In this document: piece by piece, positions 1-64,000 of the stretch
Position numbering within the stretch: position 1 is the stretch's first letter
How the letters are laid out: each line of letters starts with the position of its first letter
Source: Candidatus Bathyarchaeota archaeon
Lineage (GTDB): Archaea; Thermoproteota; Bathyarchaeia; Bathyarchaeales; Bathycorpusculaceae
Length of the DNA: 64,000 bases
Assembly: GCA_963772455.1 (NCBI GenBank)
Contig: CAVYXJ010000013.1
Location: 96,001-160,000, forward strand
Direction of reading: 5' to 3'
Program-made: the position numbers and the translations under genes
Notes under the pieces: generated by a model
The model's input: only the letters and a program-made list of their open reading frames with translations
Told to the model about the DNA's origin: nothing
Databases searched by the model: none

Positions 1-783
1 GCCATAGTTGTCGTAGATGAGATAAACGCCACTTTTGGCGAGCAACTTGTAATGCTTCAATGCAGCGACATAAAAACTGGTTATATAATCCTGAGGAACT
101 ATGTTCCGAAAGAAAAAATTGAAGCGCTCATAAAAGGAACAAACTTGGAAAAATTTGAAATCATAGCGGATGACCCAAACGTTCTACGTGAAAAACTGTT
201 GGTGGAAGCTTCCCAACACAAACCAGTTGAACTTCAAGCTGGACAGCAAGCAATCGGATCGGTGCCGGTAGATCATGCTTTCAACGTTAAAGGCGTTGGA
301 GTAGTAATTCTCGGAATCGTGGTTTACGGTGTAGTTCAGAAGCATGCAACACTCAATGTTCTTCCAGCCATCAAAACCGCCCAGGTCCGTTCCATCCAAA
401 AACACGACGAAGAATTCGACCTTGCATGGGAAGGCGACCGCGTTGGATTAGCTTTAAAAAATGTTGAAGTGGAAAACTTGGATCGCGGAACCGTCTTAAC
501 AAATGACCCTGCAATCAAAACTTCAACTACATTAAACACGCAGGCAACGCTTGTCAAATATTGGCAAACACCCATCAAGCCAGGCATGGTTATGCATGTT
601 GGTCACTGGACGCAGTTCATAACCGCAAAAGTAGACACTGTATCTGACGCAGGCGACTGGAAAAAACCGACCCTAACCTTAACGCTTGATAAACCACTCG
701 TCCACCGCCCAAACGATAAAGCTGTACTGATGTATTTGGAAGGAGCTAAACTTCGTATAGCTGGAACCATAGATCTGCTATAG
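1..783 (+). CDS. SelB-like / EF-Tu domain II-III translation factor (aSelBL type), 5'-truncated by window edge
   Basis: Frame open from base 1; VDHAFNVKGVGVVILG, VRSIQKHD and GDRVGLALKNV are EF-Tu/SelB domain II motifs; ends after domain III with no SelB domain IV. Confidence 0.8.
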   Translation, partial: AIVVVDEINATFGEQLVMLQCSDIKTGYIILRNYVPKEKIEALIKGTNLEKFEIIADDPNVLREKLLVEASQHKPVELQAGQQAIGSVPVDHAFNVKGVGVVILGIVVYGVVQKHATLNVLPAIKTAQVRSIQKHDEEFDLAWEGDRVGLALKNVEVENLDRGTVLTNDPAIKTSTTLNTQATLVKYWQTPIKPGMVMHVGHWTQFITAKVDTVSDAGDWKKPTLTLTLDKPLVHRPNDKAVLMYLEGAKLRIAGTIDLL

Positions 784-877
784 GTCCTATTCAAGTCTCC
801 AAAGCAGCAAGACAAAAAGTCGTTTGGATAAACCTATTTATCTACTTTTTTAGTATTTTTCTAAGAGGTATCTTATT

Positions 878-1396
878 TTGGCGCTACGTGTTTTCGAAAT
901 TGTCGATAAGTTAAGAATACGAGTTACGCGTTTGTTGAGGCGAAGAAGACGAGAAATCAACATAGACGTCTTTGCAAATCCTGAGAAATACCTGATTTGC
1001 TTGCCGATTGAAAAACTCGTAGCCGACACAAAAGTCGACCCGGAAGCTATAGAGATGTATAAGAAGAAGATTCAAAACGGAGAGAAAATTGCGCCTTTAA
1101 TCGTAATTAAACATCCAAAATTTGAGGAATACGCAGTTCTGGACGGTCACCATCGATACTATGCTCTTTTAGAAACAGGCACGAAAATGGTCAATTGCGC
1201 CCTCGCAGGAGATTTCTCAAGCGTAATTTTTTATATGACTGAACACGGTTATTTTCAACCAAAACCAGAAACCAAAGAAGAAAATCAAAAGAAGATTATA
1301 CACTTGCATGAAAATGTCCAAGATTTTCTTCAAAATTTCCTAAAAGACCCAAATAAACTAAAAACGCCAAAGAGAGAAAACAAACCTGACACTTAA
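878..1396 (+). CDS. ParB/Sulfiredoxin-like N-terminal domain protein
   Basis: PLIVIK...YAVLDGHHRYYAL motif. Confidence 0.75.
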   Translation: MALRVFEIVDKLRIRVTRLLRRRRREINIDVFANPEKYLICLPIEKLVADTKVDPEAIEMYKKKIQNGEKIAPLIVIKHPKFEEYAVLDGHHRYYALLETGTKMVNCALAGDFSSVIFYMTEHGYFQPKPETKEENQKKIIHLHENVQDFLQNFLKDPNKLKTPKRENKPDT

Positions 1397-1626
1397 TTAA
1401 CGAATTTACCTATGAATTAATATTTTTTGTTAGCACCTTTAGCGGAAAAGAAGACGTGCCTTTTTCGCCGATTGCAAAAGTATGGATGAATTCATGGAAA
1501 TTCTCAGAAAAACAGTGGAAGAAACGAAAACGGCGAAAAAGAAAAACTGGAATCGCTACAGAGACTTCAGCGGTTTGTTCCAGTAGACACAAATTCTTAA
1601 AGCAAGCTGTCACAAATAGGTTTACT

Positions 1627-2229
1627 ATGTCTGAGATACGAAATTTTGTTTACCAGAGGATAGGGGCAGCCTCCGGAATAATATCGCCTATAGTTGCATT
1701 CGTCTGCATCCTGACCGCGATTGCATCCTACCCTACATTCAGTTGGACAAACAACGCCTTAAGCGATTTAGGTGTAGTTTCAGGCATAACTTCTTCTCTT
1801 TTCAACTTTGGGCTCCTTGCCAGTGGAATTTTAGCCTTCAACTTTTCAATATTCGGCTTATTCACTTACTCAGGGAGAAGTGGTGTTGGAAAAATAGGTT
1901 CAGCAGTCTTTGCAGCTGCAACCCTAGCACTAATTGGCATCAGTGTCTTTAACGAGAATTTTTCTCCAGTACACTATATTGTTTCCGTAGCGTTCTTCAC
2001 ATTGGCGCCGATTGCTCTTTTCATCTTAACTTTTGGTTTTTGGCTCAATCACCAACGCGAAACAGCGGTTTTCACTGTCGCGGTTGGGGTTGCGGCAGCA
2101 TTGCCATGGCTTCTGTTATTCGCATTTAATTATGTACCTAACGTAGCAATTCCCGAGTTCTTATCTGCTCTTGCTATTTCAGTCTGGGCAATGTTGCTCG
2201 GCAAAAAGATGTTAAGCCCTAAAGTTTGA
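1627..2229 (+). CDS. DUF998-family membrane protein
   Basis: FSWTNNALSDLG motif and about 5 TM helices; ATG 1627 preferred to the longer ORF from 1456. Confidence 0.75.
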   Translation: MSEIRNFVYQRIGAASGIISPIVAFVCILTAIASYPTFSWTNNALSDLGVVSGITSSLFNFGLLASGILAFNFSIFGLFTYSGRSGVGKIGSAVFAAATLALIGISVFNENFSPVHYIVSVAFFTLAPIALFILTFGFWLNHQRETAVFTVAVGVAAALPWLLLFAFNYVPNVAIPEFLSALAISVWAMLLGKKMLSPKV

Positions 2230-3220
2230 TGGCGTCAACGTACATTTGTGCACAGCAAAAAGACGAAAAATCCGTATTGTAACCCCTTCTTTTTGCGTAT
2301 TCAACTCCTTCTTCACTTGGGAACGCAATGGCGTCAACTCCCGCTTTCAATGCTAAAACGTCAGCTTCTGCTCGGCTTCTACCTTTAGGACGCATGCATC
2401 CTAAAATAAGGGGGGTTTCCGGAAACATTAGCCTTGCCAACGCAGCAACTTTAGATATATCGACTGGTTTGGGGGGCGGTGTTTTTGCCATAGCTGTTCC
2501 AAGGATAGGCATGAACGCAATTATCACAAGCGCAGATGGCTTAATCTTCTGTATCATTTGGAGCGCCTGAATTTCCCCGTCGAGTTTGCCATCGTTTAAC
2601 CCAACGATAACGTGGGGAACGATGTTTAATTTTGCTTCTTGAAGCACCTTGAGTGAATTGGCGTAATCTTTGATTGTTACTTTGAGGTTGTATATTTTCT
2701 CTACTGTTTCAGCTGAGCCAATAACATCGATTAAAGCGGCGTCAATGCAAGCTTTCTTGAGTGCGACAGCAGTTTCCTGCTTGACTATGCCTGTGTGAAC
2801 AAAGACTGTTAAGCTGAGTTCCTGCTTAAGTCGCCCAAGTACAGGTACAAAATCGTTTAAAGGCACTGAGCCGTCCGGTAAGCATCCGCCACTGACAAGG
2901 CACCCTTTAGCGCCGTTTTTCTTCAATTTCAACCCTAAATCAAATAGCCCATCGGGGGTCATTGCCGACTGCATTGTTTCAAGGACTTTGCCTCCGCAAT
3001 GTTTGCAATTCAACGCGCAGGCGTTGCCAGTTATTGATATTGTCGGGAATGAGTTTGTTGAAGAGCAATAATGTTTGGTTTTGTAGTAGGTGAAGCTGGG
3101 AGCGTAAAAACGAATAGTGTTTTGCCTTGGTTTGAGGCTTTCTGAATCCAGTAGAGCGCGAAATTCAGTTTCGTTTAGGCTCCAAAGAGCTCCTGGAGAA
3201 AGATTTTGCATATTTTTCAA
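2219..3220 (-). CDS. Radical SAM protein, archaeal lipoyl synthase LipS1-like
   Basis: CALNCKHC radical SAM motif; C-terminal GCMR and CC motifs. Confidence 0.7.
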   Translation of the reverse strand: MKNMQNLSPGALWSLNETEFRALLDSESLKPRQNTIRFYAPSFTYYKTKHYCSSTNSFPTISITGNACALNCKHCGGKVLETMQSAMTPDGLFDLGLKLKKNGAKGCLVSGGCLPDGSVPLNDFVPVLGRLKQELSLTVFVHTGIVKQETAVALKKACIDAALIDVIGSAETVEKIYNLKVTIKDYANSLKVLQEAKLNIVPHVIVGLNDGKLDGEIQALQMIQKIKPSALVIIAFMPILGTAMAKTPPPKPVDISKVAALARLMFPETPLILGCMRPKGRSRAEADVLALKAGVDAIAFPSEEGVEYAKRRGYNTDFSSFCCAQMYVDAIKL

Positions 3221-3338
3221 ACGTAAGAATTCTTTGTCTAGCTTAATAGGTTATTCAAATTTCAAAGTGATACATAACTACTCGAAAAAGTTCTGAATCA
3301 GTTAAAAAAAAGAAAAGTTCAAGGCCGCTTTGGAACGC

Positions 3339-6134
3339 TTAAGTGTGATCGTGTTTGCTTAGGTCTTCAGCTTTTTTGCCGAATCGTCTTGAGATAAACT
3401 TACGAATTTCTTCTGCAAAGACAACTATCAATGCCAGTGAGATTAGGTATATCCAATCTGTGAAGCCAAGCGCGGTTGTTCCAAAGACATGTTGCATTAC
3501 CGGTACGTATATCAGGACTGCTAGAATTGAGATTTGTGACACTATGCCTGCGATTATCCATTTGTTGGTTTTGAGGCTGGTTCTAAAAATGGATTGTTTG
3601 CTGGTTCGACAGGCTAAGACGTTTCCTGCTTGCGCCACTACTATACCCGCGAACATCATAGTGACACCTTTGAGGTAGAGTGGGTTTGGTGTTATTCCTT
3701 TTACTCCAAATTGCCAGTCGCTGGGTACAGGCATTCCAATTTGCCATCCGCCTGCGGCCCAAGCGTTTAGGCATCCAATCATTGCGCCTACAGCAATGAT
3801 TACTCCGATGAACACTGAGCGGATAAGGACTCTGCGCGTAAACAACCTTTCTTTGATGCTTCGTGGCGGTTCCTGCATGATTCCTGCTTCTGGGGGTTCA
3901 CGGCTCAACGCTAAGCTGGGAATAACTTCTATTGCTAAATCGATGGCTAACACTTGGACGACGAGTAGCGGCAGAGGAATACCCAATGCTGCATAGAGAA
4001 CGAACGGAATGAGTTCTGCCCAGTTATGGCTGAACACGTAGACAATGAATTTGCGTATATTCTCGTAAATTGCCCTGCCGGACTCAACTGCTTTAACGAT
4101 TGATGCAAAACTGTCATTGAGTAGCACAATGTCTGCGGCTTCCCTTGCAACATCCGTGCCGGAAGCACCCATGGCTACACCGATGTTGGCTTCCTTAAGT
4201 GAAGGCGCATCGTTTGCTCCATCCCCAGTAACTGCAACTATTTCGCCACTTCCCTTGAGAACTTTAACTATCCGAAGCTTCTGTTCAGGGGCAACCCGAG
4301 CGAAAATCACATTACCTTTCTTGACTTCGTCAACTATGGCTTTGTCACTTAAGTCATCAAGGTCAACGCCCCGTATAACTTGCGCAAAGTCCTTTTCAAC
4401 TATGCCGACTTCTTGAGCTATGGCTTGTGCGGTTGGACCATAATCACCTGTGATGATGACAGTTTTTATTCCGGCTTGTTTAGCTTTTTGAACAGCGTTT
4501 TTCACTTCTTTTCTCGGTGGGTCGCGCATTCCTGCTAAACCGACAAAAATAAGGTCTTTTTCGGTTTCTTCATCCTTCTTATAATCGCCTTTTGGAATTT
4601 GTTTGTACGCAACCGCTATAACACGTAGACCTTCATTGGCAAATTCATGGATTCTTGTCTCTATCCAATCCATATTTTCTTGAGTTAAATCTTCTACTTT
4701 ACCATCCACAAAAATTTTGTTGCATAAATCCAAAATGTTTCTTGGGGCACCTTTGGTATAAATCAAAACATTGCCATTTAATGAGTGGACCGTGCTCATT
4801 CGTTTTCGCTCAAAACTGAATGGCAAAATGTCAATAGTAGGTTTCTCAGCGATTAGTTCTTCAATGCTTTGACCATATTTCAAAGCTGCAACCAGAAGTG
4901 CTCCATCGGTTGGGTCACCAATGACGCTCCAATTTTTGTTGCGGTCAGTGGGCGGATCAATTTTAGCGCCATTGCAAAGGGCAGCAATTTCAAGAAGTTT
5001 ATCTAGAGATTTTGTTTCTCCTTCTTTGAGAGGTTGGCCGTTTATTGAGAAGTCGCCTGCTGGCATATAGCCCAAGCCTGAAACTTCGATAATTCTGTCT
5101 TTTACCCAGAGTTTGTTAACGGTCATTTCGCCCTTGGTGATTGTGCCTGTTTTGTCTGTGCAAATTACGGTGACGCTGCCCAACGTTTGCACTGCTGACA
5201 AGCGTTTGACAAGAACGTGTTGTTTAACCATCTTCAGTACGTTGATGGCTAATGCGCTTGAAACTGTAACCTGCAAACCTTCAGGCACACAGCAAACCAT
5301 GACACCGATCATGAAAAGAATACTATTTGCAGGAGGAACATTCAAGAAAATAAGACTAACAATAAAGAAGGCTGTCCCAACAACTACAGCGATAATAAAG
5401 TCATACTTGGCGGTCAAGGCAATTTCTTTTTGCAGAGGGCTATCTTCTTCTTTAATCGTCTGAGTTAAACTGGCGATTTTCCCAAACTGCGTTTCCATGC
5501 CTGTAGCGTAAACAACAGCTTTTCCCTGACCCTTAGCCACGCTTGTGCTCATAAAAACAAGGTCAGGTGCATACAAGTATGCCTTCTCAACTATTTTTAC
5601 TGGTTCAGCAACCCGCGGTTGTGGCTCAGATTCCCCAGTTAAAGGTACGTTATTTGTCCATAAATCAAAAACTTCTAGCAAACGTGCATCTGCGGGTACA
5701 CGGTCGCCTTCTTCCAATTGAACGATATCTCCAGGAACAATCTCTCTTACAGAGATTTTCTTAAGTTCGCCATCTCGGAAAACTTTGGCGTATTCGGGCA
5801 TCCAGCTCTTGAGGGTTTCCATGGCTTTTTCTGCACGCGCTTCCTGGAAGATGCTAACAAAAATGTTGACGAAAACAACTGCAAGAATGATTAAAGCTAG
5901 TTCTGGGCTTCCACTAAAATATGATAAGCCAGCTGCAACAATTAGTAAGATTCCGAACAAATCCTTAAGGTTGCGGATAAACTTGTAAATGAATGGAACT
6001 TGCCTTTTTTCGGATAACTTGTTGTAACCGTATTTTTTGAGCCGTAGCTTAGCTTCTTGACTGGTTAATCCGTTTTCTGATGTGTTTAAGTCGTTAAAAA
6101 CCTCGTTAATCGGCAAAGAAGCAGCTTTTTCCAA
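3339..6134 (-). CDS. P-type (P2, Na+/K+-ATPase-like) cation-transporting ATPase
   Basis: TGES, PEGL, DKTGT, KGAP, DPPR, TGDGANDAPSLK motifs; about 10 TM helices. Confidence 0.92.
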   Translation of the reverse strand: MEKAASLPINEVFNDLNTSENGLTSQEAKLRLKKYGYNKLSEKRQVPFIYKFIRNLKDLFGILLIVAAGLSYFSGSPELALIILAVVFVNIFVSIFQEARAEKAMETLKSWMPEYAKVFRDGELKKISVREIVPGDIVQLEEGDRVPADARLLEVFDLWTNNVPLTGESEPQPRVAEPVKIVEKAYLYAPDLVFMSTSVAKGQGKAVVYATGMETQFGKIASLTQTIKEEDSPLQKEIALTAKYDFIIAVVVGTAFFIVSLIFLNVPPANSILFMIGVMVCCVPEGLQVTVSSALAINVLKMVKQHVLVKRLSAVQTLGSVTVICTDKTGTITKGEMTVNKLWVKDRIIEVSGLGYMPAGDFSINGQPLKEGETKSLDKLLEIAALCNGAKIDPPTDRNKNWSVIGDPTDGALLVAALKYGQSIEELIAEKPTIDILPFSFERKRMSTVHSLNGNVLIYTKGAPRNILDLCNKIFVDGKVEDLTQENMDWIETRIHEFANEGLRVIAVAYKQIPKGDYKKDEETEKDLIFVGLAGMRDPPRKEVKNAVQKAKQAGIKTVIITGDYGPTAQAIAQEVGIVEKDFAQVIRGVDLDDLSDKAIVDEVKKGNVIFARVAPEQKLRIVKVLKGSGEIVAVTGDGANDAPSLKEANIGVAMGASGTDVAREAADIVLLNDSFASIVKAVESGRAIYENIRKFIVYVFSHNWAELIPFVLYAALGIPLPLLVVQVLAIDLAIEVIPSLALSREPPEAGIMQEPPRSIKERLFTRRVLIRSVFIGVIIAVGAMIGCLNAWAAGGWQIGMPVPSDWQFGVKGITPNPLYLKGVTMMFAGIVVAQAGNVLACRTSKQSIFRTSLKTNKWIIAGIVSQISILAVLIYVPVMQHVFGTTALGFTDWIYLISLALIVVFAEEIRKFISRRFGKKAEDLSKHDHT

Positions 6135-6772
6135 TTTTATTCCGCCAAAACCCCAAGAATATTGCTAGTTAATAACAACCTCGACAATAAGTGAAGATGA
6201 AAGGTGCTAAGGACTCTTTATGTAATATGTTATTTTCCTGAGCATCATTTGGATGATACATTCATATCCTCATCGTTTTAAACTTCATCGTCAATTTTGA
6301 TGGTTTAATTTTAGGTAATTTGTTGGTTGTTGCTTTTAAACTAATCGTAGTTGAAATAGTTTTCAACCAAAAAGAAATCAAAGATAATGGTGTATTGTAT
6401 GCAGAGCGTTTCTTGGTCAATTAATATTTTCTTCTCCTTTAACTTCGAATTATTTGTCCAATAGGAAATAAAATAGATTTATTCTTTTTTGCGAATTAGC
6501 CTTAACCAACTTGCGAATTAACCTAAAGACAGACAATAGAACAATATTCGATAAAAATTAATGCATAATTTTGGGAAAAACCAAGACAAAATTTACTCGA
6601 TACAGCATTTTTAGTATTAATATTTTCAGAAAAATCATTCCATAAAGTTAATAGGCTACAAACTCACTTTCCATGTAGTTTACCATTTCATGAGAGAGTA
6701 AATAATGCTTCAAATACCTAAAATACAGATCTTTCAAGTGAAAAATTCAAATAAATTGGAGATAGATTAATT

Positions 6773-8989
6773 ATGGCGCGTTATAGGCAAACAGACGAAA
6801 TTGTAAAACTGATGGAAACCCCCATTTTCGTACGCAACACCAGCATCATCGCTCACGTTGACCATGGAAAAACAACCCTGGCTGACAGCCTTCTGGCAGC
6901 TGCAGGTATCATCAGTACCCAAACAGCAGGACAGAAACTGTTCCTAGACTCATGGGACCTTGAGCAGAAACGTCAAATGACTGTCTTTGCTTCAAACGTC
7001 AGCTTAGTCCACACTTATCAAGAAAAAGATTACTTAATCAACCTAATCGACACACCTGGTCACATCGACTTTTCAGGAGCTGTGACAAGAAGTCTGCGAG
7101 CAGTTGATGGGGCACTCGTAGTTGTTGATGCAGTTGAAGGACCAATGACCCAGACCGAAACCGTTCTAATGCAGGCCCTAAGAGAACGCGTAAAGCCAAT
7201 TCTATTTATCAACAAAGTTGACCGTTTGATTAAAGAAATTAAACTAACCCCTCAAGAAATCCAAAAGAAATTTGCAAAAATTCTCCTAAGAGTTAACACT
7301 TTAATAGAGAAATATGCACCTGCCGAGCACAAGAAAGACTGGCAAGTAACCATTGAAGATAGTCGTGTAGCCTTTGGATCAGCTCTTCACAAATGGGGTT
7401 TAAATCTTGATCATATGCGAATGAAGAAAGTTACCTTCCAAGACATCATCGACGCTTACACAGGCGACCCAATTGAAGTCGGTAGAAAAGTGGATGAACT
7501 CAGTAAACGAGCTCCCTTGCCAGAACCAATCTTGGACATGTTCGTTAAACATCTTCCAAACCCGTATGAAGCACAGCCCTATCGGCAACCTCAGATTTGG
7601 CCAGGAGATGTTTCCAGCAAAACAGGTCAAGGAATGGCAAAAGTTGATCCTAAGGCACCGTTGCTCATGTGTATCTCAACAATTGAAGTAGATCCACACA
7701 GCGGAACAGTTGCAATCGGCAGAATATTCAGCGGTGCAATCGAAAGAGGCAAAACCGTTCAGCTTTTAAGCAGCAATCAAAAAGGCACCATTCAACAAGT
7801 ATTCATGAGTATGGCGACTGATCGTGTTCTCATTGACCGGGTTCCAGCAGGTAACATCGGAGCAATTTCCGGATTACCATCTATCCATGTAGGTGAAACC
7901 ATCGCTGAAGAAGGCGAAGAAGTACATTCTTTCGAAGGCTTAAACTACGTTTCTGACCCAGTCGTTACCGTAGCCGTTGAACCAGAAGACGTCAAAGACT
8001 TACCCTTATTCGATAAAGTCATGCACAAACTGACTACAGAAGACCCCAACTTACACTTCATCATGAACAAAGAAAGCGGAGAATTTCTCTTATCAGGAAT
8101 GGGTGAGCTCCACCTTGAAATTACTGCTTACCGAATGCAGGAAGCTGGATTAAAAGTTAAACTCAGCAAGCCAATTGTCATTTTCAGGGAAACTATCAGC
8201 CACGATTACAGGGGACCAGCAATCATGGGTAAAAGCCCCAATAAACACAACAAACTCTGGATTACCATAGACAAATTGTCTGACGAAGTTATCGAGGCAA
8301 TTAAGTCCGAAAAAATCACTGACATGCAAAGCAGGGACGAACGAACTAAAACTTTGCGCGCACTTGGTTGGGCACCAGACGAAGCCAAAGGAGCAGTAGC
8401 AGTTGAAGAAAACTGCATACTCTGCAACCGAATCCGTGGACGCCAATACGTAGAAGAAATCATCGACCACATAAAAACAGGATTCCGCGAAGCAGTACAC
8501 ACTTCACCACTCGCCAAGGAACCAGCTTACGGATTAAAAATTAACCTTGAAGACATCGTTCTACATGAAGACCCAGTTCACAGAGGTCCCGCACAAGCTA
8601 TACCAATGACTTGGAGACCAATCTACTGCGCTATACTCCTGAGCGATCCAAAACTACTTGAACCATTAATGAGTTTCGAATGCAAAGTTCCAAGCGAATA
8701 CGTCAGCGCCGTCATCACAATGCTAAACAAACGCCGCGGAAAAATCCTAGACATGCCCTCAGAAGATGACATAATCACCGTTAAAGCAGAAATGCCAGTT
8801 TCAGAAAGCTTCGGCATAGCTGACGAATTGCGCGGTTCAACTTCAGGCAGAGCATTTTGGGCAACACAGTTCAGTCGTTGGGCATATGTTCCAGAACAAA
8901 TGCAAGCTGATACCATCAAGAAGATCCGTGAACGCAGAGGACTACCATTAGTTCCGCCAAAGCCAGAAGAATACTTCGAGAAAGAATAA
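6773..8989 (+). CDS. Elongation factor 2 family GTPase, probably the archaeal EF-2 paralog
   Basis: AHVDHGKTT, DTPGH, NKVD, GMGELHLE, HEDPVHRGPAQ; switch I is RQMT instead of RGIT; not in a ribosomal protein operon. Confidence 0.9.
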   Translation: MARYRQTDEIVKLMETPIFVRNTSIIAHVDHGKTTLADSLLAAAGIISTQTAGQKLFLDSWDLEQKRQMTVFASNVSLVHTYQEKDYLINLIDTPGHIDFSGAVTRSLRAVDGALVVVDAVEGPMTQTETVLMQALRERVKPILFINKVDRLIKEIKLTPQEIQKKFAKILLRVNTLIEKYAPAEHKKDWQVTIEDSRVAFGSALHKWGLNLDHMRMKKVTFQDIIDAYTGDPIEVGRKVDELSKRAPLPEPILDMFVKHLPNPYEAQPYRQPQIWPGDVSSKTGQGMAKVDPKAPLLMCISTIEVDPHSGTVAIGRIFSGAIERGKTVQLLSSNQKGTIQQVFMSMATDRVLIDRVPAGNIGAISGLPSIHVGETIAEEGEEVHSFEGLNYVSDPVVTVAVEPEDVKDLPLFDKVMHKLTTEDPNLHFIMNKESGEFLLSGMGELHLEITAYRMQEAGLKVKLSKPIVIFRETISHDYRGPAIMGKSPNKHNKLWITIDKLSDEVIEAIKSEKITDMQSRDERTKTLRALGWAPDEAKGAVAVEENCILCNRIRGRQYVEEIIDHIKTGFREAVHTSPLAKEPAYGLKINLEDIVLHEDPVHRGPAQAIPMTWRPIYCAILLSDPKLLEPLMSFECKVPSEYVSAVITMLNKRRGKILDMPSEDDIITVKAEMPVSESFGIADELRGSTSGRAFWATQFSRWAYVPEQMQADTIKKIRERRGLPLVPPKPEEYFEKE

Positions 8990-9070
8990 TCTTCTTTCTA
9001 AAATTTTTATTTTTTTATTTTTATAAAAAAAAGTTTTTCTTTCTAAATCTATAAAATTGCTTGTTTTTTT
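8990..9070 (+). terminator. Oligo-T archaeal terminator region after EF-2
   Basis: Several T5-T8 runs directly after the stop codon. Confidence 0.45.
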
Positions 9071-9108
9071 GGAGTAAGGCTTTAATCCACATTTTGAATT
9101 AAGGTTCA

Positions 9109-9705
9109 GTGAAGAATATGATTATTGGAATTTGCGGGAGCCCACGTAAACAAGCAACAGAATATGTTCTTGAACAAGCCCTTGCAATGTTGCAGGAAAA
9201 GGGGTTAGAAACTAAATTATGGTCAGTTCATGGAAAATGGGTTGACTACTGCGCACACTGCGATTATTGTCTAAAAAACAAGGAATGCATAGTCCAAGAT
9301 GATGTGCAGGAACTCTACGCCCTTCTCACAGGAGCCCAAGGAATCATTTTTGCATCCCCCGTCTACAACGGCGGAGTAAGCGCCCAAACAAAAGCAGTTA
9401 TGGATAGAATGCGGGCGGCGGTTGCTTCGGACAAGAATTTTTTCAAAGGCAAAATAGGCATGGGCATCGTAACAGGTGGCGACAGGAATGGCGGCCAAGA
9501 ATTTGCGCTCATGCAGATTCACAATTTCTTCATTATAAATGGGATGATCCCTGTTGGCGGCGGATTTTTTGGCGCTAACTTAGGCGCAACATTTTGGAGC
9601 AAAGACACACTGGAAGGTGTCAAGCTGGATGAGGAAGGGTTTAGAAGCCTAAAAAAAACCACTAAACGCTTCGCAGAATATGTTGACATTTACATTAAAA
9701 AGTAA
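9109..9705 (+). CDS. Iron-sulfur flavoprotein (Isf / flavodoxin-like)
   Basis: GSPRK; CAHCDYC-x5-C; ASPVYNG; GGDRNGGQE. Confidence 0.88.
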   Translation: MKNMIIGICGSPRKQATEYVLEQALAMLQEKGLETKLWSVHGKWVDYCAHCDYCLKNKECIVQDDVQELYALLTGAQGIIFASPVYNGGVSAQTKAVMDRMRAAVASDKNFFKGKIGMGIVTGGDRNGGQEFALMQIHNFFIINGMIPVGGGFFGANLGATFWSKDTLEGVKLDEEGFRSLKKTTKRFAEYVDIYIKK

Positions 9706-9716
9706 GGTGAATTATT

Positions 9717-10301
9717 ATGGCCGAAGTTAAAGTTAAGAAACGTAAGGTTGCTTGGGGTATCACTGGTGCAGGAGATAAAATCCAAGAAATCATCGAAACC
9801 ATGAAGGACTTAAAAAAGCAGTCAGAAGACATTTTGGAGATTGACGTTTTCATCTCGAAGGCAGGAGAAACTATGCTCAAATTCTACCGTTTAGACGAGG
9901 AGTTAAAGAACAACTTTACCAAAGTTACGGTTGAAATGAACTCAAACTCGCCTTTCTTGGCAGGTATGGTGCAAAGTGGCAAGTACGAATTTCTTTTGAT
10001 TATGCCAGCTTCCTCAAACACTGTAGCAAAACTGGTTAACGGCATAGGAGATACATTGCTTACAAACTCGGCGTTAATGAGTCTCAAAGCATTCGTGCCT
10101 GTTTGGGTTATGCCAGTAGATTTCAAAGAAAGCATCGTTTATACCAAACTGCCCAATGGCAAAGAAATGAAACTGCGAGTACGCAAAGAAGAGGCAGACC
10201 AAGTACGCAAACTGGAACAAACTGAGGATGTTCGTGTGTTCGAGAACCCAGCGAAGGTACATGAAGGTTTTTTGGAGTGGCTAAAAACTATTAAGGCGTA
10301 A
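9717..10301 (+). CDS. afpA: Archaeoflavoprotein AfpA
   Basis: VAWGITGAG, NSNSPFLAG, PASSNTVAK, GIGDTLLTN HFCD-family motifs; follows Isf. Confidence 0.82.
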   Translation: MAEVKVKKRKVAWGITGAGDKIQEIIETMKDLKKQSEDILEIDVFISKAGETMLKFYRLDEELKNNFTKVTVEMNSNSPFLAGMVQSGKYEFLLIMPASSNTVAKLVNGIGDTLLTNSALMSLKAFVPVWVMPVDFKESIVYTKLPNGKEMKLRVRKEEADQVRKLEQTEDVRVFENPAKVHEGFLEWLKTIKA

Positions 10302-10336
10302 GGAACAGCCTATCAACTTTCAATTAAATCCTTAAA

Positions 10337-11089
10337 TTAAGTAGGATTTGGGAGACTGCTTTTTTTATTGAATTTATTTGATACAATTTGATAGATAACA
10401 ATTGCAGAGTAAAACCCATATGAAAGCAAAAGAACTGGGCGATATATTGCGTACTTAAGGTCACTGACCACAAATCCAACATTGTTATTTAGTGACCAAA
10501 CTGTGTTTGGTCGAAAATGAAAGCAGTAAGGTTCATAGACGCCAATCACTTTGAGGCCTTTTTTCTCTATCCATGATTTGATAAATCCATCTTCATAAGT
10601 GTGAAGATGAGCTGGGATTTTTATATCATCAACGGTCTTTCGGCGAATCAAAAGGTCGTGAGTTCCGCCTCGTTGTTCAAATATTTTTAGTGTCATTCTT
10701 TCGAAAAGTCTTAATATTTTTGCTCCTTTTAGAACCGACCATATTTCAATTCCCCAGATTGCGCCGACATCTTCTTTAACAAATTTTTGTGCTTTAGCAA
10801 ACCAGTTCTTTGACAATATAACGTCGCTGTCTACAAACATGAACCATTCAGTACTTACTAGTTGAATTGCTGTCTGTCTGGCTTTGCCTCTGGTCCCTTT
10901 TTCTTGAACAAATTTTACGTTTCCGTATCTTTCTTGAAATTCGTTTAATATTTTCTCCGTCGCATCGGTGGAGAATCCGTCAACAACAATTAGGTTTTTG
11001 ACAGGCACGTTGTTATAAACTGAGTTTATGCATTCTTTTAGCATTCTTGCGCTATTCTTTGTAAGAATTGCAACGTCAATAGCTTCCAT
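10337..11089 (-). CDS. Glycosyltransferase family 2
   Basis: VVDGFSTDAT and FVDSD (DxD); ATG 11089 follows a GAAGGAG SD. Confidence 0.88.
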   Translation of the reverse strand: MEAIDVAILTKNSARMLKECINSVYNNVPVKNLIVVDGFSTDATEKILNEFQERYGNVKFVQEKGTRGKARQTAIQLVSTEWFMFVDSDVILSKNWFAKAQKFVKEDVGAIWGIEIWSVLKGAKILRLFERMTLKIFEQRGGTHDLLIRRKTVDDIKIPAHLHTYEDGFIKSWIEKKGLKVIGVYEPYCFHFRPNTVWSLNNNVGFVVSDLKYAIYRPVLLLSYGFYSAIVIYQIVSNKFNKKSSLPNPT

Positions 11090-11516
11090 GTTATTGGAGA
11101 CTCCTTCGATATTTGTGAAGGGTTCCTTCAGCGAGAAGCATAAAAAATTCAGGGTTTTCAAGATCTGAAACAAATAATTGAACCGGAATGCCTCTCATTA
11201 ATTCAACCCTTTCGCTGAAGTGTTCCCAAATTGTAAGAGCTATATTTAAACAAACAGTATAACCCCTTGAGATTAACTTGAAATGTTTCTTTTTCTTTTG
11301 ATAACTGCTTAGAAACAGCCTTGTAAAATCAAAAAATTATTCCTTAATGGTTTCAATGTGCTACAATTTCGCAAAAGACTTTGAAATGAACTAATGAAAT
11401 TCCATGTAGTCGTTATACTTGCACCAAATGGAACAATTATTAAATTATTTGTAACGTGAAAGTCGCAAAATATAAAAATCATGCGCAAATAGAAAATGCT
11501 CCTCAGGGTGACCTCA

Positions 11517-11852
11517 ATGAACTTCTGTCCAGAATGCGGAGGAATACTTCAAGTCATCAAAAAAGGTGCTCCTTCACTCAGATGTCCAAAATGTAAATAT
11601 CAAAAACAACTAAAACCAGAAGAAAGAAAACAGAAAATTAGCATACAATGCGGTAAATCTGCAGAAATTGCGGTCATCGACAAAAAAGCAGCATCCCTAA
11701 GGCAAATGCCCATAGTTAATATTGTTTGCTTAACATGCGGCCACACCCAAAGCGAAACTTGGAACGTGGAAGCTGCAGACGAAACCATACACTCGACTAT
11801 TACCTTCTTTAGGTGCACAAAATGTGGAGCAACAAGAAGAGAGTCAGGATGA
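11517..11852 (+). CDS. Transcription factor S / RpoM-like double zinc-ribbon protein (divergent paralog)
   Basis: MNFCPECG...CPKC and CLTCG...FFRCTKCG; GGGTGA SD before the ATG. Confidence 0.8.
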   Translation: MNFCPECGGILQVIKKGAPSLRCPKCKYQKQLKPEERKQKISIQCGKSAEIAVIDKKAASLRQMPIVNIVCLTCGHTQSETWNVEAADETIHSTITFFRCTKCGATRRESG

Positions 11853-12168
11853 TTCAACAATGAAAGACTATTGCAACTAAATGTGAGAAATTTCTTCCTT
11901 TTAGTGATGGAAAATTATAACTAAAAGTTACCTTGGAAGTTTTTTTAAATTCCATTAATTTAATCGATTTTTTTAATTTTTGGTGAGAAAGCTGGATTTA
12001 AACCGACTACCTTTACCAAGAGGGAACAAAGTGTCACGAGCATTGGTTCAGTTTCTGTCTTTTCATTGGGGTTGGACCCTGAATTCCATGATGAATTTAA
12101 GAAGATTCCTACATTAATCCAATGTCTTTTTATAATTCTGTAATGTATGTTTTTAAAAGAAAATGTTT

Positions 12169-12308
12169 GGGGTTGTAGTATAGCCAGGTAGTACGGCGGG
12201 CTCCAGAAAGCATTGATTGCTTGACCCGTATGGGGATGACGAAATTCTGGAGCGGTCTACTTTGGGGAAACCCGTTGGTCATCGGTTCAAATCCGATCAG
12301 CCCCACCA
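12169..12308 (+). tRNA. tRNA-Trp(CCA) with about 63-nt intron at 37/38 (about 12207-12269), CCA encoded
   Basis: Acceptor GGGGTTG/CAGCCCC+ACCA; anticodon stem GCGGG/CCCGT around CT-CCA-G; T-loop GTTCAAATC. Confidence 0.93.
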
Positions 12309-12530
12309 TCTTTTATTTCAAGTATTAAAAAGAAAACAAAAACAGTATTATTTGATAATGTGAGTAAAGAGAGAAAGTGAACTCATTTTTAACTAAAGTT
12401 TCAAACTGTAGCTTTCTTTGCCTTATCGTAATGTATGCATAAACTATTGAATAACTCTGAGAACCTTTGCCCTCTCGCTTTTTTGCTGCATAAATACTCC
12501 AAATTTTTTTCTTTCTTTTTGTTAATTCAG

Positions 12531-12950
12531 TTATCGGAACAACTTCCATTCTGTTCGCAATAAGATACTCAGAATAACGATACTTGCACAATTAACTATT
12601 ATGCCAAATGTCAAAATTCCAACAACCATGCTGGTTATGAATGCAGCAATGGCGGTTAGGCATATTGCGTAAAATCCCACTTTTCTCCACATGAGAAGTG
12701 CTATGATTGAGCATATGCTAATTATTGTGTAAATTATAAAAAGAGGTATTGACCAAAGCGGAGAACCACCAAAGAAGCCATCAAAAAATGAGAAAAGAAT
12801 TGCTCCCAAGGGGAAGAAAAGTAAACGTATACTAGGTACTTGTGAGAGCAGAAATATCATATTTCCAAGCAGAATTATTACAAGCCAAAAAGTTAACCCT
12901 CCGTCACGTTTTTTGGGCTGGTTTGGCTGGTTTTCTGACATACTTTTCAA
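12531..12950 (-). CDS. Hypothetical 4-TM membrane protein
   Basis: 139-aa ORF with four hydrophobic segments. Confidence 0.6.
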   Translation of the reverse strand: MKSMSENQPNQPKKRDGGLTFWLVIILLGNMIFLLSQVPSIRLLFFPLGAILFSFFDGFFGGSPLWSIPLFIIYTIISICSIIALLMWRKVGFYAICLTAIAAFITSMVVGILTFGIIVNCASIVILSILLRTEWKLFR

Positions 12951-13460
12951 TTTGTTTGGTTTTAGCTTTAAGTTTTGCCTTTTGACCTTGATTTTCTGCC
13001 TTTCCTAGTGAATTCAACCGATTCCATAACTCGAAAAGTTCCCATTTAATCGGTAGTATGTGTGCCCATCATTTAACTTATTCTTGGGTGTTGTCCTGAC
13101 TCTGTTTTTGCTTAGAGAACTGTTCTGAACGGCTCCTCTATAATTAGCAATAAAAGCGCAGCGGAATTTCTTTATCATAGGTTGCAAAACAGCCTTTCTT
13201 TCCAAATGGGTGTTTCCATTTTTTGTAGATTGCCGTTGTTTCGTTTATGCTTCTTACGAGGTATCCTGTGCTTTTCCTTAAGTGGCTTTTCCAGAAAAAT
13301 TTTGTGGCGAGTAAACATTTTTTTCTGGCGCTTAGTCAATATTTGTCTAGACTACGACCCACCCTGCTATTCAGTGTGCAAATAAGTAACCTGCAACAAC
13401 AAAATATTTCATTAACGTATCCGTACTTTGGAATAAGGCAAGACAAAAAACCGTGGGCAA

Positions 13461-13802
13461 CTATTTGATTGCTATTAACTCGAATTTCTTGAATTGAGAT
13501 CCTGATTGCTTCATAACTTGTAAGCTATGACGAAGTTTAGTGTCCTTCAACGATAGTTCAGTTAGCTCTCTTTCAAGATCTCCGCTAAGATCGGCAGTAT
13601 ATACTTTGATGGTGGCAAGGTAAATCTTCGCTTTCTTTATTTTATCCAAATCCAGATCGCTTTGTGCATCAAGACAAAATGGAACCCCTTCATCGATGTT
13701 TTGGGCATCAAGGTGGTGTTCTTGTTTGTTTACTTTCATGACGCGAATTCTCCTCTGAACAGTTTCAGCAAACTTCCAATCCGGACTTGACATACTTATC
13801 AC
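13461..13802 (-). CDS. Hypothetical protein
   Basis: 113-aa ORF with GGGGTG SD-like sequence; no recognisable motif. Confidence 0.55.
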   Translation of the reverse strand: MISMSSPDWKFAETVQRRIRVMKVNKQEHHLDAQNIDEGVPFCLDAQSDLDLDKIKKAKIYLATIKVYTADLSGDLERELTELSLKDTKLRHSLQVMKQSGSQFKKFELIAIK

Positions 13803-14000
13803 CCCTTTTAGCTACATCCTTACATTTTACCTTAACTACATATTTTATTAAGAAAACAACAATAATTAAAAATAAGCAACTTGTTCCATAAAATACGTTG
13901 AAGAGAATTCAATTCTACTGTTAAAAGTGATGGTTTCAGATCAACAAAACAAAGATCTTTAAAAAGCTGTGAATCTTCCTTTTTTCAATAAAAAAAACAG

Positions 14001-14012
14001 AAGGTATATATG
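14001..14012 (+). promoter_or_regulatory. BRE/TATA promoter of 5S rRNA
   Basis: Purine-rich CAGAAGG followed by TATATA about 25 bp before the 5S 5' end. Confidence 0.55.
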
Positions 14013-14034
14013 GGATAATTGAACATTAGGGTTG

Positions 14035-14157
14035 GGTTTGCCGGTCAAAGGACTCGGGTTCCACCTGATCCCATTCCGAACTCAGAAGTTAAACCGTGTT
14101 CCGTTTCCAGCTGTAGTGTGGTCTTAGGCCACGTGAACCTGGGAAAGCTGGCAACCT
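14035..14157 (+). rRNA. rrf: 5S rRNA (stand-alone)
   Basis: CACCTGATCCCATTCCGAACTCAGAAGTTAA conserved core; terminal helix GTTTGCCGG/CTGGCAAC; about 120 nt. Confidence 0.93.
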
Positions 14158-14227
14158 ACTTCTTATTAATTTCAATATAGAATTCAACGTGATTTGGCAT
14201 AGCTTTATAACTTACTTTTAATAGTTT

Positions 14228-15358
14228 TTGGAGAAGTGGTGTCTTAAAGTGAGTCTTATTCCCGGAAGCGATTCAATTACACAGATTATTAGTTTGCTAT
14301 CATACGTGTTCTTCATAGTTTTAATTTTCTATGGTCAACGTATTCAAATGTATGTAATGATCCGCGAGGTTGAAAACAGTCTCCATAAACTGCGGCACAT
14401 AAAAGAAGAAGGCAGAAAAACCGCTATAGAAACATTAAAAGAAATAGGCAAACCTACAGCCGATCCCTCAGCCCGTGTAGACCGCTACCTAGAATACTTT
14501 ACAATCGGACCCCAAAACATGGATCCTGCCGGGATAGTGAACAAGCTTGATCATATCCTAGACGTACGCGACGAACGACTAAAAGAAGAAGTCAGACTAA
14601 TGGCACCTGCCGCCCAGAACGACGAAGTGCAAATCAACAACCTTGAAAACACCCTCGAAGCGGCAATGGCGCTTAACTTCATCTACAAAGTCGTGCGCCA
14701 TTACTATATACAAGGCAAAAAAACCCTAAGCCTATACGTAATAATGCAACTTCAAATGATCTTGCCCATGGTTATGAAAGAGGCTGAAGCATATTCAAGC
14801 GCTCTCAAAGCATTCGCATATGGGCAACCAATAGGAGATGGTGCTGGACCTTTGGTGGCAGGAAAACTCATGCATGGTTACGAAATTCGTAAACTACCCA
14901 AAGACTGTGTAATGGCAACAGTCCCAATAGAAGGACGAACTGCCCTGGTTATCAAAGCAGAAGGCCCCGGCGGAAACGTAGGCAAACCTGGCGAGGCAGT
15001 TGAAGCAGTAATCGAAGAAAACGAAGGCAAAATCGGTCTTCTAATCATGATCGACGCAGGCTTAAAACTTGAAGGAGAACTCGTAGGCGAAGTCTCAGAA
15101 GGCATTGGTGCAGCAATCGGCGGACCAGGCGTAGATGCATACAAAATTGAAGAAAAACTAACAAAATACAAGATCCGCAACTACGCAGTAATAGTCAAAG
15201 AAGATATCGGCGACGCAGTATCTCCAATGCGCAAAGAAATACACGATGCAACCGACAAAGTCATCGAACGAGTTAAAGGCGTTATCTTGGAACGAACCAA
15301 AGAAGGTGACAAAGTCATAATCGTTGGCGTCGGCAACTCAATCGGAGTTGGACAATAA
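14228..15358 (+). CDS. DUF1512 family protein
   Basis: N-terminal TM; MDPAGIV, PIGDGAGPLVA, IDAGLKLEGE, GVGNSIGVGQ motifs; neighbours map. Confidence 0.82.
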   Translation: MEKWCLKVSLIPGSDSITQIISLLSYVFFIVLIFYGQRIQMYVMIREVENSLHKLRHIKEEGRKTAIETLKEIGKPTADPSARVDRYLEYFTIGPQNMDPAGIVNKLDHILDVRDERLKEEVRLMAPAAQNDEVQINNLENTLEAAMALNFIYKVVRHYYIQGKKTLSLYVIMQLQMILPMVMKEAEAYSSALKAFAYGQPIGDGAGPLVAGKLMHGYEIRKLPKDCVMATVPIEGRTALVIKAEGPGGNVGKPGEAVEAVIEENEGKIGLLIMIDAGLKLEGELVGEVSEGIGAAIGGPGVDAYKIEEKLTKYKIRNYAVIVKEDIGDAVSPMRKEIHDATDKVIERVKGVILERTKEGDKVIIVGVGNSIGVGQ

Positions 15359-15798
15359 TGAGGATGAAAAACATGACACAAAACCAAACACAAGCAACAG
15401 CGCCAGCAAGCAAAAAAATCTCCACCTACCTCACCATGATTGTTCTAATAGTCATGGCATTAGCTGTAACAGCACTTTTCATTGCATTCGAAACATACGT
15501 GGCAGGCGATCAGATAGCTGCAGGCGTCTTAGCAGGCATAGGAATAATCGCATTGGTACTTTCATTGTTCTTACTCTACCAATCAAAGCTGCAATCAGCA
15601 CAAGTAAAAATCGAAGTTCCCAAAGTAATGACAACAATCGAATGCAAATGCGGCAGCAAAACAGTGCGAGAATTCCAGCGAGGCGACTACGTATACAAAG
15701 AACTTGACATTCCATGCCAAAAATGCCCTACAACAAAACAAATGATAACCGGAATCTACAAAGAAGTCAAAGAAAAAGAAAAAACCTTCAACGTCTAA
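15358..15798 (+). CDS. 2-TM membrane protein with C-terminal Zn-finger
   Basis: Two TM helices then CKC...REFQRGDYV...CQKC; start overlaps the DUF1512 stop. Confidence 0.7.
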   Translation: MRMKNMTQNQTQATAPASKKISTYLTMIVLIVMALAVTALFIAFETYVAGDQIAAGVLAGIGIIALVLSLFLLYQSKLQSAQVKIEVPKVMTTIECKCGSKTVREFQRGDYVYKELDIPCQKCPTTKQMITGIYKEVKEKEKTFNV

Positions 15799-15831
15799 TT
15801 TTCCTTTTTTAATTTTAATTAACTCTATTTT

Positions 15832-16734
15832 CTAAGTTAAAACTTCGCAACCATCATCTTTTATTAATATTGTATGCTCAGCTTGAGCAACAGGTTTCTC
15901 GCTTGCTTCAACAAAAACTGGGTACCCCATGATTGCTTTTGAATCGAATAATTCTTTGAAAGCTGCTTTATGTTGTTCTTGAGGGATTACGCCTATGAGC
16001 CAGCGTTCGGCAAATGGTAGCGTTCTAAAATTAGTTTCGATGTGTTTTAACATTTTTTTTGCTGAGTCAGTTTTCACTGATTTAGATTTTAATAAGCGGT
16101 AAATGGTCTTTTGTGGGCCATCATCGACTCTGCCAATTGCATCTGGAACAGTAACGAATGGTTCAATTGCATAGACTTCACCCGATTTTACTTTGTATGG
16201 TGAAAATCCAGCAACATTAGGAATTGAAGTTCCAGCATGAATGAGGTATCGTCCAACCGAGTGACCCGTTAAGTTGCTAATGGGTTTAAATCCGCGGTTT
16301 TTTATGGTTGTCTCGATCAACGCCCCAATTTTACTAAGCATCATGTCACCATGAATGTTGTCGATAGCCGTTTTCAAAGCAAGTTCGGCAGTGTTTGCCA
16401 AACTTCTACCCTCTGAACTAAAACAAGCTGTAAATGCTGTGTCAGTAACGTAACCATCTACTTGGACACCTAAATCTACCTTAACTGTGGAGCCTTCAGG
16501 AATCAACGACTTATCTCCGGGAGGTGAAGTGTAATGTGCAGCAACTTCATTTATACTCACATTGCAAGGAAAAGCAGGTTTTCCACCCTTAGCGCGAATT
16601 AGTCCTTCAACTTTCTCGCAGACATCAATGATTGGCATATTCTCTTTTACTTGGCTTCGCATTTCCTCGCGAGTTTCGCGCAGAATTTTGCCTGATTTGC
16701 GAAATGTTTCAAGTTCTTCCTTGTCGTACGGCAT
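15832..16734 (-). CDS. map: Methionine aminopeptidase type II
   Basis: AFPCNVSINEVAAHY, KVDLGVQVDGYVTDTA, GHS, AIEPF, AQAEHT. Confidence 0.96.
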   Translation of the reverse strand: MPYDKEELETFRKSGKILRETREEMRSQVKENMPIIDVCEKVEGLIRAKGGKPAFPCNVSINEVAAHYTSPPGDKSLIPEGSTVKVDLGVQVDGYVTDTAFTACFSSEGRSLANTAELALKTAIDNIHGDMMLSKIGALIETTIKNRGFKPISNLTGHSVGRYLIHAGTSIPNVAGFSPYKVKSGEVYAIEPFVTVPDAIGRVDDGPQKTIYRLLKSKSVKTDSAKKMLKHIETNFRTLPFAERWLIGVIPQEQHKAAFKELFDSKAIMGYPVFVEASEKPVAQAEHTILIKDDGCEVLT

Positions 16735-16993
16735 TGAATTTCACTTGATTCTGAATTTGGTTAATGCACTGCATGCTTAAATGGGTAACCACTCTTTGCA
16801 AACGAATGGTTTTGTTTTCTTAAGAAATTAAGATTGAATCAACTTTTGTAAAATGTTACTTATTCTTTTACTTCTTTGAATGTAACAGTTGTTTCTTTCG
16901 GTATTGTTTTCTGTGTTATTGTGTATTTTTTGTTTTTTTTGTTTGTCATGAGCAAGTAAACATTGGATCGTGCTTTATAAGTTGTGTTTTATA

Positions 16994-17548
16994 TCAGGAT
17001 TTGTAAAGTTTAGGATCCAATAGAGCGAAATTGTTTCCACCCGTGTGGTAGATTATTCGGGTTTTTTTTAGGTCATAGCCGCTTTCAGTGAATGCGCCCA
17101 TATCAGCGTATGCTTCGAGGATTTTGCCCACAAATATTGTATGATCGCCTGTTGTCGTTTGGCTATCTACTTCACATTCGAGGTGGGCTATGCATTCGCG
17201 GATGGCTGGTGCTTTGACTTGTTTTGCTGGCATCTGTGTTAAACTAGTTTTTTTGAATTTGTCGAAGCTTCTGCCTGTTAGCGAGCCACAAGCGTAGACT
17301 GCCTGCAGGATTTCGAGAGTTGGGATGTTAACGATAAATTCTCCCGATTCTTCGATTAAAGAGTGGCTGTGGCGGGTTGGTGCGAGGCTTATAGCTAGGA
17401 GCGGCGGTTTAAGTGAGGTTGGCATTGCCCATGCAACAGTTGTAATGTTTGGTTTGTTAGTTTTTCCAACACATGAAATCAACACTGTGTGCATAGGATG
17501 AAGAAGCCTGAAAGCCGATGCTATGTTAACTTGAGTTTTAGCCGACAC
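16994..17548 (-). CDS. Flavin reductase (DIM6/NTAB) family protein
   Basis: PPLLAISL, EFIVNIP, GDHTIFVG. Confidence 0.88.
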   Translation of the reverse strand: MSAKTQVNIASAFRLLHPMHTVLISCVGKTNKPNITTVAWAMPTSLKPPLLAISLAPTRHSHSLIEESGEFIVNIPTLEILQAVYACGSLTGRSFDKFKKTSLTQMPAKQVKAPAIRECIAHLECEVDSQTTTGDHTIFVGKILEAYADMGAFTESGYDLKKTRIIYHTGGNNFALLDPKLYKS

Positions 17549-17802
17549 CTAAACCACCTTTACAATCTTCAGTTATTATGTTTGCCAAACTTATACTTTC
17601 TTTCTTTAATATGAAGAAATGTCTATTTTGGGATTATTGTTAAACGTCACGTTAAAAACCATTATCTATCTGAAGATAGCAACAATGAACCACAGTGCCT
17701 TAAGAGTTTGAGACTAAATTTGCTTTTTTTAAAAAAAAATATTAACTTCAGAACCCATAAGAAAAATAAATTTAAAGTTCTTATTCCAATCTTCTGGCGT
17801 TA

Positions 17803-18423
17803 TCAAACCAATAGTTGCTGCAGGACAGTTAAAGTTCCATATCTTCCCAAACTTAAGAGATTGTCGCCTTTGAAAGTTCGCACTGATGCACCCTTAATCT
17901 GAACCAAATCACCAACAGAGGGTAAGCTTGCCTGTTCACCCCAAAGACAAATCTTAACTTTCCCAGTTTCATCAGTCACCCACAAATTAGTCACCTTTAC
18001 TCTGCTTCCATACTGGGTATTTACTATTTTTGGTTCTTCTATCTCAAAAACTTCTGCTTTTAAATTGATCTTTTTCATTCCACGCCGCAGGTTTTGGATA
18101 AAAATTAAGTCGACTCCAAGATTTTGCTTAGACATTTGACGACGTATTTTGTCAGTGTCCAACCAACTTTCGAAACTTATGTTTTTCCTAAGGAGAAACG
18201 TTTCTTCAACTCGGAACTGCATTATAACTTTGTTAACTTTTGTAATTAGAAAAACTGCTTGATGATTTATGATGCCGCGGTATTCGATTGTTAGGTCTCC
18301 ACATGTGGATTTTCGAAGTGCCCTGGCTGAAATTAATGCTTGGTAGAGTTCTGATAGGTACAGATTATATTTTACGGATAGAAATGCTAGGTGCTCGATT
18401 ATTATTGGTTCTTTATAGTTCAT
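17803..18423 (-). CDS. OB-fold ssDNA-binding (SSB/RPA-like) protein with extra N-terminal domain
   Basis: C-terminal DETGKVKICLWGEQ...GDLVQIKGA...LGRYG OB-fold signature. Confidence 0.75.
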   Translation of the reverse strand: MNYKEPIIIEHLAFLSVKYNLYLSELYQALISARALRKSTCGDLTIEYRGIINHQAVFLITKVNKVIMQFRVEETFLLRKNISFESWLDTDKIRRQMSKQNLGVDLIFIQNLRRGMKKINLKAEVFEIEEPKIVNTQYGSRVKVTNLWVTDETGKVKICLWGEQASLPSVGDLVQIKGASVRTFKGDNLLSLGRYGTLTVLQQLLV

Positions 18424-18597
18424 TGTTTTTGCTCCATGGATTTTGCCAGAACGTCTTGAAAAAGCGGTAAGGTTAGCGCCAGTGATTCTTCTTCTTGAAA
18501 AATTTCCGACAAATCAACTATAAAGGCTTGTGGAGTATATAGGGATAATAAAATATTGGGAGGTTTTTTCCATGCTTTTCTAAATTTTATAGGTTTA

Positions 18598-19704
18598 TTA
18601 CCTTTTTACGTGGTATTGCTGGATTACGTCTTTAGCTTTTTCTCGTCGCTGTTGGTGTTGCCCGAGGAATATGTTGAGTTTTTCAGCTATGTCTTTTTTG
18701 CATTCACCGCAGAGCATTTCCCCACCTCTACATTTACGTTCGCGTTCAACAAGTTTTACTATGTCTTCTTCAAAAAGGAAAAAGTAGTATTGGAAAATGC
18801 TGCAGACACCCGGATCAGCGCCTTCTTTACGCTGTTCCGCCGCCGTACCTTTGCCACCTGTGAATGCATTCCAGATCTTCTTTTTGACTACGTCAGGCTG
18901 ATCCATGGTAAATATGCTAGTTTCTGGCTGAGAAGCGCTCATTTTTCCCCCTGCACCAAGACCTGGTAGGAAGCGGCAATGAATTTGTGCGGGTTTGTAG
19001 TAGCCAAGTTTTTGAGCAACGTCCCGGGTTACTCTCCAATAGGGGTCTTGGTCGATGGCGGCCGGAATCAGTGCTGGTACGTTTTCGCCTGTGAGTTTTT
19101 TGTGGAGAAAACAAGGTGCAGCTTGGATGGCTGGCCAGAAAACCCAGCCGATGTTAGTGCTATCTTGGAAGCCGAAACTGCTGCGGGCAGTGCTGTAGGT
19201 TATGCGTTTGGCTATTTCGAGTGTTATATCATATAGTAAGTCGATATCTTCTGAATCATAAATGATGAAAGTATCTTCAGGTTTAAATCCTAACGCGATA
19301 AGGTCCAAGGCATTTTCGTACGCCCATTTGCGGGTTTGCTTAAGGTTTGCGTTATCACTGATTAAGAATTTTTCATCGTCTGTTAATTGAAAATAGAGCC
19401 GTGTTTTGAATTTTTGTTGAATATGAAGGCTGAATATCCAAGGAACCAAATGTCCAATGTGGACGGGTCCAGATGGTCCTCTGCCAGTGTACAAAACAAA
19501 TTTTATGCCTTTATCGTAGAGGTCAAGAACAGTGTCGAGATCTCGATGACTGAAAAAAATTTTTCGTTCAAGCTGAAGGTGGAGCTTACCAGTTTTGTTT
19601 TCCACTCGCTTGAGAAGTTCTGGAGATAAAGGTTGGGTACCGAATTCTTTTACGAGACGTTCGTAGTCTACTTTGCCCTTTACTTCCCAGGGAGTAACTA
19701 CCAT
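18598..19704 (-). CDS. trpS: Tryptophan--tRNA ligase
   Basis: VTPWEV, YTGRGPS, HIGH, AIDQDPYWR, KMSAS. Confidence 0.96.
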   Translation of the reverse strand: MVVTPWEVKGKVDYERLVKEFGTQPLSPELLKRVENKTGKLHLQLERKIFFSHRDLDTVLDLYDKGIKFVLYTGRGPSGPVHIGHLVPWIFSLHIQQKFKTRLYFQLTDDEKFLISDNANLKQTRKWAYENALDLIALGFKPEDTFIIYDSEDIDLLYDITLEIAKRITYSTARSSFGFQDSTNIGWVFWPAIQAAPCFLHKKLTGENVPALIPAAIDQDPYWRVTRDVAQKLGYYKPAQIHCRFLPGLGAGGKMSASQPETSIFTMDQPDVVKKKIWNAFTGGKGTAAEQRKEGADPGVCSIFQYYFFLFEEDIVKLVERERKCRGGEMLCGECKKDIAEKLNIFLGQHQQRREKAKDVIQQYHVKR

Positions 19705-19987
19705 TTCTCCATTGTTTTCTTCAGCATTCGCCGTTTATGTTCACCAGTGCTTTTAATGAGAAACGGTGTTTTGACATATATGCTTTTTTCGGTAGAAAAC
19801 TTTAGTCAAAAACATTGCTGAAAACTCTAAAGTGGGTCAAAGGTCGTATTGACGAATGACCCACTAAGCATTGAAAAACAAAAATGCGAACCTTGGTCAA
19901 GAAAGATGAAGTTATCTTGTTTGCTTGTTTTTTACAAAATGGTCGAAGGCAAAAATCTAACAAAAGAAAAACAAAGTGAAAAAGGAT

Positions 19988-20953
19988 TTAGGCAGATTCG
20001 CATTTCTGCAAAAGTCGTTGCCAACGTAGATCAGTAGTACTTTGGATTTCATCGATTATGTGCTGGTTCTGAGGCGTGAATAGGTGTCTGAACCTGCCTT
20101 GTCCTTCAAGGTACGCTTTCACTGGTTTCTTTTTCTGCGGTGCTAGAGCAATTAATTTGCTGGGTATTGAAAGTTGTCGTTTGCCGTTTACTGCTTCCCA
20201 GATTGGAAAAACACATGACTCAACGGAAAGCTTGGAGTACTCCATGGTTTTTGCTGGTTCGCTTCTCCAGCCTCTTGGGCAAGGAGCAAAAATATGTAGA
20301 AATGCTGGACCTTCAACTTCCAAGCCTTTACGGACTTTAGTTAGCATGTCTTTCCAATAGTAAGGTGTCGCGGTAGCAACATACTCCATTTCATGAGCTA
20401 ACATTATTTCGGTGATAGGTTTTTTCTTTTCTAACTTGCCAGGATTGACTGAACCAGCTGGGGTTGTGGTTGTTGCTGCGCCAACAGGTGTTGAACTGCT
20501 TCTTTGGATACCAGTATTCATGTATCCTTCGTTGTCATAGAGGATAAAGAGGAAGTCATGTCCACGTTCCACAGCGCCAGACAATGCTTGCAAGCCAATG
20601 TCGTAGGTTCCGCCGTCGCCAGCTAAAGCAATTATATCTATGTGCTCTTGTTTGATTTTGCCTTTTTTACGCATTGCTTTTATGGCTGCGTCAATGCCTG
20701 AAGCGTTTGCAGCGGCATTTTCAAAAGCGGTATGAAGCCAAGGTATTGCCCAAGACGAGTATGGGTAAATGGAGCCAACTATTTCCATACAACCTGTTGC
20801 TTGAGTCACAATTGTTGGTCCACGTGTTGCTTTCATGACCATTCTAAGCATTGCTGCTGGACCGCAGCCTGCACATGCTCTGTGGCCTGACAAGAAAAGG
20901 TCTGGTTTGAGTGCAATATCTTTAGATGTAAATTTCCATTCTTGTGTTGTCAT
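19988..20953 (-). CDS. porB: Pyruvate/2-oxoacid:ferredoxin oxidoreductase beta subunit
   Basis: GHRACAGCG; GDGG...DNEGYMNTGIQRS TPP motif; PCPRGW. Confidence 0.93.
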   Translation of the reverse strand: MTTQEWKFTSKDIALKPDLFLSGHRACAGCGPAAMLRMVMKATRGPTIVTQATGCMEIVGSIYPYSSWAIPWLHTAFENAAANASGIDAAIKAMRKKGKIKQEHIDIIALAGDGGTYDIGLQALSGAVERGHDFLFILYDNEGYMNTGIQRSSSTPVGAATTTTPAGSVNPGKLEKKKPITEIMLAHEMEYVATATPYYWKDMLTKVRKGLEVEGPAFLHIFAPCPRGWRSEPAKTMEYSKLSVESCVFPIWEAVNGKRQLSIPSKLIALAPQKKKPVKAYLEGQGRFRHLFTPQNQHIIDEIQSTTDLRWQRLLQKCESA

Positions 20954-20966
20954 TTTTTTTCCTCCT

Positions 20967-22200
20967 TTACTCTCTTAATCCTAAATAATGCACTTGGTTT
21001 TCCACTTGACCGGTTTTAGCTATTTTTGTTAAATCTTCGAAGACGCGTCTTAGGTCTTTTGGACTATAATCTCTGCCGCCTAATCCAAAAATGTAATTTA
21101 CTATTATTGGGCGTTGTTTTATATCGTAGAGTGCATTTCTGACTTCGTTGAAAACTGCAGCGCCCAAACCACCTGGACTCATGCTTTTATCCATAACTGC
21201 AACAGCTTTAATGTTTTTCAGTGCATTTCTGTAGGTCTTCTGTCGGTAGCGGCCTAAAGGTGCGCAAACGTAGAACTCCAGCTTTCACACCTTCTTCTCT
21301 CAACTGGTCAACTATTACCTTTAGTGTTCCAGCGGTTGAACCTATGCAGACAATTGCGATTTCTGCGTCTTCAAGCTTGTATTCATCGATAAGTCCGTTT
21401 CCGTAGCTTCTGCCGCTGATTTTAGCATATTCAATATTGACCTCTTGTATCTTTTTTAATGCGTTACGCATGCCTTCTTCTTGTTGACGCTTAAACTCGA
21501 AATAGTAGTTCTGTAAAGCGTTGGGACCCATCGTCATGGGGTTTTCAGGGTCAAGTTTGAAAGGAACGGTTTTTCCTTCGTGGGTAAGTACCATTGGAAA
21601 TTGACGTTCGCCAACGAACTTTTTGATTTCGTCTTCTGAGAGCACATCTACTCTTTCAAGAGTGTGACTGATTGTAAAGCCATCTAAACCCACGATTATC
21701 GGCAATGATACGCCAACATCTTCAGCTATTTTGAAGGCTTGAACAATTGAGTCGTAGGCTTCTTGTGCATTTTCAACATAAATGTGAATCCATCCACTGT
21801 CTCGTTCGGCCATACTGTCGGAGTGGTCACCGTGAATGTTTAGCGGTGCAGAAAGCGCACGATTAGCTACTGCCATTACTACTGGTGCTCGTGAACCCGA
21901 TGTCACAAAAAGCATTTCATGCATTAACGCTAATCCTGCTGAGGCGCTTGCAGTAAAAGTTCTTGCTCCTGTTGCAGATGCTGCAAGGCAAGCTGTCATA
22001 GCACTGTGTTCTGATTCAGTGCAGACAAATTCAGTTAGCACTTCCCCGTTGGCGACGTATTCACTGAATTTTTCAACAATAATTGTTTGGGGAGTGATTG
22101 GGTAAGCTGCAACCACGTCAACGTCGCATTGTTTAACCGCGAAGGCAACTGCTTCGTCACCATTCATTGCCATTGTTTCTTGTTTTGGTTTTTGCGTCAT
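20967..22200 (-). CDS. porA: Pyruvate/2-oxoacid:ferredoxin oxidoreductase alpha subunit (apparent +1 frameshift near 21225)
   Basis: AYPITPQT, ESEHSA; ORFs 21208-22200 and 20967-21194 join as EDLQNALKNIKAVAVMDKSM if one A is removed. Confidence 0.9.
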
Positions 22201-22203
22201 TTC

Positions 22204-22488
22204 TTATTCCTCGGGCATTTTCATTGTTATCGCTTTTGCTTGGCATTCGTTAGCGCATATTCCGCAGCCTTTGCAGTAATTGTAGTCAATCTCAACTTTG
22301 CCCATTTCGGGACGCCATTTTATTGCACCCTCAGGGCAAACCATTACACATGTCAGGCAGATAGTGCATTTCTCTAGGTCGCGAATAGGCATGTAAGTTT
22401 TCCAGTCTCCAGTCATGAATCCTATGCTGGATTTCGGGGGAACGCCGGCTATGGATATTTCTTTCCAAGTTTTTTCTTTACTACTCAT
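22204..22488 (-). CDS. porD: 2-oxoacid:ferredoxin oxidoreductase delta subunit
   Basis: TGDWKT; two CxxCxxCxxxC ferredoxin motifs. Confidence 0.92.
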   Translation of the reverse strand: MSSKEKTWKEISIAGVPPKSSIGFMTGDWKTYMPIRDLEKCTICLTCVMVCPEGAIKWRPEMGKVEIDYNYCKGCGICANECQAKAITMKMPEE

Positions 22489-23048
22489 TCAACTTTTGCC
22501 TCCTTGTAAGCTTCCTTAATAACTGCAAAGTTTTTCTCAGCCAAATCAGGTCGGAAACGACCCTTCAGGGTTTTCTCAATACCTTCCAAAGTAACTATGC
22601 CAGTGGCTTTAGCAACAACACCCAAAAGTGCGGTGTTTGTTATTGGAGCACCCAAAATTCTAAGAGCAATTTCGGTTGCTGGGACCGTCCAAACTTTGCC
22701 TTTAGTAACCCCGAGGTTTTTCTTTAAAACTGCAGGTTCTTCACTGGAGTTAATAATTAGAGAATCGTCATCTCGGTTTAATCCAGAAGTAACATGGACG
22801 GATTTAAGTAAGGTGTTGTCTAAAACAATGACAACGTCTGGGTTATAGATCGCACAATGTAATCTTATTGGTTCAGTGCTTATTCTTGTAAAAGCAGTTA
22901 CTGGGGCACCCATTCGTTCAGGCCCAAATTCTGGGAAAGATTGAATGTATTTGCCTTCGTCAAGGGCTGTTCGAGCCAAAAGTTCGCTGGCTGTCCAAGC
23001 GCCTTGCCCGCCTCTACCATGCCACCTAAACTCCATCATAGTTTTCAA
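22485..23048 (-). CDS. porC: 2-oxoacid:ferredoxin oxidoreductase gamma subunit
   Basis: HGRGGQGA, FPEFGPERMGAPV. Confidence 0.93.
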   Translation of the reverse strand: MKTMMEFRWHGRGGQGAWTASELLARTALDEGKYIQSFPEFGPERMGAPVTAFTRISTEPIRLHCAIYNPDVVIVLDNTLLKSVHVTSGLNRDDDSLIINSSEEPAVLKKNLGVTKGKVWTVPATEIALRILGAPITNTALLGVVAKATGIVTLEGIEKTLKGRFRPDLAEKNFAVIKEAYKEAKVE

Positions 23049-23326
23049 AACTTATTCCCCTCGCTAAGTCTTTTCTAGCTAAATTGACGCATACCTTGAT
23101 ATACATTTTTGTGTCGAAACGCAAAAACACTTCAATTTAATGTAAAAATAACAAGAGGTTAAATTGACATAAAAACCGTCAACACCACCGCTTAAAGGGT
23201 CAAAAAGTTTATCGATTTGAACATTTTCCTTTTTCATTTGAGCAATAAAGTTATATTTTACTATTGACTGACTAGATTTTTGGTTCAAGAGGCTGTTTTT
23301 GATATGACTAAAATGGGGAACAGCAA

Positions 23327-24790
23327 GTGCCAGATGTGATTTTAACCGCAGACAGAACATTAATGAGCAATTATCATAGCAACGAATTTCTAGGATTCGG
23401 AACCTGCGCTCCCCCAAACTTTCTTCCAGAATGGCTCTACAGCTACCTTTTCTTTCCACCAATAAAAACAACCAAGGGTCAACCCTTAACTGCCCCGTAT
23501 GGTTTGAGAAAGACTGAAGCTCAACTTCTAAAAGAAGGTTTTACAGTTGAAACAATAAGCCCAAACCACATAGGAAACAGCCTGAAAGAAACAAAGGTGC
23601 TGGGCATTCATGCTATGGACCCTTTTGGTTTAGGTCCAGCTTCAACAACCCTCGCATTTATATTCAAAAAAGAACCCTACCTTGCAAAACATTTTCAAGC
23701 ATTACTAAAAAGCCCAGCTATTAAGAAGGCTAAACAAAACGGATTAAAAATCATTGTTGGTGGACCTGGCGCCTGGCAGTTTCAATATCGAGAGAACGCT
23801 ACTAATGAGTTAGGTATTGACTGCATCGTTGAAGGGGAAGCAGAAAACATATTGGGAAAACTATTCAGGTCAGCTATTGAAGGGCAAGAACTTCCCAGTC
23901 ACTACGAAGTCGGCGTTGGTGAGGTTCCATGTTTGGAAGAAATCCCAGACATCGTTTCACCATCTATTAACGGTTTAATTGAGATTGGAAGAGGCTGTTG
24001 TCGAGGATGCCAATTCTGCAACGTTACTCAAAGACCCTTAAGGTGGTACCCAATTGAAAAAATAGATCGCGAATTAAACGTTAATCTTAATTCAGGAAAA
24101 GTATCTGCTGTTTGCCTCCATTCAGAAGATGTTATGCTTTATGGATCAAACAATACAACATCTAATTATGATAAACTTGTAGAATTGCACGAATTAGTTA
24201 TGAAGAAAGTAGATAGCTTAAGCTGGAGCCATTGCTCGCTTGCAGCTGTTGCATCTTCACCTAAGCTTTTTTCGAAGTTATCAGAAATTATTTTGGAGAA
24301 ACAGACTTGGTGGGGCGCCGAGGTAGGTATAGAAACTGGTTCTCCTGAAGTGGCTAAAAAAATTATGCCTGCAAAGGCTCATCCATTTAAGGCTGAAGAT
24401 TGGCATGACGTGGTCGTTAATGGAATGGGTTTAATGCATGATAACAAGTTGGTTCCTGCTTGTACCTTGATTGTCGGATTACCTGATGAACAAGAAGAAG
24501 ATGTTATAAAAACAATGGATTTAGTTGCCGACTTAAAAGATATGCGAAGCCTTATTGTTCCCTTATTTTTCGTGCCTCTTGGAAAATTGAAGAGCGAAGA
24601 CTGGTTTACAAATACTCAACTAAACAAGTTACACAAACAGCTTCTGTTACAATGTGTTGAACACGACTTTCACTGGGTTGATAACTTGCTTGACTGGACT
24701 TTTTCTGGCAAATGGTATTCTCGAATAATGAAGGATTTCTACAAGGGTTTCTCAGCTATTGCAAAGCATAAAGTTAGGCAAATAGAATAA
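23327..24790 (+). CDS. B12-binding-domain radical SAM protein
   Basis: APYGLRK, MDPFGLGP, IIVGGPGAWQ, GRGCCRGCQFC, GIETGS. Confidence 0.85.
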   Translation: MPDVILTADRTLMSNYHSNEFLGFGTCAPPNFLPEWLYSYLFFPPIKTTKGQPLTAPYGLRKTEAQLLKEGFTVETISPNHIGNSLKETKVLGIHAMDPFGLGPASTTLAFIFKKEPYLAKHFQALLKSPAIKKAKQNGLKIIVGGPGAWQFQYRENATNELGIDCIVEGEAENILGKLFRSAIEGQELPSHYEVGVGEVPCLEEIPDIVSPSINGLIEIGRGCCRGCQFCNVTQRPLRWYPIEKIDRELNVNLNSGKVSAVCLHSEDVMLYGSNNTTSNYDKLVELHELVMKKVDSLSWSHCSLAAVASSPKLFSKLSEIILEKQTWWGAEVGIETGSPEVAKKIMPAKAHPFKAEDWHDVVVNGMGLMHDNKLVPACTLIVGLPDEQEEDVIKTMDLVADLKDMRSLIVPLFFVPLGKLKSEDWFTNTQLNKLHKQLLLQCVEHDFHWVDNLLDWTFSGKWYSRIMKDFYKGFSAIAKHKVRQIE

Positions 24791-24857
24791 ACATTTTTAA
24801 AACAACTAAATTTAAATACTCTTGTTGAACTGAAAGAGGAAGAAGAACCAGTGGGTT

Positions 24858-24934
24858 GCCGCTGTTGCATAGCCCGGTAGTGCGACTGACTGTTAATCAG
24901 TAGGTCAAAGGTTCGAGTCCTTTCAGCGGCGCCA
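24858..24934 (+). tRNA. tRNA-Asn(GTT), CCA encoded
   Basis: Acceptor GCCGCTG/CAGCGGC+GCCA; anticodon arm ACTGA-CTGTTAA-TCAGT; T-loop GTTCGAGTC. Confidence 0.93.
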
Positions 24935-25267
24935 ATCTCCATCTACTTTCATACTGAATTTACCGCTTTTTTCCTTTTTATTTCAGATGTTTCAAAATAT
25001 TTGCTACTAAAGCATTTTGTGGTGCAAGGTTAAAAATGGTTGTAGTCTAGTTTGGTCTAGGCTTCGATGGCGTTAACTCCATTTCACTTCTGACTTTCTT
25101 CAAAAACTTTGTTTTCTTTTGAAATTAGGTGTGAATAAGGTTGTTTTTTTTTAAATGGTCTGTTGCTTGTTGTAGTGGCGAGGCTACAGCACGACTTTAT
25201 ATCTTCAATCGTCACTCTTAATATTGATTAGATTCAGTTTTGAACTGTTCTAAAGAGGTGAAATATT

Positions 25268-25582
25268 TTGAACAGAAAAATCTTCCATGGAGCCATTCTC
25301 GAAAGTATCCTACTCGACCTCATAAGCGAAACATCCGAACGCGGCCTACACGGCTACGCCATCTTGAAGGCAGTGGATAAAAAATTCGGAATACACTTGG
25401 GCGCATCAACTATATACCCTGAACTTAAGCGTTTGGAGAAACATGGGCTTATTGGTTCAAGTTGGGAGTTCGTTCTGGGAAAAGCTCGAAGGCAATATCG
25501 AATTACGAGGAAAGGGAGGAGTCTGCTTATGGCATATTTTGTGGAGTTAAAAGCTGTTATCCCAGTTTTTGTTACCTGCTAA
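25268..25582 (+). CDS. PadR family transcriptional regulator
   Basis: HGYAI, STIYPELKRLEKHGLI, RRQYRITRKG. Confidence 0.9.
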   Translation: MNRKIFHGAILESILLDLISETSERGLHGYAILKAVDKKFGIHLGASTIYPELKRLEKHGLIGSSWEFVLGKARRQYRITRKGRSLLMAYFVELKAVIPVFVTC

Positions 25583-26021
25583 ACTGAAGGCTGTTTAGTT
25601 GCATTGAATGAATAAGATTATCTGTTTCTAAATTTTGAAGATTTGCAGAAACATACTGTATGGAAACAGTTATGCGTTTTCGGCTAAAGATGCTTCTTAT
25701 TTCGTTGTTTATTTTTGAATCGTTTATGCCTTTACTTGCATGCACAAAACGATGCTGATCAGGCGAAGAGTGACTGTTTGGTGTTAGGGTCATACATTCT
25801 GATGTTATGCTGTTTTATGAGGTCTGCTTTGACGATCAAGTTTTGGACTAGTTTGCGTAGATGTTTTGCGGTTATGGATTTTGTTTTGCGTCTCATTTCG
25901 TCTCGGATTAGGGTGATTCGCCAATTAGTTCTTCGAGCGGCATTTTGAGTGTTCCTTTTCCTCTGCGCTATATGGAACAAAAAAGTTAAATTCTAAAAAC
26001 ACCTTGGTTGCATGATTTCAC

Positions 26022-26645
26022 ATGCCTTATTGCGAAAACTGTGGACACCAATTAAATCCAAACGCTAATTTCTGCGGAAACTGCGGAAACCAACAAAAAC
26101 AGCAAGTCCAACATTTTCCACCTCCCCCTCCACCACCTACATTTATGCCTCAAATTGAACAAGTCAAGACATTAAACTCAATTAGTCAAGTTGGCACTGA
26201 ACAAATTTTAAGCTTTATTATTGCTCAAAAATCAAAGAGATTCGGAAATGCAGACTATTACACGGGCATTCTAACTAATCAACAGCTAATTTTTGTTCCA
26301 ATTACTAAAGAGATACTCAAAGAAATCTCTGAAATATCAAAGCAGCAGGCGAAAAGAAAACAAGGTCCAGAACCGATAACATATCCCTATCAACAAAGAT
26401 ACCTCTCAATGTCGCCTTCGGCAATATTGGCTAGTATTCCAGGTTGCATCGTAATTCAACATAGTTCTATCCAGGAAGTCAACTTGGCAGTAGTTGGCTC
26501 GATTGGCGATGGATATTCAGATACCAATGAGTATGAATTGAAAATTACTTCTAGTTTGGGAAATTATGTTTTTCAAATGACTAAAAGAGACGAATATGCT
26601 AGCAGGCTAAAGCAAATCTACCAAAATAAGTTAAGATTGCGGTAA
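26022..26645 (+). CDS. Zinc-ribbon domain protein with poly-Pro linker
   Basis: MPYCENCG...FCGNCG; run of 7 Pro. Confidence 0.78.
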   Translation: MPYCENCGHQLNPNANFCGNCGNQQKQQVQHFPPPPPPPTFMPQIEQVKTLNSISQVGTEQILSFIIAQKSKRFGNADYYTGILTNQQLIFVPITKEILKEISEISKQQAKRKQGPEPITYPYQQRYLSMSPSAILASIPGCIVIQHSSIQEVNLAVVGSIGDGYSDTNEYELKITSSLGNYVFQMTKRDEYASRLKQIYQNKLRLR

Positions 26646-26795
26646 GTCAAAAAAATTCTCGTTTGAGCCTTTAGATCTTAACCCGCAAAGTCCAGCTGCT
26701 ATTCAAGAGGTTCAAAAATTTTTCTTAATTTTAGAACGAAATTTCTGCAATACGGTTATATAATTGCGCAAGTTAGCTTCTTTGAGGTTGTTGTT

Positions 26796-27167
26796 TTGTC
26801 TGAAGTTACTTGGAATAAACCTGTCTTATGCATTTTTAAAGAACGTGACGTTAACCCTGAAGTTGATCCCTTCGTTGTTGTCAAAGCAAAAAAGCTAACG
26901 ATAAATAAAAGCGCAGAAGCAAAGTATTCTGGCAGCATAACGGATTTTTTCACTCTAATGGGCGACGCTGACTACTTAACAACAAAAGAAGGTTTAGCTG
27001 ATCACTATGTTATATGCTGGTTTGACGATACCGAGCCCGATACAACTAAAGATTTGAGGCGAATGAGGGGTGTCTCGTTCAAAGCCAAAGCCACCTGCGT
27101 AATAAATGAAAGCGGAAAAAGAACATATAATGCTACTTTTAACGCTGTGCATGCTAAACTTAAATGA
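26796..27167 (+). CDS. Hypothetical protein
   Basis: 123-aa ORF with GAGGT SD; no recognisable motif. Confidence 0.6.
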   Translation: MSEVTWNKPVLCIFKERDVNPEVDPFVVVKAKKLTINKSAEAKYSGSITDFFTLMGDADYLTTKEGLADHYVICWFDDTEPDTTKDLRRMRGVSFKAKATCVINESGKRTYNATFNAVHAKLK

Positions 27168-27327
27168 CTAATTTTTATTCACCTAACTTTATTAGGTAAC
27201 CAATTACCGTTCTTTTACAATTACAATTTAACATCCTAACTGATGAGTTAATGGTGAATTTTACAAAGTTTTTTAACCTACTCTTAAATATAACAGGATA
27301 AATTTCTATTGGGTAAGGTTGTAGGCC

Positions 27328-27729
27328 ATGGTGGAGCAAATATTAAGTGCTACTCTAATCACTGGTAGAACGATAGATCAAGGCGTAGGAAAAGAGATGG
27401 GGAAAGGCTCCAAAGAATACTTTGATAGTAGTTCAGTTTGCTTCATAGATAAATCTGACATGCTAAAACTTGGTATAAAAAGCGGAACAAATGTTCAAGT
27501 GACCTCTAAGTACGGTTCTGTCATCGTTAAAGCAGTAAAATTTCCAAGCGGAATCACACCTGGAATGGTTTTTATACCATGCGGTTTGTGGGCAAATGCA
27601 ATATGTGGCGACGAAACTTTCGGAATGGGCATGCCTATTTTTAAGGGGTTTCCAGTTGAAGTCAAAGCTGCCCCAAATGAAGCTGTCTTAACCCTTGATG
27701 AGCTTCTAATGAAAGAATATGGACGGTAA
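27328..27729 (+). CDS. fwdD: Formylmethanofuran dehydrogenase subunit D
   Basis: LITGRTIDQG, GMVFIPCGLWAN, GMPIFKG. Confidence 0.9.
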   Translation: MVEQILSATLITGRTIDQGVGKEMGKGSKEYFDSSSVCFIDKSDMLKLGIKSGTNVQVTSKYGSVIVKAVKFPSGITPGMVFIPCGLWANAICGDETFGMGMPIFKGFPVEVKAAPNEAVLTLDELLMKEYGR

Positions 27730-27734
27730 TTATT

Positions 27735-29294
27735 ATGAAAGAAATAAAATCCGTTGTTTGTCCAATATGCGGCTGCTTATGTGATGATTTGGAAGTTACT
27801 GTGGAAAATAACGAAATTGTAAAAATGAAAAATGGCTGTGCTCAATGTGAAGCCAAAATGGTTCACGGGTACAAAAGCGATGAAAGAATTCTAAAACCAA
27901 TGATAAGAAAAGACGGCAAGTTAGTTCCTGTTTCCATGGATGAAGCCGTTCACAAAGCAGCTCAAATTCTCACCGACGCAAAGTATCCACTTCTATTCGG
28001 CTGGAGCAGCTCAACTAGCGAAGCGCAGCGAGTGGGTGTAGAATTAGCTGAAGAATTAGGCTCAGCATTAGATAACTGCTGCAGCGTTTGTCATGGACCA
28101 TCAGTTATGGCTGAACAAGAAATCGGTATCCCTTCATGTACTCTTGGACAAATTAGACACCGTGCAGACCTAGTAATTTACTGGGCATGCGACCCATGGG
28201 CTTCACACCCAAGACACCTTGAAAGATACACCAGTTTTACTGAAGGTCGCTTTGAAGGTAGCCAATGGAAAAATTACATGCAAAAGTTGAAGGGTGAGGC
28301 AAGCATGAAAAAGGTGGACGCTGCTTCAAAACTAATAACGGGCAGCACTATTCCTACTTTTCGTTCAAAGGCATGTGCTATCGATTCTCCCAACGCTCCA
28401 CCTCAAACAATGCAGAAAGATGGACGTAAATTAATTGTTGTTGACGTAAGAAAAACAATAACAGCAGAAGCAGCTGATTATTTCCTTCAGGTAGAACCAA
28501 ACAAAGATTATGAAATACTAGACTCCATGAGATGTTTAATAGCTGACCAAGAACTGGATGTTGACAAGGTTGGTGGTGTTCCAGTTGAATATCTTAAAGA
28601 AGTTACAGACGCAATGGTAAATTGCGATTTTGGCGTCATTTTCTTTGGTCTAGGCTTAACTCAAAGCGCAGGCAGATTCAGAAACATTGAAATAGCAATC
28701 GCAATGACACGTGACCTTAACAGAAAAACCAAGTTCGTTATTTCACCCATGCGTGGACATTTCAACGTGACTGGTGCAAACATAGTTTTCGCTTGGCAAA
28801 CAGGCTATCCATATGCACTTGATTTCTCACAAGGATATCCACAATACAACCCTGGAGAATTCACAGCAATTGATTTACTCAATCGCGGCGACAACGATGC
28901 GACCCTAGTTATTTCCTCAGATCCAGGTGCAAACTTCCCAAAGGGAGCAATGCAAAAAATGATGCAGCACCCGATAATCACAATCAACCCAGACATGAAC
29001 GCAATCTCAAGACTTGGCGATGTAGTGTTTCCAACTCAGTGGTGCGGAATAGAATACGAGGGAACCGCTTACCGCATGGATCTAGTACCAATAATGCTCC
29101 ATAAAGTTGTTGAGCCACCAAAAGGCATTCTAAACGACGAAGAACTATTAAAGAAAATACTAGACGAAGTTCGAGCAATCAAAGCTAAAAATCCAGAAAC
29201 AGAAACTAAAGCCGAACTCAAAGCACGCAACAAACTAGCACCCAGGATCGAAATTAAACAAAGAAAGAAAACAAAAAAAGCAGAGGTTGCTTAA
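27735..29294 (+). CDS. fwdB: Formylmethanofuran dehydrogenase subunit B (Cys-ligand form)
   Basis: CPICGCLCDD, SVCHGPS, TLGQIRHRAD, PMRGHFNVTG, WQTGYP. Confidence 0.93.
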   Translation: MKEIKSVVCPICGCLCDDLEVTVENNEIVKMKNGCAQCEAKMVHGYKSDERILKPMIRKDGKLVPVSMDEAVHKAAQILTDAKYPLLFGWSSSTSEAQRVGVELAEELGSALDNCCSVCHGPSVMAEQEIGIPSCTLGQIRHRADLVIYWACDPWASHPRHLERYTSFTEGRFEGSQWKNYMQKLKGEASMKKVDAASKLITGSTIPTFRSKACAIDSPNAPPQTMQKDGRKLIVVDVRKTITAEAADYFLQVEPNKDYEILDSMRCLIADQELDVDKVGGVPVEYLKEVTDAMVNCDFGVIFFGLGLTQSAGRFRNIEIAIAMTRDLNRKTKFVISPMRGHFNVTGANIVFAWQTGYPYALDFSQGYPQYNPGEFTAIDLLNRGDNDATLVISSDPGANFPKGAMQKMMQHPIITINPDMNAISRLGDVVFPTQWCGIEYEGTAYRMDLVPIMLHKVVEPPKGILNDEELLKKILDEVRAIKAKNPETETKAELKARNKLAPRIEIKQRKKTKKAEVA

Positions 29295-30992
29295 ATGACT
29301 GAACTACTAATAAAAAACGGCTTCGTCTTTGACCCTATTAACAAGATTAACGGGGAAAAAATGGACATAGCCATCAAAGACGGCAAAATCGTCCAAAAAG
29401 TCAAAAGCAAAGCCCAAGTAATTGATGCCTCAGGCTTGACTGTCATGCCGGGCGGCGTTGACATTCATACCCACATTGCAGGTGGGGAAGTTAACACCGG
29501 CAGAATAATTCGCCCAGATGACCATATAAAAGACGTGGAGCGCAAAACAGTCATGACTCGCAGCGGCACAGGCTACTCAATTCCCTCCACTTTTACAACT
29601 GGTTACCGTTATTCTCGTATGGGATATACAACCGTTATGAATCCATCAATGGCTCCACTCCAAGCTAAACATACCCATGAAGAATTAAATGACATACCAT
29701 TGCTAGACAAAGCTACTTACCCGCTTCTTGGCGACTGGTGGTTTGTTTTAGAAAACCTAGCAAAAGGCAAAATTGAAGAATGCGCTAAACATGTCGCTTG
29801 GATGCTAGATATAACCAAAGGGTACGCAATAAAAATAGTTAATCCCGGAGGCTTGGAATCTTGGGGTTTTGGACACAACGTCCACAGCATCGACGATCAA
29901 GTGCCTAACTTCTGCATTACCCCACGCGAAATCATAACAGGCTTAGCCAGAGTTAACGCTATGCTCAACCTGCCTCATTCTATACATCTTCACACCAACA
30001 ACCTTGGATTACCAGGCAACTACACAACTACCCTAGAATCAATGAAGGCACTAGAAAGTGTACCTTACAACGGTAAACCAGTTGGCCATATTACCCACTT
30101 GCAATTCGCTAGTTTTGCTGGCGATGGCTGGGCACACTTCCAATCAGCCTCAGAAGAAATCTCAAGTTACATCAACGCCCACAACCACTTGACTTTTGAC
30201 ATGGGACAAATAATATTCACAGACACAACAACTATGACTGCTGATGGACCCTTCGAATTTTCACTCTACGAGTTAGGCGGCCATAACAAATGGGTTAACA
30301 GCGACATTGAAACCGAAACCAGTGGAGGAATAATACCCTTCACATACAAGAAAAAAAGCCCAGTTAACGCTTTACAATGGTCCATCGGGTTAGAATTAGC
30401 CTTACTCATAAAAGACCCATGGAAAATGTTCATGTCGACCGACCACCCCAACGCTGGACCTTTCTTTGCCTACCCAAGAGTACTCGCTTGGCTCTACAGC
30501 AAGAAAGCACGCGAAATAACTCTGAAACACTGTCACAAGAAAGCTCAGAAAAAGAGTTTGCTTCCATCAATCGATCGTGAAATGTCACTATATGAAATAG
30601 CAATTATGACCCGTGCAGGACAAGCCAAAGCCTTGGGACTCACCAACAAGGGTCAACTCGGCGTAGGTGCAGACGCAGATGTTGCGATCTATAACATTAA
30701 CCCCGAAAAACTCGACATAGCTCAACAGTTCAAGGTTGCACGCAAAGCCTTCAAACACGCAACTTACACAATTAAAGATGGCACAATCGTCGTTAAAGAC
30801 GGCGAAGTAGTAAACAACCAAACGCCGGGTAGAACCATGTGGCTTGATGTGCAAACAAAGGATCCATGTGTGATTGACGATGAAATGAAACGCAAATTCA
30901 AACAATACTGGACAGTTGAATATGACAATTACCCAGTGTTCGAGCATTACCTCCATGTTCCACAGAAACTAACCGTAAAGGCAAGTGTCTAA
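29295..30992 (+). CDS. fwdA: Formylmethanofuran dehydrogenase subunit A
   Basis: DIHTHIAG, KIVNPGG, HLHTNNLG, TMTADGP, STDHPNAGPF. Confidence 0.95.
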   Translation: MTELLIKNGFVFDPINKINGEKMDIAIKDGKIVQKVKSKAQVIDASGLTVMPGGVDIHTHIAGGEVNTGRIIRPDDHIKDVERKTVMTRSGTGYSIPSTFTTGYRYSRMGYTTVMNPSMAPLQAKHTHEELNDIPLLDKATYPLLGDWWFVLENLAKGKIEECAKHVAWMLDITKGYAIKIVNPGGLESWGFGHNVHSIDDQVPNFCITPREIITGLARVNAMLNLPHSIHLHTNNLGLPGNYTTTLESMKALESVPYNGKPVGHITHLQFASFAGDGWAHFQSASEEISSYINAHNHLTFDMGQIIFTDTTTMTADGPFEFSLYELGGHNKWVNSDIETETSGGIIPFTYKKKSPVNALQWSIGLELALLIKDPWKMFMSTDHPNAGPFFAYPRVLAWLYSKKAREITLKHCHKKAQKKSLLPSIDREMSLYEIAIMTRAGQAKALGLTNKGQLGVGADADVAIYNINPEKLDIAQQFKVARKAFKHATYTIKDGTIVVKDGEVVNNQTPGRTMWLDVQTKDPCVIDDEMKRKFKQYWTVEYDNYPVFEHYLHVPQKLTVKASV

Positions 30993-31806
30993 AATGATAA
31001 TTCTAATACCAAAACGAAAATTTGAGGTTCCCGTTCAAGCAGCTTGCATTAGCCCAGATGTATTCAGGGGTAAAGATATTGCTGAAATAGCAAACATGCC
31101 TATAACCGAAGGAAATCGTAACTTAAAACTTGGCGACCTCTTCGAAATCCAAGAAGACAAACTTGAAACACCATTCATCACCATTAATGGCGATGTTAGC
31201 AAAGTCAAACGAATCGGTTCAGCAATGAAAACTGGTGAAATTCTCGTCAACGGTGATGTAGGAATGCATACAGGGGAAAAAATGTCTGGAGGCAAAATCA
31301 TAGTAAACGGTAACATTGGCGGTTGGTCGGGCAATGACATGAAAGGTGGTCTAATCGAAGTGCATGGAGATGCAGGCGACTACTTAGCTTCCCCATACCG
31401 TGGCACTAGTACAGGTATGAAAGGAGGCGTAATAATTGTTGACGGCAAAGTTGGAAGCGACTCAGGATGCTACTTGCACGGTGGCGTTCTCAAAATCAAG
31501 GGTGGAGCAGGTAGGTTCTTGGGTTACCATATGAGTGACGGGGTAATCTTGGTTGATAAGGCAGTTGATATTCGTCCTGGTGCATGTATGACTGGTGGCA
31601 AAATCGTTATCACAGGCACAGTTGACGAAGTAATGCCAACTTTCACGATCGACAGCGTTAAACCTAAAGTCAAAATTGACGATACAACATCAGCGGCGGG
31701 ACCATTCTATGTGTTCCTAGGTGACTTAGCTGAACATGGCACAGGCAAAATATTCGTTTCAAAAGCCAACAATCCACAAATGAAATTCTACGAAAAATAC
31801 CTTTGA
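30985..31806 (+). CDS. fwdC: Formylmethanofuran dehydrogenase subunit C
   Basis: GxxMxGGxIxVxG beta-helix repeats; FLGDLAE. Confidence 0.93.
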   Translation: MSKMIILIPKRKFEVPVQAACISPDVFRGKDIAEIANMPITEGNRNLKLGDLFEIQEDKLETPFITINGDVSKVKRIGSAMKTGEILVNGDVGMHTGEKMSGGKIIVNGNIGGWSGNDMKGGLIEVHGDAGDYLASPYRGTSTGMKGGVIIVDGKVGSDSGCYLHGGVLKIKGGAGRFLGYHMSDGVILVDKAVDIRPGACMTGGKIVITGTVDEVMPTFTIDSVKPKVKIDDTTSAAGPFYVFLGDLAEHGTGKIFVSKANNPQMKFYEKYL

Positions 31807-31808
31807 AT

Positions 31809-31845
31809 AGGCTACTAAAGAATTAGCCTTTTCTTTTATTTTACT
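31809..31845 (+). terminator. Hairpin plus T-run after fwdC
   Basis: AGGCTA-N9-TAGCCT followed by TTTCTTTTATTTT. Confidence 0.5.
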
Positions 31846-31945
31846 TCATTTTCAAAGCCCAATTATCCCGATGAATTGATCAGTCAAGTGCTAACTTAGC
31901 CGAATGCCTTATGAAGTCGGCTAGATTCAAAACTCACTAAGCAGA

Positions 31946-32740
31946 GTGAATGTTATGCGCCAAGTTGACATGACTAGGCTTGACTTATCCACGGGAAAAG
32001 CAGAAAAAACAACTGATTACGTGGCTGAAGAGGTTCCCCTACAAATCACCATAAACTCAGCCTATGCTTTTGTCATTTGGTGTTCTCCCTCACAATTCAA
32101 AGAACTCGCAGTCGGCTACTTGCTATCTGAGGATATTCTTAGTTCTGTTGATGAAATCCAAGAGTTAATCTCTAACGAAGCAAAGAATAGTTGCCAAATT
32201 ACGATAAAGGCATGTGTGGATTTGGATGAACGAATGAAAAATATGCGGCAAAGTACACGCATAATTCCCCTTATAAAAGCAAGCACATCACCCTATCAAC
32301 ATGACCAGAAAATTCCCACGGTAAAATCCAAACTCACAATTAAAGCACAAACCATACTTGACGCAATCGACCAAATCAACAACTTAGCAAAGGGATTCAA
32401 AGAAACAGGTGGACTACACGACTCAGCCATCTTCCAAGCAGACGGCAAAATGGTGGCTTTCTCAGAAGATGTCGGCAGACATAACACTGTTGACAAAGTC
32501 ATAGGTGCGGCTTCGCTATCAAAAGCTGATTTTAACCAAAGCTTCATGATAATCACAGGGCGAGTACCGGGCGATATGATTTATAAAGCTGCAAAAGTTG
32601 GTTTACCCATAGTTGCTTCAGTAGCAGCGGTTCTCAACTCAGGAATTTCTTCGGCCAAAAAAGCCAATATCACTTTGATTGGATTTGTACGTGGAAAACG
32701 AATGAATATTTACACTTGCGCAGAAAGGATTACTTGGTAG
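31946..32740 (+). CDS. fdhD: FdhD sulfurtransferase (Mo/W-bis-PGD sulfuration)
   Basis: FKETGGLH, EDVGRHNTVDKVIG, GFVRGKRMNIY. Confidence 0.9.
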   Translation: MNVMRQVDMTRLDLSTGKAEKTTDYVAEEVPLQITINSAYAFVIWCSPSQFKELAVGYLLSEDILSSVDEIQELISNEAKNSCQITIKACVDLDERMKNMRQSTRIIPLIKASTSPYQHDQKIPTVKSKLTIKAQTILDAIDQINNLAKGFKETGGLHDSAIFQADGKMVAFSEDVGRHNTVDKVIGAASLSKADFNQSFMIITGRVPGDMIYKAAKVGLPIVASVAAVLNSGISSAKKANITLIGFVRGKRMNIYTCAERITW

Positions 32741-34018
32741 GTGCCTGCAGTGAATAGACCTGACATTAAAAGATTGCCAAAACGCTCAAACCCAATGGAT
32801 GCACAAAAGCAACTTCTTGACGCCGTCCACTCAAACTTAAATCCGAGCGAAATGGTGCAGTTGCAGAAAGCTTTAGGCAGAGTTTTAGCTCAAGATGCTA
32901 TTTCAACTGTTAACATTCCTAACTACGACAAAACTTTCATTGACGGCTACGCAATCAACTCGCAAGATACTAAGGCAGCCTCAACTACAAAACCTGCAGC
33001 CTTCAAAGTTGTCGGAAAATTATTTCCAGCAGATTACCCAACCGCATTTGAAGCTGCTCATGGTGAAGCAGTTTATGTTGCATGTGGAGCTCCAATACCC
33101 AAAGGTGCGGATTCAACAGTAAAAGTTGAGGAAACAAGGTTAAACGGCGACAAAATCGAAGTTATTCGCGAAATCACTTCAGGCGAAGGCATAATACCGC
33201 TTGGAGACGACATGAAAAAAGGCGATTTAATTCTCAAGAAGGGGCAGGTCCTAAGACCGCAGGATATTGGGGTATTAGCTTCACTGGGGATGATCATTGC
33301 TGAAGTTGCTAAAAAGCCAAAAATCGCCATTATTTCGGGCGGAGACGAACTGATCAAGCAAGCCAGCAAAGACCCAGCCAAAATCGCCAATAATTATGCC
33401 CTTGTTGTTGCTGGTTTGGCTTCCGAATTAGGGGCTGAAGCGGAAATGGTTGGGATAATGGCCGATGATTTTGAAAAAGTTACTGCAAAAATCGCTGAAG
33501 AGATTGCGGATTCAGATATCGTGGTTACAATAGGCGGGACATCAGTTGGGGTGAAAGATTTTGTTCCTGATGCTGTCAATGCGCTTGGCGATCCTGGAGT
33601 GGTTGTTCAAGGTGTTTCGTTAAGGCCAGGTGCAGTTTCAGGCTTCGGAATAGTCTGTGGCAAGCCGGTGATTATGTTGCCCGGGCATATTGGTTCTTGT
33701 ATAGCTGGGTTCTACCTTTTTGTCGCGCCCTTAATTAGCCACTACCTCGGGGATAACGGCGATGGTGTGCTTCCAAAACTGAGCGCTGAGTTAGCTGAAG
33801 ATCTGGAGACTGGTCCACAATTTCGATTCCAACTCACCCACCTAAAACAGTTTGAGGGCAAACTGTTAGCTGAACAAGTTGAAGGCGGATCAAGCGCATT
33901 AACAACTATCGTCAAATCAAACGGTTATACTATAGTGCCGCCGCATACGAGACTCGCGAAAGGGAGTCGCGTAGAAGTTTACTTATTTGGCAAACTGGAA
34001 CTTACTCAAATCATTTAA
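32741..34018 (+). CDS. moeA: Molybdopterin molybdotransferase MoeA
   Basis: GRVLAQD, DGYA, SGGDEL, GGTSVGVKD, LPG. Confidence 0.9.
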   Translation: MPAVNRPDIKRLPKRSNPMDAQKQLLDAVHSNLNPSEMVQLQKALGRVLAQDAISTVNIPNYDKTFIDGYAINSQDTKAASTTKPAAFKVVGKLFPADYPTAFEAAHGEAVYVACGAPIPKGADSTVKVEETRLNGDKIEVIREITSGEGIIPLGDDMKKGDLILKKGQVLRPQDIGVLASLGMIIAEVAKKPKIAIISGGDELIKQASKDPAKIANNYALVVAGLASELGAEAEMVGIMADDFEKVTAKIAEEIADSDIVVTIGGTSVGVKDFVPDAVNALGDPGVVVQGVSLRPGAVSGFGIVCGKPVIMLPGHIGSCIAGFYLFVAPLISHYLGDNGDGVLPKLSAELAEDLETGPQFRFQLTHLKQFEGKLLAEQVEGGSSALTTIVKSNGYTIVPPHTRLAKGSRVEVYLFGKLELTQII

Positions 34019-35107
34019 GAAACCTTGGGTGGATACCTGTGAACGTGACCGTCTTTTCCCATAACCCACGATTCACACCATGCCTTATCAGCGAATGCAC
34101 GTTCAGCCAGAAGCAGACAACGGTTGCTTTCGAAAATTTTTGACTCGACACGGTAGTTATTTGCAGCTCGTAGATAAGCTTCTTTTCCTGCAAAATCTAA
34201 CGTCGCAGCCAGTTCCGATTCCGTTTGTTTTTGTGATAGAGTAAACAAAGCTTCTCCTTGGTTTTCTTCAGCTACCCCGCTCCAAAAAAACGAATCACAA
34301 GCTTCCAAGTCGCTGGCACATTTAGCAAAGGTTTTTTGCGCTTCCAAAAGGTTGTTTTCTTGGAGCAATTTGGCTCCTTTTCTGAGAAGCTGCAAATCAG
34401 AAACCGAAAATACGCCCATGTTTAGGTGTACATTTTCTTTTACTGGTCCATATGAACGGCGGGTTTGCAGACGAGTTAGGTCTTCTTTTGAGTTTATGTT
34501 AATGAAGCTCTTTAGTTCCGGGTCGAGTGCTTTTATTTCGTTTACTGGAGAAATCAGCAAGGTTTTGCTGGCTCCTCGTGGAATATCATCTGAGCGAGGC
34601 CGTTTCAGTTGGCATAGTGTATCCGTGATTTCTAAACTACTTTGGCGTTCCAAGAACCATTATAAGGGTTTCAAGTCTGCCGTTAGGCCACATTGGAACA
34701 ACCACATCAGACTCTTCCGCTTCATTAAACATATATTCAGCAACTTTGGGCTGCAAAAAAGGCATATCGCAAGGCAAAGTTAAGCAATAATCCGCTTGAA
34801 CAGCTCTTAAACCTGACATGATTGCCACGTTTGGGCCACTTATGTGGCTAATTTTTTCGTCAATAACAATCCTGACGTTTTTAATGGCATATTGTTCTAA
34901 AGTTTTAGTATATTTCGCTTTTCGTTCCTCATCGTTTACACACACAACGATTTCATCGACAATGTCCTTGACGTTTTCCATAGCGTGGATTAAAAGAGGT
35001 TTACCGTTGAGTTCAGCTAGGGCTTTATCTCGCCAGATTGCATCTATTGTTTGGAATCTGCGAGCTTTTCCCCCTGCCAAAATGAGTGCAGCCCGTTTAG
35101 CCATCAC
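34015..35107 (-). CDS. mobA: Molybdenum cofactor guanylyltransferase MobA with C-terminal helical extension (apparent +1 frameshift near 34652)
   Basis: ILAGGKARRF, DKAL, PCDMPFL in the 5' ORF; SFININSKEDL in the 3' ORF; joined by removing one base. Confidence 0.85.
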
Positions 35108-35113
35108 GTTTCC

Positions 35114-35773
35114 TCAGTTAACGGTTTTTGTGCTTGCTTTACCTAATTGTTCTTTTATAAGCGTGATTAGTTTTTGGCCCTCTTCAGGAATCTTGATTAT
35201 CGGTATATTTCCATAAGATGTATTGGTTGCGTTTGTGGCTGCAATACCTGTAATCGCAATGATTGGCTCAACTGTTCCCTGCAACGTTTCTTCGAGTCCT
35301 TCTCTGTTTTTCGCTGTAATAATTTTGGGCACATCAACTCTTTTAGCTATTAAGCTGTGGAAGCCTTCAATGAATACGATATCGAGTTTCTCTTGTTCCA
35401 AAAGAGCGATTATTTGGTTTAAATCGTTGAGTGCCATCTCGGTTTTTTTGATGATGTCTATTTCTTCAGGTGAAATGGCAACAATGACTTTGGAGCCTGC
35501 CTTTGCATAACGCCAAGTGTTGGTTCCTTCTTTATCCATCGTGAAGCCTTTGTGGTGGACATGCTTTATTGAGCCGATTTGGTAGCCTTCAGCTGACAGA
35601 TGAGAAATAAGGTACTCTAAAGTAACTGTTTTTCCTGAACCGCTAACGCCAACAGCGGCTATAACTAAAACCGTAAAGTCGCACACTCCGCATGGAATCA
35701 AGTTGCTTGGCTTTTTATAAATAATGCTCAAGCTGTTTGCTTTCTGCGGTAGTTTTCTTAAAGATAGCGCCAA
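35114..35773 (-). CDS. mobB: Molybdopterin-guanine dinucleotide biosynthesis protein MobB (true start probably near 35680)
   Basis: GVSGSGKT, IKHVHH, DIVFIEGF. Confidence 0.88.
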   Translation of the reverse strand: MALSLRKLPQKANSLSIIYKKPSNLIPCGVCDFTVLVIAAVGVSGSGKTVTLEYLISHLSAEGYQIGSIKHVHHKGFTMDKEGTNTWRYAKAGSKVIVAISPEEIDIIKKTEMALNDLNQIIALLEQEKLDIVFIEGFHSLIAKRVDVPKIITAKNREGLEETLQGTVEPIIAITGIAATNATNTSYGNIPIIKIPEEGQKLITLIKEQLGKASTKTVN

Positions 35774-35835
35774 CCGCTGGTTGTCATTAAACCATATATG
35801 GCTGTTTTAAGATAAAAACAGTTCAGGTGTAGTTA

Positions 35836-36346
35836 GTGCCAAAGCTTGTAGCGGTTGTCGGTGGGAAGCATTCTGGAAAAACCACTGTGATTGAGCATTT
35901 GATAGTTGAGCTCAAGCGTCGTGGGTACCGAGTGGGAGCTGTTAAGGAGATGGTTCGGATTCCAACGTTGGATACGCCAGCAACCGAAACCGACAGGTAC
36001 AGCATTGCAGGAGCAGAAACGATAGTTGCCGTTCCAAGAGACGAAACTGTGGTTTTCATCAAAAGAAGATTGAACATAGAAGAAATCGTGCCTTTCCTAG
36101 AAGGGTTAGATTATGTTGTTTTAGAAGGCTTTGAGTCAGAAAAAATGCTTCCTAAAATAATCGCAGCAAAAACCGCTGATGAAGCAAAAAGCTATTATGA
36201 TCCTCTCTACCATCGCCGTTTCAGGAATAATAACTGAATCAGACATCGAAACCAAAAAAGCGGCTGCCATAAAAGTTCCAATATTCAATTTGACTGAAAC
36301 TGAAGCCTTGACTGATTTGATTGAGAAAAAAGCTATTGAAATGTAG
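35836..36346 (+). CDS. mobB: Second MobB-like protein (apparent +1 frameshift near 36208)
   Basis: GGKHSGKTT, RGYRVGAVK, DYVVLEGF; corrected frame continues IAVSGII...KKAIEM*. Confidence 0.78.
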
Positions 36347-36347
36347 C

Positions 36348-36852
36348 TTAACGGACTTCGATTGCTACTACGCCTCTGACCCATCTTTGTGCAAATTGAT
36401 CGCTGCCTATTATGAGTCGCAGTGGTCCTTCACCATCATCTTTTAGCGCTGTCAAGGGTGAGCCGTTTCTTTGGTAGGCTATGATAGTGTTTTGGTTCAT
36501 TGCATCTTGGATACTTATGGTCGTTCCGTAGCCGTCTGAAGCTTGAATGTATACGGAGGTGGCACTTGTCAAGGATGATGGCTTGGGCAAGTAATTCTGG
36601 AAGTTGAACGCCGGTGTAATTGTAAACACCGTTGTCTGATGGTCTGCTGCTAGACGACAATGTAACTTGTACAGTTGTTGATGGTTGTGTTTTGAGTTGG
36701 CTAAGTGTCAGTGTTGTTGGGTTGTTTACTTTTCCCTTAATCTGTAAGACATCAGTTTGCGTTGTTTCTGGACGCGTATAATAATATAGCGGCACTGCTG
36801 CGATAATCAAAAAAATAAAGAAGACAAAAACAATTTTTGAGGCTTTCTTCAA
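36348..36852 (-). CDS. Membrane-anchored SUOX/Oxidored_molyb-fold protein lacking the Mo-ligand Cys (apparent +1 frameshift near 36566)
   Basis: N-terminal TM; LQIKGKV, YTGVQL, ASDGY, GPLRLII, WVRGV. Confidence 0.75.
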
Positions 36853-36863
36853 GCAAAAACGCC

Positions 36864-37790
36864 TTAGGTTACTGTAACTCCTGAAACCCACCTAACCCAA
36901 TATTGACCCCACTTAAAATCTTCCGTTGGAACAACAAGGCGGTAAGGTTGACCGTTAACAGGTGTTAGGTAAGCGCCGTTTTCTTGGTATCCAATCAAGA
37001 TACCAAGGTCTTTGGCTTGCTGGATCGTGTATTCTCGGCTGTAACCGTCAATTGCTAACACAGTGACTTTGCTGGCGCCTTCTGAGACACCGCTGGCTTG
37101 CAGAATACTCCAAAGACTCACACCAGTCCACTCAGAAGTTCTTTGGGGTTCTCCACCTGGAGCAAGCGCTGCCTGCACAGTTATGGGTTCATAATTTGCT
37201 AAGTTGTTGCCTGTTAATACAAGTGGGTTAGAGACTGCCCCTGTAAAGTTGATTGTCCACGGTTGCAAACGGATTTCACTTACGCTTTTAACATTAAAGT
37301 TTGATGCTAACCCTGGAGTTATTAGTTTTAGTGGTCCTTCAGAAATATCAGTTATCCAGTTTCCATTCTTGGCAAACGCCAAAATTATTTCTTCACCTGA
37401 ATACTGTGTGCTGTTGTAGGCTTGATAGGTGTTTATTGTTTTGTTGAAGCCATCAGATGCAATTACGTTGATAAAGCCTGCATCCCATGAGGCACCGATG
37501 TGGTTGAGAAGCTGGAGCATTGTTACTCCGATGTAATTGGCTGTTTCGCCTTTAATTGTGCTTGTTACGTTTGTCAAGGGCATCTGGGTAAGGTCATCTA
37601 TAGTCACGGTTTTTTCTGATGCAATGTCACCTGTGATTTTGAGTTGAACCTGCGGTGGATTACCACTAGGTAAACCTAAATTGCTTTTTTGAGCTGGACC
37701 GCCTGTTAAATAATAAATGGATGCTGTTAATGCAATAATAACTACAGCTAATGTTGAAACCGCTAAAACGATTTTTCTGGTTTTATTCAA
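36864..37790 (-). CDS. Membrane-anchored tandem SUOX/Oxidored_molyb-fold protein with no Cys
   Basis: N-terminal TM; two repeats of G-V / A-x-DG(F/Y) / P(L/Y)(K/R)L / V(K/R)xV motifs. Confidence 0.78.
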   Translation of the reverse strand: MNKTRKIVLAVSTLAVVIIALTASIYYLTGGPAQKSNLGLPSGNPPQVQLKITGDIASEKTVTIDDLTQMPLTNVTSTIKGETANYIGVTMLQLLNHIGASWDAGFINVIASDGFNKTINTYQAYNSTQYSGEEIILAFAKNGNWITDISEGPLKLITPGLASNFNVKSVSEIRLQPWTINFTGAVSNPLVLTGNNLANYEPITVQAALAPGGEPQRTSEWTGVSLWSILQASGVSEGASKVTVLAIDGYSREYTIQQAKDLGILIGYQENGAYLTPVNGQPYRLVVPTEDFKWGQYWVRWVSGVTVT

Positions 37791-38358
37791 TTTTTTTTCC
37801 TCCGAAACCGATTTTTCCTACTCTAAATAGAAGCATGTTAGCGATGAATCCTCCAATGCAACCGCTTATTGCTGCAACAACACTCAAAAATGAGAGCACC
37901 CCCAAAGGCAAAAACAGAACTAATGCTCCCACTGAAATGGTTCCGACAACATTAGCTATTGCTGCGGCACCGATGCAACAGGCTGAACAGCAGGCTTTAT
38001 GCTTTGAAATCAAAAAGAAAGCGTCGATTGCTAAGCCAGGGGCAAGATAGATGACAAATGAGAGGAGACCGAAGTTGCCGAATGGAAGCAGCAGACTAAT
38101 GAAGGCTTGTGTTAAGGAGACCATTGAGGCAGCCCCGATTTTACGTACAAGACCAAACGCCATTACTGGCCACATCATGTATAATCCTCCGGCTACAGCA
38201 CCAGTTGGGACGTACAGTGGTCCTGTTATAGCGGCGACGAGTGGGTGGATAACATTTTTTGTTGCTAAGCCAAGGCTTGCGAAGAGTGCCATTAGGACTA
38301 AGTCTGTGGTAGCGATTTTTAGGGTGCCTTTTGCCAAGTTTTGGTGTGGTTGATTCAT
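37783..38358 (-). CDS. ECF transporter substrate-specific (S) component
   Basis: About 190 aa with 6 TM helices; TTDLVLMALFA start, LVRKIGAA, PGLAID; ATG 38358. Confidence 0.72.
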   Translation of the reverse strand: MNQPHQNLAKGTLKIATTDLVLMALFASLGLATKNVIHPLVAAITGPLYVPTGAVAGGLYMMWPVMAFGLVRKIGAASMVSLTQAFISLLLPFGNFGLLSFVIYLAPGLAIDAFFLISKHKACCSACCIGAAAIANVVGTISVGALVLFLPLGVLSFLSVVAAISGCIGGFIANMLLFRVGKIGFGGKKIE

Positions 38359-38367
38359 GCAAAACTC

Positions 38368-38391
38368 CGATGTTATCACTTTGTAACATCG
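38368..38391. promoter_or_regulatory. Perfect palindrome CGATGTTA-N8-TAACATCG, candidate operator
   Basis: 8-bp inverted repeat between a TATA-like TTTATTTT (minus strand) and the S-component ATG. Confidence 0.55.
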
Positions 38392-38432
38392 ATAAAATAA
38401 ACCTATCGTTAAAAAAAACAAACAAAACCAAA

Positions 38433-38762
38433 TTATGAAAGTTCCATTACAACGCCATCAAGTTTTAACTGAGCGTTCCGGTATCTTTTCACCAAATCTT
38501 TGCCAAAATCCGTAACCTCCGAAGAACCACCACCCTTTGCCCCACCGCGAACCCGAGTAACCAAAGACTCACCTAACCTCTCCTCAGCCAAAGTTAGTCT
38601 ATGCAAAGCATACCGATAAGACATCTTCAACTCATTAGCAGCCTCTAAAACAGAATGCCGTTTATCAATTTCTTCGAGCAATTCAGCTAAACCATTTCCA
38701 AAAACTGCTTCGCCTTTATCGTTAACCATCCAAAGCTTAATCGCAAAACCTAAAGCGCACAA
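38433..38762 (-). CDS. ModE N-terminal-type winged-HTH regulator (no TOBE domain)
   Basis: FGNGLAELLEEI...SVLEAANELKMSYR...RGGAKGGGSEVT. Confidence 0.85.
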   Translation of the reverse strand: MCALGFAIKLWMVNDKGEAVFGNGLAELLEEIDKRHSVLEAANELKMSYRYALHRLTLAEERLGESLVTRVRGGAKGGGSSEVTDFGKDLVKRYRNAQLKLDGVVMELS

Positions 38763-38957
38763 TTGTTGCTCACCGCTTGTAGTTAGGGGAGTTGAAGGGA
38801 ATTAAGCTTAATGCCTGTTTTGTGAGATTGATGGTTTCTATTATCTATTTTTTATTGCAGGTTGTTGGAGCGTTGTGTTTAGTAAATCATAACGCTTTTA
38901 TAAATGTGATATATACAATATATACTGTATATTTTTAACATATTTTGTACAGGTTAA

Positions 38958-39860
38958 GTGGAGAAGCGGAAAATGGAAAGCAACAAACAAAACCAAGAAA
39001 ATGCAAATACCTACAAAATCCTCCAAAAACAGCAACTAAACCCACAAGTAAAACTTTTAAAAATCCATGCGCCAAACATAGCCCAAAAAGCCCAACCCGG
39101 ACAATTCGTTATCCTGAAAGCACACCAAAACAGCGAACGTATTCCCCTAACCTTAGCCTGCTGGGATAAACACGCCGGCACAATTACCCTCATTTTCCAA
39201 GAAGTGGGATACTCAACAATCGAACTGGGCAAACTCGAAATTGGCAACAGAATAGAAAACCTCGCCGGTCCCCTGGGAAAACCCAGTGACATCCAAAGAT
39301 ACGGCAAAGTCGCAGTTGTATGCGGAGGAGTCGGAACTGCCGTTGCGTATCCAATCGCTAAAGCCCTCAAAGAGGCCAAAAACTGCGTTGTAACCATCAT
39401 GGGCGCAAGAAACCAAGACCTCTTCATATTAACTCCCGAAATGATATCCGTGTCAAATGAATTCTACTTCACCACCGACGACGGCGCAAAAGGAACAAAA
39501 GGCTTCGTCACAGACGTTCTCAAAACCCTGCTCGGAGAAGGCTACAAATTTGACGTTGTCTTCGCGGTCGGTCCTCCAATAATGATGAGTGCAGTCGCCG
39601 AAGTCACACGACCTTTTGGCATAAAAACAATCGTAAGTTTAAACCCCATTATGGTTGACGGCATGGGCATGTGCGGAGCTTGCCGAGTATCAGTCGGCGA
39701 AACGATCCAATTTGCATGTGTAGATGGTCCAGAATTCGACGCCCACAAAGTTAATTTCAGAGAACTCGTTCAGCGGCTCAAGAGTTACTCAACAGAAGAA
39801 AAAGTCACCACTCAATGTAACGTTTTGGAAGGAGGCAATTGTAAATGTCACAACCAATGA
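38958..39860 (+). CDS. nfnA: NfnA / SudB subunit of electron-bifurcating transhydrogenase
   Basis: PGQFV, ERIPLT, GPLG, GGVG, MVDGMGMCGACRV, CVDGPEFD. Confidence 0.9.
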   Translation: MEKRKMESNKQNQENANTYKILQKQQLNPQVKLLKIHAPNIAQKAQPGQFVILKAHQNSERIPLTLACWDKHAGTITLIFQEVGYSTIELGKLEIGNRIENLAGPLGKPSDIQRYGKVAVVCGGVGTAVAYPIAKALKEAKNCVVTIMGARNQDLFILTPEMISVSNEFYFTTDDGAKGTKGFVTDVLKTLLGEGYKFDVVFAVGPPIMMSAVAEVTRPFGIKTIVSLNPIMVDGMGMCGACRVSVGETIQFACVDGPEFDAHKVNFRELVQRLKSYSTEEKVTTQCNVLEGGNCKCHNQ

Positions 39861-41305
39861 ACACCTCTAGAAATCGTTGGCAAGCTGTTGATGCAGCAAA
39901 ACAAGACCCCAGGGCACGGGCGAAAAATTTTGGAGAAGTCCTACTGGGGTATTCCGAGAAACAAGCCTTGGTTGAAGCTTCGCGGTGTTTAACATGCTCC
40001 ACAGCCCAATGCGTTTTGGGTTGTCCAGTTGGCGTTGACATTCCCGCCTTTATTAAATCCATAAAAGAAAGAAAATACAGCGAAGCCATTGCGAAAATAA
40101 GAGAAAAAAACAGTTTACCCGCAATTTGCGGTAGAGTTTGCCCGCAAGAAGAACAATGCCAAAAAAACTGCATTATGGGCAGAAAAGGCGACTCCGTTTC
40201 GATTGGTCGACTTGAACGATTTGCTGCAGATTTAGAGCTGGAAAAAGGCCAACGGTCCCATGGTAAAGTGCCTTTGAACGGCAAAAAAGTAGCAGTAGTC
40301 GGGGCAGGTCCTGCTGGCTTAACTGTTGCGGCGAATTTAGCTAAACTTGGGTATAAAGTTGTGATTTACGAAGCACTGCATGTTGCGGGCGGCGTTTTGG
40401 TCTATGGTATCCCAGAGTTTCGGTTGCCTAAACACGTTGTTCAAGCAGAAGTGAACTACGTTAGGAGTTTAGGCGTTGAATTGCAGACTGACGCGTTAAT
40501 CGGCAGATTATTCACCGTGAAGGAACTGCTGGCAAACGGGTTCGAAGCGGTTTTCATAGGCACAGGCGCAGGTCTACCAAAATTCATGGGAATACCCGGA
40601 GAAAACCTCTGCGGAATCTACTCCGCCAACGAATTCTTAATCCGCGTTAACCTAATGAAATCCTACCAGTTCCCAGAATATAAAACACCAATCCACATAG
40701 GTAAAAAAGTAGCAGTCATCGGTGGTGGGAACGTCGCTTTAGATTCAGCCCGTTGCGCGTTGCGATTGGGCGCTGAAAGAGTCGTCATTGTTTATAGACG
40801 GTCAAGGGACGAAATGCCAGCACGTGAAGAGGAAATCAGCAACGCTGAAGAAGAAGGTATAATCTTCAAGTATCTTGCTTGCCCCACCCAGTTCATTGCA
40901 GACGACAAAGGCCAAATTAAAGGCATGGAATACGTCACTATGAAACTCAGTGAACCCGACGCGTCAGGCAGAAGTAAACCCCTACCCATCAAAGGCTCTG
41001 AAGCAATTTTGGACGTTGACACTGTAATCGTCGCAATAGGACGTACCCCAAACCCCATAATCCAATCCACAACCGAAGGCCTAAAAACCCTAATTGGCGG
41101 CATCATAGAAATCAACCGAAAAACTGGGCAAACTAGCCTTGAAGCAGTCTACGCAGGCGGCGACATAGCCACGGGAGAAGCAACCGTTATCAGCGCGATG
41201 GGTTCAGGAACAATAGCAGCCAAAAGCATCGACGACCACTTAAAGAATAAACCTCAAAAAGAAAGAGAAATAGAACGCGAAATGCCTAAAAGCAAAGTGA
41301 TTTGA
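39845..41305 (+). CDS. nfnB: NfnB / SudA (GltD-like) subunit
   Basis: EASRCLTC, CGRVCPQEEQC, GAGPAG, YGIPEFRLP, GGGNVALD, AGGD. Confidence 0.9.
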   Translation: MSQPMNTSRNRWQAVDAAKQDPRARAKNFGEVLLGYSEKQALVEASRCLTCSTAQCVLGCPVGVDIPAFIKSIKERKYSEAIAKIREKNSLPAICGRVCPQEEQCQKNCIMGRKGDSVSIGRLERFAADLELEKGQRSHGKVPLNGKKVAVVGAGPAGLTVAANLAKLGYKVVIYEALHVAGGVLVYGIPEFRLPKHVVQAEVNYVRSLGVELQTDALIGRLFTVKELLANGFEAVFIGTGAGLPKFMGIPGENLCGIYSANEFLIRVNLMKSYQFPEYKTPIHIGKKVAVIGGGNVALDSARCALRLGAERVVIVYRRSRDEMPAREEEISNAEEEGIIFKYLACPTQFIADDKGQIKGMEYVTMKLSEPDASGRSKPLPIKGSEAILDVDTVIVAIGRTPNPIIQSTTEGLKTLIGGIIEINRKTGQTSLEAVYAGGDIATGEATVISAMGSGTIAAKSIDDHLKNKPQKEREIEREMPKSKVI

Positions 41306-41309
41306 AGTT

Positions 41310-42368
41310 TTATTTTTCTTTTTTTGTTTCTTCATGCTCAATGCCCGATTCAGGGTTGGGCGTTTTAAAGGCGCGGTTCACTGTCATTTCAGCCATGCTA
41401 AATGCGCAATGACAGATTCTTTTTATGTCATCACGGGTTGAGCATATGCCGCACACTAAGTCAGAGCTTTTTGGGGGACCAGTGAAGGATTTTGTGGCTA
41501 TTTCTACTTCGGCTTTGTCCATTTTTTGGCGGTACTTCATTATTTCAACTGCGGCGTCTATGTCTTTGGCGAAGAAGGCGGCGATTCCTTTATTGAAAAG
41601 ATCCAGGACTTCTCTTCCTGTAGTAATCATAATCGCCAACACATTGTCGGGAATCTTTTGTTTTGCGCCGTTTAGCATAATGATGTGGCGGGAGATGTCG
41701 GCTGCATAGTCAGCTGCATATTCCATCCGGTAAACTAGAATTTGATGATCCATACAATCGAGCGGATCAACATGTAACTCTTTGGCCAGAGTCGGATTTT
41801 GGGCTGCGTCGCGCAGGATTCGCAGGATGAAGAATGCAAAATGATCCACGTCTTCGTCGAGAGTCATGACCGACTTAGCCAGTTCTATATCTCCGGTTTG
41901 CAACGCGTTAATAGCGCTTTCAACCATCGACGAGGCGATGAGGTGCATACGTTGTACGGCCTGCTCTAGGGAAGCCTTCGACTCGTCCATGAGGCTTTGG
42001 ATGTAAACGCATTTTGAATCTGCTTCCATGACTCTCATGTAGAGCCTTCCAGCCATATGCCGAATTGCTTTCGTTTGATTTACTGTAAAAATTTTTCCTG
42101 AGGTAAGTATTATGCCTGAGTAGCCATTGAGGAAGGCACCCAAGATTTTCTGTTTTATGAGAAGGTCTTCTTCGTTTTGTCCTATGCTCAAAGTTATTTC
42201 TTTGGGCTCGGCTTTTTTGAAGGCTCCGGGGTAAATCACGAGTGAGCGGTCCCGTTGAATGGTGAATGAGACGGAGTCGCCTTTTTCCAAGTCGTTTAAT
42301 TGCATCCATTCTGGGGGAAGAGAAATAACTGAAGAGGATTTCCCTAAGGACATGATTTTTCGTTCCAT
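41310..42368 (-). CDS. AbrB/MazE-PhoU type regulator
   Basis: MERKIMSLGKSSSVISLPPEW AbrB domain followed by two PhoU repeats. Confidence 0.85.
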   Translation of the reverse strand: MERKIMSLGKSSSVISLPPEWMQLNDLEKGDSVSFTIQRDRSLVIYPGAFKKAEPKEITLSIGQNEEDLLIKQKILGAFLNGYSGIILTSGKIFTVNQTKAIRHMAGRLYMRVMEADSKCVYIQSLMDESKASLEQAVQRMHLIASSMVESAINALQTGDIELAKSVMTLDEDVDHFAFFILRILRDAAQNPTLAKELHVDPLDCMDHQILVYRMEYAADYAADISRHIIMLNGAKQKIPDNVLAIMITTGREVLDLFNKGIAAFFAKDIDAAVEIMKYRQKMDKAEVEIATKSFTGPPKSSDLVCGICSTRDDIKRICHCAFSMAEMTVNRAFKTPNPESGIEHEETKKEK

Positions 42369-42522
42369 ATGTTTTCCCTGCTTGGCAGTATTAACAGTAC
42401 ATACTCTATTTACTAAATATATATTATACTTGTGAAACCTGTTTGTCAAAGGTATCTTTAACAACTGTTTTTCAGCAAATCAATTGCAAGAAAATGCCAG
42501 TACCGACTTTCCTCTTAAGGAT

Positions 42523-43542
42523 TTATACCTCGATAACCTTCGCGTTACTAAGCACGTTAACGTTACCATTGCCCTTTGTGATGTAGCCAACTTCGAAATG
42601 CCTGACTTTCCGCTTGTCCAATTCGCTCAATAAATCATCGGCGTCCTCTTTGGCTATGGCTATTAGCATTCCACCTGCCGTTTCCTTAGCTTCACCTTGC
42701 AACAAGGGGTAACCAAAAATTTCAGTTAAAACGGGCGTGCCACGAATTACCGCCAACTGGTCAATAACGACGTCCACTTTCCCAAGTCCTGCCATATTGG
42801 CAGCGTGCCCTTTCAACCCAAAACCAGTCACGTCTGTCGCGGCGTGAACGGGAACTTTCTGCATAGCTTCAGCGACCGGTTTGTTTGAGGTAATCATTAC
42901 TTCAATAGCTTCAGCGACAGCCTCTTCAATTAACACTTCAGAAACTTCTTTTAGTACTTCTCTGCCCTCTTCTTCCTTACGCAAACGATAAGCAGCCATC
43001 GCAGGCGCAATCCCAAGAGGTTTAGTCAAAAACAAACGGTCACCAACCTGAGCCCCTTTTGTATAGACAATTTTCTCAATTTCGCTAACAGCAGTTGCCG
43101 CCCCTCCAATAATAGGCCAGGGATTCCTGATTGTATGTCCACCAACAACAGGTGCACCCATTTCGCGGCAGAAATCTCCAAACCCCTTTAGCATTCCTAC
43201 TGCCAATTCGTCTGGCATGTTTTCGGGAAACGCCATAATAGACAGAACACTGACAATGTTTGTGACTGCCAAAGCGTAGATGTCACTTGTCACGTTGCTA
43301 CCTGCGATTCTACCTTGGATTTCAGGTTCGTCAACCATGGGCGTGAAAAAATCAAGCGTATTTAGTACGGCAAGGTTGTCTGTGATTTTAACGACGCTGG
43401 AGTTTTCCCATGGACCAGCCAATACATCTGAATTAAAACTCTCTGTTAAACCTGCGTTATCGAGCAATCCGCCGAGTTGATACTGTGGAAGTTTGCAACT
43501 GCAACCGTGAACTGGAACAACTTTTGTTAATCTGTAAGTCAA
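42523..43542 (-). CDS. selD: Selenide, water dikinase (selenophosphate synthetase), Cys form
   Basis: GCSCK, TLDFFTPMVD, SDIYA, GGHT, LTKPLG, ATDVTGFGLKGH, ETAGGMLI. Confidence 0.92.
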   Translation of the reverse strand: MTYRLTKVVPVHGCSCKLPQYQLGGLLDNAGLTESFNSDVLAGPWENSSVVKITDNLAVLNTLDFFTPMVDEPEIQGRIAGSNVTSDIYALAVTNIVSVLSIMAFPENMPDELAVGMLKGFGDFCREMGAPVVGGHTIRNPWPIIGGAATAVSEIEKIVYTKGAQVGDRLFLTKPLGIAPAMAAYRLRKEEEGREVLKEVSEVLIEEAVAEAIEVMITSNKPVAEAMQKVPVHAATDVTGFGLKGHAANMAGLGKVDVVIDQLAVIRGTPVLTEIFGYPLLQGEAKETAGGMLIAIAKEDADDLLSELDKRKVRHFEVGYITKGNGNVNVLSNAKVIEV

Positions 43543-43641
43543 ATTTCATTTGCTCCAATTGTCGATATTATTCCAAATAGCACAGGGATTTATAGGTATA
43601 AAAATATTCAAACCAAAAAAAATGGAAAAGAAGAGTTTTGG

Positions 43642-44932
43642 TTACTTTCTTTTTTCTTGGATTATTTCAAGGAATGCTTCAATTCTGGTTTTTATCTGCT
43701 CGGAATCACCCATTGCATAGTCAGTTTCAATCTTTAGCATCGGCAAACTTATCGCCTTTAATGCACGGTCTACTTTGACGCCTTCAACGTTGTAGTCGTG
43801 GCAGTTCTGCAACGTGTAATAGATTACGCCTTCTGCTTTGAATTGCTTAGCCAGCTCTATTACACTTTTTATGCGTGCATCGTTGGGTGTGAAGCATGCA
43901 CAGGGTATCTGGCTGTATTTTTCAACCATAGCCCAGAGCAAATCGTTTAAGCTGTCACCTTTCGGTTCAACCAAGTTAGTAAAGTAACGTGTGCCTACGC
44001 AACTCTCCTCAACAATCACTGAAGCACCAGCCGCTTGAGCGATGCTGTGGACTTTCCAATTGGGAATCGCCATAGGGCAGCCAGAAATCATAACTCTTGG
44101 CGCATCTTTCGCTGTGACACCTATGCCTTTGTGTACCCGTTCGTCAAGTTCGTCGCAGAGTTCGTTGACTTTTGTGGTGAAGCGTTTTACGTCGTCGTTG
44201 AAGCTGATTTGGAAAATCAGTAACGCATCTAATCCGCTGATGGGCGATGGGTTGTTGGCGCGCAAGTCGGATAAACGTTTGAGGGCTTTTCGTTTGTTGT
44301 TGATTAATTCGATGGATTCTTTTAGTTTTTCGGCGGTTATTTTGTTGCCTGTAACTTCTTCAAGTTTGGTTTTGAATGCTTCAAGTTCTTTGTACCAGAA
44401 TTCTTTGCCTTGTCGTGTATCTGGTTTATGAGGAACCTCTAAAACATAGGTTGGAATAAGTTCGTTTAGTAGTTCGTAAACTTTCTTTTTGCCATCGCAG
44501 GTTGTTTCTCCAACCACAAGGTCGCTTGACTGAAAGTAGGGGCAAGTTTTGTTTAGTCTAAAGCCGTAGAACGATTTTATCAAGGGGCAGAGGTTTCTTG
44601 GCAAAATTGCTTCTGCGTCTGGAACTGAGAAGTCTGCTCCACCGCACAACCCAACCATGGTTGCGTCTGCCGCGTAAGCTAGTCTCTTCTGGCGCGTAAA
44701 TGCAGAATGCACCAATGACTTTTTTGCCTTTTGCTCTGAGGTCGTTGAGTTCTTTGATTCGTAACCCGTGGATTTCTGAGACGACAAAGTCGAAGTAACC
44801 CATTCCTTTAGGTCGGTTCTTCTGTGTTAGGTATAAGGCTCCGTAGTATTGTCCTAAGATGCCAAGGAGTTGGTTATGTTTTTCAATATCCATTCCGAGA
44901 GATTTCCACATTTCTACATATTTTTCTGCCAT
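43642..44932 (-). CDS. Double-cubane-cluster reductase / 2-hydroxyacyl-CoA dehydratase D family (apparent +1 frameshift near 44683)
   Basis: YFDFVVSEIHGLRIKEL, GAFCIYAPEE, GLCGG, NLCPLIKS, CPYF, ETTCDGKKK, GCP, EESC, PCAC, IETDY, TRIEAFLE. Confidence 0.85.
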
Positions 44933-44958
44933 AGCAATCACATGCCAATGATGAGCGT

Positions 44959-45011
44959 ATTGAAAATTCTAATTATTAAAATTATTGATAAATATTATTA
45001 GAAATATTGAT
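44959..45011. promoter_or_regulatory. Three 15-bp ATT-N9-(A/G)AT boxes, candidate LysR sites
   Basis: ATTGAAAATTCTAAT, ATTAAAATTATTGAT, ATTAGAAATATTGAT, each containing T-N11-A. Confidence 0.4.
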
Positions 45012-45016
45012 TGAGG

Positions 45017-45251
45017 CTAGCGTTTTTTAACTAAAACCTTAAACTCAGCGGCAGACTTCGAATGCTTCAACCACTTCATGACCATTATTCTTAACCCAAC
45101 GCTGAATGTTATCAAACTCCAACTCACCCTCACCAACAACCTCCAACAACTGTCCAGCAACCATCGTCTCAAGCTTACGCTTCGTAAACACCACTGGCAT
45201 GGGACACATTTTGCCCTTAACATCCAACTTTTCAATTTCCAAAAACGTCAC
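45017..45251 (-). CDS. tusA: TusA/SirA sulfur (selenium) carrier protein (apparent +1 frameshift near 45062)
   Basis: LDVKGKMCPMPVV motif; C-terminus FKVLVKKR* in the shifted frame. Confidence 0.85.
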
Positions 45252-45601
45252 TAGAACACTATTACTTTGTCACTATTAACTGTCCATTCAACGAGTTCAT
45301 GAACAGTCGCGATTTTTACCCCGTCGAAGAGGTCGGCTTGATTTAAGCCACGTGCTTCAACGCAGACCACGCAGGCTTTAACTTCGACACCGCCTTGAAT
45401 GAGATTTTCAAGATTTTGGCCGTAGTTGATTAAGCCTTGAGCGGGTTTTTGACCTTTTTTTGCGAGGTAGACACCGTTTTCGAACAGCCAGATTTTTACT
45501 TTGTGGCCTTCTATGTCGCAGGTTGCGGCGAATCGTAGAGCTGACATTGCGCGTTCTTTTGCGTATGGGGCTTCGTTTATTATTATTGTGAAGGTGACCA
45601 T
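45251..45601 (-). CDS. DsrE/TusD-like sulfur relay protein
   Basis: EAPYAKE, FENGVY, ACVVCVEARG, WTVNSDKVIVF. Confidence 0.87.
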   Translation of the reverse strand: MVTFTIIINEAPYAKERAMSALRFAATCDIEGHKVKIWLFENGVYLAKKGQKPAQGLINYGQNLENLIQGGVEVKACVVCVEARGLNQADLFDGVKIATVHELVEWTVNSDKVIVF

Positions 45602-45721
45602 ATCATCCAACCTTAATTTTCCTGATAGAGAATTATTAAAAAAACTAATATAAGCATTTTCTAAAACAAAAAGCAAATATCACAACAACCTCTAAGAAGC
45701 TTACACAGAGGCACAAAATTC

Positions 45722-46656
45722 GTGGACACCATAAGGTTCGATTACCTCAACACCTTCCTCACAGTTGCCAGAACACGCAGCTTCTCAGTGGCAGCTAAAG
45801 AACTTAAAACCAGCCAAGGCACAGTAAGCCACCATGTAGCCGCATTAGAAGAGTATTTTGACGCTGAACTCTTCAAACGCACAGCAAATGGCGTAGAAGT
45901 TACCGAAGCCGGAGCCACCCTAAAAGAAACCGCGGAAAAAATACTTCAGCAAGCCCAAGATGCAAAAACCAAAATCTCCATGGCAAAACATAATTTGTCA
46001 GGTACTATAAGAATTGCTGCAAGCACCATCCCAGAAGAACATATAATCCCAAGTTTAACCGCTGAATTCCAAAAAAAATATCCAGACGTAAAATTCAGGA
46101 TAAAAGCAGAAGATAGCCTAAACAGCCTAAGAAGCCTACAAGCTAACGACGCTGATTTTGCGGCTGTGGGTACAATTTGGGGTTTTGAAGAAAAATTCAG
46201 TTATCTCCAGATTGGTGAAGAGCAATTGGTTCTCATTGTGCCTTGTAACCACCAGTTAGCCAAACATAAAATTGTCAATCTAAACACGATCTTAACTTTC
46301 CCATTCGTAAGTCGTGAAGAAACTTCTGGAACAAGACTGGAAATCGAGCAGTTTACTGGAACAAAACAATCTCCATTCCCAGCAGTTGCGGGTGACGTTG
46401 GAGCTTGGAAGCACAGAATCAGTAATAACAGCTGTTTCAGAAGGCAGAGGCATAAGCATAATCTCCTCAATCGCCGCAACAAAAGCCCAAGCAGCAGGTT
46501 TGGCTGAAAATAGTTGCAATTGAAGAAGCAAAAAACTGTCGAAAACTCTACATCGTCAGACCAAAAAAGTCTCTTCTAAAGACATCTGAGGCTTTCTGGG
46601 AATTCTGCAAAAAATACAAATTCAAAAACGAAGCAATTACCTGCTCTTCAACTTAA
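45722..46656 (+). CDS. LysR family regulator, selenium-metabolism-associated / HrsM-like (two apparent +1 frameshifts near 46352 and 46502)
   Basis: SFSVAAKELKTSQGTVSHHVAALE HTH; AASTIPEEHIIP, REETSGTR, LGSTESV. Confidence 0.85.
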
Positions 46657-46663
46657 AACTATT

Positions 46664-46987
46664 TTACTCTTCGTCAAGTTTAACCCAGATTTTTCCCGAT
46701 TCAACCTTCCACTTAAACATGACTAGCTTCATTGACGGTGCGTCTTCGTACTCTCCAGTTTCCAAGCTGAAGCGCCAATCATGGCAAGGACAAATAATTA
46801 CCAATCCATCAAGAGATCCGCCTAAAAAGCCACATGCCATATGGGGACAACGGTTATCGATAACAAAAATTTTTCCTTGTTGCTTAATGAACAAAAGTGG
46901 TATACCCTCAAAAGGTACAAGCTTCATTTTACCTTCTTCCAATTCATTTTCATCTAAAACAGGTACAAATTCTTCTTGATTATCCAT
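46664..46987 (-). CDS. Rieske [2Fe-2S] ferredoxin
   Basis: CPH...CPCHDWRF. Confidence 0.9.
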   Translation of the reverse strand: MDNQEEFVPVLDENELEEGKMKLVPFEGIPLLFIKQQGKIFVIDNRCPHMACGFLGGSLDGLVIICPCHDWRFSLETGEYEDAPSMKLVMFKWKVESGKIWVKLDEE

Positions 46988-47193
46988 TTCTATTTTCTCC
47001 TAAACGATGCCTAATTTCCAATATGTATTTGGCGTTGGTATTATTTTAGGAGAACTGCTAAGTTACTGATAATTGGAAAGCAAGAATATAGCTCTCCAAC
47101 AACCACAACAACCAAACAAAAATAGCTAAACTCAAAAACCAAAAAATATACATAAACAAACTTAATTGGTTGAACACTCTACATTTTAAAACA

Positions 47194-48035
47194 ATGTTCC
47201 AAATCAAATTAATGCGCCCTAAAGATTTCGTTTTTGCTGCAGAATTAGCGAATACTATGAATTGGAATATGGCAATCGAAGATTTTCAATTCTTGACTTA
47301 TCTTGAACCAGGCGGCTGTTTTGTCCTTTTTGATGATTCGCAACCCATTGGCATTGCCACATGCAATAGTTATGGCAAAGTCGGTTGGTTTGGGAATCTC
47401 ATAGTCAAAGAAGAATATCGAAGCAAAGGCGCTGGAAGCCAACTTGTGAAACACGCAATCGACTATTTACATGGCAAAGGTGTTGAAACCATCGGATTAT
47501 ACGCTTACCCAAACCTCGTTCAATTCTACAGTAACTTGGGCTTTCGATATGATGAAGATTTTTCTGTACTACATGCACCAGCTCTCAAAGTCAATGTCCG
47601 CTGAAGCTCTGTCCAGCGATAGGAGCTAAAAATATCCAGCAAATAGCGCGGTTTGACTGTAGATGCTTCGGTGGTGATAGAAGAAAACTTCTTGAATCAA
47701 TCATCCTTGAACAAGGCAACTTGAGCTATTACGTTTCTAAGGATGCCGAGATAACTGGATACGTGGCCGCTACAGTTTACGGGACAATGGCTTGGGTTGG
47801 ACCCTTGGTGTGCCAAGAAGGCAGCGTTGACGCCGTTATTACGCTGATTAAAGCGGTTCTAAGCAAGTTAACTGGTTTGAGTGTTTACGTAGCATTGCCT
47901 AAAAAAGAGATTACTATCATATCCACTCTTTCTTTGGCAGGCTTTAAAGAAGATTTTTCTGTTGCAAGAATGTTTTTAGGACCAAGTATCGCAAAAAATT
48001 GTATATACTTGGCTGAATCTCTAGAACGAGGATAA
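47194..48035 (+). CDS. Tandem GNAT acetyltransferase (two apparent +1 frameshifts near 47589 and 47612)
   Basis: VKEEYRSKGAG, FYSNLGF; second half FGGDRRKLL...VGPLVC. Confidence 0.75.
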
Positions 48036-48037
48036 TT

Positions 48038-49399
48038 ATGGAAGATTATTGCAGACTTTTACTTGAGGATTTTTTGAAAACTTCCTTTCCAACCGTCAAG
48101 GTTCTAGTTGATGGCGCCATTGCCTCAAAGGGACAGAATAGCAATCGGAAAGTTACTTTGTTTCGATATGTTAATGGAAAAAAAATTTCATTTACTTTCT
48201 CAGATAGCCGATTCTATTTACGAGGTTCAGTTGAATATACTAACCCGCAATTAACGGTGGAGGAAGTTCAAGGAATTATAGGAACACGACTGCTTGAAAC
48301 CTGCGCTAATTACTTCTACGAACACGGTTTGCGTGAGCCAAATGACAGTGACATAGTTACTCTTTCAGAGTTGCTTAAGAAACCAACGCAAGGATTCATC
48401 GTACCTTTTCTACTAAACACTGATGATGTAGAAGCTGACCGATACTCGATGAATCCACTCAAACAATCAATCGTTGACAGCGGGCAGAGTGCTTTTCCAG
48501 CGGCAAATGTTAAAACAAGCGAACTAAAAATTGACGAAGCTTACTGTAAAAAGTACGATGGAAGCTTAATTTCCCAAAAAGAAGCAGAGCTAATCAAAGA
48601 AAGCCTGACAGAAAGTAATGGTTCGTACCTTGACTTAGTAGATTCCGTCAAATATAGTCAACTGAAAGATTTGTCAGTATTCTTCGGAATGGATCTCTCA
48701 CTTTTCACTTTGCGAATGCCGATATCACCTCTGAAAACAGAAACTAAAGATGGATTGTTACATTACATAATCAAAGAAAGCAATCACGACTACTCGTCTA
48801 TAGAAGAGGCATACACGTGTATGGGTCGCAGTTTAAAAAACCGCACAACTCTTCTGACGATACCGCATTCTCCTAAAGGATTCGGTTCCAAACGTGCAGC
48901 TCGCGGAAAATTACACTTTGAAAACGGCAGATTACTTGATGCAACCATAAAATACAAAACTACTCAACTCTACCCAAACGCCATGGATCCTCAAGACATA
49001 GCAGTTGCAGTATGTGAAGACAGCTTCTCAGTACCCGGTGAAAAACTTTCAGATTACAGTTATTCTGAAACACCTTCTTCACCACAGTTCTTCTTGTATT
49101 CGATAGGTTCCCCCGAGGATGCAACATTATGGCATGGAATTGGTGCATTTGCTGCTCCTCAATTACTTCAGAGTTATCGCTCTGGACGAATAGCCTGCAG
49201 AGAAGGAAAATTAATTAAAAATTTGACTGAAAAATACAATATCAAAATAGATGTTCCCCTACAATTTAACCTTGCACCCGAAGGCATATGGAGCCATCCA
49301 ATACACCGCAACATTGACGCAAGCATTGGCAGCGTACAAGACCTTCCAGATTTGGCGCATCGAGGAATGAGACTTGAATATCTTCCAACGTTTAAGTAG
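48038..49399 (+). CDS. Hypothetical protein (453 aa)
   Basis: Long ORF starting 2 bp after the GNAT stop; no family recognised. Confidence 0.7.
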   Translation: MEDYCRLLLEDFLKTSFPTVKVLVDGAIASKGQNSNRKVTLFRYVNGKKISFTFSDSRFYLRGSVEYTNPQLTVEEVQGIIGTRLLETCANYFYEHGLREPNDSDIVTLSELLKKPTQGFIVPFLLNTDDVEADRYSMNPLKQSIVDSGQSAFPAANVKTSELKIDEAYCKKYDGSLISQKEAELIKESLTESNGSYLDLVDSVKYSQLKDLSVFFGMDLSLFTLRMPISPLKTETKDGLLHYIIKESNHDYSSIEEAYTCMGRSLKNRTTLLTIPHSPKGFGSKRAARGKLHFENGRLLDATIKYKTTQLYPNAMDPQDIAVAVCEDSFSVPGEKLSDYSYSETPSSPQFFLYSIGSPEDATLWHGIGAFAAPQLLQSYRSGRIACREGKLIKNLTEKYNIKIDVPLQFNLAPEGIWSHPIHRNIDASIGSVQDLPDLAHRGMRLEYLPTFK

Positions 49400-49414
49400 G
49401 AGCAGATTTGCAAT

Positions 49415-49942
49415 TTGACAGCAATAGAATATGCTTTTTTTAAAATCTTGCGGTTGTTTAGAAAACTCCCTTTTAACATAATAAGTATAGGAAGCCGTAA
49501 AGTAATTTTTTCTGAGTACTTCAAAGATTTTGAAAATGTTGAGGCGGTAAAGGGCATTTTTGGAGATAAGACTCATGAAGTTTTAAGTCATCTTACAGTC
49601 GAGATTAGTTGGATTATGGGTTACATGTTCGTAGATGGTTCAGACGGGCATTTGGTTATAAGCAAAGGTTATCTTAACGAGGGTGACAAAACCGACATTT
49701 ACCTTGATTTAATTCATGAATTGTGCCATGTTAAACAGTTTATGGAAGGGCGTGAACTTTTCGACCCACGCTATGATTATGTGGAACGCCCAACGGAAAT
49801 TGAAGCTTACCGCTACTGTATTCAAGAAGCAAGAAGAATCGGACTTAGCGAAGAGAGAATTTGTTGCTATCTGAAGACTGAATGGATGAATGACCCCGAT
49901 TTCAAACGGTTGGCAAAATCTGTAGGCGTCTCATGTTTTTAA
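49415..49942 (+). CDS. Putative zincin metalloprotease-like protein
   Basis: LIHELCHVKQ (HExxH) and PTEIEAY. Confidence 0.65.
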   Translation: MTAIEYAFFKILRLFRKLPFNIISIGSRKVIFSEYFKDFENVEAVKGIFGDKTHEVLSHLTVEISWIMGYMFVDGSDGHLVISKGYLNEGDKTDIYLDLIHELCHVKQFMEGRELFDPRYDYVERPTEIEAYRYCIQEARRIGLSEERICCYLKTEWMNDPDFKRLAKSVGVSCF

Positions 49943-51118
49943 TGCTTCAAGATAAACTTTGAGCATTTTTTGACTGCAGATCTCCCAAGTAAAGTTTTTG
50001 GAGACGAACAATTGTCCATTAGAACCCATTTTTTCTCTAAGCGCCTTATCGGTGAGAAGTTTTAGTAAAGCATCTGCCAATTCATCAGTGTTTCCCTGAT
50101 TAACAAGTAAACCTGTTTCTTTATTCAGCACGGTTTCATTGACTCCGCCAATATCAAAAGCAACCACGGGTTTAGCTGAAGCCTGTGCTTCCAGAAGAAC
50201 AATTCCTTGTCCCTCCTGAATAGATGGCAAAACAAAAACATCTGCGCAATTGTAAACTTTTGGGAGCATGTCGTCTTTGAGGTTACCTATGAACCTGAAA
50301 TTACCTGAAATGTTGGCGGATTTTACTGAATCATTCAATTGGTTTTTTAGTGGTCCTTCTCCAACAATCAAAAACTTTGTGTCAGATTGGACTTTGACTA
50401 CTTTTTTAGCTGCTTCAACCAGAAAAGGGAGACCCTTCCGCGGAATCAGACTACCCACGAATAATACGCATGGTTCATTGCCTAAACCAAATTGTTGCCT
50501 TACCGTTTTATTATCCATAGGCTTGAATTTTTCTATGTCAACACCGTTTGGAACAATCCGAACCTTACTCTGCTCAATCCCATAATATTTCTGAATTTTT
50601 TCAAGGGAATAAGTGCTGATTGTAACAACTATTGTAGCGTCTTTGGCTGTTTCCTCTTCCAGTTTTGAGAGCTTTTCCATAAAATAGTTTGCAGCCCAGC
50701 CTCTAATCGAAGGATAGCCGTTTTTCTTTGCTTGCTCATATTCATCGGCCAGAACGCCATGAATTGTATGGATGAATGGCTTCTTTATTCTCTGTTTCTT
50801 AAGTGATTTAGGAAATCCATATCCACTTACAGCGTGAGCTTCGTAGACATCCGCATTGATTGCGTTGGCTTTCTTGTTGAGGCTTCGGTTGAAAAACCAA
50901 TTATCTACAGGGAAAAGAATATCTGTAGAATAACAAGGAACAAATTTCACTCCATTCATGCTGGTGGGATTTTTAAAACTAGCTTTAGTACCGCTATAAA
51001 CCGTAATATCTGATTGGTTTTGTATCCGCTTGGTAGTTTCCATTATGCGTCGCTCAACACCCCCAAAATACAGATGAGGTGGTTGGGTATTGAAGACGGC
51101 TAGCGAAAACTTCTCCAT
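49931..51118 (-). CDS. Glycosyltransferase family 4
   Basis: GGVE, HTIHG, VPNGVD, EGQGIVLLEAQA. Confidence 0.92.
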   Translation of the reverse strand: MEKFSLAVFNTQPPHLYFGGVERRIMETTKRIQNQSDITVYSGTKASFKNPTSMNGVKFVPCYSTDILFPVDNWFFNRSLNKKANAINADVYEAHAVSGYGFPKSLKKQRIKKPFIHTIHGVLADEYEQAKKNGYPSIRGWAANYFMEKLSKLEEETAKDATIVVTISTYSLEKIQKYYGIEQSKVRIVPNGVDIEKFKPMDNKTVRQQFGLGNEPCVLFVGSLIPRKGLPFLVEAAKKVVKVQSDTKFLIVGEGPLKNQLNDSVKSANISGNFRFIGNLKDDMLPKVYNCADVFVLPSIQEGQGIVLLEAQASAKPVVAFDIGGVNETVLNKETGLLVNQGNTDELADALLKLLTDKALREKMGSNGQLFVSKNFTWEICSQKMLKVYLEALKT

Positions 51119-51377
51119 GCGTTACATCTCGATTTACTGATAAGTGTGGTTTCAGATATAAGTTAACAGGATTTCTGCAGCCACAAATAAAAATTTAGTT
51201 TTAGTGTTACTTGGCAGAATTATTTGGTGATAGGTTTCAATAATTTCCATTAAATAAGCCCCCATTATTAAACTAAAAATTTCTAAAGTTTAAGCTAAAT
51301 AAGAAAGTATTAGAAAAACAGTTATTTTTACAAGTTAAGTTAAATTAAAGTTCAGCATTAAAGTCAAGCGATGACTA

Positions 51378-52175
51378 TTGGCAGCTCATAAATCTAGGTT
51401 TAGCATGTTGCGAAGGAAAGCTCCCCAAATAATTGCTGCAACAATAATTGTCACGTTAGTCGTTTATCTTTTGTTTGAGTTTTTAGAAGATTATTCATTA
51501 AATGCTCCATTAACAAGTGGTCCCTTGATTAGTGCAATAGTCGCTTTAACACATAACGTAAAAGATACAGTATTCGATTGGGGTTACAATTGGGGGTACT
51601 CAGGCATTTTCGGCTTGATGGTTCTTGAATCCAGTTCTCTGCCTATTCCCAGCGAGATTGTCCTTCCGTTTTCTGGTTACCTTGTTTCTATTGATCGCCT
51701 AAACTTTTGGGTAACAGTTTTTGTTGCTACTGTTGCCGCAATAATTGGTTCATTGATTGACTATTACATAGGACTAAAGGGTGTTGAAGCCCTTGCTAAA
51801 CGTCGGATTCTAGGCAGAGTTCTATTTTCCAAGCATCAACTTGTATTAGCATCTAGATGGTTCGATAAGTACGGAGCGATTATAATTTTTCTAGCACGGT
51901 TAATCCCTGGAATTAGAACTTTAATCTCATTTCCTGCAGGAGCAGCAAAGATGCCCTTGGCAAAGTTTTTGGTGTTTACGATGGCAGGGTGCCTTTTGTG
52001 GAACAGTGTTTTGATTTACGTAGGTTATTATTTAGGCTCTAACTGGTCAGAAGTCGCCGGTTTTTCACACTTCATACTAATAGCTGTAATAGCTGCTTTG
52101 ATAGCATTAATTGTTGCTTACTTCGTGATCCGAAGTAAAAGAAGAAAAGCTCGAGCCCAAACGCAAACCAGCTGA
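51378..52175 (+). CDS. DedA family membrane protein
   Basis: LESSSLPIPSE, ARLIPGIRTLISFPAG. Confidence 0.92.
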   Translation: MAAHKSRFSMLRRKAPQIIAATIIVTLVVYLLFEFLEDYSLNAPLTSGPLISAIVALTHNVKDTVFDWGYNWGYSGIFGLMVLESSSLPIPSEIVLPFSGYLVSIDRLNFWVTVFVATVAAIIGSLIDYYIGLKGVEALAKRRILGRVLFSKHQLVLASRWFDKYGAIIIFLARLIPGIRTLISFPAGAAKMPLAKFLVFTMAGCLLWNSVLIYVGYYLGSNWSEVAGFSHFILIAVIAALIALIVAYFVIRSKRRKARAQTQTS

Positions 52176-52182
52176 AAAAAAA

Positions 52183-53208
52183 TTAGCTTATAATATTAAT
52201 TTTAGGTTTAATTTTACCTTTGATGCCCAGACCTTTTGCTTCTTTTATTTGTAGCATACAATCGACATGAGATGCCTCATTTAGCACTTTATAATCGATT
52301 GATCCAAGGAATGCAGCATCAATTGAGACAGGCGAGTCAGATGCGAAGACGCCCACGTTTTTCATGATGATTTCGCCTGGGTTAGGTAAACAATCACAAT
52401 ATTGAGTGATATCTTTTGCAAAACTTACATAGGAAACTTTGCTTGATCTGAATGTTGAGATAACTCCTAAAGCAGCTGAAGCTAACGCCTTGCAGAGGTT
52501 TCCTTTATCGACGAAACTGATAGCTTCCATTGGGCAAGCACCGATGCAAACTGGGCAGCACATACATAATGACGAAGTATTTCTTGCTTTTCCCTCGATG
52601 ATTTCTGGAAGGTTACTGGGGCAAGCTTCTTTGCATTTTCCACATCCGACGCATTTGGCTATATCTATTTCTAGACCAACTGTTCTGTGTTGTCTAAACT
52701 TTCCAAGAATCGCTGTGCATCCCATGCCTAAATTTTTTATGGCGCCGCCGAATCCGCTGAGTTCATGACCTTTACAATGTGAGATCACAATCATGGCGTC
52801 TGCTTGAGCGATAGCGCCTGAAACTTCAATTTCTTTCAAGATGCCTTTAGTTTTTATCGTTTGAAAGTTTTCGCCTTTTAGTCCATCTGCGACAATGAAT
52901 GGTGCCATGTTGAAGCCATTCATTAAAGCTGTATTCATGTGGTCGTAGGCGTTATTTCTTTGAGCGTGGTAGGCTGTGTTGGAGTCTGTGAGAAAGGGTT
53001 TGCCTCCTGCATCTTTAATTCTGCGAATTATTTCATGGACAAAGCATGGCTGTACATAGTAAGGATTACCTAACTCGCCAACATGCAATTTGACCGCTAC
53101 AAGATCATCTTTCTGTATACAATCAAAGGTCCCTGATTCATCATAGAGACGATTTGTTTCTTCTAACAAGTTACGGCTTGTATCCCATGGAACTAGATTA
53201 ACAATCAC
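52183..53208 (-). CDS. DUF362 domain Fe-S protein
   Basis: AVKLHVGE, PFLTDSNT, SHCKGH, GGAIKNLGMG, two ferredoxin motifs, CDC. Confidence 0.85.
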   Translation of the reverse strand: MIVNLVPWDTSRNLLEETNRLYDESGTFDCIQKDDLVAVKLHVGELGNPYYVQPCFVHEIIRRIKDAGGKPFLTDSNTAYHAQRNNAYDHMNTALMNGFNMAPFIVADGLKGENFQTIKTKGILKEIEVSGAIAQADAMIVISHCKGHELSGFGGAIKNLGMGCTAILGKFRQHRTVGLEIDIAKCVGCGKCKEACPSNLPEIIEGKARNTSSLCMCCPVCIGACPMEAISFVDKGNLCKALASAALGVISTFRSSKVSYVSFAKDITQYCDCLPNPGEIIMKNVGVFASDSPVSIDAAFLGSIDYKVLNEASHVDCMLQIKEAKGLGIKGKIKPKINIIS

Positions 53209-53227
53209 GACTATTTCCCCCGATTGG

Positions 53228-53479
53228 CTAATATTTTTTTCCTGAACTAAGCTTTTTTTGAATTTCTTGAACATCTTTTTCCTTATCGGATAAAATGTTT
53301 ATCCACAGTTCAAACTCAGCTTTAGAAATTTCTTTTTGGATTACTCCTTGTTGGTCTCCTGAAAAAAACTTTGATATTCCTGAGGAAAACAATTTCACAT
53401 AGAAAATCCTATCAGCAATAATTATTTTGGAAGAACAACAAACTAGTTCACCCTCATCATAATCGATTTCATAGACCAT
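53228..53479 (-). CDS. Hypothetical protein
   Basis: 83-aa ORF directly upstream of the DUF362 gene on the same strand. Confidence 0.55.
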   Translation of the reverse strand: MVYEIDYDEGELVCCSSKIIIADRIFYVKLFSSGISKFFSGDQQGVIQKEISKAEFELWINILSDKEKDVQEIQKKLSSGKKY

Positions 53480-53600
53480 TAATCAAGACCCTCTCTGAAA
53501 GCGTGGGTTAATGTTTACTTAAAATTTTCCCAAAAAAAAGACAAAATACCTTTTATAATTGATAAAGGTAAGACGAATTATTAATCTTCCATATTTTGTT

Positions 53601-55193
53601 TTACTTTCCATTATCTTTGGAACTTTCCGAATTTTTGTGTTTGTATAACAAGTAACCCGAAGCTACAACGATAATTATAATGGCGACTACGGCTACAATT
53701 GCAATAATTGGGAAAGGTGAAACGTTAAAAAAAACTGTTTTTTCAGCTAAATTGCCTAAATCATCCGCGGCATAGAGAGTCAAACTGTGGGCTCCATTAG
53801 ATAAAGCTGGCAGTGTGACATTACCGACAATATCTTTCTTACTTTGTCCATCCAAACTATAAGATAAATTAGAAAAAGCTTCATTTAGCGTAAACGTTAA
53901 CTGAATGTCGGTTACGCTGTAAGTTTGGTTTTGAGGAACTAATATCTGAAGAATTGGAGGAAGCATATCAATTGAGAAGAAAACAGTGTTCGAAAAACCC
54001 ATGTTTCCTAAGCTATCGTTCGCATAAATTGTAACGTTATGGGCTCCTTCAGAGAGACCTAGAAGATTTGTTTCTGTTTTTAAGGTGACATTTGGATGGT
54101 TGTCAATGCTATAACCCATCCATTGTGTCCCCCTGTTAATTTTATACGATAAAGTAACATTTGAGTAAGTTTTGTTCTCAGGGGAAGTAATCTGAACGAT
54201 GGGAGGAATCTTTCCATACCCTATGGGCTTATACTGTTCGTTCACATTTAGCCAGTTTGTTCCATCAAAACCACCTATAGCATAAAGAACATCATTTACT
54301 ACCGCTACTCCCAAATATGCTCTTGAAGTAGGCATAGATTCAGCAATGCTCCACGAATTGTTCTCATAATTGTATGCTTGAGATTGCCCTGTAAATTTTC
54401 CCGTAGAATGTCCGCCAACATAGTATATTCTTTGTAGAGCCATATACCCTTCAGTGGTTCCGGCTGCCCCGTAACTAACAGCATGAGGCAAATTTGCAGC
54501 TAAACTCCAAGTGTCATTTTGAGGATGAAAAACTTGGTTGGCATCTGTTGTTAGAGTATTCTCTAATGATAAAGATTTTAGTGATCCGCCCATAATGTAG
54601 ATATTGCCATTGAAAACGGCTGAGGCATAACCCTGAACGGCAGTGGGAATTGACATTTTTGTACTCCAAGAATCGTTAGCTGGGTAATAGACTTCATTTA
54701 TGTTAGTTTCATTGAAGAAGGGGGTTGTACTGGAGTATTTTTTGCCACCAATAAGGTAAATTTTATCATCAACTAAATTTGCACACAAGTCTGCTCTAGG
54801 TGTTGGCATCGATGTTTTTGTTTCCCAAGTGTTGGTTAAAGGATCATAGACCTCGTTGTTACCGACATATCCATAACCAACAGATCCGCCTATAACGTAA
54901 ATTTTATTCTGGTAAACCGTGATTGCGAACCCGCTTCTGGGTGTAGGCATCGGCGTCTTGCTTATCCATTCATTAGTTTGAGGATTGTACTCTTCTGTTA
55001 CGCTGACTGGAAGATCACTTCCCGTTAAACCGCCAATTGCATAAATTTTTCCCTCAACAACAGCTACTCCGAACCCTCCGCGAGCGGTAAGCATAGGATT
55101 CATAGTGGTCCAAGAAGATTCTATGTCAGCTCCTTCTGTCGGGGGCAGATTGATTGCTGGTAGAAGGGTTAATGCGATAAGCATGATGATCAC
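53601..55193 (-). CDS. Surface-anchored Kelch-repeat protein with Ig-like domains
   Basis: Signal peptide; six IYxxGG...Y..W Kelch repeats; two YS(I/L)D...GAH..T.YA repeats; C-terminal TM. Confidence 0.88.
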   Translation of the reverse strand: MIIMLIALTLLPAINLPPTEGADIESSWTTMNPMLTARGGFGVAVVEGKIYAIGGLTGSDLPVSVTEEYNPQTNEWISKTPMPTPRSGFAITVYQNKIYVIGGSVGYGYVGNNEVYDPLTNTWETKTSMPTPRADLCANLVDDKIYLIGGKKYSSTTPFFNETNINEVYYPANDSWSTKMSIPTAVQGYASAVFNGNIYIMGGSLKSLSLENTLTTDANQVFHPQNDTWSLAANLPHAVSYGAAGTTEGYMALQRIYYVGGHSTGKFTGQSQAYNYENNSWSIAESMPTSRAYLGVAVVNDVLYAIGGFDGTNWLNVNEQYKPIGYGKIPPIVQITSPENKTYSNVTLSYKINRGTQWMGYSIDNHPNVTLKTETNLLGLSEGAHNVTIYANDSLGNMGFSNTVFFSIDMLPPILQILVPQNQTYSVTDIQLTFTLNEAFSNLSYSLDGQSKKDIVGNVTLPALSNGAHSLTLYAADDLGNLAEKTVFFNVSPFPIIAIVAVVAIIIIVVASGYLLYKHKNSESSKDNGK

Positions 55194-55384
55194 AATTTGA
55201 ATATGCTTATTTATCGAAGTACCCCCAACAATTTTACTTTAGTATAAAATAGCACATTATCCTTATAATGCTAAGGGTAAAATGTCTTTGCATTGTTCCA
55301 GAAAAAATAACAGTTTCTAGTGGGCTTTGAAATTAGGAAAAGTTTAATGGCTCTAAGAAACATATTTTTCTTGGGTTTAATCTA

Positions 55385-55834
55385 TTGATTCGTAATGTTT
55401 TGGTTGCTATTGATGGATCAGAAAATTCTGATAGAGCGCTGGATTTTAGTCTTGATCTAGCAGAAAAATATGGTGCAGCTGTCAGAGTTTTAAATGTTAG
55501 TGAATCTCCCGCGATGGGGGCTGTTCCAATAGAACCAACGACTGTTTCTGGAGAGAGTATGGTTGTGTTTGCAAAGGACCTTCAGAGATTTCATGAAGAA
55601 ATTCTAAATAAAGCAGTTGTTCATGCGAAAGAGCTTAAGCCTAACATAGTTGTATCATCAAAGTTGCGTGAGGGCGATCCTGCTTTGGAGATTGTTGATG
55701 AGTCGAAGGATGAAGGATTCGATATTATTGTGGTTGGTCATCATGGTTTAGGTAGAGTTAGGGAACTTTTTTTGGGAAATATTAGCGAGAAAGTCGCTCA
55801 CTTGGCGCCTTGCCCTGTCGTAATTGTGAAATAA
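55385..55834 (+). CDS. Universal stress protein
   Basis: VLVAIDGSENS, IVVGHHG, LGNISEKV, PCPVVIVK. Confidence 0.92.
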   Translation: MIRNVLVAIDGSENSDRALDFSLDLAEKYGAAVRVLNVSESPAMGAVPIEPTTVSGESMVVFAKDLQRFHEEILNKAVVHAKELKPNIVVSSKLREGDPALEIVDESKDEGFDIIVVGHHGLGRVRELFLGNISEKVAHLAPCPVVIVK

Positions 55835-56001
55835 ATTGTAGAAATTGTGGACAATCTAATATTAAACAGAAAAATTGCTAACCAAAAAAGGACTTAGATT
55901 ATTTTCAATATTAGTTATCCATTTTTATTATTACCCAGTCTCTGAAAAAAGCGCTTTAGTTATATTTACCTTCTAAATCATATTTTACTTGGTTTTTTCA
56001 C

Positions 56002-56913
56002 TTGATAACTGTAATTGGGGCTGGCAAAGTAGGAAGCGCAGCAGCTTTCGATATTCTACGTTATAAAATAAGTGACGTTGTGTTAATTGATACAAACGAA
56101 AAACAGGCAAAAGGTGAAGCCCTTGACATGATGCAGGCTGCGCCGGCAATCGAATTTGATGGTGTAATCCGTGGAACCAGTGACTATAAGGAGATGGCGG
56201 GTTCGGAACTTGTGATTGTAACCGCTGGACTTGGTCGAAGACCTGATATGACACGATTTGACCTCATGAATACCAATGCACAAATCATAAGATCAATCGT
56301 TAAAGAAGTTGTAAAGTATGCACCTAACTGTAAACTCATGATGGTGTCCAACCCAGTTGACATTATGACATATATTGCATTTAACGAAACTGGTTTTCCT
56401 CGCAGCCGTCTGTTTGGCATGGGCAACATCTTGGACTCCATGCGTTTTAGGACCTACATTGCCAATGAACTGAATGTTTCACGTGAAGACACAAGAGCTT
56501 TAGTAATTGGTGAACACGGCGACTCAATGGTGCCGCTGGTTGAATACGCCTCAGTTTCAGGCATACCTATATTGAGCCTACTGACAAGCGAGCAAATCGA
56601 CGGAATAGTACATCGAACGATAACTTCAGGGGCAGATGTAATCCAATTAAAAGGCAGCACGGTATATGCGCCAGGCACAGTTATTGCGATAATGGCAGAT
56701 GCAATTTTGACTGGAAGAAACCGCGTAATGAGCGTCTCAACATGTTTATGCGGTGAATATGGTGCTTCGGGAGTGTCAATTGGGGTACCTGTGATTCTTG
56801 GAAAAGAAGGGGTTGAAAAAATAATTGAACTTGAACTATCCAAGAAAACTAAGGAACTTTTTACAAAATCAATTACCGTGGTTAAAGATGCAATTGCTGC
56901 ATTGAAGAGTTAA
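56002..56913 (+). CDS. mdh: Malate dehydrogenase (LDH-like)
   Basis: GAGKVG, RRPDMTR, SNPVD, LDSMRF, GEHGD. Confidence 0.9.
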   Translation: MITVIGAGKVGSAAAFDILRYKISDVVLIDTNEKQAKGEALDMMQAAPAIEFDGVIRGTSDYKEMAGSELVIVTAGLGRRPDMTRFDLMNTNAQIIRSIVKEVVKYAPNCKLMMVSNPVDIMTYIAFNETGFPRSRLFGMGNILDSMRFRTYIANELNVSREDTRALVIGEHGDSMVPLVEYASVSGIPILSLLTSEQIDGIVHRTITSGADVIQLKGSTVYAPGTVIAIMADAILTGRNRVMSVSTCLCGEYGASGVSIGVPVILGKEGVEKIIELELSKKTKELFTKSITVVKDAIAALKS

Positions 56914-56938
56914 ATTATCTATAAATTCAAAATAGATT

Positions 56939-56978
56939 GGGTAGTTTTGAAATTACCCTATTTTTTTATATTTTTTTG
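56939..56978 (+). terminator. Hairpin plus T-run after mdh
   Basis: GGGTAGTTT-TG-AAATTACCC followed by T7 runs. Confidence 0.55.
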
Positions 56979-57036
56979 GGAGCTCTAATAAAAAAAGCTC
57001 ATGTTATCTTATGTACGTATTAAAAGAAGAAGAATT

Positions 57037-57231
57037 TTATATTACAGCCTTAATTTTAGCGCAGTAAAAATTACCATTTTGACGCACAAATGCCGGGCAT
57101 TTTCCATTATAGCAATTCTCAAGCCATTGACATGGAGCTCGAATTTCATGTATTCGAGGCATGTATCCGCGTGAATTAACCATTTCTTGGTGAGTTTCTC
57201 GTTTAGAAATTTGTTTTAAAATTGTTTCCAT
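57037..57231 (-). CDS. Small Cys-rich hypothetical protein
   Basis: 64 aa; GAAGGTG SD; four Cys in the C-terminal half. Confidence 0.5.
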   Translation of the reverse strand: METILKQISKRETHQEMVNSRGYMPRIHEIRAPCQWLENCYNGKCPAFVRQNGNFYCAKIKAVI

Positions 57232-57424
57232 TTCAAAAACACCTTCAAGTTTTGCTAACCTGCTTGAGAAATACTATTGCTAAGTTCCTGTTATTAAAAA
57301 TGTGTTGCAGTAGTTGTACAACAACATAAGCATATAAGCACTAACAAGTTCAAAGAAAAAAACTCTGACTTGGGTATACAAAGTGTTATTTAGCAGTTGG
57401 CGGCTTTCTTTGTTTTGGTGCTGA

Positions 57425-58348
<924 letters not shown>

Positions 58349-60565
58349 TTAAGTCGATGTGAATCGATCGAAAGTTGTAAGGGTGCTCATGGAGCCGCAA
58401 GAGGGGCATTTATGCAGGGTGCCGAACCAGTTTTTCTTGCAGTTATCGCAGAAGCTAACTAGGCGGTTGTAGGTGAAGAATTCTATTGATTGATTCTCCA
58501 TTAGGCGTTGCGTTAAATTCATCAATGCTTCAGGCGTATATTGGGCATCTTCAAGTTCGATGATGCTGAGGTTTCCGCCAGCATTCAACCCTTTCCATCT
58601 CTGTGCTGTCTCAAGCATCTCAGTTTTTATGCTAAGAAGATCAGCAGCTTTCACTTGGAAACGTTTAGCAGTTGAATAATAGGGTTTTTCCCTTGTTCCT
58701 GAAAACTTCACTTTGGCAACGCCGTACCGTTCAATGTCCAATTGTGCCAGTCGCTCAGATGCTTCTGAGCTGCCAAGTATGACTGGGTAGAGACGTTTGC
58801 CATATTTTCTACCGATTTTCTGTTTGAAAGCTAAAAGATTCTGGATTGTCTCTTCTGCAAATTTGCGGCTTTCTTCTGAGTTGACGTTTTTTTCGGTGAA
58901 GGCTTCCGTGGCTTCTTGGAGCCCAGCTAAATTAATTATTCGTGAGCAATTTTCAAGTCGGAAATAGGTGTCGCCGCCTGCTTTTTGCAGAAGAAAAGGC
59001 AATGAAGTTTTGCCGAATTGTTTGAGCGCATTATTCTTTATGCTCAACGCACGGGCGGCAAGCTCAAAACGTTCCCGCATCAACTCATAGAACTTGTTTT
59101 TGTCCTTCTCACATTCAAGAGCAATTCTGGGTAAATTAATAGTTACAAATCCCAAACAACCAGTCCGCAATGTGTCCGTTTCCCAGTCACCTGTCAAATC
59201 AGCTGCGAATTTTATGCCTGAAGAGGAAAAAGCCACGTTTTCGCTCTCCTTCTTAGTCATGTTAGCAAAATAGGGAATCCCACTTTTCGCCGCTAACTGA
59301 TGTGCTTTAAGCAAAACCGATTTAGCGTTTTCGTCACCCAAAGCGGCTTCATTGATTTTTATAACCAGCCTTGGACTAAGCAAAGGTTTACTGATGCTTT
59401 CTTCAGCAAAAACATCGATGACAAGCGATGCCACAAGTTGGCTTTCTTTTGTGAAGTCGCCATATTTACCGTTTGATTTGCCCTGTGGACCGATGGCTTC
59501 TTTTTCAGCAGTAAATTTAGGAATCGAAAGCTCAAGACCCAAAGTAGCCTCAGCATGTTGATTGAGGTTTTGAATAAACAAGCGCAAGTTTTCTTTGATC
59601 TTTTCAACTTCGTATCCCCTAACAAATGGGGCGAGAAAAACATTGAAGTAATTGAAGGTTTGAGTGTGATTTGTTTCTTTGCTAGCGTGCAAAATAACGT
59701 TAAATGCAATTGATAATGCAGATTTTAGGTCGTTAGGAGTTTCCATGGCGACTTGAAGGGGATTGTCGAGTTTGATACCATGTTGAAAGAAATAGCGTAG
59801 ATCATGGATGACTTCGTTGGGTTTCAGTATCCATGTGCCTAAGCCTTCGATGTGGAGGGCTCCTGATAGATGCGCATCGGCAATGTCTCTTGGAAAAACA
59901 TTTAGCAATGTATATTCACCAAGGACGGTTTGGCCTGCTTTGTTAATTGTTGCTTCTGAGTCTTGGGGGTGGTCTTTTGATTCGATTAACGCGGTTACTT
60001 CATGAATTGGCATGCCGACTCTTGTGAGTTTATTGCGGTAATCTTCAAAGCCTTTTTCAACTAAAATGCCGTTCACAACTTCCCTGATTAGCGAGGCTGT
60101 TAGATACTTTGTTTTTGATTTGACGAGGCGTTTTTCAGTTTCTTTAGCGGCTTTCTGAGCCAGTTCCGCTGGAACTTTCGCTTCTTTAATGAGGGAATTA
60201 GCTATTTTGTTAACGTCAAATTCTTCAAGAGTTAAATGCGATGTGCGAACAACCATACCTCGTGGTTTGACTGCTTTCTTTTCTACGCGGTCAGCAACAT
60301 CAAGCACCATTTTGCCAAGGTCAGTTAAGAAATACTTTTTTGCTTCAACATCTGCCTCAACTAAATCAGCTTTTAACAAGAATTTTAGGTGATAAGCGAA
60401 CCTGCCAGCGTCTCTGCTGGGATTCATTTTAAGGTGGTTCATAAGTTCAGTGTAAGATAGGGCGCTTTTGTCGAAGAGTAGGTTTAGGATTTGCAGCCTA
60501 AGCGGTGATGAGACTGCTTTAAGCACTTTGACGCCGCGTGTACGAATCGGAGGCTGATTTACCAT
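58349..60565 (-). CDS. ArsR-like wHTH + ATP-cone + degenerate class III ribonucleotide reductase (NrdD-like) fusion
   Basis: SSPLRLQILNLL...YHLKFL HTH; VRTS..EEFD..KIANSL..SLIRE ATP-cone; DAHLSGALHI, TINLPRIA, CxxC-CxxC; C-terminus RFTST in place of RxxGY. Confidence 0.85.
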   Translation of the reverse strand: MVNQPPIRTRGVKVLKAVSSPLRLQILNLLFDKSALSYTELMNHLKMNPSRDAGRFAYHLKFLLKADLVEADVEAKKYFLTDLGKMVLDVADRVEKKAVKPRGMVVRTSHLTLEEFDVNKIANSLIKEAKVPAELAQKAAKETEKRLVKSKTKYLTASLIREVVNGILVEKGFEDYRNKLTRVGMPIHEVTALIESKDHPQDSEATINKAGQTVLGEYTLLNVFPRDIADAHLSGALHIEGLGTWILKPNEVIHDLRYFFQHGIKLDNPLQVAMETPNDLKSALSIAFNVILHASKETNHTQTFNYFNVFLAPFVRGYEVEKIKENLRLFIQNLNQHAEATLGLELSIPKFTAEKEAIGPQGKSNGKYGDFTKESQLVASLVIDVFAEESISKPLLSPRLVIKINEAALGDENAKSVLLKAHQLAAKSGIPYFANMTKKESENVAFSSSGIKFAADLTGDWETDTLRTGCLGFVTINLPRIALECEKDKNKFYELMRERFELAARALSIKNNALKQFGKTSLPFLLQKAGGDTYFRLENCSRIINLAGLQEATEAFTEKNVNSEESRKFAEETIQNLLAFKQKIGRKYGKRLYPVILGSSEASERLAQLDIERYGVAKVKFSGTREKPYYSTAKRFQVKAADLLSIKTEMLETAQRWKGLNAGGNLSIIELEDAQYTPEALMNLTQRLMENQSIEFFTYNRLVSFCDNCKKNWFGTLHKCPSCGSMSTLTTFDRFTST

Positions 60566-60669
60566 GCCTTATTCACTCCAGAACTCCTCAAACTATGGGG
60601 TTTACCTATTATGAAGGTGCAGATTTTAAACTTAACTAAGAAGCGACATTTGCCAATCATGTTTAACGC

Positions 60670-61719
60670 TTAGACACGGCAGGGCTGTTGTTGACTGATG
60701 CAGTGGATGGTGCCAAACCCGTAAACCAAGTCAACACATCTTATACCAATGACTTTGTGGGTTGGGAACAAGTCCTGGAGAATAGATAGGGCTTTGCTGT
60801 CGTTTTCATGGTCGAAGACTGGAACGAGCACCTTTTGGTTGCCGATGTAGAAGTTTGTGTAGCTTGCAGGTAGCCGTTCATCTTCGTCGCTGATAACTTT
60901 GGGCATGGGCAACTTAACAATCTTGAATTTTCTGCCATCTTGGTCAAGGGATTGGCAGAGAATGTTATAGTTTTCTTTTAGGGTATCGTAGTCTACGTCG
61001 TTTTGATCATCTTGATAAGCGCAAACGATGGTAGATGGGTTAATGAATCGGGCTAAGTCGTCGATGTGGCCGTCAGTATCGTCGCCCAAGATGCCGTTTT
61101 TGAGCCAGATGAAATTGGTTGCCCCCAAGTATTCGGACAAGAATTTTTCAATATCTTTTTTGCATAGATGGGGGTTTCGGTTTCTATTGAGTAGGCATTG
61201 CTCGGTGGTCAGCAAGGTTCCTTTGCCGTTGACATCTATGGAGCCTCCTTCTAAAACAATGCCGGGTTTGAAGCATCGCAGGTTCATTTTTTGGTTGATA
61301 ACATCTGGGATTTGCTTGTCTTTCAGGAGCGTTTCATATTTTTCTCCCCATGAATTAAAGTCCCAATGAATCATGGCCAACTCATGGTTTTGGTTTTTGA
61401 CAAATATAGGTCCATAATCCCTAAACCAAACGTCGGCGTAATCGGAAACGTGGATATGGATTTTATTTAGGTCTATTCTTGTCTCTTTGAACATCTTTTT
61501 AACTTTCTTTTCGGTGACTTCGTCAATCACAAAGAGGTTAACGTGTTCGCCTTCATGAATTTCTTTAATAATTTGAACATAAACAGCTTCTACCCGCTCT
61601 ACCCTATCTGGGAAAGTTGTCGGGTCATAAGGCCAAGCAAGCCAGATTGCGTCGTGTTTTTCCCATTCTGCCGGCATACAAAATCCTTGTTCTCGGCAGC
61701 TCCGATCAGAACTACTCAT
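60670..61719 (-). CDS. aguA: Agmatine deiminase
   Basis: MPAEWEKH, WFRDYGP, LEGGSI, DTDGHID, ASYTNF, GTIHCISQQQP. Confidence 0.93.
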   Translation of the reverse strand: MSSSDRSCREQGFCMPAEWEKHDAIWLAWPYDPTTFPDRVERVEAVYVQIIKEIHEGEHVNLFVIDEVTEKKVKKMFKETRIDLNKIHIHVSDYADVWFRDYGPIFVKNQNHELAMIHWDFNSWGEKYETLLKDKQIPDVINQKMNLRCFKPGIVLEGGSIDVNGKGTLLTTEQCLLNRNRNPHLCKKDIEKFLSEYLGATNFIWLKNGILGDDTDGHIDDLARFINPSTIVCAYQDDQNDVDYDTLKENYNILCQSLDQDGRKFKIVKLPMPKVISDEDERLPASYTNFYIGNQKVLVPVFDHENDSKALSILQDLFPTHKVIGIRCVDLVYGFGTIHCISQQQPCRV

Positions 61720-62662
61720 TTTCTACATCCTTCATATCGTCTTTTAAGAGCTGTTTGTATGTGCTGGGACGGCGGTTACGTAGAAAACCCCAACCTTCCT
61801 GAATTCGTTTATTCTTGCTAAGATCAACTTTGACAATCAAAACCTCTTCTTTGGTTGTGGATGCCTGGTTGAGGATTTTCCCAAATGAATCGCACACAAA
61901 TGAACCTCCCCAAAACTGCAGTTCTCCCTCTTCCCCTACTCGATTAACGGCAGCAACATGAACTCCATTACTTATGGCATGGGCGCGTTGAACAGTTTTC
62001 CAAGCGTCATGCCAGTCACCATCTTCAGAAGTGTAACCCTTAACGTAGCCAATTGCGGTTGGGTAAAAAATAATTTCCGCCCCCTTTAACGAGCATATTC
62101 TTGCGGGTTCAGGGAACCACTGATCATAACAGATAAGCGCACTAATTCGGGCAAAGGGGGTTTCAAAAACCTTGTATTCTGAGTCACCCTCTTCAAAATA
62201 ATCTTTTTCGTAGAAGTACGGGTCATGTGGGATGTGTGCTTTACGGTAGGTACCCAGCAACTCGCCGTTTACGTTGATTACTACAGCTGAATTAAAAAAT
62301 TTACCCCTTTTTGCTTTTTCAAAGAGCGGCGCAATGATGACTAACTTATGCTTTTTAGCCAAATCAGAAAACATTTTTGTGGATTCCCCAGGAATAGCTT
62401 CAGCTAAACCAATGACATCCTGTTTTTCGTGCTGTGGAAAATACTTTGTCCGATAAAGCTCCTGTAAGCAAACAATTTTGGCACCTTTATTTGCGGCTTG
62501 CTCGATTTTTTCCGATGTTTCCTTCATATTTTGGGCTATATTTTCAGAAACAGACGTTTGGATAAGCCCAATGGATACTATTTTATCTATTTTTTTCTTT
62601 AACGCAAATGTGGTTGATTTTTCTTTTTGGACGGCTATTTGATTTTCCTTCCTTGTTTTCAA
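61712..62662 (-). CDS. aguB: N-carbamoylputrescine amidase (carbon-nitrogen hydrolase)
   Basis: LQEL, YRKAHIP, YEKDYF, ICYDQWFPE, YPTAIG; adjacent to aguA. Confidence 0.88.
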   Translation of the reverse strand: MKTRKENQIAVQKEKSTTFALKKKIDKIVSIGLIQTSVSENIAQNMKETSEKIEQAANKGAKIVCLQELYRTKYFPQHEKQDVIGLAEAIPGESTKMFSDLAKKHKLVIIAPLFEKAKRGKFFNSAVVINVNGELLGTYRKAHIPHDPYFYEKDYFEEGDSEYKVFETPFARISALICYDQWFPEPARICSLKGAEIIFYPTAIGYVKGYTSEDGDWHDAWKTVQRAHAISNGVHVAAVNRVGEEGELQFWGGSFVCDSFGKILNQASTTKEEVLIVKVDLSKNKRIQEGWGFLRNRRPSTYKQLLKDDMKDVENE

Positions 62663-62866
62663 CTATCTATAATCTGCTCGTATTAACTTTTTTGAAAAAT
62701 ATTATAAAATCTACTGAAAAAAATTAGTTAAAGCAAAATATTATTTTTCTGGGCTTTTTTGGAGTTCCTTAAACAGGCAAAATACTGTTCTTTTAGGTTC
62801 AAAGGGATGAAACTATTTATTAAGCCAATGCAGTGACAATATCTTAGTTTACTGGGGCCAAATAAT

Positions 62867-64000
62867 ATGAAAATATTCATTGTTCAATTTCCTTTCGGCG
62901 TAGCAGCCTTCGACGAAAACCATGGCTTAGTCGAAAAAGCTCTGTTTCCAAAAAACGCTCAGGATGCAGCAAAAAGCCTAGTTAAAACCGAGTCTGGAAA
63001 AATATCTGACGAAGTTTCATCACTAATCTCACTTCTAGCAAGCGTTGGTTATGACGTATTTGTTTTTGAATCCGCCAACTTGGCAGCGGAAGCTCAAAAG
63101 AAGATGAAAGTCAACGTTGAAGTAGCTAAGCCAGCAGACACTGCAGTGCTCCATTCACGCATGGGTGAAATAGCCATCGAATCAGGTTTTGCTAAAGATG
63201 AACAAGAACTAAGCGAATGGAACCGCAGTGTCAGCTTAGAACTTGCTAAGATAAGAATTAAAGGCGCCTCAGAAAAACGGGATTTAATTGTTGCTCAAAG
63301 CATTCAAACACTCGATAGTTTAGATCAAACAGTCAACCTCTTTATGGGCAGACTGCGAGAATGGTATGGCGTTTATTTCCCTGAACTTGATCGCTTAATC
63401 GAAAAGCATGAAACTTACTCACGACTCGTTACGAACTTGGGTGATAGGGAAAACTTTACAGTTGAGAATTTAGAGAGAGAAAATATTCCAAAAGAACGAA
63501 CCCAACTTGTTGCGAAAGCAGCGGAATCATCCATGGGCGCAGACATTGCAGAATCAGACCTTGAGATGGTACAAGCTTTAGCCAAAGATGTTCTTAACTT
63601 CTATTTGTTACGTAAAAAAATGGAAGATTATGTTGAGCAAACGATGGAGGAATTGGCGCCAAACGTACGTGCAGTTGCAGGTGCACTTCTCGGAGCGCGC
63701 TTAATCGCTATGGCGGGCAGCCTACGAAACTTGGCGATGAGACCAGCAAGCACCATACAAGTCATAGGCGCAGAAAAAGCCCTCTTCCGCTCACTAAAAA
63801 CAGGAGCCCGCCCACCAAAACACGGCTTAATCTTCCAACATACCCTGCTTCATGATGCAAAAAGGTGGCAACGTGGAAAAATCGCAAGAGTCATAGCAGG
63901 CAAACTCGCAATAGCTGCCAGAACAGATGCTTTCGGAGCAGGCCACTATATTGGAGACAAATTAAAAGCTGACATTAACAAACGCTTAGAAGAAATCCAA
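62867..64000 (+). CDS. nop5: C/D box sRNP subunit Nop5 (Nop56/58), 3'-truncated by window edge
   Basis: Translated by hand (absent from the ORF track): RLREWYGVYFPEL, PASTIQVIGAEKALF, PPKHGLIFQH, RGKIAR. Confidence 0.93.
   Translation, partial: MKIFIVQFPFGVAAFDENHGLVEKALFPKNAQDAAKSLVKTESGKISDEVSSLISLLASVGYDVFVFESANLAAEAQKKMKVNVEVAKPADTAVLHSRMGEIAIESGFAKDEQELSEWNRSVSLELAKIRIKGASEKRDLIVAQSIQTLDSLDQTVNLFMGRLREWYGVYFPELDRLIEKHETYSRLVTNLGDRENFTVENLERENIPKERTQLVAKAAESSMGADIAESDLEMVQALAKDVLNFYLLRKKMEDYVEQTMEELAPNVRAVAGALLGARLIAMAGSLRNLAMRPASTIQVIGAEKALFRSLKTGARPPKHGLIFQHTLLHDAKRWQRGKIARVIAGKLAIAARTDAFGAGHYIGDKLKADINKRLEEIQ

Follow-up and report, generated by a model that had tools for sequence, protein, structure and literature searches.

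PruR of Agrobacterium and other Proteobacteria (PDB 7kou, 7kos, 7rkb, 7kp2, and 7kom) is a periplasmic pterin-binding protein with a SUOX fold. Its description names Asn102, Tyr104, and Trp160 as pterin contacts and also a Pro-Trp motif, the ligands are pterins other than the molybdenum cofactor (Moco), and the authors consider the cleft, with its short hairpin, too small for full Moco (PMC11194511). The SUOX fold binds Moco in the sulfite oxidase family (SorA, SoxC, sulfite oxidase, and YedY/MsrP), where the hairpin holds the Mo-ligand Cys. Among transporters, YkoE-type ECF vitamin importers have six-helix S-components (PF09819), a dedicated or shared EcfA-A′-T, and, at some loci, a cofactor riboswitch. 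ECF importers are not known to need a binding protein. ModABC, TupABC, and WtpABC are binding-protein-dependent ABC importers of oxyanions. EetB and FmnA of Listeria export FAD for extracytosolic flavinylation (PMC9973259). Caenorhabditis elegans takes up dietary Moco, that is, ready-made cofactor from other organisms, as the system proposed below would. This uptake takes place in an animal, and PMC9793310 nowhere uses the word "transporter"; our literature search found no prokaryotic Moco transporter.

Here we describe a gene cluster in a 64,000-nt stretch of DNA (the window) from a Candidatus Bathyarchaeota archaeon, whose S-component and SUOX-fold genes are called the module below. The cluster and its neighbors are as follows.

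38433..38762, minus strand: ModE N-domain-like HTH regulator of 109 aa (TIGR00637, HTH_1), first gene of the cluster
37783..38358 (open frame up to 38421), minus strand: ECF S-component of a YkoE-family (PF09819) subfamily, 50.2 bits
36864..37790, minus strand: SUOX2, anchored 308-aa protein with two SUOX-fold domains (PF00174, 112.6 bits, two stretches)
36348..36891, minus strand: SUOX1, anchored single-domain SUOX-fold protein (PF00174 matched by both frame pieces)
35836..36343 (called ORF 35836-36237), plus strand: MobB-family P-loop protein (PF03205, 73.4 bits)
35114..35773, minus strand: second MobB paralogue (PF03205, 97.9 bits)
34015..35107 (Pfam-matched ORF 34637-35107), minus strand: MobA-like guanylyltransferase (PF12804, 112 bits) with a C-terminal domain of unknown family
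32741..34018, plus strand: MoeA, for metal insertion into molybdopterin (MoeA_N, MoCF_biosynth, and MoeA_C matches)
31946..32740, plus strand: FdhD-type sulfurtransferase/chaperone (PF02634, 224 bits)
27328..31806, plus strand: formylmethanofuran dehydrogenase-like genes (Pfam matches)
30985-31806, plus strand: FwdC-like GXGXG protein (Pfam)
29295-30992, plus strand: FwdA-like amidohydrolase (Pfam)
27328-27729, plus strand: Molydop_binding subunit (Pfam)

A preliminary description of this locus had named a ModE-like HTH, an ECF S-component, and two anchored proteins with three SUOX domains on one strand, all of which were found on the minus strand. It also placed mobA, mobB, moeA, fdhD, and fwd genes beside them; Pfam matches bore this out, with mobB in two copies. 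The second MobB paralogue is kept beside the module in relatives. The subunit names of the fwd-like genes are our reading of their domains, and a 519-aa ORF among them had no Pfam match; these genes likely encode a user of the W/Mo cofactor.

The membrane protein encoded at 37783-38421 matched PF09819 (ABC_cobalt) with 50.2 bits (cut-off 25.2). The length of its relatives (187–204 aa, with 73–95% identity) makes the Met at 38358 the probable start. An AF2 model contained seven helical segments (pLDDT 74, pTM 0.70), and its best Foldseek match was the ECF S-component 5edl (E 2.6e-4, TM 0.70, 23% identity in the structural alignment), which we take to be YkoE; the top 11 matches also held RibU, PanT, ThiT, and BioY, ranked after 5edl. 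The modeled fold is that of six-helix ECF S-components. Searched with the sequence, PDB gave no match even at E 10. The subfamily is small (419 library representatives at E ≤ 1e-3), and homologues are named "thiamin/hydroxymethylpyrimidine transport permease" in the source records. We found no thiamine context (a TPP riboswitch, or thi or ykoCDF neighbors) for them, as no TPP riboswitch occurs in the 41 loci scanned and the neighbors are SUOX-fold, MobB, MobA, and MoeA genes. A known other specificity of the S-component had been named as evidence against the preliminary description; the protein belongs to the YkoE family by Pfam, yet forms a separate small subfamily within it, in a Moco and not a thiamine context. 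The CCSACC segment reported earlier lies within an H-K-x-C-C-x-x-C-C motif that opens the fifth predicted helix at its predicted cytoplasmic end; none of the 35 aligned relatives deviates at the four Cys residues or at the His before them. This motif is absent in 12 of 40 loci outside Bathyarchaeia, including three of the five riboswitch-bearing loci described below. In all, the module shares the fold, PF09819, EcfA-A′-T, and riboswitch features of YkoE-type importers but differs from them in its Moco context, its dedicated extracytoplasmic binding-type proteins (sometimes fused), its CCxxC(C) motif, and its linkage to MobB.

SUOX2, predicted to lie outside the cell on an N-terminal anchor, has no Cys and five N-x-S/T sequons, which agrees with the preliminary account of Cys-less SUOX domains with sequons. 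Structure comparison with PruR and MsrP, proposed at that stage, gave matches to both: in the AF2 model of SUOX2 (pLDDT 88.1), residues 175–308 matched PruR 7kos with Z 17.8 (129 of 146 residues aligned), and the model matched YedY with Z 14.8 and SorA with Z 19.7 (rmsd 1.6, 133 residues aligned). The SUOX1 family profile scored PruR and the sulfite dehydrogenase SorA equally well, and the hairpin of the family is as long as that of PruR: 7kos was matched with E 9.7e-8 and an ungapped hairpin, while SorA needed insertions of 12 and 3 residues. SorA Mo-ligand Cys104 aligned with Ser, and in bacterial orthologues the residue here is Ser, Ala, or Thr. The pterin-stacking Tyr104 of PruR aligned with the invariant Tyr of a D-G-Y motif and Asn102 with an invariant Asp, and the P-W motif is replaced by a Ser-rich sequence. 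Trp160 lies beyond the aligned stretch, and the SUOX1 family has a nearly invariant Trp near its C-terminus. The domains of SUOX1 and SUOX2 share with PruR a Cys-free, compact SUOX fold of ca. 130–150 residues, a predicted extracytoplasmic location, the stacking Tyr, and the short hairpin. They differ from it in lacking the P-W motif, in having Asp for Asn102, an N-terminal helix anchor, and tandem arrays of one to several domains, and in their partners, which are the ECF S-component, EcfA-A′-T, and MobB; a DcpA-type GGDEF-EAL partner was absent from the window and from all loci examined by Pfam scans of their ORFs. The PF00174 match and the Moco-binding fold (Z 14.8–19.7) are shared with the sulfite oxidase family, but the Mo-ligand Cys, the dimerization/heme domain, and the Tat motif are missing and the size is about half that of the catalytic domain. 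An assignment of these proteins as sulfite oxidase-family enzymes was therefore rejected.

In the window, SUOX1 is broken into two ORFs that overlap (36436-36891 and 36348-36629) and each match PF00174, a split that the preliminary description does not mention. In relatives, this third SUOX domain is encoded by one intact gene (167–188 aa), and the extra base at 36566/36568 was absent in all three covering runs of close relatives' contigs. Similarly, an extra base near 34653, absent in three of three covering runs, splits mobA, whose counterpart in another locus (L027) is a single ORF of 361 aa; one near 36202 (36201-36204), absent in four of four runs, cuts the C-terminus off the 133-aa mobB, and this C-terminus resumes in the next frame. 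Since three one-base insertions fall within ca. 2 kb, assembly indels are the simplest account, and the SUOX1 split is probably an assembly error.

The synteny, whose loss was to count against the preliminary description, proved to be conserved: of 79 related loci, which come from Bathyarchaeia, Clostridia, and Thermoleophilia, 77 have a SUOX-like gene next to the S-component or fused to it (within 3 kb or fused in 38/39 Bathyarchaeia-like loci and 39/40 others), and the order S-component followed by SUOX genes was kept in 7/7 close loci from three GTDB families. This arrangement is not due to chance. The uptake system postulated earlier would not be exclusively archaeal, as many anaerobic bacteria carry the cluster too. 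Of the 40 loci outside Bathyarchaeia, 35 contain EcfA and 31 contain EcfT, and in bacterial loci EcfA/A′/T are usually encoded in the same operon as the S-component. In L031 and L032, both from Bathyarchaeia, the SUOX genes are immediately followed by EcfA-A′-T. A search for EcfA/T in the present genome, suggested earlier, located one stand-alone EcfA-A′-T (contig C10, 290286-292740) with no S-component beside it. MobB is present in 31/39 Bathyarchaeia-like and 14/40 other loci; in bacteria its gene often directly follows that of EcfT, with XdhC and MobA-like genes nearby.

Several parts of the module occur fused within single proteins. Of the 80 S-component ORFs, five (L078, L083, L085, L089, and L099) join the S-component to a transmembrane segment and a SUOX1-type domain; the same fusion is found in P0362, P0367, P0370, and P0388 among the 17 long library matches checked. 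Fusions of the S-component to a type I phosphodiesterase (nucleotide pyrophosphatase) occur in L080, L103, P0366, P0373, and P0379, and many bacterial versions of the module include this enzyme, either as a separate gene of the operon or as a fusion with the S-component. One MobA-like–S-component–SUOX fusion (P0500) is a single protein on one 2.6-kb contig. Bacterial SUOX1 orthologues adjoin EcfA; SUOX1 is the core partner of the S-component. Operons of the Clostridium ultunense type also hold an FMN_bind–SUOX protein and a NapH/NosR-like Fer4_5–FMN_bind protein.

ModE proper consists of an N-terminal HTH and two Mop (molbindin) domains. The HTH protein of the cluster resembles the ModE N-domain only, with scores below the cut-offs (TIGR00637 ModE_repress, 55.1 bits against 98.5; HTH_1, 25.3 bits against 26.6); it has no Mop domain, for which 109 aa leaves no room. 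Homologues lie within 1.5 kb of the S-component gene in 29/39 Bathyarchaeia-like loci and 1/40 other loci. An Rfam scan covering 41 non-close, mostly bacterial loci revealed a Moco/Tuco riboswitch (RF01055, 54.5–78.6 bits) on the same strand just upstream of the first gene in five loci (L087, L082, L100, L117, and L115). The 41 loci yielded neither a TPP nor a THF riboswitch; only Moco riboswitches precede the module. Four of the five lack stem P3, a form linked to the tungsten cofactor by Regulski et al., whose paper also describes control of molybdate transporters (mod/tup genes) in other organisms by the Moco riboswitch (PMC2408646). Because of this latter role, the riboswitch does not separate the cofactor from the metal.

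We compared the presence of the module with that of pterin biosynthesis. MoaC was detected in 26 of the 36 genomes that carry the module. Among the 10 without it, which include Ca. Bathyarchaeum tardum (record titled complete) and the assembly of an Anaerosalibacter isolate, the MoaA C-domain was found in none, MoaE in one, and MoeA in three. PF00384 enzymes are encoded in seven of these genomes, xanthine dehydrogenase-type enzymes in five, and AOR in four, so that nine encode Mo/W enzymes and one has none of the three types. In two Bathyarchaeia genera, MoaC is missing in 5 of the 6–7 module-bearing genomes and in none of the 10 module-less genomes; kin are not independent, and this contrast corresponds to about two events. 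Specifically, MoaC and MoaA are both missing in 3 of 11 genomes of genus g1 (G151, G157, and G193), which are three of its four module carriers, and all seven module-less genomes have MoaC. In genus g20, both are missing in 2 of 5 genomes (G090 and G098), exactly the two module carriers, and the three module-less genomes have both. All g1 and g20 genomes in this contrast encode AOR. Across 201 Bathyarchaeia, 40 lack MoaC, of which 28 have AOR, and 5 of these 28 have the module. Three AOR-bearing genomes without MoaA and MoaC (G072, G118, and G046) gave no S-component match; the module is not the sole route for MoaC-less AOR carriers. The absence of MoeA in 7 of the 10 apparent auxotrophs implies that they would need the metal-loaded, labile cofactor.

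The present genome does not follow the auxotrophic pattern: a check for de novo moaA and moaC, proposed with the preliminary description, found both, together with a TupABC-like tungstate transporter. The system here would therefore supplement synthesis rather than replace it. Since most module genomes make MoaC and this one also has TupABC, the module is not essential here.

We propose, with a probability of roughly 0.68, that the module serves as an ECF importer for the salvage of a molybdopterin-type cofactor caught by PruR-like surface domains. The folds, gene order, fusions, riboswitches, and association of the module with MoaA/MoaC loss are documented above; from this comparative evidence we infer the ligand, the direction of transport, how the cofactor is handed over, and what the Cys motif and MobB do. 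The core of the preliminary description, in which Cys-less SUOX proteins feed an ECF importer of such a cofactor, is favored by every comparative test applied, namely by the synteny, the association with EcfA/A′/T, the fusions, the riboswitches, the Mo/W enzymes of genomes lacking MoaA and MoaC, and the PruR match; nothing points to its other suggested cargo, methanopterin precursors. The cargo could be Mo- or W-molybdopterin or metal-free molybdopterin; given the small cleft that its authors describe for PruR, the ligand might instead be a smaller pterin. Sec-exported, anchored SUOX1 and SUOX2 would hold the pterin in the cleft that carries Moco in sulfite oxidase-family enzymes and pass it to the YkoE-family S-component, which would dock on EcfA-A′-T, stand-alone on contig C10 here and dedicated in the operon elsewhere. 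Cytoplasmic MobB, MobA, MoeA, and FdhD would then complete the cofactor for enzymes such as Fwd and AOR. Where present, the extracellular nucleotide pyrophosphatase may trim MGD or MCD to the plain molybdopterin form bound by the SUOX fold. Control is probably exerted by the ModE-N-like HTH in Bathyarchaeia and by the Moco/Tuco riboswitch in some Clostridia.

A reverse direction, in which the ECF system carries Moco outward to load Sec-exported SUOX-fold proteins, the Cys-free domains act as carriers or chaperones, and MobB acts as the donor, appears very unlikely. It has a precedent in EetB/FmnA, with which the module shares ECF cofactor traffic for extracellular proteins and, in Firmicutes, FMN_bind/NapH-like genes; EetB belongs to another family, PF07456 and not PF09819 (PMC9973259), and the association of the module with biosynthesis loss points to import. 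The FMN_bind–SUOX and Fer4_5–FMN_bind proteins of the C. ultunense-type operons are typical extracytosolic redox parts, and several SUOX-fold paralogues of the present genome, anchored or secreted, have retained the Cys (C-V-E-G-W-S type) and show no visible twin-arginine motif. However, TatC is encoded in this genome, so export of folded Moco-proteins is still available to it, and the SUOX domains encoded in the operon itself have no Mo-ligand Cys. Moreover, the 10 of 36 module genomes without MoaA and MoaC, 9 of which also lack MoaE, would have nothing to export, and the module tracks loss of synthesis within the two genera.

Uptake of the metal itself is also highly improbable. The S-component would then import molybdate, tungstate, or their thio-forms, with the four Cys as thiophilic ligands and the SUOX-like domains as anion receptors. 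The CCxxCC motif is invariant in Bathyarchaeia, sulfidic habitats favor thiomolybdate, and the module shares with ModABC, TupABC, and WtpABC a Mo/W context, ModE-type regulation, and control by the Moco riboswitch, which elsewhere regulates mod/tup genes as noted above. In contrast to these importers, the module occurs in genomes unable to build the pterin, which, lacking MoaA, MoaC, MoaE, and mostly MoeA, could not use the metal, and the present genome already has its TupABC-like system. The SUOX/PruR fold is known for binding pterins and not oxyanions (PMC11194511). The nucleotide pyrophosphatase would have no role in metal uptake, and the Cys motif is dispensed with at the loci mentioned above, riboswitch-bearing ones included.

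Uptake or sensing of another compound, such as a neopterin- or monapterin-like pterin, a methanopterin or folate precursor, or thiamine/HMP, has only a slim chance of being correct. The thiamin/hydroxymethylpyrimidine permease names and 5edl as the best structural match favor it, and the fwd genes imply methanopterin use. Furthermore, SUOX1 matches PruR, a binder of non-Moco pterins (PMC11194511). On the other hand, the relationship to 5edl is distant in sequence, the module is preceded by Moco riboswitches and not by TPP or THF riboswitches in the loci scanned, a DcpA-like partner is lacking, and the P-W motif of PruR is replaced. The linkage to MobB, MobA, MoeA, and XdhC and to the loss of MoaA/MoaC is specific to Moco.

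Finally, that these genes are mere neighbors without a joint function, or a cluster decaying in this genome, is extremely unlikely: SUOX1, mobA, and mobB are interrupted within 2 kb, but by single extra bases absent from relatives' contigs, the pattern expected of assembly errors, in otherwise highly conserved proteins, and loci from two domains of life preserve the gene order, with parts fused in several lineages.

If cofactor import is correct, extracytoplasmic receptors would here serve an ECF importer, and uptake of Moco/Tuco from the surroundings would be a route not yet described for microbes. There is an even chance that it represents a cross-domain salvage pathway, in which the surface pyrophosphatase trims cofactor that other cells have released from its dinucleotide form, SUOX receptors capture it, the ECF system imports it, and MobB/MobA receive it, making the cofactor a shared "vitamin" of anoxic communities. 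Organisms without MoaA, MoaC, MoaE, and even MoeA would thereby keep AOR, formate dehydrogenase, and xanthine dehydrogenase-type hydroxylases.

The genome carrying the window (G000) comprises 2.45 Mb in 24 contigs, with an estimated completeness of 92% and an estimated contamination of 3.4%, and close protein relatives carry the source labels Bathyarchaeia or Bathyarchaeota. The following genes are central here.

Genes of the S-component locus in the window
38433–38762, minus strand: HTH protein of 109 aa; NCBIfam ModE N-domain, 55.1 bits, below the cut-off of 98.5
37783–38421 (probable start 38358), minus strand: membrane protein (S-component); Pfam PF09819, 50.2 bits
36864–37790, minus strand: SUOX2, anchored, two-domain, 308 aa; PF00174, 112.6 bits, in two stretches
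36348–36891, minus strand: SUOX1, anchored, single-domain, seen as two overlapping ORFs; PF00174 in both pieces

SUOX2 is free of Cys and contains five N-x-S/T sequons. Pfam searches identified two MobB genes, MobA, MoeA, FdhD, and Fwd-like genes as neighbours. The ORFs and the Pfam and NCBIfam matches thus bear out the preliminary description of an HTH protein, an ECF S-component, and Cys-less SUOX proteins among Moco genes. Hereafter, "module" denotes the YkoE-family (PF09819) S-component with the Cys-free SUOX1 and SUOX2, with or without EcfA-A'-T. MobA (34015–35107, minus strand) and its counterpart in a relative, locus L027 (14224–15309), have a fused C-terminal domain of ca. 200 aa without a Pfam family, and the genus g20 homologue (L030, 10775–11551; L031, 5240–6016) of the MobB adjoining the module is 258 aa long with an extra Cys-rich C-terminal part. 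At 42523–45676 (minus strand), a SelD-like AIR-synthase-family protein adjoins 2-hydroxyglutaryl-CoA-dehydratase-type and DsrE-like proteins, together with a small ORF that we read as TusA-like; in L027, the SelD-like gene immediately adjoins the ModE-N-like gene. A 519-aa ORF (27735–29294, plus strand) between a Molydop_binding subunit and a FwdA-like gene had no Pfam match at 1e-5 and, judged by its position, could be a divergent FwdB.

SUOX1 is a single intact gene of 167–188 aa in relatives. For the frameshift check, contigs of four public runs with relatives of this stretch were used. One base was absent at 36566–36568 (SUOX1) and at 34653–34655 (inside mobA) in three of the three runs covering each site, and at 36201–36204, the 3' end of the 133-aa mobB (35836–36343, plus strand), in all four runs. 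In translation, the MobB C-terminus runs on in the next frame past ca. 36202, and MobA, one 361-aa ORF in L027, is interrupted here where an additional base lies near 34653. Since three single extra bases occur within ca. 2 kb, each missing from the relatives' contigs, the three interruptions would be better explained by assembly indels than by decay or recoding, and a programmed frameshift or pseudogene was set aside for SUOX1; a real mutation is a possible cause of its split. A cytoplasmic-type SUOX-family gene with the Cys motif on another contig of G000 (C9, 118898–119486) is also split into two ORFs, which again suggests an indel error in this assembly.

The AlphaFold2 model of SUOX2 (pLDDT 88.1, pTM 0.81) shows an N-terminal helix, a linker of low confidence, and two domains rich in beta structure. 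In the structural ranking (Foldseek, VIA-align 2), SorA (Z 19.7), SoxC (19.5), and plant sulfite oxidase (18.0) were followed by PruR (7kos; Z 17.8, 129 residues aligned, model residues 175–308) and YedY (14.8). A SUOX1 profile built from 47 sequences matched SorA at E 5.7e-8 and PruR (7kos) at E 9.7e-8. The SorA hairpin bearing the Mo-ligand Cys104 needs insertions of 12 and 3 residues to fit this profile, and Cys104 aligns with Ser, whereas the PruR hairpin aligns without a gap. Tyr104 of PruR corresponds to the invariant Tyr of the SUOX1 D-G-Y motif, and Asn102 to an invariant Asp. According to the available portion of the PruR paper, the pterin ring is stacked between Tyr104 and Trp160 and bonded to Asn102, and the authors consider the cleft, with its short hairpin, too small for full Moco (PMC11194511). 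By analogy, the shallowness of the PruR cleft would argue for a cargo smaller than full Moco. The S-component model (pLDDT 74, pTM 0.70) matched ECF S-components, best of all 5edl (E 2.6e-4, TM 0.70, 23% identity), followed by RibU, PanT, ThiT, and BioY; these relatives were found by fold search only, and phmmer against PDB sequences gave no match at E ≤ 10. G000 has 13 PF00174 matches, and its SUOX paralogues on this basis include C15:11999–12664, C5:43025–43690, C2:1739–2710, C12:202262–203269, C11:64367–65179, and C21:29512–30339. Several PF00174 proteins are membrane-anchored or have a signal peptide and keep Cys at the Mo-ligand position; no twin-arginine motif was seen in the Cys-bearing exported paralogues.

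The S-component was found in 15 of 201 sampled Bathyarchaeia genomes, eight of them (G000, G151, G157, G187, G193, G090, G098, and G007) with 59–100% and seven with 23–29% identity. SUOX genes lie directly downstream in all seven close loci outside G000, with MobB nearby where the contig allows. The distant S-components, from family f18, were excluded from module counts: no SUOX neighbour was present in the three of the seven loci examined (L033–L035), and the Cys motif described below was absent in the two read in detail (L034 and L035). Two f18 S-components (L033, 7147–7533; L034, 6874–7455) adjoin xanthine-dehydrogenase-type Mo-hydroxylase genes. A wider scan with the S-component alignment as query and one genome per species kept 79 loci, 39 of them Bathyarchaeia-like and 40 others with 37–47% identity, mostly from Clostridia and also from Thermoleophilia. 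Clostridia with the module belong to Anaerovoracaceae, Peptococcaceae, Eubacteriaceae, Oscillospiraceae, Clostridium ultunense, Zhenpiania, Anaerosalibacter, and Desulfosporosinus.

Neighbours of the S-component in the 79 loci (ORFs searched with HMMs from our own alignments; Bathyarchaeia-like loci, then other loci)
SUOX-like ORF within 3 kb, or fused: 38/39; 39/40
EcfA: 8/39; 35/40
EcfT: 2/39; 31/40
MobB: 31/39; 14/40
ModE-N-like gene within 1.5 kb: 29/39; 1/40

The synteny of S-component and SUOX genes, noticed at first in the window only, is therefore conserved, and EcfA and EcfT could be located. The single EcfT of G000 lies within a stand-alone EcfA-A'-T set on contig C10; in L031 and L032, which represent two further GTDB families, the operon continues after the SUOX genes with EcfA, EcfA', and EcfT, and most bacterial loci likewise have them in the operon. 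The small bacterial SUOX protein encoded just upstream of EcfA aligns over its full length with SUOX1, and its residue in place of the Cys is Ser, Ala, or Thr. Pfam analysis of three bacterial loci added a type I phosphodiesterase/nucleotide pyrophosphatase gene between those of the S-component and SUOX1, SLH or fn3 surface proteins, an FMN_bind and SUOX protein, a Fer4_5 and FMN_bind membrane protein, and genes of the DUF364/DUF4213, XdhC, and MobA-like types. Of the 40 other loci, 16 encode the phosphodiesterase, among them every one of the five that have a riboswitch, and a calcineurin-like phosphoesterase of L027 (Pfam) has a homologue in four Bathyarchaeia-like loci. In Zhenpiania hominis (L092), the module EcfT is fused to a purple-acid-phosphatase N-domain (13257–14564), and large fn3 surface proteins are encoded inside the operon (8212–11952). 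The DUF364/DUF4213 protein (Pfam "putative heavy-metal chelation") is beside the module in L081, L086, L092, L093, L097, L112, and L116 and could substitute in metal handling where MoeA is missing.

A profile search covering 1.84 billion representatives showed that the S-component family is small, with 419 proteins at E ≤ 1e-3 and 78 at E ≤ 1e-30. The 17 long library matches checked included four fusions of S-component and SUOX, three of S-component and phosphodiesterase, and one triple fusion. In L078, L083, L085, L089, and L099, the S-component ORF is extended by a basic linker, a seventh hydrophobic helix, and then a domain of the SUOX1 type, while in L080 and L103 it is fused to the phosphodiesterase. 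The library protein P0500 combines a MobA-like domain, the S-component, and a SUOX domain in a continuous 545-aa sequence; we give it little weight because it is a singleton from one 2.6-kb contig. Since both termini of S-components are expected to be cytoplasmic, the fusion architectures would place MobA inside the cell, and the extra helix would bring the SUOX and phosphodiesterase domains outside. From these gene fusions, docking of SUOX1 on the S-component may be proposed.

All 35 aligned relatives of the S-component share an invariant H-K-x-C-C-x-x-C-C motif, which 37 of the 39 Bathyarchaeia-like loci have; the two without it are L072, where the ORF is split, and L076, where the match is truncated. 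In the remaining 40 loci, CCxxCC was found in 14, at least CCxxC in 28, and neither in 12, which include the C. ultunense group and three riboswitch loci. From the positive-inside rule and the model helices, the motif is predicted to lie just past the cytoplasmic loop preceding the fifth helix, where it may hold a metal or dithiolene at the release step.

Rfam was used to scan 41 loci (L076 and L078–L118 except L109). The Moco RNA motif RF01055 (gathering score 36) was found on the module strand in five of them (L087, L082, L100, L117, and L115; 54.5–78.6 bits), and it ends 41–62 bases before the first SUOX-like ORF in L087, L082, and L100. Stem P3 is missing in four of the five. In the available part of Regulski et al. 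(PMC2408646), the P3-less motif is linked to genes for the tungsten cofactor, and the moaA element of E. coli is shown to respond to Moco synthesis by repression. In none of the 41 loci was the module preceded by a TPP or THF riboswitch. FMN riboswitches ca. 2 kb downstream of it in three related Clostridia loci (L085, 11646–11774; L089, 11678–11805; L099, 11643–11771) probably belong to the next operon.

MoaC and the MoaA C-domain are present in G000, and scavenging forced by missing biosynthesis was therefore rejected there. Of 36 module-bearing genomes reached through loci, 26 have MoaC and 10 lack both MoaA and MoaC. G000 also has a TupABC-like tungstate transporter, in two nearly identical sets (C12:163553–166463 and C23:115–2559) that may reflect duplication or strain mixing.

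Genes in the ten module-bearing genomes without MoaC (completeness not given; one titled complete genome, one isolate assembly, three with contigs of 1.7–1.9 Mb)
MoaA: 0/10
MoaE: 1/10
MoeA: 3/10
PF00384 enzymes: 7/10, two of them containing an in-frame TGA of the kind seen in selenocysteine formate dehydrogenases
Xanthine-dehydrogenase-type enzymes: 5/10
AOR: 4/10

Only G205 lacks all three enzyme families; nine genomes, including the complete genome of a cultivated Bathyarchaeon and a Clostridia isolate, have Mo/W enzymes without MoaA and MoaC. In the isolate, Anaerosalibacter, the searches found no MoaE or MoeA either. Because most of these apparent auxotrophs also lack MoaE and MoeA, the pattern would argue for a metal-loaded cofactor as cargo.

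Of the 201 sampled genomes, 161 have MoaC and 186 have AOR. Among the 11 genomes of genus g1 besides G000, MoaC and MoaA are both absent in G151, G157, and G193 (90–99% complete), three of the four with the module, and MoaC is present in all seven without it. In genus g20 (five genomes), G090 and G098 (97% and 95% complete) have the module and lack MoaC and MoaA, whereas both genes are present in G148, G160, and G199, which have no module. Counting G000, MoaC is thus absent in 5/7 genomes with the module versus 0/10 without it, a contrast that, because the genomes are kin, represents about two independent events, drawn from two families. G000, G187, and G007 have the module together with MoaA, and their MoaC match is clear in the first two and weak in G007. 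AOR is present in 28 of the 40 genomes that lack MoaC, and the module accompanies it in only five; G072, G118, and G046 have AOR without MoaA, MoaC, or an S-component match, and G106 and G196 lack MoaC and have MoaA.

Judging from sequence, we put at about two in three the probability that the module is an ECF importer salvaging a molybdopterin-type cofactor caught by PruR-like surface domains. Such salvage would make sense of a SUOX fold lacking the catalytic Cys, of its extracellular position, and of the ECF parts, the gene fusions, and the pyrophosphatase; it would likewise account for the link to MobB and MobA, the riboswitch, and the lost biosynthesis. Export of Moco to surface enzymes would fit the Cys-bearing, Sec-type SUOX paralogues of G000 and has an ECF precedent in the EetB/FmnA FAD exporter, as described in the available part of PMC9973259; however, it cannot explain module-bearing genomes that make no Moco and is improbable. 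The argument that another Moco export route is needed for lack of a Tat system was rejected because G000 has TatC. Uptake of molybdate or tungstate instead of a pterin is just as improbable, since it fails both on the genomes making no Moco and on the pyrophosphatase. Thiamine or another pterin as cargo fails on the genomic context and is likewise hard to credit.

To our knowledge, Moco is treated as self-made by every Mo/W-using microbe, and the job of MobB has long been unclear. Our literature search, which covered main texts, found neither a Moco transporter of prokaryotes nor any ECF system linked to molybdopterin; for uptake of ready-made Moco, only nematode dietary uptake came up. No word starting with "molybd" occurs in the main text of a flavinylation survey (PMC8238504), and the available portion of a riboswitch regulon paper (PMC3766115) has no Moco uptake category. 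The Bathyarchaeum tardum paper (PMC10477458), as far as its text was available, has no word beginning "molybd" or "tungst" and reports that the organism is deficient in several cofactors and grows only alongside a methanogenic partner. What would be new for an ECF importer, as far as the genes suggest, is the cargo class, the surface receptor domains, and the cytoplasmic link to MobB/MobA.

The candidate genes are small and present in cultured Clostridia, and salvage import is directly testable. If true, a prokaryotic importer of Moco or its W counterpart would explain Mo/W-enzyme genomes without MoaA, MoaC, and MoaE, and MobB would gain a concrete job. Among ECF importers it would also be the first to have dedicated receptor domains at the surface, and it would extend Cys-free SUOX (PruR-type) domains from signalling to nutrition. 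The finding would bear on Moco supply to engineered hosts, on the cross-feeding of cofactors among members of gut and sediment communities, and on the cultivation of Bathyarchaeia, which, according to the available part of PMC10477458, have so far been grown only with partners.

Follow-up and report, generated by a model that had tools for sequence, protein, structure and literature searches.

A selD-linked dsrE-tusA cassette with an optional double-cubane protein gene in Bathyarchaeia: a candidate non-Sec selenium system

The window analysed is a 64-kb stretch from the genome (92% complete) of a soil Bathyarchaeia archaeon. Genes for DsrE, TusA, a double-cubane protein (DCCP) and a Cys-form SelD are co-oriented on its minus strand and divergent from a LysR gene, and these genes are real and placed as the initial annotation had described. 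The features are the following.

42523..43542, minus strand: selD, selenophosphate synthetase in Cys form, 339 aa, TTG start (NF010705, 332 bits)
43642..44941, minus strand: cassette-type DCCP, frame broken by an extra base at 44684 (NF040772, 457 bits)
~45017..45251, minus strand: tusA, an extra base at ~45061 shifting the last residues (Pfam TusA, 59.9 bits)
45251..45601, minus strand: dsrE-like carrier gene with CxxC (Pfam DsrE, 79.6 bits)
45602..45721, no strand: divergent lysR/dsrE control region (18-locus alignment)
45722..~46656, plus strand: selenium-type LysR (LysR_Se/HrsM-like), extra bases at ~46350 and ~46505 (NF040786)
46664..46987, minus strand: small Rieske [2Fe-2S] protein (Pfam Rieske, 65.5 bits)

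The start of tusA is overlapped by the stop of dsrE. The control region holds a TATA-like core and an ATTA-N7/8-TAAT palindrome; the core is kept across the 18 aligned loci, and the two together form a putative LysR box or promoter. Of the 21 genus loci read, 14 have the Rieske gene adjoining the cassette; in five of five SelD-negative genomes examined it does not adjoin GNAT-hyp453. Its product is a frequent neighbour and a possible electron carrier, with uncertain membership of the module.

The SelD protein passes the models NF010705 (332 bits, cut-off 291) and TIGR00476 (238 bits, cut-off 125), and on NF038049, a SelD-related family of sulfur metabolism, it reaches no more than 38 bits (cut-off 250). 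AIRS N and C domains are present, with an N-terminal HGCSCK motif. The stretch GCSCKLPQ is identical in Leishmania SPS (chain 5l16), and the first cysteine of the motif aligns with the Sec (U) of a congener, G199. The 381-aa fragment of the DCCP alone reaches 457 bits on NF040772 (cut-off 350), against 496 bits for the intact orthologue in G201, and all seven motif cysteines are encoded.

Several frames in the window are broken. Single-base insertions are found in DCCP (44684), LysR (~46350 and ~46505) and the tail of TusA (~45061); the adjacent GNAT gene and, farther off, PorA and MobA are broken too. The extra bases of the cassette are missing from the relatives G201, L043 and G152. The one at 44683/4 is missing from every covering contig in four of four public runs, and at the other sites most covering contigs of these runs lack the extra bases; the contigs are 98-99% identical. 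Downstream of the frameshifts there is no build-up of stop codons, and amino acid identity to relatives is 94-96%. Because relatives and run contigs lack the insertions and PorA and MobA are likewise broken, the frameshifts in DCCP, LysR and TusA are most likely consensus errors of the assembly.

For TusA (about 77 aa in relatives) the best NCBIfam models are those of YedF, with scores under the cut-offs (50.6 against 79; 38 against 110). The top models for DsrE are those of TusD; the YedF C-domain is matched only at E=0.011, and the YedF cut-offs are not reached. Neither the CPxP cysteine of TusA nor the C-x-x-C of DsrE varies in any of the 26 sequences aligned for each, and the DsrE set takes in a Chloroflexi homologue with CGVC; the available text of Lin et al. 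2015 gives CGXC for the C-domain of YedF. Two statements of the initial annotation, that TusA plus DsrE mirrors the domain content of the selenium-associated YedF and that the LysR HrsM acts in selenium regulation in Methanococcus, agree with the same text. The broken LysR copy of the window scores 178 bits on NF040786 and its intact orthologue in G201 257.6 bits (cut-off 250). A strong LysR match was found in 27 genomes of the genus, 25 of them SelD-positive. Docking of SelD with TusA gave a score of 0.54 against 0.01 for the best control. Of the solved complexes 51 in 78 attain the mark, and of the mismatched pairs 2 in 108; scores up to 0.60 comprise only 5 of the 78 solved complexes and all 4 passing mismatches (of 180). 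With at least 91% of contacts shared by three runs and a partner pLDDT of at least 80, the predicted model hints at a SelD-TusA association.

The survey covered 61 genomes, all kin of one genus. SelD was found in 40 of them (E<=1e-40), SepSecS in four, and SelU and YqeC in none. In the 92%-complete host genome, searches found no SelU, SepSecS, PSTK, YqeB or YqeC, and neither SenB (the selenoneine marker) nor an XDH-family Moco domain; tRNA-Sec is absent among the 39 tRNAs called by ARAGORN. The FwdB reading frame in the window is uninterrupted (519 aa). The absence of SelU, YqeB/C and tRNA-Sec first noted for the window extends to the genome, and no Sec, SelU or YqeBC machinery that would explain SelD was found in the host or in most of the genus. 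The linkage of selD with the double-cubane gene is conserved, and the proposal of a candidate non-Sec selenium system stands.

The cassette-type DCCP is confined to SelD-positive genomes (22/22, with 480-511 bits where intact). In 21 genomes its match and that of selD share a strand, with the DCCP placed 80-129 nt upstream. An above-cut-off DCCP is present in one of 21 SelD-negative genomes and is of a different subtype. A paralogue of 330-348 bits, which lacks the second motif cysteine, is found with or without SelD. All 14 DCCP loci read have the order DsrE-TusA-DCCP-SelD, the LysR gene being a divergent neighbour in 13 and 3 kb off in one. All seven SelD-only loci read have DsrE-TusA-SelD with DCCP missing from the cassette. 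The constant core is therefore DsrE-TusA-SelD plus LysR, with DCCP as an optional insert (22 detailed loci; selD lies elsewhere in G199), and the earlier interpretation needs amending on this point. Because the SelD-only loci lack it, SelD is unlikely to serve this DCCP alone. In the Sec-positive G199 the order is LysR|DsrE-TusA-DCCP-activase and a Sec-form selD lies elsewhere, in a Sec operon, a layout that fits a supply module serving SelD wherever it is located. As an independent recurrence, another Bathyarchaeia family has a selD-DCCP-activase arrangement. Since all 61 genomes are kin, the conservation of gene order is weak evidence for coupling.

Median dN/dS values, approximate because dS is near saturation (1.5-1.8) and resting for SelD on finite estimates from 86 of 210 pairs only, are 0.056 for SelD, 0.081 for DCCP, 0.10 for TusA, 0.075 for DsrE and 0.107 for LysR, with 0.092 for NfnB. 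Every cassette gene is thus under strong purifying selection (approximately 0.06 to 0.11). Intact selD copies make up 35 of the 40 in the genus; the other five, which belong to G191, G193, G194, G165 and G190 (one of its two copies), are split or truncated, so some lineages are losing selD.

The ATP-dependent activase, the usual partner of a DCCP, had been recorded as missing from the window. This holds, but the genome does have activases: two BcrAD_BadFG matches only, both on contig C11, where they stand beside a DCCP paralogue. Outside G199, the cassette DCCP of the host genus comes without its own activase.

The preferred reading, to which we give a probability of roughly 45%, is that the cassette is an archaeal "selenium island", a LysR_Se-controlled operon that mobilises selenium and makes selenophosphate for an acceptor that is not a known one. 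DsrE (CxxC) and TusA (CPxP) would represent a split YedF whose cysteines carry selenium. The optional DCCP, driven by the ATP-dependent activases of C11, would work at very low potential and generate selenide from selenium that is elemental, organic or bound to the carriers. An ATP-driven low-potential reductase would make sense for this step, given how negative the Se(0)/HSe- couple is. The Cys-type SelD would then convert selenide and ATP to selenophosphate. Selenium and not sulfur would be the cargo, flowing from DCCP to SelD, and the acceptor would be of a new kind, encoded outside the cassette. No selenophosphate acceptor was found, so the supply line is incomplete without a client.

The restriction of the DCCP to SelD-positive genomes suits the DCCP as a selenium client equally well. 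Selenophosphate would in that case be the selenium donor for an analogue of the [8Fe-9S] cluster with a selenium bridge, DsrE/TusA aiding delivery, which we regard as unlikely while giving it real weight. The available text of Haft and Gwadz names selenium in the double-cubane cluster as a "formal possibility" and reports that 955 of 970 DCCPs above 400 bits come from SelD-positive assemblies; the rule holds here in 22 of 22 genomes without the Sec confounder. The independence of the second-cysteine-less paralogue from SelD, the position of DCCP immediately upstream of selD in 21 genomes and the failure of genome and genus searches to detect other clients point the same way. Against this, the cassette DCCP is missing from at least 14 SelD-positive genomes (the closed G198 and the 100%-complete G038 are among them), yet these genomes still hold DsrE-TusA-SelD under purifying selection, and the cassette of G199 has an activase and no selD. 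Cysteine carriers are moreover typical of supply routes, and a literature search gave no DCCP structure or analysis with selenium.

It is rather improbable that selenophosphate feeds a Mo/W cofactor, for instance by giving a selenido ligand to the W/Mo-bisPGD of formylmethanofuran dehydrogenase or to other Mo/W enzymes, with YqeB/YqeC bypassed and TusA/DsrE and FdhD as carriers. The surroundings favour it: ModE-like, Mo/W transport, MobB, MobA, MoeA, FdhD and Fwd genes are neighbours in the window, 15 of 21 genus loci have ModE-like or Mob/MoeA/FdhD genes no more than 10 kb from the cassette, and ModE-like-ModABC-MobB-MobA come directly after selD in G038, with no change of strand. FdhD also adjoins the Sec/SelD cluster in G110, from another family, and in E. 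coli Moco biosynthesis is influenced by TusA. The loci all come from one genus, however, and the adjacency may be one inherited arrangement; at bacterial cassettes, which were not screened for them, Mo genes were not noticed. YqeB, YqeC and the XDH-family domain were not found, and we know of no bisPGD enzyme that takes selenium except as Sec.

A functionless, decaying leftover of a lost Sec system, with real frameshifts in DCCP, LysR and TusA, is still less probable. Sec machinery is left in only four of 61 congeners, the SelD orthologue of G199 has Sec where the host has Cys, selD is broken in 5 of 40 copies and DCCP in G175 and G165, and the host assembly carries four frame-breaking insertions within the cassette. 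This agrees poorly with dN/dS values of 0.06-0.11 over species with dS >1.5 and with the 35 intact selD copies. The insertions, missing from three relatives and from contigs 98-99% identical, have no stop build-up behind them, and the housekeeping gene PorA is broken in like manner.

That the module handles sulfur, with SelD activating sulfide or the relay feeding tRNA or cofactor thiolation, is very improbable: TusA/DsrE families are best known as sulfur carriers (DsrE tops on TusD models), a SelD-like sulfur-metabolism family has been proposed in hyperthermophilic archaea (PMC4210487, available text) and a selenium client was not found, but the SelD scores strongly favour the true SelD model over NF038049, its catalytic motif is that of Cys-type SPS enzymes, its G199 orthologue is a selenoprotein inside a Sec operon and the intact regulator orthologue passes the selenium-LysR model.

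Selenium islands with DCCP/DCCP-R by selD, YedF and LysR_Se are described for bacteria in the available texts of Haft and Gwadz (bioRxiv 2022/J Bacteriol 2023), Lin et al. 2015 (Table 1, Slackia) and Kountz and Balskus 2023. The families common to these islands and the host cassette are SelD, a DCCP that exceeds the NF040772 cut-off, a carrier of the TusA/DsrE type and a LysR of the selenium type, encoded divergently. The host cassette differs in being archaeal, in a YedF split in the order DsrE-TusA and in the missing activase. Among 72 bacterial DCCP loci, seven have SelD no more than 7 kb away; a divergent LysR accompanies three of these, and DsrE or TusA one or two. SelA is present in all seven, whereas the host lacks Sec, SeU, YqeBC and SenB. 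With YedF (TIGR03527/NF008242), which Lin et al. 2015, in the text available, state to be absent from archaea, the domain content, the CPxP of the TusA part, the CxxC of the DsrE part and the adjacency to selD are common; the host has two polypeptides and scores under the YedF cut-offs. As for the HrsM/LysR_Se regulators of Sec-using organisms, the intact G201 orthologue of the host LysR passes NF040786, and the gene is divergent from selenium genes. LysR_Se is almost confined to Sec-decoding organisms according to the same source, whereas the LysR of this genus tracks SelD without Sec (25/27 SelD-positive; SepSecS in 4/61).

The TusA-DsrEFH/TusBCD relay likewise has two carrier folds with conserved cysteines encoded side by side; the host has a single DsrE-type CxxC gene instead of the DsrEFH trio, and the partners of the pair are selD and a selenium regulator rather than genes of the dsr or tRNA thiolation kind. 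The DCCP/DCCP-R of Carboxydothermus hydrogenoformans was reportedly the subject of work by Jeoung and Dobbek in 2018. The Carboxydothermus DCCP falls in the same family model and shares the seven cluster cysteines (Carboxydothermus islandicus homologue aligned), and the host genome likewise encodes an ATP-dependent activase family. In the host, however, the activase lies beside the paralogue on another contig and the DCCP gene lies between tusA and selD. Orphan SelD organisms appear in the available texts of Haft and Self 2008, Zhang et al. 2008 and Lin et al. 2015 (four bacteria, one archaeon), the early ones having been accounted for by the YqeB/YqeC trait of selenium-dependent molybdenum hydroxylases. 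They share with the host SelD without Sec and SeU; the host also lacks YqeB/YqeC and SenB.

The link between DCCP, SelD, YedF and LysR_Se is thus already published for bacteria (Haft and Gwadz; Lin et al., in the texts available). The novel part is the archaeal version, with a split YedF and no activase in the cassette, in a lineage whose SelD stands without a known client. As SelD, carriers, regulator and reductase are kept while every known selenium route is missing, some so far unrecognised use of selenium probably exists in this archaeon.

The cassette lies within 42523..46656, where the initial annotation had placed a candidate selenium system that does not involve selenocysteine (Sec). 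Profile scores and coordinates bear out the gene set and the layout that it described.

Genes of the cassette (coordinates in the window, strand, gene)
45722 to about 46656, plus, LysR gene, divergent
45251-45601, minus, dsrE
about 45017-45251, minus, tusA
43642-44941, minus, gene for the double-cubane cluster protein (DCCP)
42523-43542, minus, selD

SelD is above the cut-off of both the archaeal SelD model NF010705 (332 bits, cut-off 291) and TIGR00476 (237.8 bits, cut-off 125) and is single-copy in the genome. Its N-terminus reads HGCSCK, which agrees with the Cys form and GCSCK motif noted initially and satisfies the catalytic G-[U/C]-x-C-K; the congener G199 has HGUSCK, and the string GCSCKLPQ is identical in the Leishmania Cys-type selenophosphate synthetase chain 5l16. 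The predicted activity is formation of selenophosphate from selenide and ATP. The 381-aa fragment of DCCP scores 457 bits alone on NF040772 (cut-off 350), and the intact orthologue of the relative G201 scores 496 bits. All seven cluster cysteines (positions 80, 99, 118, 148, 314, 347 and 380 in G201 numbering) are encoded in the window. The best match of the window LysR is NF040786, 'selenium metabolism-associated LysR', at 178 bits with two extra bases in the gene (cut-off 250), while the intact G201 orthologue reaches 257.6 bits. The intact orthologues in G201 have 432 aa (DCCP), 77 aa (TusA), about 114 aa (DsrE) and 310 aa (LysR). There is no activase (DCCP-R) in the cassette or elsewhere in the window, as first reported; the only two BcrAD_BadFG activase genes of the genome are both found on another contig, C11, behind a DCCP paralogue.

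The proposed likeness of TusA and DsrE to YedF stands with regard to motifs and linkage but not to gene structure or score. The YedF-like motifs CPxP and CxxC, as defined by Lin et al. 2015, are each invariant in 26 of 26 aligned sequences, and tusA and dsrE adjoin selD in every one of the 22 cassette loci that were read closely. The best NCBIfam matches of TusA are the YedF models (TIGR03527 / NF008242), both under cut-off; intact TusA gives 50.6 where the cut-off is 79 and 38.3 where it is 110, and DsrE matches the C-terminal part of the YedF model at 15.6 bits (E=0.011). In contrast to YedF, the cassette has two separate genes, dsrE preceding tusA.

Several genes of the window have broken reading frames, which the initial annotation overlooked although the genes it named are real. 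Compared with three relatives (G201, G152 and the locus L043), single extra bases are found in DCCP (44684, splitting the frame), in the tail of TusA (about 45061), in LysR (about 46350 and about 46505) and in the neighbouring GNAT gene (about 47591-47619), none of them in a homopolymer. PorA (20967-22203, break at about 21250) is likewise in two reading frames, with its C-terminal part in another frame, and so is MobA (34015-35107, break at about 34650); relatives have single ORFs, the one compared for MobA being G038. The PorA and MobA splits point to single-base errors scattered over the assembly. Past the breaks the sequence has gathered no stop codons, and at the amino acid level it is 94-96% identical to relatives. 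The extra base at 44683/4 is absent from every covering contig in four of four public soil runs (contigs 90-99% like the window), and those at 45061, 46349 and 46505 are absent from most covering contigs of the four runs. Sampled words of the window sought in the public runs reached a maximum of 0.17 in any run. A programmed frameshift or a pseudogene in DCCP or LysR was rejected as a judgement; assembly error is preferred because the changes are single non-homopolymer bases unique to this assembly, absent from relatives and public contigs, and because PorA and MobA are also hit. With roughly four chances in five the frame breaks are consensus errors of the assembly. The observation of the cassette is real apart from these breaks, which are probably artefacts.

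Near-identical SelD proteins and related loci bear names that place the organism in Bathyarchaeia. The genome (2.45 Mb, 24 contigs, 92% complete) was searched for Sec, SelU and YqeBC traits, and none was found. SepSecS and PSTK had no match, no tRNA-Sec was present among the 39 tRNAs found with ARAGORN, and tblastn with SepSecS and PSTK-SelB of Bathyarchaeia matched general GTPases only, with no SepSecS or PSTK domain as a remnant of Sec genes. SelU (TIGR03167) had no match in this genome or in any of the 61 genomes of the genus sample, the search being positive in the control M. jannaschii. YqeC, YqeB and the XDH-family Moco domain PF02738 had no match in the genome, and YqeC was found in 0/61 congeners. 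For the SenB-type selenosugar synthase, which we take to be the family of TIGR04348, the genome yielded only generic GT4 enzymes, the best of them at 45.9 bits (cut-off 300). The GT4 glycosyltransferase at 49931-51118 was rejected as SenB-like (37.9 bits, cut-off 300; retained in SelD-negative congeners). SelD is thus an orphan by every trait tested. An ORF that extends beyond the start of the window (1-783; C13:95794-96741 on the contig) weakly matches Bathyarchaeia SelB in the GTPase domain and the domains after it (22-26% identity). SelB-like factors have been described in archaea that lack Sec, and this ORF may encode one.

True SelD was found in 10 of 151 Bathyarchaeia genomes. All six sampled members of the window's genus are among these ten, in Cys form, together with G110, G103 and G037 from three other lineages, whose selD contains an in-frame TGA, and with one more Cys form (G064). 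The three Sec-form selD genes adjoin a PSTK-SelB fusion and SepSecS. The fusion of Sec-using Bathyarchaeia has about 730 aa (L021:6752-13601 of G103; also at loci L020, L022 and L042) and was already published for Bathyarchaeota, according to PMC9499178, citing Mukai et al. 2017. The Cys-form selD of G064, from another family (L019:5276-10994), has transposase/integrase genes on one side and an ArsM/CpaM-like methyltransferase on the other, surroundings that hint at a mobile gene and, more tentatively, at methylation of selenium. NfnAB-like (sulfide dehydrogenase-like) genes are found a few kb from selD both in the window (38958-41305) and in G110 of another family (L020:12111-14382), and NfnB has sub-threshold matches to the models 'putative selenate reductase YgfK' and 'dicluster near Sec'.

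Within the genus (61 genomes, that of the window included) SelD is above cut-off in 37 and present at E<=1e-40 in 40. SepSecS is restricted to four genomes (G199, G183, G193 and G200), and 36 SelD-positive genomes have no Sec marker, among them the single-contig G163 and G198. A strong match to the selenium-type LysR (LysR_Se) was obtained in 27/61 genomes, 25 of which are SelD-positive; on NF040786, 16 genomes are above cut-off and 11 more score 197-249 bits.

The linkage of selD and DCCP that the initial annotation described is conserved in 21 genomes of the genus. In these, cassette-type DCCP, with 480-511 bits on NF040772 where intact, precedes the selD match by 80-129 nt, both being on one strand. 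The 21 include that of the window, two with a broken DCCP (G175, G165) and two with a broken selD (G191 and one of two G190 copies). The order LysR|DsrE-TusA-DCCP-SelD is found in 14 of 14 cassette-DCCP loci, LysR being displaced by 3 kb in G158, and also in four more Bathyarchaeia records from the genome collection. The seven SelD-only loci (G198, G167, G178, G162, G186, G038 and G156) all have DsrE-TusA-SelD, with LysR adjacent in three. Thus DsrE-TusA-SelD forms the constant core, into which DCCP is optionally inserted between tusA and selD. In the lysR/dsrE intergenic region a TATA-like core and an ATTA-N7/8-TAAT palindrome are present in 18/18 aligned loci, a putative LysR box. A distant second TusA-like gene (37% identity) is found within a 3-kb insert between LysR and dsrE in G158 (L026:12868-13029) and G198 (L037:12851-13012). 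The GNAT gene, hyp453 and hyp175 were rejected as members of the module, being side by side in five of five SelD-negative genomes. The neighbourhood differs in SelD-negative genomes (CbbQ/VWA, DNA polymerase B, peptidase A4, DnaK), so no clean insertion scar was identified.

Selection on the cassette genes was estimated from codon alignments of unaltered loci, after removal of sequences with less than 90% query coverage or with stops and of pairs with saturated distances.

Median dN/dS of the cassette genes, with NfnB for comparison (gene, median dN/dS, sequences, finite pairs)
SelD, 0.056, 21, 86/210
DCCP, 0.081, 14, 67/91
TusA, 0.10, 19, 91/171
DsrE, 0.075, 21, 168/210
LysR, 0.107, 17, 71/136
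NfnB (comparison), 0.092, 9, 19/36

With dS at 1.5-1.8, near saturation, the dN/dS values are approximate, though dN itself is clearly low. The cassette is under maintaining selection in species without Sec. Truncated or split copies make up 5/40 of the selD genes, which indicates that loss is under way in some lines; that the cassette as such is purely a relic is unlikely.

Two further DCCP subtypes occur besides the cassette type. The second has 48-50% identity to the cassette type and all seven cysteines; it is distant from selD in G166, G102 and G156, and in G103 of another family it stands in the order selD-DCCP-activase. The third (330-348 bits) has Asn in place of the second motif cysteine and is found in nearly all congeners, whether SelD is present or absent. 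Its locus in the genome of the window, C11:58861-65180 (L132:4861-11180), comprises a DsbD-like membrane protein, a NapH-like polyferredoxin, the DCCP paralogue, two activases and a ferredoxin, followed by a sulfite-oxidase-like Moco protein. Sulfite-oxidase-family Moco-domain proteins are found near both DCCP loci of this genome (window 36864-37790 and C11:64368-65180). DCCP above cut-off occurs in only one of 21 SelD-negative genomes, G166 (88% complete, about 210 contigs), with the second subtype only. The pattern is nested: cassette-type DCCP is found only where the genome is SelD-positive, and SelD is also found without DCCP. In the Sec-positive G199 the cassette (L127:8594-12445) reads LysR|DsrE-TusA-DCCP-activase, with the activase in the position taken by selD in orphan species, and selD (HGUSCK) belongs to a Sec operon at a distance of 1.5 Mb.

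The 79 closest DCCP loci, one genome per species, included 72 bacterial loci. An activase match was present in 65/72 bacterial stretches, nearly always directly downstream of DCCP. SelD was found within 7 kb in seven of the 72, the hosts being two Chloroflexota, one Thermodesulfovibrionales, one Actinomycetota, two of Desulfobacterota type and one unclassified. Divergent LysR was present in three of these seven loci (matches weaker than E=1e-15 were dropped) and DsrE or TusA in one or two. SelA was found in all seven genomes, so that the bacterial SelD is explained there by selenocysteine, and none of the seven clusters has an orphan SelD.

The general gene association is known. NF040772 was built by Haft and Gwadz (preprint; J Bacteriol 2023), who place 955 of 970 DCCPs above 400 bits in SelD-positive assemblies and mention, as a formal possibility, that the cluster is selenium-bridged. 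Lin et al. 2015 describe YedF as TusA joined to a DsrE-like domain that has CGXC, give archaea as without YedF, and define the LysR_Se subfamily, named HrsM in archaea; their Slackia table has a 2-hydroxyglutaryl-CoA dehydratase subunit and activase among the partners of LysR, YedE and YedF. DCCP, DCCPR, selD and selR are listed around methylselenide clusters in a figure legend of Kountz and Balskus. No literature text on an orphan SelD or on the cassette in Bathyarchaeia was found; the supplementary tables of Haft and Gwadz and of Lin et al., outside the scope of this search, may list archaeal cases. A 2026 review of prokaryotic selenoproteomes has no mention of orphan, cubane, Bathyarchae or YedF. 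With its split YedF, activase-free cassette and orphan SelD, the archaeal form represents a new variant.

The nested pattern, the reactive-Cys carriers, the selenium-type regulator and the G199 cassette, with its activase and with selD elsewhere, together agree best with a supply line. In it, DsrE and TusA would bind selenium, DCCP with ATP-driven activases would convert a refractory form of selenium to selenide, and SelD would then make selenophosphate. A role of the cassette in sulfur alone is unlikely. Docking of the window SelD dimer with TusA gave a score of 0.54 against 0.01 for the best control. The mark was reached by 51/78 solved complexes and 2/108 mismatched pairs; scores of 0.60 or less account for only 5 of these 78 complexes and for all 4 mismatches, out of 180, that passed. 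Three runs shared at least 91% of contacts and the pLDDT of the partner was at least 80. The model weakly supports a SelD-TusA complex.

Two candidate acceptors of the selenophosphate can be named. One is the DCCP cluster itself, which cannot be the sole client since at least 14 SelD-positive genomes have no cassette DCCP. The other is the Mo/W cofactor system encoded nearby: in the window and in most congeners the cassette has Fwd, FdhD, MoeA, MobAB and ModE-like genes as neighbours, a synteny within one genus. The five known uses of selenium are selenocysteine, selenouridine (SeU), the YqeBC selenium-molybdenum cofactor, selenoneine and ovoselenol. A use outside these five, in its boldest form a cassette DCCP that would be a selenium-containing Fe-S enzyme with a selenophosphate-built, Se-bridged [8Fe-8S-Se] cluster, is given about one chance in five. 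If true, the genus would be the first place where selenium dependence of DCCP is seen free of the selenocysteine confounder.

We know of no physiological substrate for double-cubane proteins. In bacteria the co-occurrence of DCCP and SelD is near-perfect, yet it is confounded by selenocysteine use. Nearly all species of this genus are without Sec, SeU and YqeBC, and the genus constitutes a natural experiment with dozens of species that have SelD and cassette DCCP, SelD alone or neither. YedF-like carriers and LysR_Se regulators are now extended to archaea that do not decode selenocysteine. Two old questions, what an orphan SelD supplies and what the double-cubane reductase does, become directly testable with a few small genes, and the main value of the cassette is as a clean test bed for both functions.

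Follow-up and report, generated by a model that had tools for sequence, protein, structure and literature searches.

A winged helix fused to a catalytically dead class III ribonucleotide reductase: a candidate nucleotide-sensing regulator in Archaea

In a 64,000-nt stretch of a Candidatus Bathyarchaeota genome (from here on, the window), we have analyzed a gene whose 738-aa product joins a winged helix-turn-helix (wHTH), an ATP-cone and a class III ribonucleotide reductase (RNR) core of the NrdD type that is predicted to be catalytically dead. Our main reading, to which we give a probability of roughly 0.6, is that this gene and its homologues (the family) go back to a single conversion of an archaeal class III RNR into a transcription factor that responds to nucleotides and is no longer an enzyme. 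Throughout the phylum, the family is conserved beside genes that supply DNA precursors, and it fuses a DNA-binding domain and an ATP-cone to a core that has lost catalysis; it therefore probably regulates such genes, a role so far undescribed. In the literature covered (open-access PMC and bioRxiv, main texts without supplements) we found no description of the family.

Domain architecture and loss of catalytic residues

The earlier note on this DNA had read an uninterrupted 738-aa frame with a wHTH, an ATP-cone, a NrdD-like barrel and an intact Zn ribbon, and our data agree with it on each of these points. Translation of the minus strand gave a frame with an ATG start and no internal stop (Table 1). 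Pfam placed HTH_5 at aa 20-70 (31 bits, with a cut-off of 22), DUF7347 at aa 14-88, the ATP-cone PF03477 at aa 104-176 (27.7 bits, just above the cut-off of 25.8) and the NRDD barrel at 204-734 (241 bits). The AF2 model of the full-length protein reached a pLDDT of 90.5 and a pTM of 0.82, and its top Foldseek matches were class III RNRs only (E-values from 1e-25 to 1e-18, TM to target up to 0.75). The four cysteines of the ribbon, C706, C709, C720 and C723, were invariant in 54 family members.

Table 1. Features of the family gene and its surroundings, in window coordinates
Feature	Position	Strand	Evidence
Whole gene: wHTH, ATP-cone, NrdD-like barrel and Zn ribbon	58349..60565	(-)	frame, Pfam, NCBIfam, AF2, Foldseek
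ArsR/SmtB-type winged helix-turn-helix, aa 8-99	60269..60544	(-)	Pfam HTH_5 and DUF7347, domain model, fold matches, alignment
ATP-cone, aa 104-176	60038..60256	(-)	Pfam PF03477, alignment, invariant residues
Linker, aa 177-203	59957..60037	(-)	conservation columns
NrdD-like ten-stranded barrel, predicted catalytically dead, aa 204-695	58481..59956	(-)	Pfam NRDD, Foldseek, dN/dS 0.076
K-P-N-E-V, aa 248-252, Glu251 at the position of the second active-site Cys	59810..59824	(-)	alignments
Remnant of the Cys finger loop, S-S-S-G-I-K-F, aa 447-453, Ile451 at the thiyl-radical Cys	59207..59227	(-)	alignments
Zn ribbon, C706, C709, C720, C723	58397..58450	(-)	invariant in 54/54 rows
Glycyl-radical loop and protein end, F-D-R-F-T-S-T and TAA, Ser and Thr at the Gly-Tyr positions	58349..58372	(-)	translation, alignment, downstream frames
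Own promoter block: TATA-like palindrome and conserved TSS-proximal block	60599..60639	(-)	34 Bathyarchaeia loci
pyrB, aspartate carbamoyltransferase, convergent abutting conserved partner	57428..58348	(+)	TIGR00670, 391 bits, cut-off 237

A separate model of the winged-helix domain (pLDDT 91) showed the order alpha1-alpha2-alpha3-alphaR-beta1-beta2-alpha5, helices alpha1 and alpha5 included, and its best fold matches were CadC, HlyU, CzrA, SmtB and NolR, with TM values of 0.69 to 0.76. Judging from model and sequence together, the DNA-binding module is a genuine winged helix of the ArsR/SmtB fold. In the family alignment, the recognition helix DAGRFAYHLKF is near-invariant from Bathyarchaeia to Nitrosopumilaceae. 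DNA contacts are argued for by this helix being the most conserved element and by the wHTH having the lowest dN/dS of all domains (0.021), and the winged helix of the 738-aa protein would hence bind DNA. The ArsR/SmtB metalloregulators named above share the fold of the N-terminal 100 aa and an HTH_5 match above cut-off; they are stand-alone proteins of about 100-120 aa, whereas the winged helix of the family is fused to a 640-aa sensor-scaffold. Their metal or metalloid site is a Cys- or His-rich alpha3N or alpha5 site. Residues 1-100 of the family protein contain zero Cys, and thus no Cys-based metal site, and two His only, and the protein scored 32.8 bits with the NCBIfam model HTH_metalloreg NF033788 (cut-off 55). 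By composition and by this score, we found no metal- or metalloid-sensing site of the ArsR/SmtB type in residues 1-100.

With class III NrdD, the family has in common the fold, the ATP-cone, the linker, the NLPR, GL-E and R-LD motifs and the C-terminal Zn ribbon; it differs in the added wHTH and in the lack of the thiyl Cys, the second Cys, the glycyl-radical domain and the substrate phosphate motifs. We read these losses from three sources: a BLASTP alignment with the active NrdD of the same genome, phmmer and profile alignments with the NrdDs of T4, S. thermophilus, P. copri and T. maritima, and column counts. All the losses called in the earlier note were recovered. The thiyl-radical finger (FSSSGI in the note) has G450-I451-K452 where T4 has G-C-R and the genome's own NrdD C-C-R. 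At the second active-site Cys after HxHD (the note's KPNEV), N250-E251 stands in place of N-C or Y-C, GGQ has become H-T-Q and TPAE has become G-S-S. The glycyl-radical motif R-x-x-G-Y reads R734-F-T-S-T followed by the TAA stop (the note's DRFTST-stop), and the 200 nt past this stop contain neither GY nor RxxGY in any frame. Besides, HxHD has turned into H238-I-E-G, with the second His and the Asp gone, and the alignment showed no counterpart in the linker of the NxN flap of active NrdD that is described in PMC11226230. In excerpts of that paper, HxHD and the TPAE loop are given roles in the recognition of the substrate triphosphate.

The 738-aa protein scored 258 bits with TIGR02487, under the cut-off of 326, and far under every cut-off of the other NCBIfam NrdD models (NF). 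Given this score and the loss of the radical residues and of the HxHD, TPAE, GGQ and NxN motifs, we consider from sequence that the family is devoid of catalysis and that the protein cannot be a glycyl-radical RNR. We extended the count to full-length representatives of 50%-identity clusters, 70 with the HTH and 23 without it. Among the HTH-bearing ones, the second Cys was kept in 0/70, G-C-R in 1/70, RxxGY in 2/70 and all three in 0/70, while 8 of the 23 HTH-less representatives retained all three radical residues. Architecture and losses recur in 70/70 HTH-bearing representatives, which is far beyond chance. The homologues thus share the losses, and they do so under strong purifying selection.

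Selection, origin and gene neighbourhood

From the 49 of 210 pairs with usable dS, we obtained an overall dN/dS of about 0.07, with 0.021 for the HTH, 0.036 for the cone, 0.076 for the barrel and 0.058 for the Zn ribbon and C-terminus. Phylogenetic analysis shows a single origin of the family from an archaeal class III RNR: in the tree all its members group together (SH-aLRT 100), and active NrdDs of archaea are the sister group. The N-terminal module was present in 293 of the 401 sampled genomes of the phylum. Asgard appears among the homologues by record names only, and the named copies include Nitrosotenuis aquarius, N. cloacae and N. chungbukensis. Second matches in the genomes of f21 were considered as paralogues and rejected, being ordinary NrdDs with the same type of cone.

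The neighbours of the family gene are largely genes of nucleotide supply. In Nitrosopumilaceae, a class II (B12-dependent) NrdJ, identified by TIGR02504 with 728 bits, adjoins it in 22 of 23 loci and lies in tandem downstream in 21; in distant genomes, the immediate neighbour is an RNR, dCTP deaminase, pyrB, pyrI or pyrH in 14/19 loci, and the other five have no nucleotide gene next door; and in Bathyarchaeia pyrB is found in 74 of 80 loci, on the opposite strand (convergent) in 73 of these 74 and with a median stop-to-stop gap of 5 nt, all these counts covering related genomes that are not independent samples. Outside Nitrosopumilaceae, the family gene immediately precedes nrdD, another RNR or dCTP deaminase, or has pyrB, pyrI or pyrH as its neighbour. 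Its position upstream of RNRs of different classes, or next to dCTP deaminase or one of these pyr genes, in lineages that lack NrdR, fits a regulator of nucleotide supply. In the window, pyrB (TIGR00670, 391 bits) ends at 58348 and the family gene at 58349, so the two TAA stops abut and the tail-to-tail arrangement noticed earlier is real. This is not the usual layout for a regulator and its target. The synteny may be inherited from an ancestor in which the family gene was followed by nrdD and then by a convergent pyrB, as seen in locus L137. Upstream, an agmatine deiminase and an N-carbamoylputrescine-amidase-like gene were found in 15-16 of the 80 loci and are not conserved.

The family gene has its own promoter block, which 34 Bathyarchaeia loci keep regardless of the gene upstream. 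The block is unique in the genome: we found no second copy of the 40-nt block in the window's genome, and no meaningful second site for its TSS-proximal half. Motifs of the type AAACTGATCYA cluster upstream of the family gene in some Nitrosopumilaceae; the 2.45 Mb genome of the window gave 55 loose matches and no cluster. The conserved block that precedes nrdJ in Nitrosopumilaceae was made into a matrix, which matched the window's genome 177 times, against 137-164 times in shuffled genomes, and so was not enriched; it was weak in other lineages too. The 8-mers common to the promoters of the family gene and of the downstream RNR (L126, L127 and L137) were AT-rich and uninformative, and the alignment of pyrB promoters had no block in common with the family promoter.

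The ATP-cone as putative sensor and the relation to NrdR

In the alignment, the cone keeps the signatures E-x-F, K-I and Y-R, and the position of K-R-D-G reads R-T-S-H, in line with the weak Pfam score; the family motif V-R-T-S thereby replaces V-x-K-R-D-G. V106, R107, F116 and I121 are invariant in 54 family rows. The second basic residue of the K-R pair, reported as a phosphate contact in P. copri NrdD in excerpts of PMC11226230, is missing. The identical odd V-R-T-S cone is present in bona fide NrdDs encoded beside the family gene in L137 and L127, and the archaeal NrdD subclass that is sister to the family has it as well. Conserved residues of the linker are R177, R182, G184 and P186. Of 37 family-specific conserved positions, 33 fall within residues 107-249 (ATP-cone, linker and first barrel strand), and column counts show that the substrate-binding motifs of the old RNR pocket have decayed. 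For these two reasons, the likely sensor is the ATP-cone and not the old pocket, with the barrel as scaffold. The proposal of the earlier note that the RNR scaffold was repurposed as an allosteric (d)NTP sensor stands as far as the protein is not an enzyme; the old pocket as the sensing site is disfavoured, the conservation being in the cone and linker.

That note had also pointed to the lack of a nearby nrdG. Among 18 NrdG-like/radical-SAM matches in the genome, none lies on the window's contig, and a complete separate nrdD-nrdG is found elsewhere, with the canonical nrdD and the only NrdG above cut-off on contig C5. This NrdD aligns as a different subclass from the family. It is preceded by a genuine NrdR (L001:701-1147, TIGR00244, 154.6 bits), with an inverted repeat in front of the nrdR-nrdD-nrdG operon. 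NrdR scored above cut-off in 25 of the 401 sampled genomes, all of them in f1, the window's own archaeal family; excerpts of PMC9110341 call it ‘rare in archaea’. As a genuine NrdR stands in front of the genome's nrdD, the family protein is, by gene content, not an NrdR replacement here, and RNR control in this genome may be independent of it. The idea of an archaeal functional analogue of NrdR, put forward in the earlier note, would thus fit lineages without NrdR, where the family gene sits by RNR genes, and fails to extend to the window's own genome. A replacement of PyrI by the family protein was considered too and rejected, pyrI being on contig C5.

NrdR and the family protein are alike in carrying an ATP-cone and a DNA-binding module, and in having genes next to or upstream of RNR genes. 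NrdR has about 150 aa, an N-terminal Zn ribbon for DNA and no RNR core, whereas the family protein has 738 aa, an ArsR-type winged helix that would bind DNA and a whole dead NrdD. The mechanism of NrdR couples ATP/dATP levels to RNR transcription, according to excerpts of PMC9110341, and by analogy we would expect a similar coupling from the family protein. An NCBIfam scan with E up to 1 gave no TIGR00244 match in the 738-aa protein, and the two are of independent origin. Regulators made from enzyme folds include MocR/GabR (winged helix and aminotransferase fold) and NrtR (winged helix and Nudix fold), and beta-herpesviruses have catalytically dead RNR large subunits, which are of class I and are not transcription factors. 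All of them resemble the family in reusing an enzyme scaffold with lost or reduced catalysis for sensing or interaction; to our knowledge, none derives from a class III RNR and none has an ATP-cone.

We infer the DNA binding, the ligand and the targets of the family protein as follows. The NrdD-like core and the Zn ribbon would form a stable, probably dimeric scaffold, and the ATP-cone would bind ATP or dATP. Binding would act through the conserved cone-to-barrel linker and alter how the two ArsR-type winged helices are presented to DNA, so that genes of dNTP and pyrimidine supply would be transcribed in step with the nucleotide pool. In lineages without NrdR, the RNR gene that directly follows is among the likely targets. 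The window's archaeal family has acquired an nrdR-nrdD-nrdG operon of bacterial type, and there the target still under control would more likely be pyrB or other nucleotide genes, together with the gene's own promoter. In a broader version, whose odds we see as even, the family would be the ancestral DNA-precursor regulator of TACK (and of Asgard, by names): a duplicated, dead class III RNR that kept its cone switch, controls RNRs whatever their class (in anaerobic Bathyarchaeia nrdD, in the aerobic ammonia oxidisers the B12-dependent nrdJ) as well as pyrimidine genes, and invented the role of NrdR independently. It would then also be the first transcription factor known to use an RNR as its scaffold.

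Competing explanations and significance

One could argue that the protein is a transcription factor that answers to another signal (a dNTP at the old specificity site, redox state or a metal at the Zn ribbon, or some other metabolite), with a regulon perhaps of pyrimidine or polyamine genes and not of RNR. The atypical V-R-T-S cone with its low score, the four invariant ribbon Cys, a conserved partner in the window's archaeal family that is pyrB and not RNR, and the occasional polyamine genes upstream would agree with this. However, most family-specific conservation is in the cone and linker, active NrdDs have the same type of cone, and the polyamine genes are not conserved upstream of a gene that has its own promoter, so we regard this option as unlikely. 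At slightly longer odds, the partner would not be DNA: the protein would be a non-catalytic allosteric subunit that tunes NrdD, NrdJ or aspartate carbamoyltransferase, and the wHTH would serve protein contacts or autoregulation only. The NrdD core is normally a dimer, so in genomes that have both proteins (L137, L127 and those of f21) the family protein could conceivably form a heterodimer with its active paralogue; the gene's association with pyrB and pyrI is very close and goes far back; and the barrel is strongly constrained despite its decayed pocket. Such a role is hard to reconcile with a neighbour RNR of class II in Nitrosopumilaceae, where names and searches showed no active NrdD, with a window genome that has only a different NrdD subclass and has pyrI, and with the recognition helix and the wHTH being the most constrained parts of the protein.

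That the protein still works as an RNR or as some other radical enzyme, through a novel mechanism and simply with a regulator domain attached, is highly improbable. The full-length NrdD fold, modelled at high confidence, and the database name would speak for it, but the thiyl Cys, the second Cys, the glycyl Gly, HxHD, TPAE, GGQ and the flap are lost family-wide, the protein stops at the Gly position with no activase nearby, and the family occurs beside a B12-dependent RNR in Nitrosotenuis-type ammonia oxidisers, which are aerobes. The chance of a functionless, decaying paralogue is close to nil. Broken frames were detected in 2 of the 80 related loci (L016, 651 aa; L063, 511 aa) and may equally be assembly errors; against such a pseudogene, dN/dS stays around 0.07 in every domain, the frame is intact at 25-97% identity in hundreds of genomes, and the promoter is conserved. 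These selection and conservation data rule it out.

The family is a candidate for the missing archaeal regulator of RNR transcription. If our main reading is true, the ATP-cone has a third home, and a full-size radical enzyme has been converted into a regulator that kept its allosteric domain. Since the family is present in cultured, globally abundant ammonia oxidisers, bench testing is possible now. Most named database copies, those of aerobes included, are labelled ‘anaerobic ribonucleoside-triphosphate reductase’, a label that misleads when taken as a marker of class III RNR or of anaerobic capacity and gives false positives in Bathyarchaeia, Nitrososphaeria and Asgard.

Architecture and catalytic residues

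Using Pfam, an ArsR-type helix-turn-helix (HTH), an ATP-cone and an NRDD domain were identified in the 738-aa window protein (see table). Against the NCBIfam NrdD equivalog the window protein scored 258 bits where 326 is the cut-off, and it fell far under the cut-offs of the remaining NCBIfam NrdD models. The AlphaFold2 model of the whole protein (input of 54 family members) reached a pLDDT of 90.5 and a pTM of 0.82, and its top Foldseek matches in the PDB were all class III RNRs, namely the NrdD of S. thermophilus, P. copri, T. maritima and phage T4, with E values from 1e-25 to 1e-18; next, at only ~1e-9, came class I R1 and PflD. Modelled separately, residues 1-100 gave a pLDDT of 91 and matched the ArsR/SmtB repressors CadC, HlyU, CzrA, SmtB and NolR over the full domain length (TM 0.69-0.76).

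Features of the family gene and its product, of the flanking DNA and of the nrd operon on contig C5 of the same genome
Feature	Position or residues	Strand	Basis or remark
Family gene	58349-60565	-	one frame, ATG start, 738 codons
HTH_5 (ArsR-type HTH)	aa 20-70	-	Pfam, 31 bits
DUF7347	aa 14-88	-	Pfam
ATP-cone	aa 104-176	-	Pfam, 27.7 bits (cut-off 25.8)
NRDD	aa 204-734	-	Pfam, 241 bits
Finger G/C-C-R (thiyl Cys)	G450-I451-K452		alignments to active NrdD
Cys after HxHD	E251		alignments to active NrdD
HxHD	H-I-E-G		alignments to active NrdD
GGQ	H-T-Q		alignments to active NrdD
TPAE	G-S-S		alignments to active NrdD
NxN flap	absent		alignments to active NrdD
RxxGY	R-F-T-S-T, then TAA		alignments to active NrdD
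Agmatine deiminase-type gene (PAD_porph) and N-carbamoylputrescine-amidase-like CN-hydrolase gene	60670-62662	-	8-nt overlap; directly upstream
Unannotated 64-aa Cys-rich ORF	57037-57231	-	divergent from pyrB
Bacterial-type nrdR-nrdD-nrdG operon (contig C5)	L001:701-3962
Promoter region of C5 nrdR	L001:600-690		long inverted repeat immediately upstream of nrdR

The losses were read from a BLASTP comparison with the active NrdD of the same genome, from alignments (phmmer and profile) with NrdDs of solved structure, and from a 95-row alignment. No GY or RxxGY was found in any frame in the 200 nt downstream of the stop, and the four Zn-ribbon Cys of the family protein are invariant. For the P. 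copri NrdD, PMC11226230 describes what HxHD, the 577-581 loop, the flap, Cys416 and Gly711 do. Judging by these alignments, the catalytic losses are real. The earlier note had claimed them, together with the architecture, from sequence alone; Pfam, Foldseek and the alignments bear both out, and the losses are upheld against the T4 and T. maritima enzymes by the profile alignments to solved NrdDs.

We also observed another type of NrdD that appears dead (P0245, P0254, P0264, P0271, P0192, P0206, P0228 and P0238); in the tree these proteins fall into two groups that branch from among the active archaeal NrdDs. All eight lack the finger Cys motif, and Pfam scans of seven (all but P0238) gave two ATP-cones in six, one in P0228 and no HTH. 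Their NRDD match stops near profile position 465-531 of 562, indicating that the glycyl-radical domain is missing, as is the Zn ribbon in most. Other NrdD homologues of 1000-1700 aa (P0172, P0173, P0190, P0191, P0200-P0202, P0213, P0226, P0227 and others) each aligned in 2-5 separate segments; most end in a canonical glycyl-radical C-terminus, and they are probably intein-bearing active NrdDs.

Family extent and constraint

Of 120 clusters that a word-indexed search listed at 75-99% identity, 117 had all four Pfam domains; exhaustive phmmer against 1.84 billion representatives gave 1870 matches at E ≤1e-3, 338 of them at E ≤1e-30. Among the best 150 representatives, 81 carried the winged helix. 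In the 70 of these that were full-length, the second Cys was found in none, G-C-R in one, an RxxGY-like motif in two and all three radical motifs together in none; among full-length representatives without the helix, 8 of 23 had all three. In a quick IQ-TREE search (58 rows, rooted on a long branch) every HTH-bearing protein fell within a single clade (SH-aLRT 100), whose sister group is the archaeal active NrdDs; the clade also takes in P0184, a truncated row with a 767-aa protein in its cluster. Across 21 Bathyarchaeia orthologues pairwise dN/dS was 0.069 overall and, by domain, 0.021 (HTH), 0.036 (cone), 0.076 (barrel) and 0.058 (ribbon and C-terminus), values that are rough since dS is near saturation (~1.1-1.4; usable in 49 of 210 pairs), though far below 1. 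By these comparisons the family is large, old and under selection, and the homologues share the losses under purifying selection. At two of the 22 translated loci (L016 and L063, related Bathyarchaeia MAGs) the orthologue frame is broken, with 651 and 511 aa before the stop; a genuine frameshift and an assembly error are alike possible.

Conservation was compared between 71 family rows and 9 active NrdDs. Thirty-five positions are conserved in both (cone core, H232, G235, D255, NLPR, GL-E, R-LD, Y, GG motifs and the four Cys), and 71 enzyme-conserved positions, every active-site motif among them, are free in the family. Of the positions conserved in the family only, 33 of 37 fall within residues 107-249 (cone, linker and first barrel strand). 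From Bathyarchaeia through Nitrosopumilaceae the recognition helix, D/E-x-G-K/R-F-x-Y-H-L-K/R, hardly varies. At the canonical V-x-K-R-D-G the family cone reads V-R-T-S, also found in active NrdDs encoded beside the family gene in two lineages. The RNR scaffold had been proposed as a (d)NTP sensor driving transcription: the regulator part is partly supported, but with conservation in cone and linker and decayed active-site motifs, the ATP-cone is the likely sensor rather than the old pocket, and the barrel a likely scaffold.

The recognition-helix pattern, searched in one genome per species, matched at least 599 stretches (598 confirmed), and almost all of the best 80 were labelled Bathyarchaeia or Bathyarchaeota. 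The N-terminal 200 residues had a match in 293 of 401 genomes evenly drawn from the phylum, ~40 of them weak (E >1e-15) and possibly other cone or HTH proteins. Families range from saturated (56/56 in f15, the Nitrosopumilaceae, Nitrosotenuis species; f28, 24/24; f23, 17/17) to nearly empty (f25, 0/12; f30, 0/15; f24, 2/23), and distant clusters bear names such as Jordarchaeia/Freyarchaeota, Ranarchaeia, Culexarchaeum and Nitrososphaerota. No description of the family was found in full-text searches of open-access PMC and bioRxiv, and an earlier mention elsewhere is possible. Enzyme-fold regulators are a known kind; a regulator of RNR origin that carries an ATP-cone appears to be new.

Gene neighbours and the RNR complement

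In Bathyarchaeia, pyrB (TIGR00670) was found at 74 of 80 loci, most absences being contig ends, and on the strand opposite the family gene in 73 of the 74; 53 loci have a stop-to-stop distance of 0-9 nt, and the median is 5 nt. Variable neighbours are agmatine deiminase (15 of the 80 loci), CN hydrolase (16) and malate/lactate dehydrogenase (17). In Nitrosopumilaceae, the gene for B12-dependent NrdJ (TIGR02504, 728 bits) adjoins the family gene in 22 of 23 loci, downstream on the same strand in 21 (gap of 141-435 nt at the 19 tandem loci measured) and divergent in one. The immediate neighbour is a nucleotide gene in 14 of 19 other distant genomes: NrdJ or another class I/II RNR downstream (3 loci), active NrdD downstream (2, one behind a glutaredoxin), dCTP deaminase downstream (1), convergent pyrB (5) or convergent pyrI (3, two also with a divergent archaeal UMP kinase). 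These are related, non-independent genomes; even so, without an action of the protein on RNR or nucleotide genes its association with different RNR classes would be difficult to account for.

In the assembly (2.45 Mb, 92% complete), contig C5 holds consecutive nrdR (TIGR00244, 154.6 bits), nrdD (NF006126, 1073 bits; C-C-R and R-V-V-G-Y retained) and nrdG (TIGR02495, 178.5 bits), and no class I/II RNR barrel (PF02867) was found. The C5 NrdD is 25% identical to the window protein and of a different subclass. A working RNR is encoded elsewhere in the genome, a point that the earlier note had named as a check. NrdR, rare in archaea according to PMC9110341, scored above cut-off in 25 of the 401 sampled genomes, all 25 in the window's own family (f1), which suggests a single lateral acquisition of the operon, displacing the native archaeal nrdD. 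The order at locus L137 (family gene, nrdD, convergent pyrB) suggests that the pyrB abutting the family gene in the window is a remnant after native nrdD loss and replacement by this operon. The proposed likeness to NrdR is strengthened by the RNR and nucleotide neighbours, but a genuine NrdR is also present in this genome. We infer a regulator of nucleotide supply, an interpretation that is partly supported.

The polyamine pair upstream occurs in only 15-16 of the 80 related loci, outside the conserved unit. The 64-aa ORF, which has no match in Pfam, sits in the gap of 514 nt that follows the malate/lactate dehydrogenase gene; related Bathyarchaeia loci show conservation of its start region and of a promoter-like block. 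Weak TIGR00244 matches in many phylum genomes are stand-alone ORFs of ~92-128 aa covering the ATP-cone part only, and we know of no role for such small single-domain proteins.

Promoters and candidate sites

The family gene's own promoter is conserved in 34 loci, irrespective of the upstream gene, and unique in the genome; no operator common to the family gene and pyrB, nrd or other promoters was found in this genome. Candidate sites in Nitrosopumilaceae, which did not transfer to the window's genome, are a block conserved ahead of the nrdJ TATA box and AAACTGATCYA arrays upstream of the family gene; of the genome-wide matches to the latter, 2 of 7 in one genome and 2 of 6 in another lay ≤200 nt from the start of the family gene.

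At the Nitrosopumilaceae loci L146-L164, the 250 nt preceding the family gene hold up to six AAA-N-TGATC-Y-A repeats per array. The exact 11-mer has 5-7 copies per 1.6-Mb genome in the three genomes tested, two of them within 200 nt of the family-gene start in 2 of the 3, making the arrays candidate autoregulatory sites. The interval between the family gene and nrdJ at these loci contains a conserved block, G-G-T-G-T-C-A-A ... T-T-G-A, ~40 nt ahead of the nrdJ TATA box; before this block comes a short palindrome with halves that co-vary between genera (T-A-T-G-A-A/T-T-C-A-T-A versus A-C-G-A-A/T-T-C-G-T).
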